Program-made: the position numbers and the translations under genes
Origin: Oligoflexia bacterium
GTDB taxonomy: Bacteria; Bdellovibrionota; Bdellovibrionia; JABDDW01
Assembly: GCA_043732305.1 (NCBI GenBank)
Contig: JAYTHU010000120.1
Location: 1 to 30,937, forward strand
Length of the DNA stretch: 30,937 nucleotides
Reading direction: 5' to 3'
Shown: piece by piece, positions 1-30,937 of the stretch
Position numbering within the stretch: position 1 is the first letter of the stretch
How the letters are laid out: each line of letters starts with the position of its first letter
Notes under the pieces: generated by a model
Told to the model about the DNA's origin: nothing
Seen by the model: only the letters and a program-made list of their open reading frames with translations
Database searches by the model: none

Positions 1-11
1 TAGCAAACTTT

Positions 12-55
12 AATTAGAAAATAAGTTATCCACGTGGATAACTTATTTTCTAATT
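12..55. repeat. 44-bp perfect palindrome (AATTAGAAAATAAGTTATCCAC|GTGGATAACTTATTTTCTAATT)
   Basis: Checked base by base: 22 consecutive complementary pairs centred between 33 and 34, no loop; pairing fails at 11/56. Confidence 0.97.
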
Positions 56-272
56 CAATTATCGTAATATTTCATTCTTACTTGTGGGTAATAGTAAGGC
101 ATAGGGCGGAGCTCACCATTCCGACCAATAGGCAACTTTTAGTCCATTAAACTTGCCGTGTGCAGATTGAACAATGAGTTGTCTGAACACATGCGAACAT
201 TGAGAAAAGATGTGGAGACTTTACTTAAATCCTCTTGAATCCATTGGCTAGGTCAAAGGAACGTACGATGCT

Positions 273-1175
273 TTATTTGTTCTGTTGATCAATCATAAAT
301 TTTAAAATCTTCAGCTTTAGTCGAAAAAAAGGATTGTACGAGCCACATGGCATCCATGATTTTCTTAATCTGTACGAATAGGCGTCGAACTGCATACTCC
401 ACGGAGCAACCAGTCTATTCCCACGATTCAAAATATGCTTAAGAACCTCCGTCCCCATAACTCCAGCAGCGATTTCACAACCCATTGGAATCGACGGGGC
501 TCTGTTCTTGTAGGCATTGGCGTAGGATCTGTCGACTAAAGATTTTAAATGTAAAAAATTTGGCGAGACACCTAAAACAAGACGGCAATATTTTTCAATC
601 TGGCTTCGTCCTTGAAATCCAAAATACTGCTCAAAGGTCATTCCATTCGGATCAAAGCCCACAAACGCGGCCCCCATTCCAATTGGGGCAACGGTCAACG
701 CTGGAATTCCACGTTCTGCACAAGCCCTGAATAAAACTTCACGCAGATCAAGTGCAAATACGTCCAAGCCATCAACATAAATATCGACTCCTTCCAAAAA
801 TTTATCAATATTGTTTTCTTGAACACCCTCTCGAAAAGATATTATCTCAAGCTCTGGATTAATATCCAGAGCCCTTTGCCGCATAACTTCCACTTTTGGC
901 TGACAAAGACTTGTCATATCTGCGCCTGCTTGCCGATTAAAATTTTGTAGCTCAAAAACATCAAAATCTGAAATGTGAAAACTACCAATTCCCAAACGTA
1001 CTAGCGTTAGCAGGTGGGCGCCACCAACTCCACCCATTCCTGCAATAGCTACGCGAGACTTCTTTAAGAGTAGTTGTTCGGAGGGTACAATCCAACCTAG
1101 TGTTCGACAAAAAGCAGATGAATAATCAAACTTTTCAAGTACCGAGGGATTGTGCATATTTAATTTCACCGTCAT
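273..1175 (-). CDS. ThiF/MoeB (E1-like) adenylyltransferase, PRK08223-like; resembles the ThiF half of oxazolone synthetase OxzB
   Basis: VAIAGMGGVG nucleotide-binding loop, DFDVFELQNFNRQ ThiF motif, PKVEV...DINPELEI, N-terminal FDYSSAFCRTLG; no MoeB CxxC zinc motifs; start immediately follows the upstream stop at 1177. Confidence 0.9.
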   Translation of the reverse strand: MTVKLNMHNPSVLEKFDYSSAFCRTLGWIVPSEQLLLKKSRVAIAGMGGVGGAHLLTLVRLGIGSFHISDFDVFELQNFNRQAGADMTSLCQPKVEVMRQRALDINPELEIISFREGVQENNIDKFLEGVDIYVDGLDVFALDLREVLFRACAERGIPALTVAPIGMGAAFVGFDPNGMTFEQYFGFQGRSQIEKYCRLVLGVSPNFLHLKSLVDRSYANAYKNRAPSIPMGCEIAAGVMGTEVLKHILNRGNRLVAPWSMQFDAYSYRLRKSWMPCGSYNPFFRLKLKILKFMIDQQNK

Positions 1176-1176
1176 G

Positions 1177-2421
1177 TTAGGATACTTTTTTTGTACTCAC
1201 TGAAATCAATGAATCAAAATCCTGCCTTAAGTATTTAACAAAGTCTACCCAGTGTAAATCTGTTTTTAATAACTGAATCCCGTAAATCTTACGCCTCTTA
1301 TCTTCCCAACGAACCTCTCCTCGAACTTCAGCAATTCTCCCATCGGCCACTTGGATTTTAAGGAGAACAATTCCACTTAAGTGGACAGATGCAGCCACGC
1401 ACAGCCCCCCTCGCGCGACATCAAGAACGGCTAGACTTAATTTCTGGTGAGAGGATGATTGTCCGATCAAGTTTACATGGTAACGAACATTATCCCTTTG
1501 CTTCTCTAGTTTAATATGCGGAAGAACTGCGTGATAGTGTTCGTCTGGATAAACGGCAGCAAGCCCCATTTTTTCTTGCAACGTGAGCTCTGAAAAAACC
1601 TCTGATTTTTTGACAAAGAAATACTCCAACATTTCTGGAGTCATGACTGGATCTGAGGACTTATTAAAATTCCTATGTGGCAGTTCAAAATGAGGTAATT
1701 TGAGGTCCACAAAATATCGATATAAATTTTTTTCAGGTGCTTTGCGATCGTATAGTCCTGCAAACAATTTTGGGGCTTCACGAACGTTTAAATAAAAGCC
1801 AACTCCGGGGTTTCCATTGGCAAAACTATAATCAGAAACCTCCGCGTGCTTTAGTCGTTTAAAACCTAAAAAACCTTCATAAAAATCAGTCATCGATGGA
1901 TTAACAGCAATGACGATTGAATCAAGATTCATAAATTCATCCACATAATTCCAAAAATACTTTAGTAAAGGCAAAAAAAGTGCGCCCCTTTTTTGGCGAA
2001 ATTTTGAATCAATCGCCAAAGACGAAACCTCTGCAATAACTTCATTGCGGTCGATAATTTCAGATAGATTGAACGCGGACTCCATCGGCAAACCAAACGA
2101 TCCACGCCGAACAATTGAAATGGTACCAACAACTTTGCTGTTAAAAAGCGCGATCAATGTAGTGGTAGAGGGAAGGGCAAAATATTTCACAATTCGCATT
2201 CCAGAAATGTGCGACTTCGAATAACCCAATTCTAAATAGCTATCATGAAGAATTCGGTAGGCCTCTGATAATTCCTCTTGAGTCCGTGCAATTCGGAAGA
2301 GAAATTTAGAGTCCACCTCATTGGAAATTTTAAGCTGATCTCGCATTATTGCAAACCGAAGTTTTGCAGGAAGCATTGAGAGCAGACGACGCGCCACCGG
2401 CAACTTTCTTCGATCTGACAT
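1177..2421 (-). CDS. FeeM-like N-acyl amino acid synthase (GNAT fold) with C-terminal PilZ domain
   Basis: FRIARTQEELSEAYRILHDSY, VVGTISIV, GLPMESAF, AEVSSLAID, IAVNPSMTDFYEGFLGF are typical of FeeM/NAS acyltransferases. C-terminal RDNVR...DVARGG is a PilZ-type signature. ATG 2421 has GGAG upstream (alternative start GTG 2433). Confidence 0.8.
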   Translation of the reverse strand: MSDRRKLPVARRLLSMLPAKLRFAIMRDQLKISNEVDSKFLFRIARTQEELSEAYRILHDSYLELGYSKSHISGMRIVKYFALPSTTTLIALFNSKVVGTISIVRRGSFGLPMESAFNLSEIIDRNEVIAEVSSLAIDSKFRQKRGALFLPLLKYFWNYVDEFMNLDSIVIAVNPSMTDFYEGFLGFKRLKHAEVSDYSFANGNPGVGFYLNVREAPKLFAGLYDRKAPEKNLYRYFVDLKLPHFELPHRNFNKSSDPVMTPEMLEYFFVKKSEVFSELTLQEKMGLAAVYPDEHYHAVLPHIKLEKQRDNVRYHVNLIGQSSSHQKLSLAVLDVARGGLCVAASVHLSGIVLLKIQVADGRIAEVRGEVRWEDKRRKIYGIQLLKTDLHWVDFVKYLRQDFDSLISVSTKKVS

Positions 2422-2474
2422 TTCATTCTCCACGAATTTCGATAGCTACTTTGATCAATTGAACTTCATCTAAA

Positions 2475-2502
2475 TGATCGGTTGCGATTTAGTTAAACTT
2501 AA
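2475..2502 (-). promoter_or_regulatory. Putative sigma-28 (FliA) promoter for the acyltransferase-ThiF operon
   Basis: Minus strand TTAAGTTT-N12-ACCGATCA versus consensus TAAAGTTT-N11-GCCGATAA, about 55 nt upstream of the start; spacer is 1 nt long. Confidence 0.4.
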
Positions 2503-2663
2503 GACAATGGTCTACAAATGGAGCCGAGGGAAATCATTCGGTGGCTCAAAATAAAACGCTTACTAAAATCGACGTAAATCCGACAAGTCTATAGACAATT
2601 AAAATGAAATTATGAAATCATAAATTTTTGGTTTCAAGGTCTCAATCAAAGCAGGGGTGCCGT

Positions 2664-3776
2664 GTGTCCGATTCTATAGAACAACAAAACAGTTCATTGG
2701 ACAGGCTGAACAGGTGGTTTGAGCTTGCCACTCTTGCTCCTTCAGGAGCTAATCTTCAACCATGGTCCTATAGTGGCAAGCCGATTGGAAATGGGTTTAA
2801 AATCACTCTGGGGCTTGAACGTGATTATTTAAATTCGCCTTCTTCAATTGATCCTCTTTTTATCGCAGTCGCCATTTCTTTGGGTGCTTTCGCTAGGAAC
2901 TTAGAAATCGCAGCACTACTCGACGGTTTCCATTGTTCGAATATTGAGCAGCTGGGAGAGAGGGCTTCTGAATGGCGTTGGATTTTTGAGTTTCGTCCGT
3001 CCCTCGGATCCGCGATGGATGCGCAACACTTGAAAACCAGCATTCGCAAACGAGTTTCGAATCGAAACCCATACTCTCGAACTCCAATGGCTACATCTGA
3101 CTGGGAAATGACCTGTAAAATTTTGGGAAAAAATCCAGATTTCACTTTGACGCGATCCCCAATACGCCACCGATATATTTGGATTAAGATCCTCTCAATA
3201 TTAGAAAAAATACGATGCCACGATGATCGACTTCGAACTGAACTTTTTAAAGAATTTCGTACTCAAGAAGAATTACGTAGGGACCCTATTGGATTACCAA
3301 TGGAAACAGTCACGGCCTCAACTACTCAACGTTGGTTTTTGCTTCAACTAAAAAAATGGCCTAAACTACAATTCATTTTAAAATGCGGAGCAGAATACTT
3401 TTTTATAAGATCAAGCATTCGCAAACCATTGATCCATGCAGGTGAGGTGTTAATACTTCAGTCTCACAATCCCGATGCACGTTTCGGCTTCGAAATGGGA
3501 AAACTTCTTGAGGAGCTTTGGCTACGATGGACAGAGCGTGGATATTCACTCCAAATTTTAGCTCTTCCTTTACTTATCCACGGGGCTCAAAGCGACGACT
3601 TTACATCAAGGCTTTCAACCCACAATCAAGATATGCTGAAAAAAGCGAGCCGAATTGCAAAGGACAAACTTGCGATGAACTTGAACTTGCCAACATTGGT
3701 TATTAGAATTGGAAAAGCCAAAATAGAATCTCCCCAGAGTCCGCGACGAAACAATTTTCAGGAGAAGTCTCAATGA
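2664..3776 (+). CDS. Nitroreductase-superfamily (Acg/OxzB-like) FMN-dependent oxidoreductase
   Basis: ATLAPSGANLQPW and IRKRVSNRNPY motifs, ISLGAFARNLEIAA, GKLLEELWLRWTERG, C-terminal IRIG...SPRR. GTG 2664 follows AGGGG (track start 2628). Confidence 0.8.
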   Translation: MSDSIEQQNSSLDRLNRWFELATLAPSGANLQPWSYSGKPIGNGFKITLGLERDYLNSPSSIDPLFIAVAISLGAFARNLEIAALLDGFHCSNIEQLGERASEWRWIFEFRPSLGSAMDAQHLKTSIRKRVSNRNPYSRTPMATSDWEMTCKILGKNPDFTLTRSPIRHRYIWIKILSILEKIRCHDDRLRTELFKEFRTQEELRRDPIGLPMETVTASTTQRWFLLQLKKWPKLQFILKCGAEYFFIRSSIRKPLIHAGEVLILQSHNPDARFGFEMGKLLEELWLRWTERGYSLQILALPLLIHGAQSDDFTSRLSTHNQDMLKKASRIAKDKLAMNLNLPTLVIRIGKAKIESPQSPRRNNFQEKSQ

Positions 3777-3887
3777 CGTCCCCCCAGAGCAAGCCCTCCT
3801 TACTTTAAGTTCTTTCGAATGACACTCGATCAAATTGAATCTCAAAAATTCGCGCGAATTCCGCAGAGGCGCTAGATCTTAAAATCA

Positions 3888-5069
3888 TCAGGGCACAATT
3901 TTTGAAATCACCTTTAAGTAAATTTCGCTTTGATCCAAATAAGGTTCTAAGTATTTGCCACGTTGGCCATTGAAAAACTCGCCGCCAATATGAAAATCGA
4001 CAATCGATCGATCATTCCATGAGTAATCAATACGCAATCCAGCGGACCCATCCAGAGTGTTATCAAACCCCAAAATCTCGAATGTGTCTTTATGAGTACC
4101 GGAGTATAAGGCCCTGATTGTAACTAGGCCTGTGTTGTAATTCGTTAAAGCACCTAGGTTCTGGCCCATCAACTTTGATTCGGCATACTGAATGCTAAAA
4201 ATCGTACTCAAAAATATTGGGGTGTCATAGCCTGCGACATAAATAGTTTGATCTGATTTGACAGTCGTCAGCTGACTTGTTGAAAAGCTTCGTCCCATTG
4301 GATAGTCAAAATCTATTCGCAGCATACCGCCCGCTAATTTGACCGATGCTCCCAACGCAAGAAGAGAATAGGTAGCGTGGCTTTCCTGTAGGTTGCTTGG
4401 CCCTGTCAATATCGTGTATTGAGGATCCCGATCAGCCAACGAGAAGCCGCTGAATTGCCAATCCATCCAGGAGTTATTTCCTGAGATTCGTCCGCCATAG
4501 TCTAGAGTGGTTGGTGTATTCTTGATGATTAAAGTTCCAGAATTTATTCCTTCCGCAGAAAGAGAATATTTATTTTGAGAAGGTACCCCTGCTAACGCCG
4601 TCAAAGTTATTTGTTCGCCGAAATAATCAAGCTTTACCATGGGTGACGAATATTTATCTTTGTCTTCTGTAAAGGGCGACCTTCGATAGTCATATCCGGT
4701 AAAAAGGTTAGTCAGCTCAGGTCCTAAGTTTTGTGTCCAATCAATTTTAGTGAAGCCTGTTAAAACCTGAAAGTGCCCCATTTTAATTAAGCAGTCAAAG
4801 TCCCTGGGGTTGACTTCAGAGATCGTCCCGCCTTGCGATTTATACATAGTGGAATACGATTTAGCATTGAGTTCAAAAGCACATGAAAAATAATTGGTCC
4901 AATTAAATTTTTGACTGATAGTTGAGAAAAATTTTGGCGTCAATTGTTGAGGAGAACCAGACTGCCACTGACCTAATTCAGCATCAACTTCAATTGCAAA
5001 CTGGGATTTCGCAGCCCACACCTCATTCGCCCCATAAAAAATCAACAAATAAAAAATAGCCTTAATCAT
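3888..5069 (-). CDS. Putative outer-membrane beta-barrel protein of the export operon
   Basis: Signal peptide ending VWA-A, alternating beta-strand pattern with aromatic residues, last gene of a LolA-like/ABC operon; lacks a terminal Phe. Confidence 0.6.
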   Translation of the reverse strand: MIKAIFYLLIFYGANEVWAAKSQFAIEVDAELGQWQSGSPQQLTPKFFSTISQKFNWTNYFSCAFELNAKSYSTMYKSQGGTISEVNPRDFDCLIKMGHFQVLTGFTKIDWTQNLGPELTNLFTGYDYRRSPFTEDKDKYSSPMVKLDYFGEQITLTALAGVPSQNKYSLSAEGINSGTLIIKNTPTTLDYGGRISGNNSWMDWQFSGFSLADRDPQYTILTGPSNLQESHATYSLLALGASVKLAGGMLRIDFDYPMGRSFSTSQLTTVKSDQTIYVAGYDTPIFLSTIFSIQYAESKLMGQNLGALTNYNTGLVTIRALYSGTHKDTFEILGFDNTLDGSAGLRIDYSWNDRSIVDFHIGGEFFNGQRGKYLEPYLDQSEIYLKVISKIVP

Positions 5070-5073
5070 AAAG

Positions 5074-6291
5074 TCATATATTTTTTCTTAAGGCTTCGAC
5101 AATATTAAGTCGAAGCCCTTTCGAAATTGGAATTAATGAGGCAACAATAGTGGCTATGAAAATGAGTATGCCAGCACTAAGGAAAGCACTGAGGGAAAAA
5201 CTAAATCGTACTGGTAAAGGTACCGAAGCTCCAGGAACGTCAAAAACAAGCCCTATGGCACTAATAAAATTTCCCAAAAGAAACGCCGCAGATGAACCCA
5301 GAATAATTCCAGCCAGAACCAATATTAATGTTTCAATCATAAACAAATTGTAAATTTCTTTCTTCGTGGTTCCCAATGAGCGGAGGGTACCAATCTCGCC
5401 AATTCGTTCAAGTACGCTCATTCCTATCGTATTTAGAATTCCCAAAACCACAATTGATATTAAAATTGATTGAATGATGAGATTCTGAGTGTCGTAGAAA
5501 CTTTTAACCTTTCGAAAAAGTTCAGCCAAAGAAATCCAATCTCTCTTTTCAATGTCTAAGGAAGTCGAATTGATAATTTGATCTAACTTCGGTGACACCA
5601 ATGATAGATCAGCCGAATTTTTGAGCTTTACAACGAGGACATCGACTCCCGAAGTTTGCATCAAATTTTGCAAATCAGATAATTCGAAATAAGCGAAGTA
5701 TTTATCAATCTCTTCCGTGCCTGTAGAAAAAAAACCAACAACTCTGAAATCGCCAGCATTGACGACTTTTTTAACCGAATTTGCCACTAAAGTTATTTCA
5801 TCCCCAACTTTAATTCCTAATCGATGAGCCAGGAGGTGACCCACCATAATTTCTTTACCTTGATCGTTCGAAAAATATTTTCCCTCTAAAATTTTTAGGG
5901 TCTTCATGATCCCAGTTTCAAGCTTTAGATCATACCCCATCAATGAGACATTCTCGGTTTTCTCGCCAGAACTAATCAACCCAAAAGCACTTAGGCGCCC
6001 GGACACGGATTTGACCTCTGGCAGCTGTTTAATTTGGTCAGCTAGGGTAGAAACATTATTTAAAAGAGTTTCATTTCTTGGCAGATTCGTATTTTGCCAA
6101 TAATTTTTTTTTGCAATCTGAAAATGTCCATAGTGCATTTCTGTAGACACTTCCTCAACCGCATTTATGGAATGGTCTGTAAAACCTCTAAATAAAACTA
6201 AAGCAACAATGGACCCAGAAATCATTAAAAGACTTAAAAATGTTCTCTCTTTATTCCTCATTAGATTTCGTGCTGCGAATTTAAAACTCAC
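5074..6291 (-). CDS. ABC transporter permease, LolC/E-FtsX-MacB family
   Basis: AARNLMRNKERTFLS start, one TM + large periplasmic domain + three TMs, NTIGMSVLERIGEIGTLRSLG motif, IVEALR end. Confidence 0.93.
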   Translation of the reverse strand: MSFKFAARNLMRNKERTFLSLLMISGSIVALVLFRGFTDHSINAVEEVSTEMHYGHFQIAKKNYWQNTNLPRNETLLNNVSTLADQIKQLPEVKSVSGRLSAFGLISSGEKTENVSLMGYDLKLETGIMKTLKILEGKYFSNDQGKEIMVGHLLAHRLGIKVGDEITLVANSVKKVVNAGDFRVVGFFSTGTEEIDKYFAYFELSDLQNLMQTSGVDVLVVKLKNSADLSLVSPKLDQIINSTSLDIEKRDWISLAELFRKVKSFYDTQNLIIQSILISIVVLGILNTIGMSVLERIGEIGTLRSLGTTKKEIYNLFMIETLILVLAGIILGSSAAFLLGNFISAIGLVFDVPGASVPLPVRFSFSLSAFLSAGILIFIATIVASLIPISKGLRLNIVEALRKNI

Positions 6292-6962
6292 GATATTTGT
6301 ACCTGTCCATTTTGAATTTTAAATTTATAATCACTATTTTCTAAAAAATATAGGTCATGACTGCTGCACAGGATTGTGACTCGCGATTTTCTTTGAATAT
6401 CGATTAAGAGCTGGGCAATATGATTTGATGATTCTTCGTCCAAATTTGCGGTTGGTTCATCTGCGATAATAAGCGCTGGTTTTTTAACAATTGCACGGGC
6501 AATTGAAACTCGCTGGCGTTGCCCCCCACTCAGCTGCTGGGGGAATCGCTTTGAAAATTCACTTAAGCCAACTTGTTCCAAGACCTCGCTGACGAGGTGT
6601 CGTCTGTCCTTGAGCGGGACATCCAAAAGACTCAAAGGATATTCGACATTCTCATGAACGGTCATGGTCGGAATTAAATTAAAATTTTGAAAAATATACC
6701 CAATTTTTCTGCGACGTAAATTAGTGAGTTCAAGATCATTCAGTTGCTGCACATTCACGTCTTCAAAGAAATAAGTTCCCCGACTAAAATCGTCGATGCA
6801 TCCGACGATTTGCAAAAGTGTAGTCTTGCCACTTCCAGATCTTCCATGAAGGCCAATAAATTTTCCAGTCTCGATATTTAAAGACAGGTCTGCGAGAACT
6901 GCACTTTCGTCTTCACCAGTGAGATAATTTTTATACAAATTTTCAATTCTAATAAGGCTCAT
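6288..6962 (-). CDS. ABC transporter ATP-binding protein, LolD/MacB-like
   Basis: Walker A GRSGSGKT, signature LSGGQRQR, Walker B IIADEPTANLD. True start ATG 6962 after AGGAG; track start 7031 overlaps the upstream gene. Confidence 0.95.
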   Translation of the reverse strand: MSLIRIENLYKNYLTGEDESAVLADLSLNIETGKFIGLHGRSGSGKTTLLQIVGCIDDFSRGTYFFEDVNVQQLNDLELTNLRRRKIGYIFQNFNLIPTMTVHENVEYPLSLLDVPLKDRRHLVSEVLEQVGLSEFSKRFPQQLSGGQRQRVSIARAIVKKPALIIADEPTANLDEESSNHIAQLLIDIQRKSRVTILCSSHDLYFLENSDYKFKIQNGQVQIS

Positions 6963-6969
6963 CGAACTC

Positions 6970-7671
6970 CTAATTGGCCAAGGCGTCCTTGTTGAAATAG
7001 CTGCTATCAAATTTAACCAAGGCATAGCCAAAGTTTTTCATCGTGGTTTGTTCGTGAGTATTTCGATCTGTAATCACCGTCATGATACAAATTTCTTGAC
7101 CAAGAATTTTTTTAAACTTCAGATATTCAGCGGTTTTTAGCTCTTTGCCAGAGGCCGCATAAAAAACAGCCTTTAAAGGCTTGTGATTTTTTTTATCTAA
7201 AAAATAATGGATTTTTTGATAGGCCGCTCCGTCGGACTTCTTAATCAACTCAAATATTTCGATATTATCCGGAGCATCTTTTCTGTTTACTAAAAGCCTC
7301 GTGGCTGAATAATCGTCTTTGAAGTCAGTTCTTAAAATGTCACCGTTCGAAACATCCCCGGCTAGCCTTTGATCCAGAGTAACTCGAATTGGTCTTTTAC
7401 TTCCTGGAGTGAAAAGCCATAGATCATCATTTTTCATCAAGAGTTTGCGGTTTATTGAATTTGCTGGCTTGGTTTGAATTAGCAAGGAATTCTTACCGCT
7501 CATTGAGACTTCAAATTCAGAGCTATCTCCCGATTTCTTTTCTTCTACAACAACTTTAAATCTGTGTGACAGAATCAACGACCTAAATTTGTCAGCCTCT
7601 GCGATAGAGTTTCCACTGGCGATTGCAAAATTGGAAATAACCAATGTTCCGAGCCATATAAAATATCTCAT
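6970..7671 (-). CDS. Outer-membrane lipoprotein-sorting (LolA-like) periplasmic protein
   Basis: Signal peptide ending AIA-S; LLMKNDDLWLFTPGSKRPIRV...QRLAGDVSNGDI and FYAASGKELK are characteristic of the LolA_like family. Confidence 0.85.
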   Translation of the reverse strand: MRYFIWLGTLVISNFAIASGNSIAEADKFRSLILSHRFKVVVEEKKSGDSSEFEVSMSGKNSLLIQTKPANSINRKLLMKNDDLWLFTPGSKRPIRVTLDQRLAGDVSNGDILRTDFKDDYSATRLLVNRKDAPDNIEIFELIKKSDGAAYQKIHYFLDKKNHKPLKAVFYAASGKELKTAEYLKFKKILGQEICIMTVITDRNTHEQTTMKNFGYALVKFDSSYFNKDALAN

Positions 7672-7998
7672 TCTAACCCATCCCTAGCATACGAAATGAT
7701 TGAATTTTTTTTTCGTTGGACCTCTTTATTTTCTTATTAAAGCCCATTGGATTCAACTGAATTCTGCATAGGTGCAAATGTAGCGAATAAAATGGAGAAC
7801 ACATTGCATGACAAAAGGCCAGGGTGCTCCACCTGATCTGACTAGCGATTTGCTTCGTACCTATCACCATTATTCTTAAAAATCTCAGTGTGATATTCAG
7901 ACGTCAAATCAAAGAAGTTCTTTTTTTTCAGCCAATATGATTTTTTTTTGAAAGGCATAAAGTTGAAAGGAGCTCGACCGCTCTTGGATTGCAGTGAT

Positions 7999-8208
7999 TT
8001 AATGATAGCGTCGCGAATGATAGCTATGGCATGCGATTTTATTAAATGCTGAAGGACAGCTCCAGTTTGATGTGAGATGCTGAAGGGCTTTGAATTGAAG
8101 TTCGGTCACAAGCTTCATCGGAATATCGGGTCGGCCAATGCTAAGGCATCCTAAATAAAATATTATAAATGCTAGTGCCAGTGATGTTAATGCGCCTTGA
8201 AAGTTCAT
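7999..8208 (-). CDS. Small single-TM hypothetical protein (69 aa)
   Basis: AAGGAG RBS 6 nt before ATG, hydrophobic N-terminal helix, directly downstream of the recombinase-domain gene. Confidence 0.6.
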   Translation of the reverse strand: MNFQGALTSLALAFIIFYLGCLSIGRPDIPMKLVTELQFKALQHLTSNWSCPSAFNKIACHSYHSRRYH

Positions 8209-8725
8209 AGTTTTCTCCTTGTTTTTGAAGTTGATTATTCCAGCGTTCGTAAACTTGTTTCACGACTTGGTGGTGCCACTTGTTTTTTCCGCCTCGTCGA
8301 GTTGGTTTGCCGAGACGATCGATTTCTTTAGCGGTGGCGGTCCATGAAAATTTTTGATCGCGAGCCACGGTCACGATGAGGTTACAGATTTTAACTTCAC
8401 TCCGATCCGTCTTGAGCTTTCCGGCAAGAACCCAATATCCAAAGGGCGGATTCGGCGCCCGGTAGTTATCGGTCCTCGTAGAACCGCCTTATTTAGATTC
8501 GCAACGTAATCCAAGTTGATGTATAACTGTAAATATTGATGACTTAGAAGAATCGAGTTTCGTTGCTACTTGGGCGGCGGAGAGGCCTTGAGTTTGGTAA
8601 AGATTTCGCAGGATATCGGGTTCGATGAGCTTTATGTTGAAATTGAAATCGAAAGAATCCGATACCTTAGAGCGGTTCTTCCAAGCTTCATTCTGCTCCA
8701 CCAAATACCAAGCTAGTCGAACCAT
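8141..8725 (-). pseudogene. HTH + serine-recombinase DNA-binding (Recombinase, PF07508-like) domain gene interrupted by one in-frame TAA at 8489-8491
   Basis: Track ORFs 8489..8737 and 8141..8374 share a frame. Read-through gives LYQTQGLSAAQVATKL(HTH)...CESK*GGSTRTDNYRAPNPPFGYW...SWTATAKEIDRLGKPTRRGGKNKWHHQVVKQV. PFGY and the A..L...G.PT..G..W....V..I pattern mark the Recombinase domain. No catalytic resolvase domain. Confidence 0.7.
8674..8723. mobile_element. attP-like dyad of a tRNA/tmRNA-targeting large serine integrase
   Basis: 50 bp GGTTCTTCCAAGCTTCATTCTGCTC|CACCAAATACCAAGCTAGTCGAACC: symmetric GGTTC/GAACC ends, inner AGCTT/AAGCT, central tRNA-like CTCCACCA, adjacent to a recombinase-domain remnant. 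Confidence 0.55.
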
Positions 8726-8867
8726 AAATTCTCCCACTGTAGTGCCGTCTCACAAAACAAGGTTTTCTCAATTTTTTCCATTTGGGAAAACAAAAGTAGC
8801 ACTGACTGAAGATTTTGACAATCCGGCGCCACCTGAAACCTCGTTTAAAAGGCCGTCGAAATTTCTT

Positions 8868-8885
8868 GTGGAGCCCCCTGGGATC
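8868..8885 (-). mobile_element. tRNA-Ala/tmRNA-like 3' fragment (att scar)
   Basis: Minus strand GATCCCAGGGGGCTCCAC fits tRNA positions 57-74 with U70 and discriminator A73; no 5' half of a tRNA present. Confidence 0.5.
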
Positions 8886-9056
8886 ATTCACTCTATTGCC
8901 ACTACGTAACTAGACCAACAAAAAAAGAAAGAGGCAAGGAAGCGTATAAACTTTAGACATAGCGCTGACCGTCTGCGGAAGGCGCGACATGCACACTAGG
9001 CGGGAGAGTTACTAGAAGTATTAATGACGAGATAAAGCCATCATTTTTAGGCGCAC

Positions 9057-9073
9057 ACGGCATAGTTAATGCA
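9057..9073 (+). promoter_or_regulatory. Putative sigma-54 -24/-12 promoter for the J-domain gene
   Basis: acGGcatagttaatGCa has exact GG-N10-GC spacing, about 43 nt upstream of the ATG at 9116. Confidence 0.4.
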
Positions 9074-9115
9074 GCTCCTATTGCATGGCCTTACTATTAT
9101 TAGGAGAGAACAATT

Positions 9116-10048
9116 ATGCGACTCAAGACCTTCACACTCAGCTTTTTATTTTTAATCTCATTTTCAATTCAAACTTTAGCAGATGTTATTAATTATTCTA
9201 AGGCCATCGAGATTTTAGGGGTTTCAGAACAGTCAAGTCCTGAAGAAGTGACAAAGGCTTACAGAAAACTAGCCATGAAGCTACATCCGGATCGAATCGG
9301 AAATGACTCCAGAGAAGAAGACTTCAAAACAATGAAGGAGGCTTATGAATTTTTGGTTGAGATCAATTTCAAGAAGGAAAACGATACCGGTCGAGGATCG
9401 AACAATCACTGGCAGCATGAGAATTCCGATCCAGAGCGAGAGGAATACAAACAAAATATAACAGATTATGAATTAAAGAGAAAGAAGGCAGCGGAAGAAG
9501 CGCAAAAAGGATATACCTTCGATATTGATTCCACATTAGGGATGCACGGACATTTCTTTAACGGAGCGAAGGACATCATATCTATGTTGAGTCTTCGGAT
9601 GGAACAAAACAACATCACCCCTGATCTCGCGTTTCTTGTTTATACTCAAACTGTTATGAAATACGGGCTCGATGAAATATTGAAACTTTATATGCTTTAC
9701 GAAGATTTAAAAATGATTCAGGAGCTGGTTTTCGAGACAATTGGCGAAATGCCCATCACAGCAGGAATAGATAGAATAATAAATTTGAACCTTCGGTCTA
9801 TAACTCAATCTAAAACCGGCAGTACGGAGCTTAAAGCTGCCTTGAATAATTTAACAAATCATTATGGCCTTCTAAAGCTAGCCTCAAACGAAACAAAATT
9901 GAAGCTTGCGTCTGCACTAAAGGTTCATCAGATCGAATGGCCAGATGTTCTCACTGCTGACCCCAGTATCCAATCAAGGATCCTTTCGAGGAGAATTAGC
10001 TCAAAAACGCTTGGTCCGTCCTGCGAACATTTACTCACTCTTTTATGA
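9116..10048 (+). CDS. Signal-peptide-bearing J-domain (DnaJ-like) protein
   Basis: Sec-type signal [22 protein letters not shown], then [28 protein letters not shown]...[11 protein letters not shown] (HPD at 9284-9292); AGGAG RBS; novel helical C-terminus. Confidence 0.85.
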
Positions 10049-10325
10049 TTAGCCTCGAATTTCTGGCTCCCACATTGAAGCCAGCATAGACACGTGATTT
10101 GAACAAGGCCTGACTCTACCCTTTGATAGCGACGGTAACTTTAAAGTTAGCAATATTGTTTGTTTACGAGCAGCCACGGGAGATCGGTCTGAGCGTGATG
10201 AAAGCTCTGCACGCAAGAGTGACGAACAAAACTTATAGCATTTTCCGACGCAAGCTCAAAAACTCAAAATGTATATTCAAACGGCGTCGAGTGACCACCA
10301 AAAATCGCAATCAACACCAGTCCAA

Positions 10326-10348
10326 AGTTTTTACTAATTCTTGATAAT
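10326..10348 (+). promoter_or_regulatory. Possible KdpE-binding T-rich element upstream of the porin-kdp operon
   Basis: TTTTTACTAATTCTTGATAAT resembles the T-rich TTTA(T/C)A-type KdpE site and lies in the only promoter-sized gap before the operon. Confidence 0.3.
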
Positions 10349-10384
10349 ATAAAGTTCATGATCGGGAAAATGGAGGTCCTCGTC

Positions 10385-11749
10385 ATGAAAGCCAATGTCA
10401 CTTTATCACTTGCTTTATATATCGCCCTCACCGCCTTTTCCCATCTCAGTCACGCCGATGATTCTGCAATCGCCGCCATTCCAAAACCCTCAGTGGAAGC
10501 GTTCGCCTTTGCAGACTTTACCTGGCTAAACGGGAATAGTCGACAAAGCACATTTCCTCTCGACTCCAAATTCTTCACCGGACAATTCACCTTCGACGCC
10601 AATTACGTCGGAGACTTCAACCATCCAGCCGATCACACCTTGATTGGATCAAGCAATTCTGGCCGAACCGCAGAAATGCAAGTTCAGCAACTAGGAATTG
10701 GCGGAGATTTTCATTATGAAAATGTTCGTGGAAGAATTATGACCCAATTCGGAATGTACTCAGCCATGACTCCTCGAAATGACGCGAGCACCAGCCGCGG
10801 TCAATGGAACATGGGAGACGCCTACAAATATTTATCGGAAGCTTATGGTGGCTATCACTTCGATGCTATGAACGGCATCAACGTGGATGCGGGAATGTTC
10901 ATGTCCTATGTTGGACTCTGCAGCTACTACAATTATGAAAACTGGGTTTATCAAATGTCTTACGTCTCCGCCAATACCCCATGGTTTTTCAACGGCGTGA
11001 GAATCCAAACATTCCCAAGCGACAAATTGAAAATTGAATATTGGCTCATCAATGGATGGCAGTCCTACGGTATGTTCAATGAATTTCCTGGATTAGGATT
11101 TCAAATTCTTTGGAGACCCACTGGAAATTTATCTTTCGTCACAAACAATTATGCTGGCGAAGACACGTTAGGAAATCCCGGGCGCTCGAGATTTCACTCG
11201 GACAATAGTATTCAAGTTAAGTATTTAGACAAACCTGCTAGCACTCTCAGCAAAGCGGCATTTTCCTTCACAATGGACGTAGGTTGTGAAAATGGAGGAG
11301 GAGTGAGTTGCTCCGGTGGAAATGTGAACGCTCCCAACCAGTATTTCTTAGGACTCATGGCCTACAATAGATTGTGGTTTGATCACGACCATTTCGGATT
11401 TACCTTCGGAGGAGGTTATATAAATAATCCCGGAAGATATTTAGTTTTGATCCCACCCATCAATGGCGCAACTGCCACCACAGGCTCTCCCTATTTCACA
11501 GCTAATTTCGGCGATCAATTTCACGCGTGGGACTCTTCAGTCACGTTCGACTATATGCCCAGCCAATTTATCACTTACCGAGTTGAATTTGTTCACCGAG
11601 TGTCTGACGTTCCCTACTTTGCTGGTGCCCAAGGCATCACGCCCAATGGTGGAAATACGGGAACTCCGGCTACGGCAGATCCTGGTTTTCAACCAGATCT
11701 TGCGACCTCTGAGAATCGCGTGAATCTAGCACTTATGCTCAGGTTATAA
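10385..11749 (+). CDS. Outer-membrane beta-barrel porin (BBP2/DUF1597-like), first gene of the kdp operon
   Basis: Signal peptide ending SHA-DD; GINVDAGMFMSYVG, NTPWFFNG, WLINGWQSY motifs; GGAGG RBS before ATG 10385; 14 nt from kdpF. Confidence 0.8.
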   Translation: MKANVTLSLALYIALTAFSHLSHADDSAIAAIPKPSVEAFAFADFTWLNGNSRQSTFPLDSKFFTGQFTFDANYVGDFNHPADHTLIGSSNSGRTAEMQVQQLGIGGDFHYENVRGRIMTQFGMYSAMTPRNDASTSRGQWNMGDAYKYLSEAYGGYHFDAMNGINVDAGMFMSYVGLCSYYNYENWVYQMSYVSANTPWFFNGVRIQTFPSDKLKIEYWLINGWQSYGMFNEFPGLGFQILWRPTGNLSFVTNNYAGEDTLGNPGRSRFHSDNSIQVKYLDKPASTLSKAAFSFTMDVGCENGGGVSCSGGNVNAPNQYFLGLMAYNRLWFDHDHFGFTFGGGYINNPGRYLVLIPPINGATATTGSPYFTANFGDQFHAWDSSVTFDYMPSQFITYRVEFVHRVSDVPYFAGAQGITPNGGNTGTPATADPGFQPDLATSENRVNLALMLRL

Positions 11750-11763
11750 AAAGGAGAGAGACA

Positions 11764-11847
11764 ATGGACTTTACGATAGCGGGAATTTTTAGTTTAGGAA
11801 TTTTAGTCTACCTCGTTTATGCGATGTTTAACCCGGAAAAGTTTTGA
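11764..11847 (+). CDS. kdpF: K+-transporting ATPase subunit F (27 aa, MDFTIAGIFSLGILVYLVYAMFNPEKF)
   Basis: Translated by hand; AAGGAG RBS; YLVYAM..PEKF KdpF signature; immediately upstream of kdpA. Confidence 0.93.
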   Translation: MDFTIAGIFSLGILVYLVYAMFNPEKF

Positions 11848-11854
11848 GGATTTT

Positions 11855-13528
11855 ATGAATAAGTTTGATTGGCTGCAAATCATCGCCGTGCTCGGAACAG
11901 TGACTTTTCTAACCCCGCTCCTAGGCCGGTTTATGGCGTGGGTTTTTATGAAAACTAAATCCTCACCAATAGAGCGAGTAATTTATAAAATTATCGGGAT
12001 TAAGCATAATGAAGAAATGAATTGGAAGTCCTACACCAAGGCTATTCTCGTTTTTAATTTCCTGGGGCTAATAGTAGTTTTCCTGTTTCAGATTTTTCAA
12101 GGCACCCTCCCACTCAATCCACAGAAATTTCCCGCGCTCTCTTGGCACCTGGCTCTCAACACCGCTATCAGTTTCATCACCAATACAAACTGGCAGTCTT
12201 ACTCTGGCGAAGGTACAATGAGTTATCTCACTCAGATGGCGGCACTCGCCGTTCAGAACTTTTTATCAGCGGCTACTGGGCTTGCAGTATTACTTGCACT
12301 GATCCGCGGATTATCCAGAAAAACCACCAACAATCTCGGAAATTTTTGGGTCGATATGACTAGATCCCTCATTTACATTTTGATTCCAATTTCAATCATT
12401 TATTCCGTGATCTTAGTTGGCCAGGGAGTACCACAAAACTTCAAACCGGCAGTGGAAGTCACAACACTTGAAGGTGTGAAGCAAACAATCCCTCAAGGGC
12501 CTGCAGCCTCACAAATAGCAATCAAACAAATTGGTACAAATGGTGGTGGGTTCTTCAATGCGAACAGCGCTCATCCCTATGAAAACCCAACTCCGTTTTC
12601 AAATTTCTTAGAAATGATCGCACTGATTTTACTTCCTGCTGCGCTCACCTACACCTTCGGCATCATGGTTGGCAGTAAAAAACATGGGGTTGTTCTCTTT
12701 GCAGTAATGATGACAGTCCTTGTTGCCACATTGGGTGCAAGTCTCTGGGCTGAATATCACCCAAATGCAGTCTTTGGTTTGTCAGGATTAATGGAAGGAA
12801 AAGAAACCAGATTTGGAATAACAAATTCTGTTTTATGGTCCACACTCACAACGGCGGCAAGCAATGGATCGGTGAACGCCATGCACGCCTCGCTCTCACC
12901 TCTTGCAGGTGGACTTGCAATTCTCAATATTATGTTGGGCGAAATTATTTTCGGCGGAATTGGAAGCGGTCTCTACGGAATGATTTTATTTGTGATTCTC
13001 ACTGTTTTCCTCTCGGGCCTTATGGTCGGCAGAACTCCAGAGTACCTGGGAAAAAAGATTGAAGCGCGCGATATTCAAATGACAATACTCGCGGTGCTCG
13101 CACCAAGTGCTGTCATTCTTTTGGGCTCGGGAATTTCACTGGTCCTACCCATCGCACTATCTAGCCTTTCAAGCCACGGACCTCATGGACTTTCAGAAAT
13201 GCTTTACACCTTTGCCTCTTCCGCTGGGAATAACGGTTCTGCGTTTGCGGGACTCAATGCAAACACAGTTTATTACAATTTGATTTTAGGATTTGCGATG
13301 CTCGTAGGTAGATTTGCAGTGATCATTCCTTCTATGGCGATAGCAGGAAATATGGCGAAGAAAAAAATCGCAGCTCCTTCATTTGGTACTTTCACCACAG
13401 ACAACGCGCTATTCGCGTTTCTATTGATAGCTGTCATTGTGGTGGTTGGAGCTTTGACTTTTTTCCCTGCGCTGGCTCTCGGTCCCATTGTCGAACACCT
13501 GCTTATGAATGCTGGAAAAACTTTTTAG
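11855..13528 (+). CDS. kdpA: Potassium-transporting ATPase subunit A
   Basis: NTAISFITNTNWQSYSGE, IKQIGTNGGGFFNANSAHPYENP, SNGSVNAMH, GNNGSAFAGL; start ATG 11855 after GAGGA. Confidence 0.98.
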   Translation: MNKFDWLQIIAVLGTVTFLTPLLGRFMAWVFMKTKSSPIERVIYKIIGIKHNEEMNWKSYTKAILVFNFLGLIVVFLFQIFQGTLPLNPQKFPALSWHLALNTAISFITNTNWQSYSGEGTMSYLTQMAALAVQNFLSAATGLAVLLALIRGLSRKTTNNLGNFWVDMTRSLIYILIPISIIYSVILVGQGVPQNFKPAVEVTTLEGVKQTIPQGPAASQIAIKQIGTNGGGFFNANSAHPYENPTPFSNFLEMIALILLPAALTYTFGIMVGSKKHGVVLFAVMMTVLVATLGASLWAEYHPNAVFGLSGLMEGKETRFGITNSVLWSTLTTAASNGSVNAMHASLSPLAGGLAILNIMLGEIIFGGIGSGLYGMILFVILTVFLSGLMVGRTPEYLGKKIEARDIQMTILAVLAPSAVILLGSGISLVLPIALSSLSSHGPHGLSEMLYTFASSAGNNGSAFAGLNANTVYYNLILGFAMLVGRFAVIIPSMAIAGNMAKKKIAAPSFGTFTTDNALFAFLLIAVIVVVGALTFFPALALGPIVEHLLMNAGKTF

Positions 13529-13545
13529 ATCAGGATTGAGGATTT

Positions 13546-15624
13546 ATGCAAAAGTCGCTTTTTAATAAAAAAATAATAATGTCCGCCGTTGTGGATTCGT
13601 TCGTGAAGCTTCATCCTCGGACTCAATTGAAAAATCCTGTCATGTTTATCACAGAAATTGGCGCAGCATTGACAACCGTTTCTGTTTTTATCGGAATTTC
13701 CAAACATTCATTCTCTCCCTTTGAACTGCAGATAGCGGTTTGGCTTTGGTTCACCGTTTTATTTGCAAATTTTTCAGAAGCGGTTGCGGAAGGACGTGGA
13801 AAAGCTCAAGCCGAAAGTTTAAAAAAGGCACGCACCAGCACTCCTGCACGCGTGATGGTGAATGGCCAAGAGACAAAACGTAATGCGGACACTCTCAAAA
13901 AAGGAGACATTGTTTGTTGTGAAACCGGAGACATCATCCCCGGAGATGGCGAAGTCATCGAAGGCATTGCCACGGTAGATGAGGCAGCCATCACCGGAGA
14001 ATCTGCGCCCGTGATCAGAGAAAGCGGCGGAGACAGATCGGCAGTCACCGGCGGAACCAGAGTCATAAGTGACAGAATTTTAATTCGCATCACCGCAGAA
14101 CAAGGGTCTAGCTTCCTCGATCGCATGATCTCCCTGGTTGAAGGGGCAAAAAGACAAAAAACTCCCAATGAAATTGCACTTTCGATTTTAATTTCTGGCT
14201 TAACGATTATTTTTCTACTAGCCGTAGTCACATTGAAATTTTTTGCAGACTACTCTGGTCATGCCGCAGGCCAAGATCTTTCTCAAACCGTCACCGTCCC
14301 CGTTTTGATCGCGCTGCTTATTTGTTTGATCCCAACCACTATCGGTGGACTTCTTAGTGCGATCGGCATCAGTGGAATGGACAGACTCATTCAAAAAAAT
14401 GTCATTGCGATGAGTGGCCGAGCAGTTGAAGCGGCAGGAGACATTGACGTTTTACTTTTAGATAAGACTGGAACAATCACTCTCGGGAATCGAATGGCTC
14501 ACGAGTTTTTGCCGGCACCAGGAGTAACAGCAGAAAGGCTTGCGGAAATTTCTCAGTTGGCATCACTGAGTGATGAAACTCCTGAAGGCCGTTCGATTGT
14601 GGTTTTGGCAAAAGATCGATTTGGATTACGGGCAGAGACATTAAACGCGGGTGAAACAGAGTTTATTCCCTTCTCTGCGCAAACGCGAATGAGTGGAATC
14701 AACACAAAATTAGGCGATAAAATCACCGCTATCAGAAAAGGTGCCGCAGAATCTGTTGCGACGTTTATTGAATCGCTCGGCGGGATAATGCCCAAAGAAG
14801 TTATCGATAGCGCAAACAGTATAGCTAAAAAAGGTGGAACACCTCTTGTGGTCAGCTTTGGAGATCAAGCCTTGGGAGTTATTTATTTGAAAGATATTGT
14901 GAAGGGCGGAATCAAAGAAAGATTTTCTGAACTGAGAAAAATGGGAATCAAAACAATCATGATCACCGGAGACAATCCTTTGACTGCAGCTGCGATTGCT
15001 GCCGAAGCCGGCGTTGACGATTTCATGGCGCAAGCGACACCAGAGTCGAAACTTCAACGCATTAGGGATGAGCAAGCCAAAGGAAGTTTAGTAGCAATGA
15101 CCGGGGATGGAACAAACGACGCTCCGGCTTTAGCGCAAGCTGACGTTGGCGTGGCGATGAACACCGGAACACAAGCGGCCCGAGAAGCGGGAAACATGGT
15201 GGATCTAGACAGCAATCCCACCAAGCTCATTGAGATTGTCGAAACAGGTAAACAAATTTTAATGACCCGTGGATCGCTCACCACGTTCAGCGTGGCCAAT
15301 GACGTGGCTAAATATTTTGCTATTATTCCTGCGCTCTTTGCCACTTTATATGCGGCACCAGGAATAAACGGTCCTCTCGCGCAACTCAATGTCATGGGCC
15401 TTCATTCGCCTCAAAGTGCTATTCTGAGCGCGGTTATTTTTAATGCCCTCGTGATTATCGCTCTCATTCCACTGGCACTCTCCGGAGTCAAATACAAAGC
15501 CCTCGGAGCGTCCGCACTCTTGCGACGAAATCTTTTGATTTATGGATTGGGCGGATTGATCGCTCCGTTTATTGGAATTAAACTCATTGACTTGATTGTA
15601 GTCTCGATTGGAGCTGCCAAATGA
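13546..15624 (+). CDS. kdpB: Potassium-transporting P-type ATPase subunit B
   Basis: [38 protein letters not shown]. Confidence 0.99.
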
Positions 15625-16154
15625 AAACTTTAATGATCTCGATTAAATTTTTAATTCTTATGACAGTATTAACAGGTTTTATTTATCCAGCAGCGATCAC
15701 TCTGATTTCTAAATTTATTTATCCTGAAAAAGCTGGAGGAAGTTTCATCTCAAACCACCAAGATCAAACGATTGGGTCATCTTTGATCGCACAAAACTTT
15801 AAAGCAGACAAATATTTTTGGCCTCGCCCATCAGCGGTAGATTTTAATCCCGCGGCCTCTGGAGGTAGCAACCTGGGGCCAACCAGCTCGGATCTGCTCA
15901 CTCAATTCAAGGCACGTCAGAAACAAGGATTTACTCATGAGATGCTTTTTACCTCTGGGAGCGGACTGGATCCGCACATCAGTCCGGAAGCAGCCTACGA
16001 TCAGCTCAAAAGAGTCGCTACCAGCAGAGGTAAATCGGAAAGCGAGATGAAATCTCTCGTGAACGAATATAGTGAACCCCGACAATTCGGTTTTCTTGGT
16101 CAAAATCGAGTGAATGTACTAAAACTTAATCTAGCATTGGATGAAAGGGATTAA
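15621..16154 (+). CDS. kdpC: Potassium-transporting ATPase subunit C
   Basis: [38 protein letters not shown]. Confidence 0.97.
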
Positions 16155-16157
16155 ATA

Positions 16158-18815
16158 GTGCAAGAGGACGGCAGGCCCAATCCTCAAGATTTACTTGAGG
16201 CTGTGGAAAAACTTGAGAACAGAAAAGGCCGCGGAAAACTGCGCGTCTTTCTTGGCATGTGTCCTGGAGTTGGAAAAACCTACGCCATGCTCAAAGCGGG
16301 AAAAGAACAACTCACTCGCGGCGTGGATGTTGCTATCGGTGTGGTGGAAACACACGGCCGCGCAGAAACTCAAGAACTTGTTTCAGGCCTAAGAATCATT
16401 CCTAAAAGTTCCATCAAAGAAATGGATTTGGATAACATTCTTATCCAAAGGCCATCACTCGTTTTGGTCGACGAACTCGCCCATACAAATACTGAGGGAT
16501 CGCGTCACCAGAAACGCTATCAAGATGTAGAAGAAATTCTAGACAAAGGAATCGACGTCTACACCACACTTAATATTCAGCACATTGAAAGTCGCAATGA
16601 TCAGGTCGCACAAATCACTTCAGTTCGGGTGCGCGAGACCGTACCCGATGCTTTTTTAGAACGAGCAGACCAAATAGAAGTGATCGATTTATCACCAAGA
16701 CAACTTTTGCAACGAATGGAAGAAGGCAAAGTTTATTTAGGTGATGGCGCACAAAGAGCAGCTGAAAATTTTTTTAAAGAAGAGCACCTGACGGCGCTAA
16801 GAGAATTGGCACTTAGATTTACCGCTGAAAAAGTAGATCAGGATCTTGCCTATCAGATGACCATCAAAGGTATCGAAGGTCCGTGGAACACCAATGAGAG
16901 ACTTTTAGTTGCTCTCAGTCACAGTCCATTTTCCGCCAGATTAATTAGAACAACGCGAAGAATGGCATACAACCTTGAAGCGCCGTGGATTGCACTTTAT
17001 GTCAACACAGGAGAAATCCTGAGTGATGAAGATCAAAAGATGCTCCAGAAAAATATTTCTCTGGCTAGAGAATTGGGCGCAGAAGTTGTCACACTTGCTG
17101 ATTCCGGACTTGTTCATGGTATCCAAAAGATATCTCAAGAAAAAAATGTCACTCAAATTGTTATTGGCCGTCCAAAGAGAAATTTCATTCGAGATCTTTT
17201 GCGCGGCGGAGCGTTTCTTGACCAGTTGGTCGCACAAACAAATAAAATTGATATCCATGTCATCAGGGCTGATCGTGGAACCATTTATCGACAGACAAAG
17301 ATAAAACTATACCGCTACGGAGCCGGCTGGCAAGGCTACTACAACACGGCGTGGTTTCTAGCAGCACTCACTCTCGTATCTTATATTCTTTTGCCATACG
17401 TAGGGTACAGAGCTCTGGGATCTATATTTCTGCTAGCAATTCTATTTGTAGCCGCATTCACATCTACCGGTCCAACGCTTTTTGCAGCGGTGGCGGCAGG
17501 CCTTGCATGGGATTATCTTTTCATTCCACCGCAATTTACTTTTGTCATCCACGCCCATGAGGACATCATGATGCTGGGAAGTTTCTTTGTGACGGCGGTG
17601 GTTGGCAGTTACATGACAAATAAAATTCGCAGACAAGAAACGATTTTGACAATTCGCGAAGAGTTTGCAAGAAATCTATATGAATTAGGAAGAAGTCTCG
17701 CCAATTCTAAAGACGCGAGAGAGATTCTCGATATATTAAAAGTCACAATCGACCGCCAATTCAAAGGAAAAACATTTCCTCTACTACTTAACAAAAAAGG
17801 TGAACTCGAAGCTCGAGACCCTGAACCATCTCAGGTGCCAGAACCCATCGCTCCCAAAGATTTAGCTGTGGCCGAGTGGAGTCTAGCAAATAGGAAAGCT
17901 GCGGGATGGTCAACTCAAACTCTGTCCGGATCCCAATGTGTGTGTTTTCCCATGATGGGAAATTCGGCAGCCGTTGGAGTTTTGTTATTCTACCCCGACA
18001 AATCAACAAAAGTTTTAAGTATTGAACAGGAAATTTTCTTTGAAACGGTTTTGGCTCAAGTGGCTATTGCGCTTGAGAGACTACATTTTGGCGAAGTTGC
18101 GCAAAATGCTAAACTCTATGAAGCCTCAGAAAAACTACATCAAACTTTACTCAATTCTGTTTCTCATGAATTACGCACTCCTATCACCACTATTATTGGC
18201 ACGGCAACCGCTTTAAAAGATAAGAACATTTTAGAGAACGAACCTTCACGTGAAGCGTTGACTGATGAACTTGTAAGATCAGCAATGCGTCTCGACAGTG
18301 TCGTGGAAAATCTTCTCGACATGTCCCGGATTGAAAAAGGGGCTCTGCAATTAAAGAAAGAATGGTTTGAAGCCTATGAATTGGTGAGGGAAGCGGTAAA
18401 CGATGTAAAACATGAATCGCAAGGGCGAGAAATAAAAATCTCAGGTGATTTGGGTCTTTTAATTGAGGGTGATTTCAAACTTCTCAAACATGCCATTAGC
18501 AATTTACTACAAAATGCGCTTCGCTACTCCCCTCCTACAACCGACGTGGAAATCTTGTTAAAATCCTCAGATAAAACGGCGGAGATAATAGTTAAAGATC
18601 AGGGTGCAGGAATTCCGATCGGTGAGGAAAAAAACATCTTTGAAAAATTTTACCGGCTCGCCGGCACTCCTACTGGTGGTTTAGGACTAGGACTTTCAAT
18701 TGTTAAAAATACCGCCGAACTTCACGGCGGAAGCATTTCTGTACGTGGCTCTATGTTCGAGCTCAAAATCCCAGTGAGAACTCCGCCACTTAAGCTCAAG
18801 GAAATCACCAAGTGA
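16158..18815 (+). CDS. kdpD: Sensor histidine kinase KdpD
   Basis: GKLRVFLGMCPGVGKTYAML, LVDELAHTN, Usp domain, four TMs, GAF, SHELRTP H-box, GLGLGLSI. Confidence 0.97.
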   Translation: MQEDGRPNPQDLLEAVEKLENRKGRGKLRVFLGMCPGVGKTYAMLKAGKEQLTRGVDVAIGVVETHGRAETQELVSGLRIIPKSSIKEMDLDNILIQRPSLVLVDELAHTNTEGSRHQKRYQDVEEILDKGIDVYTTLNIQHIESRNDQVAQITSVRVRETVPDAFLERADQIEVIDLSPRQLLQRMEEGKVYLGDGAQRAAENFFKEEHLTALRELALRFTAEKVDQDLAYQMTIKGIEGPWNTNERLLVALSHSPFSARLIRTTRRMAYNLEAPWIALYVNTGEILSDEDQKMLQKNISLARELGAEVVTLADSGLVHGIQKISQEKNVTQIVIGRPKRNFIRDLLRGGAFLDQLVAQTNKIDIHVIRADRGTIYRQTKIKLYRYGAGWQGYYNTAWFLAALTLVSYILLPYVGYRALGSIFLLAILFVAAFTSTGPTLFAAVAAGLAWDYLFIPPQFTFVIHAHEDIMMLGSFFVTAVVGSYMTNKIRRQETILTIREEFARNLYELGRSLANSKDAREILDILKVTIDRQFKGKTFPLLLNKKGELEARDPEPSQVPEPIAPKDLAVAEWSLANRKAAGWSTQTLSGSQCVCFPMMGNSAAVGVLLFYPDKSTKVLSIEQEIFFETVLAQVAIALERLHFGEVAQNAKLYEASEKLHQTLLNSVSHELRTPITTIIGTATALKDKNILENEPSREALTDELVRSAMRLDSVVENLLDMSRIEKGALQLKKEWFEAYELVREAVNDVKHESQGREIKISGDLGLLIEGDFKLLKHAISNLLQNALRYSPPTTDVEILLKSSDKTAEIIVKDQGAGIPIGEEKNIFEKFYRLAGTPTGGLGLGLSIVKNTAELHGGSISVRGSMFELKIPVRTPPLKLKEITK

Positions 18816-19510
18816 AATCGGAAATAAAAACCAAAATTTTGGTGATAGATGATGAAATTTCCGTTTGCCGATTTTTAAGACATAGCCTCGAGGCCAGTAA
18901 ATTTGAGGTAGTAGAAGCACACTCGGGCCAAGAAGGATTGCAAAAAACCGCTGAGGTTCATCCGCAACTGATCCTCCTAGATCACGGTCTTCCCGATATC
19001 TCGGGCCTTGAAGTGCTTAAGAAATTGCGAGCTTGGTCGAAAACCCCGGTGATTTTTTTAACCGTCAGGGACGGCGAAGAAGATAAAGTTCAAGCTCTTG
19101 ATGAAGGTGCAGATGATTATCTCACCAAACCATTTAGCGTTCCAGAACTCATCGCGCGAATAAAAGTTTCTCTGAGACACTCTCAACCAGAAAAAACGGG
19201 ATCAATATTTAAAACTGAGGAACTTGAGATTGATTATGCAGCACACTTAGTGAAAATGAATGGCAATGAGGTAAAACTCACCGCCACCGAATTTATGTTG
19301 CTCGAGTTGTTATCCAGAAACGCGGGCAAAGTTGTTCCCAATCGAAATATCCTCAAAGAAGTTTGGGGACCAAATTCTGTGGAGCATGATCACTACTTGA
19401 GAGTTTATTTTAGTCAGATAAGAAAAAAGCTCGACGCAGCAGCGCTCGGAAAAAGCCCGGATTTAATTGAAAATGAGTCAGGAGTGGGTTACAGATTAAA
19501 AGTTATTTGA
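18812..19510 (+). CDS. kdpE: Response regulator KdpE (OmpR family)
   Basis: LVIDDE, LLDHGLPD, GADDYLTKPF, EVWGP...HYLRVY, GVGYRL; overlaps the kdpD stop. Confidence 0.95.
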   Translation: MKSEIKTKILVIDDEISVCRFLRHSLEASKFEVVEAHSGQEGLQKTAEVHPQLILLDHGLPDISGLEVLKKLRAWSKTPVIFLTVRDGEEDKVQALDEGADDYLTKPFSVPELIARIKVSLRHSQPEKTGSIFKTEELEIDYAAHLVKMNGNEVKLTATEFMLLELLSRNAGKVVPNRNILKEVWGPNSVEHDHYLRVYFSQIRKKLDAAALGKSPDLIENESGVGYRLKVI

Positions 19511-19611
19511 AGCAGGCTTTTAATGTAGCTTCTCGCCTAATATGTGCCACATTGTCCACGATAGAAAAACTGTTTTATTGCTTCTCTGCTCTATGATACA
19601 CAAATGCTATT

Positions 19612-20721
19612 ATGCAAGATCCCAAGTCCTCTATAAAAGGTCGTGGTTCAGTTGAAAATATTAAAAATAGATTTGAATCCCTAGAGATCGTTTTTGATTT
19701 TAGTGAACTTCCGCCAGACGAATTTAGCGACGAATTAAATGAGGAACTTAAGCCAGGTCCAAAGACGCAATTCTTTAGGGATTCATCGAAATCAATAGTT
19801 GCATCCAATTCTAGCCCAGATATTCCTTTTGAGTTTAGTCTCAACCCTTATCGAGGCTGTGAGCACGGCTGTGCTTATTGCTACGCCAGGCCGACCCATG
19901 AGTACTTGGGAATGTCTGCAGGACTTGATTTTGAGACAAAGATCTTTGTGAAAGAAAATGCTCCAGAACTTCTGCGTGCGAAGCTCATGTCTAAAGCCTG
20001 GGAGCCCGCGGCTATCACCATGAGTGGCGTCACCGACTGTTATCAACCAGCGGAGAGAAAATTCCAATTGACTCGTCAGTGCCTAGAAGTTTTGGCCGAC
20101 TTCAAAAATCCAGCAACCATTATAACTAAAAACGCTTTAGTTTTGCGGGATATAGATATTTTTAAAAAAATGAATGAGTACCAGGGCATTTTGGTTTGCA
20201 TCTCAGTGACTAGTTTGGATTCAGAACTTTGCAGCGAATTAGAACCACGCACTTCGCGCCCTCAAGCTCGAATCCGCGTGATAGAAGAATTATCCCGTGC
20301 AGGAATTCCCGTCATGGCCCTTCTTGCTCCCATGATTCCCGGATTGAATGATCACGAGATGCCGCAGATTTTGAAAGCTATATCTCAAGCTGGCGCCAAG
20401 CACGCAGGTTACGTGCCTCTGCGATTGCCGCTGGCAGTGGCTCCACTTTTCAGTCAGTGGTTAGAACTTCATTGTCCAGATCGCAAAGAAAAAGTGCTGA
20501 ATCACATAAGAGACATGCGCGGTGGTCTTCTCAACAGCGCAAAATTTGGTGAGCGCATGAGCGGCCAAGGTCCATTCGCCGAAAACCTTCGACAAATGTT
20601 TAGGGTCTATTGCTCTCGCCTCAGCTTAAACAAAAATGAAATTCATTTATCAACTAAACATTTCACACGACCGGAAATTCTAAAGCCGATTTCGCCGGAG
20701 CCACAATTGTCATTTTTCTAA
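19612..20721 (+). CDS. PA0069/Rv2578c-family (SplB-like) radical SAM protein
   Basis: SLNPYRGCEHGCAYCYARPTHEYLG (CxxxCxxC), TDCYQPAER, LEPRTS, APMIPGLND. Confidence 0.93.
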   Translation: MQDPKSSIKGRGSVENIKNRFESLEIVFDFSELPPDEFSDELNEELKPGPKTQFFRDSSKSIVASNSSPDIPFEFSLNPYRGCEHGCAYCYARPTHEYLGMSAGLDFETKIFVKENAPELLRAKLMSKAWEPAAITMSGVTDCYQPAERKFQLTRQCLEVLADFKNPATIITKNALVLRDIDIFKKMNEYQGILVCISVTSLDSELCSELEPRTSRPQARIRVIEELSRAGIPVMALLAPMIPGLNDHEMPQILKAISQAGAKHAGYVPLRLPLAVAPLFSQWLELHCPDRKEKVLNHIRDMRGGLLNSAKFGERMSGQGPFAENLRQMFRVYCSRLSLNKNEIHLSTKHFTRPEILKPISPEPQLSFF

Positions 20722-20903
20722 TTTCAAACATCTTCTAAATTTAAATTATTTCGATTTAATTTTTTTTTGATCGCAAGATTAAATTTGTTTTCAGGGGGAA
20801 AACTTAATGGAAGAACTAATCTAGATCACTCTATTTGACGGCAAGGCTTCTCAAGTTTGAAGACAATGGCACCTATTCGATTGTTGAACTTGGATCAATG
20901 AAT

Positions 20904-21344
20904 TCACAAAGTTTTGAACATGATTTTGTGAGAGCCAACCGTGGGGATATCAAAAAGATCTCCCATGACCTTAAATCCTAATTTCTCGTAAAAAATCTCA
21001 GCACTCACCCGGGCATTGAACCAGAGAAGATCACAGTGGCGTTTTTCTAGTTCAAGCATCCCGGCCGCGATTAGCATTCGGCCGAGACCTGTGCCCTGTT
21101 GAGCACCGTCAGTAGCCATCCCACGAAGACGGTACGGCATAACTGCGTTTGGGAAAAACTCATGGCCTTGTTGGAAGAAAGTGCCGTTGCAAACAAGTTT
21201 TGCATTATCGAAAACACCCAGGTGAAAACATGACGGAGAGTCATCATCAGGAAAATGACAATCCGTCACAGACAAACCAGGACGCAAAATACGCGAGCGC
21301 AAATCAATGGTCTCGCGACTAGTGATCAGCTTAGCTTCGCGCAA
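20904..21344 (-). CDS. GNAT family N-acetyltransferase
   Basis: LRSRILRPG, YRLRGMAT..QQGTGLG, WFNARVSAEIFYEKLGF. Confidence 0.92.
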   Translation of the reverse strand: MREAKLITSRETIDLRSRILRPGLSVTDCHFPDDDSPSCFHLGVFDNAKLVCNGTFFQQGHEFFPNAVMPYRLRGMATDGAQQGTGLGRMLIAAGMLELEKRHCDLLWFNARVSAEIFYEKLGFKVMGDLFDIPTVGSHKIMFKTL

Positions 21345-21347
21345 AAT

Positions 21348-21599
21348 CTACTCTTTGGTTTTCAATCTATCGCTGTTGTCTTCAATGAATTTTTTAATAT
21401 CATCGGTGATGGTCAAAAGTTTGAGCCACTGTTCTTTGTAGAGAGTGACAGGAAAACGTCCCATCCCGTATACAGAAAGGGCTCCTTTTTCGCTGACTTT
21501 CATGGAAAGAATTCCGCGCGCAGGCGCCTTGGCTTTTAGTTCTTCGTTTTCGGCTCTTAATCTATCTAATTCTGCTTTCATATCATCTGACGGGGACAT
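21348..21599 (-). CDS. Conserved small hypothetical protein (coiled coil + KVSEKGALSVYGMGRFPVTLYKEQW)
   Basis: GAGG RBS, protein-like composition, motif recognisable from widespread unannotated proteins. Confidence 0.85.
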   Translation of the reverse strand: MSPSDDMKAELDRLRAENEELKAKAPARGILSMKVSEKGALSVYGMGRFPVTLYKEQWLKLLTITDDIKKFIEDNSDRLKTKE

Positions 21600-21687
21600 C
21601 GTAGCCTCACTCTCATTTATGTGTTAAAACTGAGGAAAGATAACATGATTTTTGAAAAAACAGCCACAAATATGAATTAGAGGTCGC

Positions 21688-22431
21688 ATGCTCTACGGTA
21701 ATCAATCAATTTCTCAATACAGTAAAAGCAATGTGGCAATTTGGATGATGATGGCCTTTCAAGCCGGCGTGTTAAATATTGGTGGTTTCCTGGCGTGTCA
21801 TAGATTTGTTTCACATGTGACTGGGTTCGCGACATTCTTTGGTTATGAGGTCAATCAACCTGGAAGTCAGCATCCATTTCAGATGTTAGTTGTGCCATTG
21901 TTCTTTTTAATTGGCAGCATGCTCAGTGGAATTTTAGTTGATCTCCGACTCAATCTACATAAAAAGCCCCGGTACTTTGTCACCTTCGGCCTTATTTTTG
22001 CACTCTTGTTGGCGGTGTACATTGGTGGAGTATCAGGAATTTTTGGAGTGTTCGGTGAGCCGCTCGAACTGACAAGAAATTATATTTTGCTGGTTCTTCT
22101 TTGCTTCACCTGCGGAATCCAAAATGGAACGATCACCACCGTTTCACGTTCGGTCGTTCGCACCACTCATCTCACCGGAATTACTACTGACCTGGGATTA
22201 GGAATCATTCGCCTGCTCAACCGCGGTAAAACAGGAAATGAAAATCCCAATGAAGGACGAGCCAACTTGATGCGAGTCGGAATTATTTTCTTTTTTGTTT
22301 CGGGATCAGTGGTTGGTGGATTCGCATTTAAAAACCGAGGATACGAGGCATTCTTACTTCCCGCGATGACTTCCGGACTTTTATTTTCATTGATGATTTA
22401 CTATCAATTCCGAAAACACGTGGTGTCATGA
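21688..22431 (+). CDS. YoaK/DUF1275 family membrane protein
   Basis: AFQAGVLN, FVSHVTG, GIQNG, VRTTHLTGITTDLG. Confidence 0.9.
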   Translation: MLYGNQSISQYSKSNVAIWMMMAFQAGVLNIGGFLACHRFVSHVTGFATFFGYEVNQPGSQHPFQMLVVPLFFLIGSMLSGILVDLRLNLHKKPRYFVTFGLIFALLLAVYIGGVSGIFGVFGEPLELTRNYILLVLLCFTCGIQNGTITTVSRSVVRTTHLTGITTDLGLGIIRLLNRGKTGNENPNEGRANLMRVGIIFFFVSGSVVGGFAFKNRGYEAFLLPAMTSGLLFSLMIYYQFRKHVVS

Positions 22432-22952
22432 TCATTGATGATTCCCACGGCTTGCATGAATGCGTAGCAGATAGTTGCGCCAATAAACTTAAAGCCACGT
22501 TTCTTTAGATCTTTAGACATCGCTTCGCTGATGGCGAGGCCGCCGTGCTTTTTTAAACCTTTGTTTTTGAGAATTTTCCCCTCAGTGAAACTCCAAATAT
22601 ACTTGTCAAATGTGCCAAACTCTTTTTTCACTTCCAAATAAGCTTTAGCATTTGCCACTACGGCTGCAATCTTCAAACGATTGCGAACGATGCCTTGGTT
22701 TTTCATCAATGCAGCTTTCTTACGAGGAACATTTTTAATGATTTTCGCCGCATCAAAGTTTTCAAACGCCTTCTTGTAGCCCGCCCGTTTTCTCAAAATC
22801 GTCAGCCAGCTGAGACCGGCTTGAGCTCCCTCGAGATTGATCATTTCAAAAAGCAATCTGTCATTGTGAACAGGCACTCCCCATTCTTCATCGTGATATT
22901 TATGAAAGATCTCTTGAGTATCAGCCCACGCGCAACGTGTTTGTTTTTTCAT
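22404..22952 (-). CDS. tag: DNA-3-methyladenine glycosylase I
   Basis: RCAW, YHDEEWG, LEGAQAGLSW, IVRNRLKI, FMQAVGIINDH...C. Confidence 0.96.
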   Translation of the reverse strand: MKKQTRCAWADTQEIFHKYHDEEWGVPVHNDRLLFEMINLEGAQAGLSWLTILRKRAGYKKAFENFDAAKIIKNVPRKKAALMKNQGIVRNRLKIAAVVANAKAYLEVKKEFGTFDKYIWSFTEGKILKNKGLKKHGGLAISEAMSKDLKKRGFKFIGATICYAFMQAVGIINDHDTTCFRN

Positions 22953-22982
22953 TTTGCACCCAATTAAATTTCAGAAAGCGTT

Positions 22983-23379
22983 TTAAACAAACTGCGGTGA
23001 TGAATTTACGCTCACGGTATAATCCCCGTTCATACAAATATGAACATTTCCTAACTTTCTGGAGGGATTAGTAACTCCTCCGATTTTCTTTTCTAACTCG
23101 GATCTTTCACCGAGAACTTGAGTAGGTGCAAACAGAATATCTGGAGAACCTTTTGAATCAAGAAATAATTTTGCATTCGCGGCGATCAAACTTGGTTCTC
23201 ATAAAAAGAATCTTCTCCCGACTGTAACTCTCATTCTCTTTGTAGAGTAAAAGGACATGGGGTTGTGATTCATCTCCTTCTAAGCAATGCACAGCGGCTA
23301 ACAGAGTCTTAGCGCCAAAAACCGAAGCCAAAGTCAAAAAAATTATGCTTAAAAGAATTGAGTTTAGAATAATTCTCAC
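22983..23379 (-). pseudogene. Possibly frameshifted secreted hypothetical protein (ORFs 23158..23379 + 22983..23189)
   Basis: First ORF has a signal peptide; deleting one T at about 23188-23190 joins the two as ...RTKLIAANAKLF... Confidence 0.35.
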
Positions 23380-23423
23380 CGTGAAACTCCCCGGGAGGTA
23401 AAATGACGCGCAATAACTACTTG

Positions 23424-23442
23424 TTATTAGAACCGCTAATAA
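23424..23442. promoter_or_regulatory. Inverted repeat TTATTAG-N5-CTAATAA, candidate operator
   Basis: Perfect 7-5-7 dyad 17 nt before the carbonic anhydrase start, in a divergent intergenic gap. Confidence 0.35.
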
Positions 23443-23459
23443 GGTAATAGCAAGGGACG

Positions 23460-24125
23460 ATGAAAAAACTAGTTAAGGGCATCATTGATTTTAGAAACAA
23501 AGCGCAACCAAGCTTTCGTGAAACATTCGCGAAGTTAGCACTGGGGCAGTCGCCCGATGCTCTCTACATAGGATGTTCGGATAGCCGAGTGGCGGTGAAT
23601 GTTTTTGCTTCGACAGAACCCGGAGATCTTTTTGTTGTCCGCAATGTGGGTAATCTCATTCCGCCCTGTGGTGAAAACGGAATGTCCGCCGCCGATGAAT
23701 CCGAGGCTGCAGCCATCGAATTTGCACTCAACACTTTGAAAGTTTCAAGCGTCATTCTCTGTGGTCATTCCGAGTGCGGCGCCATGCAGGCTTTACTAAG
23801 CGGGCGCAGCAGTGTTGATTCTCCAAATCTAAAAGCTTGGCTCAGGCATGGCGAAGCTTCCATACCAGAGCTTATTTCGAAACCTAATTTTGCATCGCAC
23901 ATTGCACCACACAATCGACTTTCTCAATTGAACGTGCTCAAGCAAATTGAAAACTTAAAAACTTATCCGATTGTGCAGGAACGTCTCAAAGCCGGAAATC
24001 TCAATATTTTTGCTTGGTGGTTTGAAGTTTCACGCGCCGAAGTCATGAACTACAACGAAATTGATGGTTGCTTTGTTCCACTTGATGAAGCCGAAGCAAA
24101 GCGAATTTCCGATAAATTAAATTGA
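23460..24125 (+). CDS. Beta-class carbonic anhydrase
   Basis: GQSP, CSDSR, PGDLFVVRNVGN, CGHSECGAM zinc ligands. Confidence 0.96.
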   Translation: MKKLVKGIIDFRNKAQPSFRETFAKLALGQSPDALYIGCSDSRVAVNVFASTEPGDLFVVRNVGNLIPPCGENGMSAADESEAAAIEFALNTLKVSSVILCGHSECGAMQALLSGRSSVDSPNLKAWLRHGEASIPELISKPNFASHIAPHNRLSQLNVLKQIENLKTYPIVQERLKAGNLNIFAWWFEVSRAEVMNYNEIDGCFVPLDEAEAKRISDKLN

Positions 24126-24174
24126 CTCTCTCCCCTGCCCAACGTATTTTTTCTCATCAAATAAGGGGGAACAA

Positions 24175-24729
24175 ATGATTCAAAAACGATTTTCCGCGAC
24201 AGCTTCCACAGCAATTTCTGCTATTTTATTTCTCGCTATCACACTCACGATCTCTTCCGGTCAAGCGAAAGACATGACCAGTCGATTGGGCGTTGGTTAT
24301 TCCAATAGCTTCAGCGTTGGAAACATGCCTAGTTTAGCCGTGAAATATTACTCAAGTAACGACCTCGCCATTTCGGCTGCCCTTGGCGTTGACACCAACA
24401 CCACAAATTCTTCCAGTAGTGGAAACTCCGCTTTTGGTTTTGGAGCAAAAATCTACAAAACTATTTTTCCTGAAGACAACATGAATTTCTACATGGGCGG
24501 CGGAGCGGGTCTCGTGAGCACAAGCACCAACCCAACTGGCATAAGTTCTACCACCAGCTCTGGATTTGAACTTTCCGGATTTGTGGGTGTGGAATTTTTT
24601 GTCCCAGGTCTCGACAGCATGGGTTTCAACTTTCAAGCTGGCGTAGGCGTCACTTCTGCCTCCGGTGGAGTTCGATTTAGAACTATCGGAGAAACTCCCT
24701 TAACCGCTGGAATGTACTTCTATTTTTGA
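24175..24729 (+). CDS. Small outer-membrane beta-barrel protein
   Basis: Signal peptide ending GQA-K, Gly/aromatic-rich strands, C-terminal YFYF BAM signal. Confidence 0.8.
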   Translation: MIQKRFSATASTAISAILFLAITLTISSGQAKDMTSRLGVGYSNSFSVGNMPSLAVKYYSSNDLAISAALGVDTNTTNSSSSGNSAFGFGAKIYKTIFPEDNMNFYMGGGAGLVSTSTNPTGISSTTSSGFELSGFVGVEFFVPGLDSMGFNFQAGVGVTSASGGVRFRTIGETPLTAGMYFYF

Positions 24730-24847
24730 GTAATGTTTAGGCAACTGATCAAGCTTGTGACAAAGCTTGGTGTTGTCGATGGGCCTAATGCTTTAAAGCT
24801 GGCTTAGGCTTTGCTTATTTATGATAATGGGAGCGAGGGGTTACCAA

Positions 24848-25618
24848 GTGAAATCTAAAATCATTATAGCGCTGTTCGCGATCGTCTTTTTATTGCCTAC
24901 TGGGAAAGCTCGAGCAGCTGGTGGTTTTGTTGAGGACTCGCCTTCTCTCGAAGAAAGTACGGATTCTAACTTTGATCCTTTCAGTGATTATTCTGAGTTT
25001 GAAGAAAATAGTGAAGAAGAATCAGACACAAACTTTTTTCACAATGGTCGATTCTTTTCAATCGCGCTTGCCGTGGGTTATGAATCTTTCACAAATGTCC
25101 TTGGTCAACTATATCAGCCAGGTATCAGCTACGGCGTGAATCTCACTTATTTCTTCGATTTAAAATTTGGGTTTCAAGTGGGCTACATGGCGGGATCGCA
25201 CACTGAATCTATCGTTCAAACGGTGGCTGCTTCGTCCACGTCAAATATGTATTCAGGAAGTCTTTCGCTCCAGCATTTTGAGTTCGATGGAAAATATTTT
25301 TTCAATACACAAAATGTGACCAAAGGTTTAGGCGCGTTCAATCCCTATTTGATTGGTGGAATGTCCTATTACACACGCACACAATCTTTTGTGACCGCCA
25401 ACGTTTACACTCAAGATTCTGAAATTGGTGTTCAAGGCGGACTAGGATTAGAAATCCCATTCTCAAAAAATAAAATGTATTTTGGAGCACAAATTCTCTA
25501 CAGCATTATCAATTTCCCTGACAAGGGAAACCCCATCATCATCAATGGTGTACCTACCGCCATCTATCCTACCGGCGACGACATCACTCTCAACATGATG
25601 CTCGGAATTAATTTTTAA
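24848..25618 (+). CDS. Outer-membrane beta-barrel protein with acidic N-terminal segment
   Basis: GTG 24848 after GAGGGG; signal peptide ending ARA-A; FNPYLIGG, GGLGLEIP strands; terminal Phe. Confidence 0.8.
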   Translation: MKSKIIIALFAIVFLLPTGKARAAGGFVEDSPSLEESTDSNFDPFSDYSEFEENSEEESDTNFFHNGRFFSIALAVGYESFTNVLGQLYQPGISYGVNLTYFFDLKFGFQVGYMAGSHTESIVQTVAASSTSNMYSGSLSLQHFEFDGKYFFNTQNVTKGLGAFNPYLIGGMSYYTRTQSFVTANVYTQDSEIGVQGGLGLEIPFSKNKMYFGAQILYSIINFPDKGNPIIINGVPTAIYPTGDDITLNMMLGINF

Positions 25619-26983
25619 TTAGCGTCTAATTGCTAAAACAATTTGAAGAATAAAAACCGCGGCAAGAATGCCAATGACACCGTACTTGATCATCTTTGAC
25701 CAGGTCGGATAAAGACGAACGCTCACCAAACTTTTTTCATCAATAAAATCTTCTCGTCTGACTTCTTCCGGAACTTTGAACGCGATAAATACCACTACGC
25801 CGAGAGTGACAACAGGCAATAACCAATTGATAATGACCTGGTCAATGATTTCGATCACGCCACGATCACCCAACCTTATGTTGCGCAGCAAACTTCCGCT
25901 AAACGCGGATGCCGTACCCAAAACAAAAGAAATAAAGGCAACCACGTAGGTAGCGAATGGCCTGGAGAATTTATGCTCGTCCATGAAGTAAGCAACGAGA
26001 CCTTCGTAAATAGTGATTGTTCCGCTGAGTGCCGAAAAATAGAGACAAACAAAAAACATGAGTCCAAGCCAATAACCAAAACTCATTTGACCGAACAAAA
26101 CAGGCATTGTTTTAAATAAAAGTTTTGCACCCGTATCGGGATCGACGTGCGCGGTGAAAACAATCGGAAAAATTAAAACGCCAGCGCATAGAGATAAGAT
26201 CGTATCGATGGAAACAACAAAAACCGCTTCACTCGGAATATGCACGTCTTTTTTAAGGTAACTTCCGTAAACGATCATCGCACCAAAACCCAAACTCACA
26301 GTGTAAAGAGAATGCCCAAGAGCTTCAATGACAGAAGTTGCCGTGAGCTTTGAAAAATCGGGGTAAAACAAAAACCGTAAAGCTTCGGTAGCTCCAGGTA
26401 GGAAAAGCGAATGAACGATCATAAATCCTAAAACAACAAACAGAATGGGCATAAATATTTTGGATATGCGCTCTATACCGTCTCGCACACCTTGCGCGAC
26501 GATTGAAGTTGTAGCAATCAAATGCACGGAGGCCAAAGCCATTTGCAAGTAGCCATTGGAACTCAATCGATCGATTAAAAGATCTGGCCGAGCATGTGGC
26601 TCAGTGAATCTTCCCAGAACCGCTTGAATCACAAAATGAATCACCCACCCACTGACGACAGTGTAGTAACTCAAAATGATGAGACTCGCGAGAATTCCCA
26701 GACGTCCAATCCACGCCCATTTTTTGGAACCCTTGACCCAAGGGCTATACTTCATCGCACCGATAATATTTTTTCCGGTGCGTCTACCAATCATGAGTTC
26801 TGCAATTAAAACAGGAAGCGCGATAAGCACGACAAAGAAAACGTAGAGAACCACGAAGGCCCCACCACCGTTGACACCGGTGATGTAGGGAAAGCGCCAT
26901 AAGGTTCCAAGGCCGAAGGCAGAGCCTACAGCGGCCATGTAGAAACCAAATCTAGTGCTAAACGTGGATCTCAGATCTCTCAA
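25619..26983 (-). CDS. Sodium-dependent transporter, NSS/SNF family
   Basis: AAVGSAFGLGTLWRFPY, NGGGAF, GIERISK, FLFYPDFSKL, YGSYL; about 11 TMs. Confidence 0.93.
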   Translation of the reverse strand: MRDLRSTFSTRFGFYMAAVGSAFGLGTLWRFPYITGVNGGGAFVVLYVFFVVLIALPVLIAELMIGRRTGKNIIGAMKYSPWVKGSKKWAWIGRLGILASLIILSYYTVVSGWVIHFVIQAVLGRFTEPHARPDLLIDRLSSNGYLQMALASVHLIATTSIVAQGVRDGIERISKIFMPILFVVLGFMIVHSLFLPGATEALRFLFYPDFSKLTATSVIEALGHSLYTVSLGFGAMIVYGSYLKKDVHIPSEAVFVVSIDTILSLCAGVLIFPIVFTAHVDPDTGAKLLFKTMPVLFGQMSFGYWLGLMFFVCLYFSALSGTITIYEGLVAYFMDEHKFSRPFATYVVAFISFVLGTASAFSGSLLRNIRLGDRGVIEIIDQVIINWLLPVVTLGVVVFIAFKVPEEVRREDFIDEKSLVSVRLYPTWSKMIKYGVIGILAAVFILQIVLAIRR

Positions 26984-28464
26984 TTCATATCACCGTAGTC
27001 ATCACTAAAATCTCCCTCGAAACCTCCGTCAAAATCACCGGCGGAGTTTTTCTTGAGCGTCTTCATATTTTTTCCAGAGAGTCTGGGCATAGCACCATCT
27101 TTAAGCGATTCTTCAATCTTGATGTTGGTGCGCGTGCGCATGCGCTTCTTAGCGTAAAGGCGGACAGGAATTCCCTTGAGTTTAAAATGCTCTTTAATTT
27201 TGTTGATTACAAATCGACGGTAACCATTGTTCAAACCCTTTGGCTCATTCACAAATGTCATAAATGAGGGAGGTTTTTGTCCCGTTTGCGTGATGTAGAA
27301 AAACTTAATGTCATTGCCGCGGAAACTAGGAGCCGGAGCTTGCTTGATAACTTCCAAAAAGAAATCATTGATGACTCTGGTTGAAACTTTGAAGTTCAAA
27401 CATTTCCAGACGTGTTCAATCATGTCAAAAAGTTCGGGGATACCTTTTTTGGTTTTCGCCGAAATGAAAACCATCGGGATATCTCTGAAAAAATGAAAAA
27501 CATCGGCCGTTTGTTGAGTCAGCTTTTTTCTAAATTCGGGAACTTGATTTTGTGCGATGTCCACTTTGTTGATCGCAAGAATGACAGCTTTGTGATTCTC
27601 AAGAGCCAATTCTACAATTCGTGCATCTTGAACCGAGGGCCCGTCCAATCCGTCAATAACCAGAACCAAGACGTCAGACATCCTGACAGTATCTTGAGTT
27701 TTGATCGCAGAGAGCTGCTCCACTTGGTCTAAGCGTTTCGCTCGACGCCTCAATCCCGCAGTGTCGATGAGCACATACTCTTTGTCCCCACGCCAAAACG
27801 GAACTTCGATACTATCGACAGTTGTTCCGGCAATGGGACTCACCACAACGCGCTCTTCGTTTAGAAAAGAGTTCACGAGAGTCGATTTACCGGCATTGGG
27901 TTTTCCAACAATAGCGAGCTTCACCGCCTTGGTGGCCAAATCTTCCATGTTTCGCTCTTGATCTTTGACGGTCCAATCCAAAATGACGTCTAGATTGTGT
28001 TTGTGTTCAAAGCTTGCGGCAACCATGTCGTGATAGCCAAGAATATAAAATTCGCTCAGGGCCAATTCAAAATTCTTAGGTAAATCGATTTTATTAACAA
28101 CTGCGAGGACAGGTTTGTTCAGAGTTTTAACTCTAATTGCGAGATCACGATCCTCTGGATTGAGGCCGTATTTTCCATCCAAAACCAATATGATTTTGTC
28201 CGCAGCAGCGGCAGCTTTCAGAGCCTGTTCTTTGATTTTTTGATTCCAAACTTTTTCCTGACCCTCGGTGATTCCGCCAGTATCATATAAATCGAATGTC
28301 ACTCCACACCAGTCTGATTTACCTTGATGGATGTCACGAGTGACACCAGGCTCATCACGAACGATAGCTTTTCTGGTTCCGGTCAATTGATTGAAGAGAG
28401 TGCTTTTTCCGACGTTAGGACGCCCAATGACGGCCACTTGCAAACGTTTACTTTTGACTGACAT
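26980..28464 (-). CDS. der: Ribosome biogenesis GTPase Der (EngA)
   Basis: Two G domains (GRPNVGKS/DTGG/NKID and GKPNAGKS/DTAG/NKVD) plus KH-like domain; start ATG 28464 after GGAG. Confidence 0.97.
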   Translation of the reverse strand: MSVKSKRLQVAVIGRPNVGKSTLFNQLTGTRKAIVRDEPGVTRDIHQGKSDWCGVTFDLYDTGGITEGQEKVWNQKIKEQALKAAAAADKIILVLDGKYGLNPEDRDLAIRVKTLNKPVLAVVNKIDLPKNFELALSEFYILGYHDMVAASFEHKHNLDVILDWTVKDQERNMEDLATKAVKLAIVGKPNAGKSTLVNSFLNEERVVVSPIAGTTVDSIEVPFWRGDKEYVLIDTAGLRRRAKRLDQVEQLSAIKTQDTVRMSDVLVLVIDGLDGPSVQDARIVELALENHKAVILAINKVDIAQNQVPEFRKKLTQQTADVFHFFRDIPMVFISAKTKKGIPELFDMIEHVWKCLNFKVSTRVINDFFLEVIKQAPAPSFRGNDIKFFYITQTGQKPPSFMTFVNEPKGLNNGYRRFVINKIKEHFKLKGIPVRLYAKKRMRTRTNIKIEESLKDGAMPRLSGKNMKTLKKNSAGDFDGGFEGDFSDDYGDMN

Positions 28465-29329
28465 AACCGAGCTCCTGTAACATGTTGGGATTTTTTGTCC
28501 ATTGGGGCTTGACCACCACATGAAGTTTTAAAAAAACCTGTTGATCAAATGCTTTTTCCATTTCAATTCGCGCTTGAGTTCCAATGGCTTTGAGCATCTG
28601 ACCTTTTTGTCCGATGACCATTCCCTTGTGGCTGTCTCGACTGAGAACAATGTCCGCTTGAATTCTAAAAATCTTCGGATCTTCTTTAAATTCTCGAATG
28701 TTGATTCCAAGACCGTAAGGAATTTCCTCGTGCAATTTTTCAAAACAACTTTTGCGAATCACTTCGCTGGCCATCTCGCGCAAAGTTTGCGTGGTGTAAA
28801 TGTCCATGTCGTAATAAGCAGGCCCCTCAGGCATGTGCTTCAGAATTTCATCGAAAGCGAGTTTCATACTTTCGGGACTTTTACTGCTGGTAGGAAAAAT
28901 ATCTTTGTCCGACCATTTTTTCCAAAGATTTAGATCAACACCTTTGTCAAATTGAGTGGCCAAATACAAAACTGGAATTTTCATATTTTCTGTCATGGCA
29001 ACGGCCCACGGTTTTTGATCGCCTTTCATTTCCCAAGGGGAAATAGCCGCGACTATCAAACTGATTCCTTTCAGCGCTTCATCAAGTTCGTGCTTCAAAT
29101 AGGGATTGAGGCCTTGAGAATCGTCGGTGAATCCGGGAGTATCGATAAAGATGACTTGATATTCATCGTCAATGGCTGCAATTCCGGTGGTGCGCTTGCG
29201 AGTGGTTTGCGGTTTGGATGTGACAATACTCACATCCTCATGCACCCAAGCATTTACGAGAGTGCTCTTCCCAGCGTTCGGAAGGCCAATGACTGAAACA
29301 AATCCTGACTTAAACATTCTGTTCTCCAT
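28448..29329 (-). CDS. era: GTPase Era
   Basis: KSGFVSVIGLPNAGKST, KPQTTR, DTPG, EEIPY, KH motif VIGQKGQMLK; between rnc and der. Confidence 0.96.
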   Translation of the reverse strand: MENRMFKSGFVSVIGLPNAGKSTLVNAWVHEDVSIVTSKPQTTRKRTTGIAAIDDEYQVIFIDTPGFTDDSQGLNPYLKHELDEALKGISLIVAAISPWEMKGDQKPWAVAMTENMKIPVLYLATQFDKGVDLNLWKKWSDKDIFPTSSKSPESMKLAFDEILKHMPEGPAYYDMDIYTTQTLREMASEVIRKSCFEKLHEEIPYGLGINIREFKEDPKIFRIQADIVLSRDSHKGMVIGQKGQMLKAIGTQARIEMEKAFDQQVFLKLHVVVKPQWTKNPNMLQELGYVSQK

Positions 29330-30020
29330 GAGTTTGGGGCGAGTTCGTTAATGAGTTTTCGGTAGCTTGTTTAGCGGCGTCCTGTTCGGCTTCTTTTCTA
29401 CTTTTGCCAATTCCTGATCCAAGTTTTATCTCGCCAATATAAACGCTGACGTAGAAAATCTTTTGATGATCGGGACCTTCGGAATTATCCAACTTGTAGA
29501 TTGGTGCCAATTTGTTTTCTGCCTGCCATCGCTCTTGAAGTTCCGATTTATAATCAACATTTGCGACGAGGTTTTCAGTGACAAATCTTTCGATCACCGA
29601 AGCTGCGGCTTCAAACCCGCGATCTAAAAAAACCGCGCCCCACACAGCTTCAAGTGCGGAGGATAAAATTGAATCTTTGGAAGCGCCATTTGTACGCTCT
29701 TCGCCCTTACCAAGTGCAATATATTCGGCAAGATTAATTTGTCTGGCGACTGAGGCCAAAGATTTTTCATTCACGAGTGCCGCGCGCCGTTTCGATAGTT
29801 CGCCTTCAGAAGCTTGCGGATCTTTCATAAGATTTTTAGTGATCACGAGATCCAAAACCGCATCGCCCAAAAACTCTAAACGTTCGTTATAATGACTTGG
29901 ATCGGAGCCGACACTGTTTTCAAACGCATATGATTTATGAGTAAGTGCTTGTTTAAGGAGCTGACTATCGTGAAATTGATAGCCGATGGCGTTTTGAAAT
30001 TCTAATAGCTTAGCGTTCAT
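29310..30020 (-). CDS. rnc: Ribonuclease III
   Basis: ALTHKS, NERLEFLGDAVL signature, dsRBD DYKSELQE...GPDH...KEAEQDAA. Confidence 0.98.
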   Translation of the reverse strand: MNAKLLEFQNAIGYQFHDSQLLKQALTHKSYAFENSVGSDPSHYNERLEFLGDAVLDLVITKNLMKDPQASEGELSKRRAALVNEKSLASVARQINLAEYIALGKGEERTNGASKDSILSSALEAVWGAVFLDRGFEAAASVIERFVTENLVANVDYKSELQERWQAENKLAPIYKLDNSEGPDHQKIFYVSVYIGEIKLGSGIGKSRKEAEQDAAKQATENSLTNSPQTHGEQNV

Positions 30021-30190
30021 TCGTACTTAATAACCTTCTAGGTGATCTTGAGCCCTTTAGGGGCATCAACTGTAAATTCTAAAAAGACACTATATCAATT
30101 TATGTGCCATGTCTATAGGCAGGGCTTGGGCTCTTTTGAGCACATGGGTCAATAACCTTGGCTCGTCGACTTTCTCAACTCTGCAATAAT

Positions 30191-30937
30191 TTAATTTGTT
30201 ATCCAGCCGCCACCGCAAAGAAGATCGCCTTTGTAAAACACGGCGGCTTGCCCGGGGGAAATGGCTCTCTGAGGAGTATCGATAAATTCTACTTTCAGTT
30301 GTGCGGCAAGCTTTGATCCATTGCTGTCGGTCAAAGAAGGCAGAAATGAAATTCTAGCTTTAGCACCCTTATGATGAGACCTAATTTTAACATCAAAGAG
30401 TGAATCCGATTCAGATTCGAGATCAGGTTTCATCATCCAATTGATATTTTTAACTTTGAGTTCGCTTGAATAAAGCATGGACTCAGGCCCAAGATAAACA
30501 CGATTTGTTTTAGTGTCGATTTTAATCACATGCAAAGGTTCCGCATGTGAAATTCCCAAACCTTTGCGTTGGCCGACTGTGAAATTATGAACTCCGTTGT
30601 GTCGACCAAGAACGTTTTCTTCGGGCAACAAAACCATATCACCATCAGCTAAAAGATCTTTTCCAACTCGCGATTCAATAAATTTTGAATATCCCGCATT
30701 TGAAACGAAGCAAATTTCTTGAGAATCTTTTTTGCGACTATTAGCAAGACCCATGCGATCGCCATGCTTTCGCACTTCTTCTTTTGTCATATCGCCAACG
30801 GGAAATAAAAGATGAGGAAGAATTTCTTTTTTCAAAGTGAAAAGAAAGTAGCTCTGATCTTTAAATGGATCTTCGCCCTTGATCAATTGCTCGCCATTGG
30901 AGCGAACGTAATGTCCGGTCGCTAAAAAATCGCAACC
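30191..30937 (-). CDS. mnmA: tRNA-specific 2-thiouridylase MnmA, 5'-truncated by the window edge
   Basis: Frame is open to the window end: GCDFLATGHY, KDQSYFL, KKDSQEICF, TVGQRKGLG, PGQAAVFY. Confidence 0.97.
   Translation of the reverse strand, partial: GCDFLATGHYVRSNGEQLIKGEDPFKDQSYFLFTLKKEILPHLLFPVGDMTKEEVRKHGDRMGLANSRKKDSQEICFVSNAGYSKFIESRVGKDLLADGDMVLLPEENVLGRHNGVHNFTVGQRKGLGISHAEPLHVIKIDTKTNRVYLGPESMLYSSELKVKNINWMMKPDLESESDSLFDVKIRSHHKGAKARISFLPSLTDSNGSKLAAQLKVEFIDTPQRAISPGQAAVFYKGDLLCGGGWITN

Follow-up and report, generated by a model that had tools for sequence, protein, structure and literature searches.

A seven-gene island at positions 273-7671 of the window, the 30,937-nucleotide stretch of Oligoflexia bacterium DNA analysed here, probably directs the three-step synthesis of an N-acyl oxazolone lipid and the dedicated, Lol-like export of that lipid or of its ring-opened acid, a reading to which we assign a probability of roughly 55%. 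It comprises three enzyme genes and a four-gene transport cassette, and all seven open reading frames are complete, with no internal stops, which bears out the seven genes of the original prediction. Gene identity and intactness, the conservation of key residues, recurrence in other genomes and mobility are established by the analyses below.

The enzyme genes and their arrangement

The synthase gene (1177-2421, minus strand; likely start ATG 2421, with GGAG ahead) encodes an N-acyltransferase of the FeeM type whose C-terminal domain is PilZ, as assigned from PF21926 and the predicted structure. The protein matches the PF21926 FeeM family with an E-value of about 1e-30 (107 bits, cut-off 27), and its model (pLDDT 90) aligns with FeeM structure 2G0B with a Z-score of 20.4 and an rmsd of 2.4 over 181 residues. 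The aligned catalytic glutamate, Glu131, is kept in 118 of 118 homologues. Judged by sequence and model, the synthase has the FeeM fold and catalytic glutamate that N-acyl oxazolone pathways require. The signalling domain predicted earlier turned out to be a PilZ fold: residues 308-405 of the model align with MotI/DgrA (5VX6; Z 11.7, rmsd 2.6 over 97 residues), and PF07238 matches the C-terminal part with an E-value of 0.001, below the cut-off, and 24 of 42 homologues with E<=0.01. The canonical PilZ motifs are RxxxR and (D/N)xSxxG. RxxxR is present as R309 and R313, the latter found in all 118 homologues, and the second motif reads D334-V-A336-R-G-G339 (DxAxxG), with Ala336 replacing the canonical serine. 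Among the 33 closest synthase homologues, 17 carry the canonical second motif and 16 carry both motifs in canonical form. Control of the synthase by c-di-GMP through this domain thus remains something we infer from sequence and model; the host genome encodes five GGDEF proteins. A weakening of PilZ binding by a Ser-to-Ala change in Alg44 found no confirmation in the literature searched and was left unused.

One base separates the synthase stop from the ATG of the ThiF gene (273-1175, minus strand), a spacing that fits the translational coupling claimed previously but does not by itself demonstrate it. The product is a stand-alone, 300-residue ThiF-family adenylyltransferase of the oxazolone-synthetase type and a predicted cyclodehydratase, which matches PF00899 (E 1.8e-40) and PRK08223 (398.7 bits, cut-off 266). 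Its identity to the best 120 longer matches listed, ThiF-nitroreductase fusions with an oxidase domain in every one of the 120, is 50-57% over ~93% of its own length, and it matches 86 of the 93 columns conserved in these fusions. Identity to E. coli MoeB, ThiF and TcdA is 27-29% over about half of its length, no CxxC was found in the protein, and the Rv1355c-like (TrzS-type) fusions are distant relatives at 26-33% identity. In a tree of 87 sequences, built without OxzB, TyzB and TrzS, it falls into an 80-member clade with the fusions (support 0.943). The possibility that it groups with TcdA or MoeB, raised along with the original prediction, is answered by this placement with the nitroreductase fusions instead; the PRK08223 score, the 27-29% identity and the tree position together rule out a housekeeping ThiF, MoeB or TcdA. 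By its sequence, the protein belongs to a clade fused or adjacent to flavin oxidases. Here, ThiF and nitroreductase are separate genes on opposite strands rather than the single di-domain protein of OxzB and TrzS.

The oxidase gene (2664-3776, plus strand; likely start GTG 2664) encodes a stand-alone flavin-dependent oxidase of 370 residues, Acg/TyzC-like within the nitroreductase superfamily and a predicted desaturase. No Pfam family matched it. It aligns with the Acg family NF047509 (E 3.7e-23) and with the C-terminal half of the Rv1355c family PRK07877 (positions 367-714; E 3.4e-20), both below cut-off; the two models, one for Acg (FDO-B) and one for Rv1355c (in FDO-A with OxzB and TyzC), score it similarly. 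The best solved structure for its family profile is Acg 2YMV (E 1e-24), which is likewise reported as the closest structure for TrzS (PMC12856293). The profile of the fusions' C-terminal halves matches the oxidase with an E-value of 3.5e-19, and the invariant residues S27, N30, R134, G279 and R348 are retained. These features characterize it as a flavin-dependent oxidase of an apparently Acg-like subgroup, again as N-acyl oxazolone pathways require. Because a single-sequence search gave only three relatives, profiles were used for the oxidase survey. With a FeeM fold, a ThiF close to the fusions and an Acg-like oxidase, the three enzymes are of the OxzA and OxzB kinds, as predicted, where OxzA, OxzB and TyzABC were likened by family and description and not by direct sequence comparison.

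Synthase and oxidase diverge from an intergenic region of 242 bp (2422-2663) in which both promoters are expected. A promoter scan over 1-9200 turned up 29 sites where shuffles contained 19.8 +/- 3.8, and a terminator scan 8 where they contained 8.8 +/- 3.1; both scans were uninformative, and no individual promoter site is established. Elsewhere, the divergent layout occurs only in the closest relatives (L009, and L005 in part), and at other loci the oxidase gene is adjacent to ThiF, fused with it, or absent. The suggestion that oxidation is regulated separately is therefore not sustained, the layout being limited to close relatives and the scan singling out no promoters, and as a conserved trait it is ruled out by the variable gene order.

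The transport cassette and the probable island edges

The four cassette genes, all on the minus strand, encode a LolA-like periplasmic protein of 233 residues (6970-7671; PF17131, 100 bits, cut-off 30), a LolD-like ABC ATPase (6288-6962; PF00005, E 1.8e-33; likely start ATG 6962, AGGAG upstream), a type VII (MacB/LolCE/FtsX-like) ABC permease of 405 residues (5074-6291; PF12704 and PF02687) and an outer-membrane beta-barrel of 393 residues, DUF1302/AlgE-like (3888-5069). The successive gaps are 7, -4 and 4 bases, and 111 bp lie between the cassette end and the oxidase stop. The LolA-like protein matches the NE2245 structure 3BUU (E 6e-29), and the permease has four membrane segments predicted from hydropathy. 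On TIGR02212 the permease scores 113 bits (cut-off 362) and is outscored by two other host genes (297 and 228 bits); being far under the cut-off and not the genome's best LolCE candidate, it does not mark a housekeeping LolCDE-LolA system. The barrel gave no direct Pfam match, PF06980 included. The Atlas places it in porin/DUF1302 clusters at 0.97-0.98, its model (pLDDT 75) is mostly beta with top TM-scores, with AlgE, of 0.63-0.65, and three scanned cassette homologues of the barrel match DUF1302 (E 6e-9 to 3e-4).

The seven-gene cluster is a horizontally acquired island and was not found in any of the five family relatives searched. Its left edge probably lies at an att-like scar (112-153, plus strand) made up of a degenerate tRNA-Ala 3' end and 36 bp of downstream DNA; window positions 118-153 agree in 35 of 36 bases with C1:217-252, a site on another contig directly behind tRNA-Ala(GGC). 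On the other side lies a mobile-element remnant (8141-8737, minus strand) with a short HTH frame, a stop-bounded recombinase-like frame and a weak MarR match, below cut-off. Over 122 codons, the stop-bounded frame (8141-8488, minus strand) shares 79% identity with a second remnant, found on contig C164. The frame yielded no recombinase Pfam match, and its designation as recombinase-like comes from a motif. The recombination scars noted before hold up in part, through the remnant pair and the tRNA-Ala copy.

Contigs of two DNA runs from one study cover 30 of 30 bins of positions 1-12000, mostly at a depth of ~8-12; they list no joints or other letters in that range, and no single piece covers the whole stretch. 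No RNA dataset was listed as containing it. An assembly chimera thus shows no sign in these two runs, which may be the source sample. A mis-binned contig was likewise discounted, as the contig's Der is 58-68% identical in four of five family relatives against 44-48% in five genomes of other families.

Recurrence and relation to known systems

Across 390 genomes of the host's class (host included), the synthase occurs in 93, the ThiF in 75 and the oxidase in 85. All three enzyme types occur together in 55 of the 389 non-self genomes, where independence would predict 3.8; kin are not independent in this comparison. Around the best ThiF matches, 59 stretches contain the synthase 27 times, the oxidase 16 times, both 10 times and a LolA-like gene 8 times; synthase, oxidase and LolA come together in only one. 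A listed synthase or ThiF stands within 10 kb of 14 of the 39 closest LolA-like matches, compared with 3 of 110 more distant ones. The cassette recurs near the enzymes in many gene orders: LolA, ABC, permease and barrel follow ThiF in L123 and L129 and stand beside the synthase in L191 and L192, and in L157 and L163 an MMPL protein occupies the slot of the ABC unit. Among 80 loci around synthase homologues, only 7 include ThiF, 12 include a LolA-like gene and 3 have an oxidase match. For the 120 best oxidase matches, a listed ThiF or synthase was within 10 kb in only 34 cases. The full set is missing from most relatives. The co-occurrence of all seven genes that the original prediction proposed to check is found at two further places, L185 in one other genome and plasmid AP029178.1 of the cultured Bdellovibrio sp. 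HAGR004. The homologues on this plasmid make product, export and role experimentally accessible.

The claim of an undescribed system finds no support: a split acyltransferase, ThiF and oxidase (PMC10404671, PMC12479983) and an acyltransferase-PilZ fusion (PMC4897644) are published. TyzA, TyzB and TyzC of Mycobacterium tuberculosis (PMC10404671) are likewise a separate FeeM-like acyltransferase, ThiF and single-domain flavin oxidase on two strands with a transporter gene adjacent (mmpL9). There, however, tyzA lies opposite to tyzCB, whereas the island has synthase and ThiF on one strand with a divergent oxidase, a PilZ domain in the synthase and a LolA/ABC/barrel cassette as transporter, a comparison made by description and not by sequence. 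OxzA/OxzB of Pseudoalteromonas rubra and other proteobacteria (bioRxiv 10.1101/2020.06.11.147165) and TrzA/TrzS (PMC12856293) have the same three activities, but with ThiF and oxidase fused in OxzB and TrzS, and the parts of these sources consulted describe neither a PilZ domain nor an export cassette. The thalassotalic acid, kyonggic acid and stieleriacine clusters of Gram-negatives (PMC12479983) share the synthase and the separate ThiF and nitroreductase; they differ in yielding N-acyl dehydrotyrosines, and 'PilZ', 'transporter' and 'exporter' are absent from the main text of that paper. Nas343 and Nas354 (PMC4897644) show the same succession of synthase domain, ~80-residue linker and PilZ domain, with an essential glutamate (E103; E131 here) likened by description and not by sequence. 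Unlike the synthase here, they are reported as presumably outside a biosynthetic operon, and c-di-GMP control was proposed for them, not demonstrated.

Clusters of DUF1302, DUF1329 and RND proteins (bioRxiv 072470; PMC13499233), together with NE2245 (PDB 3BUU), resemble the cassette in their AlgE-like barrel, LolA/LolB-fold periplasmic protein and inner-membrane pump, and are proposed to export an envelope component; the island differs in its type VII ABC unit, its PF17131 protein and a candidate cargo from adjacent enzymes. No paper on the combination of enzymes, PilZ and cassette was found in the literature searched, and subscription journals, supplements on bioRxiv or that of PMC12856293 may list such clusters. 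By its enzyme chemistry alone, the island would be just one more member of a known pathway. PMC12856293 describes what N-acyl oxazolones do physiologically as a 'major unresolved question'; the cluster joins it to the question of what LolA-like/DUF1302 cassettes carry, and adds a possible second-messenger input.

Proposed pathway and alternatives

In the pathway that we favour, the synthase would take a fatty acyl group from acyl-ACP or acyl-CoA and attach it to an amino acid that is probably aromatic, as its fold, the conserved Glu131 and Nas354 suggest, and its PilZ domain, imperfect in motif, may link this step to c-di-GMP. ThiF would adenylate the carboxylate with ATP, allowing ring closure by the amide oxygen (-18 Da), and the FMN oxidase, acting before or after cyclization, would use O2 to desaturate the alpha-beta bond (-2 Da). 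As gene linkage and folds suggest, the ABC permease would extract the lipid from the inner membrane, the LolA-like protein would ferry it over the periplasm, and its release at the surface would fall to the barrel. The nature of the product and the direction of export are thus what we infer. A bolder version, which we regard as rather unlikely, is that a module carried on plasmids passes between Bdellovibrionota: c-di-GMP would trigger the making of a reactive oxazolone lipid, and a Lol-like conduit formed by a type VII ABC unit, a LolA-like carrier and a DUF1302-like barrel would bring this lipid to prey or to the cell surface; if true, this would be the first cargo for this transporter type and the first extracellular role for oxazolones.

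The end product could instead be an N-acyl dehydro-amino acid of the thalassotalic, kyonggic or stieleriacine type, with the oxazolone a transient intermediate that enables the oxidase and is then hydrolysed, or a plain N-acyl amino acid surfactant; we consider this unlikely. Thalassotalea, Massilia and Stieleria possess synthase, ThiF and nitroreductase, and oxazolones were not seen there (PMC12479983). Oxazolones are readily hydrolysed, the medium held most N-acyl tryptophans while tryptazolones were in the cells, and Nas354 by itself gives a surfactant phenotype (PMC4897644). Against this, the ring-opened acids may be extraction artefacts, and OxzAB, TyzABC and TrzAS alike form the ring. 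It is less probable still that the cassette is a mere passenger of the island, serving lipoprotein transport or import of hydrophobic compounds, even though 165 of the 390 genomes have LolA-like genes, cassettes stand without enzymes in L183 and L197-L200, the cassette here is read towards the enzymes from a promoter side of its own, and DUF1302 proteins have been linked to fatty acid or ester metabolism as well as to export of an unknown cell wall component. The 14 of 39 closest LolA-like genes beside enzymes span many orders and families, one-strand runs with ThiF or synthase occur in L123, L129, L015, L191 and plasmid AP029178.1, and ABC and MMPL proteins swap in the same slot.

That activation by ThiF serves to transfer the N-acyl amino acid to a surface protein or glycan, in the manner of PEP-CTERM/ExoAT systems, rather than to release a small molecule, strikes us as very unlikely. 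Betaproteobacterial synthase homologues do often sit in PEP-CTERM loci (a PrsK-type kinase is found in 20 of the 80 loci), as does a triple fusion of Nitratidesulfovibrio, and glycosyltransferases adjoin the enzymes on plasmid AP029178.1 and in L122, L153, L158 and L186. The synthase, however, scores 21.6 bits on TIGR03694, the PEP-CTERM/exosortase-associated acyltransferase (ExoAT) family, against a cut-off of 112, and no exosortase, PEP-CTERM or glycosyltransferase genes were found among the annotated open reading frames of the window, so that ExoAT membership was rejected. Silence or decay of the island in its host seems highly improbable: it lies amid mobile-element remnants and was not found in five of five family relatives, but its seven frames and catalytic residues are intact, and the synthase frame is also open in a relative at 91.5% DNA identity.

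Enzymes of a probable oxazolone-type pathway

All seven genes of the original prediction are intact and lie where it had placed them. The minus strand carries the ThiF gene (273-1175), the synthase, a FeeM-type N-acyltransferase with a C-terminal PilZ domain (1177-2421), and a transport cassette of barrel (3888-5069), permease (5074-6291), ABC ATPase (6288-6962) and LolA-like protein (6970-7671), and the plus strand carries the flavin oxidase (2664-3776). Purine-rich sites are found upstream of the likely starts of the synthase (ATG 2421, minus), the oxidase (GTG 2664, plus) and the ATPase (ATG 6962, minus). The window is a complete contig of a 2.99-Mb genome (242 contigs, GC 0.427). Titled records with the closest homologues of the cluster are those of Bdellovibrio and Bdellovibrionales, which suggests class Bdellovibrionia for the host. 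Contigs of two DNA runs from one study cover the cluster as well as the kdp region that follows, both at similar depth, with no joints listed. In both runs a record of the synthase region fits from 1202 on and differs before it, which suggests a strain variant or a second synthase copy with another C-terminus.

Structure comparison matched the synthase to the FeeM fold (Z 20.4, rmsd 2.4 over 181 residues), and its Glu131 aligns with the FeeM catalytic glutamate and is conserved in all 118 homologues of at least 370 aa among the 120 matches listed. The C-terminal domain aligns with the PilZ protein MotI/DgrA (Z 11.7, rmsd 2.6, 97 residues), and 24 of 42 aligned homologues reach E ≤ 0.01 against Pfam PilZ. 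The RxxxR motif is present, the second motif reads DxAxxG instead of the canonical form, and both canonical motifs occur in only 16 of the 33 closest homologues, so this synthase is at most a candidate for c-di-GMP binding. The host genome encodes five GGDEF proteins.

The ThiF protein scores over the PRK08223 cut-off. A search among longer proteins returned 931 matches, of which the best 120 listed are 50-57% identical and carry an oxidase domain in every case; the window protein fits 86 of their 93 conserved columns. Its identity to E. coli MoeB, ThiF and TcdA is 27-29% over about half its length. A grouping with the TcdA/MoeB housekeeping clades, which would have counted against the original prediction, was not seen in a FastTree tree of 87 sequences: the window ThiF and the fusions fall in a clade of 80 (support 0.943), outside which lie the three E. 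coli proteins and four Rv1355c-like fusions. The Acg and Rv1355c models both hit the oxidase, each below cut-off. A search of cluster representatives gave 1865 relatives of the oxidase at E ≤ 0.001, and the best solved structure for its family profile is Acg 2YMV. The cluster shows sequence features of the OxzAB/TyzABC kind and is predicted to work like that pathway, product formation included.

Transport cassette and recurrence

The LolA-like protein belongs to PF17131 and is related to NE2245, the ATPase is LolD-like, and the permease is of type VII with four segments. The barrel model gives its highest TM-scores, 0.63-0.65, with AlgE, and the barrel resembles DUF1302 clusters. LolCE scores are far higher for two other genes in this genome, so we rejected the cassette as the housekeeping Lol system.

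The host's order holds only 6 genomes, and its class holds 390. Among the class genomes, 93 have a match to the synthase, 75 to ThiF, 85 to the oxidase and 165 to the LolA-like protein. The three enzyme types occur together in 55 of 389 non-self genomes versus 3.8 expected under independence, an excess that is overstated because kin are not independent. From 136 non-self ThiF matches the best were chosen, and 60 stretches around them were fetched, many on short contigs. ThiF was present in 59; among these the synthase occurs in 27, the oxidase in 16, both in 10, a LolA-like gene in eight, and all four together in one. The window's three-enzyme layout recurs in L009 (50%, 64% and 76%) and, up to the contig end, in L005 at 91.5% DNA identity, and in L015 the synthase immediately precedes LolA, ATPase and permease at 66-68%.

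Of the 39 closest LolA-like matches, 14 have a listed synthase or ThiF gene within 10 kb, versus 3 of 110 more distant ones; this count covers the 149 listed non-self matches, with 62 more unlisted, and omits 44 unlisted synthase matches and weaker ThiF genes (e.g. L181, L182). Twenty additional stretches were picked round LolA-like matches and are thus biased towards linkage: L185 holds all seven genes, L191 and L192 hold the synthase with the cassette in the window's order, and L183 and L197-L200 hold cassettes without the enzymes. The recurrence of all seven genes together, for which the original prediction had proposed a survey, was found in L185 and on a plasmid (AP029178.1). The idea of a fixed system is weakened by 80 mostly betaproteobacterial synthase-homologue loci, with ThiF in 7, an oxidase match in 3 and a LolA-like gene in 12, and by the oxidase: among its best 120 matches, only 34 have a listed ThiF or synthase gene within 10 kb. 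A PEP-CTERM kinase cluster is present in 20 of the 80 loci.

Several loci are built differently. L181 (7413-15863) and L182, both from genus g10 and one from a complete genome, carry a one-strand run of ATPase, permease, LolA, permease, a 418-aa protein, GNAT, oxidase and ThiF, with the acyltransferase slot filled by a different, non-FeeM GNAT. An MMPL protein replaces the ABC unit in L157 (7730-12717) and L163, with a DUF1302-like barrel and a LolA-like gene beside synthase/ThiF. In L007 (1403-2770) a ThiF gene and then a second, frameshifted copy converge on a synthase. L125 (1607-3565), from the same class, encodes a fused ThiF-oxidase of 652 aa between a PilZ-type synthase, which it follows, and two permeases. 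The class therefore contains the fused form alongside the split one.

Relation to published pathways

De Rond et al. demonstrated OxzA and fused OxzB (bioRxiv 10.1101/2020.06.11.147165). Kleetz et al. demonstrated TrzAS and presented a network of 2416 related ThiF proteins, in which an oxidase or acyltransferase adjoins most members (PMC12856293). Split clusters are reported from Thalassotalea, Massilia and Stieleria, with dehydrotyrosines as products (PMC12479983). The suggestion that the cluster might be an undescribed system is not supported, every part having precedent: Grigg et al. report a split TyzA/B/C in which tyzA lies on the other strand and mmpL9 adjoins (PMC10404671), and a published synthase-PilZ fusion has the same layout as the window synthase (PMC4897644). 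Our literature searches returned no paper linking an oxazolone pathway with Bdellovibrionota, with PilZ or with a LolA-like cassette. What appears to be new is a PilZ-bearing synthase within an oxazolone-type pathway, the recurring Lol-like cassette with such a pathway, and how widely the module has spread in Bdellovibrionia, where a plasmid of a cultured strain also carries it.

Plasmid copy and probable island edges

On that plasmid, pBdHAGR2 (AP029178.1, 48 kb, Bdellovibrio sp. HAGR004), each of the seven genes has a homologue. A single run holds the LolA-like protein (43%), ATPase (52%), permease (52%), barrel (25%) and ThiF (47%), and the synthase homologue (60%) spans the plasmid origin. 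The oxidase (profile E 1.5e-57) lies about 6.5 kb from the synthase, past glycosyltransferase and IS66 genes; its frame at 39196-40296 gives 366 aa versus 166 aa in the annotation. An unlisted 200-aa frame over the origin (48236-572) is similar solely to the PilZ part of the synthase. The plasmid and L184 share a 2.8-kb block, 99.9% identical, that contains oxidase and glycosyltransferase. Neighbours of the enzymes on the plasmid and in L122, L153, L158 and L186 repeatedly include EryCIII-like glycosyltransferases, sugar dehydratases and methyltransferases, a hint that the products may be glycosylated or methylated.

No synthase, ThiF or oxidase was found in five family relatives, four of them at least 95% complete; Der, from the same contig, is closest to those relatives. 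GC is 0.399 over 1-7700 versus 0.435 beyond 9000. At 112-153 the window has an att-like copy of the DNA that follows tRNA-Ala, and at 8141-8488 a recombinase-like remnant; a second such remnant is found on another contig of the genome (C164, 4150-4680), with the tmRNA gene about 5.5 kb away. Because the contig stops 272 bp past ThiF, genes beyond it on that side are not visible. At this left end lies a perfect 44-bp palindrome (12-55) containing DnaA-box-like words; it is likely repeated elsewhere, since its contig depth is 27-42 versus about 9. Further along the window, a DnaJ-domain protein (9116-10048) has no full-length match in the five family relatives, and at 10358-19510 a BBP2 beta-barrel gene precedes a complete potassium operon, kdpABCDE.
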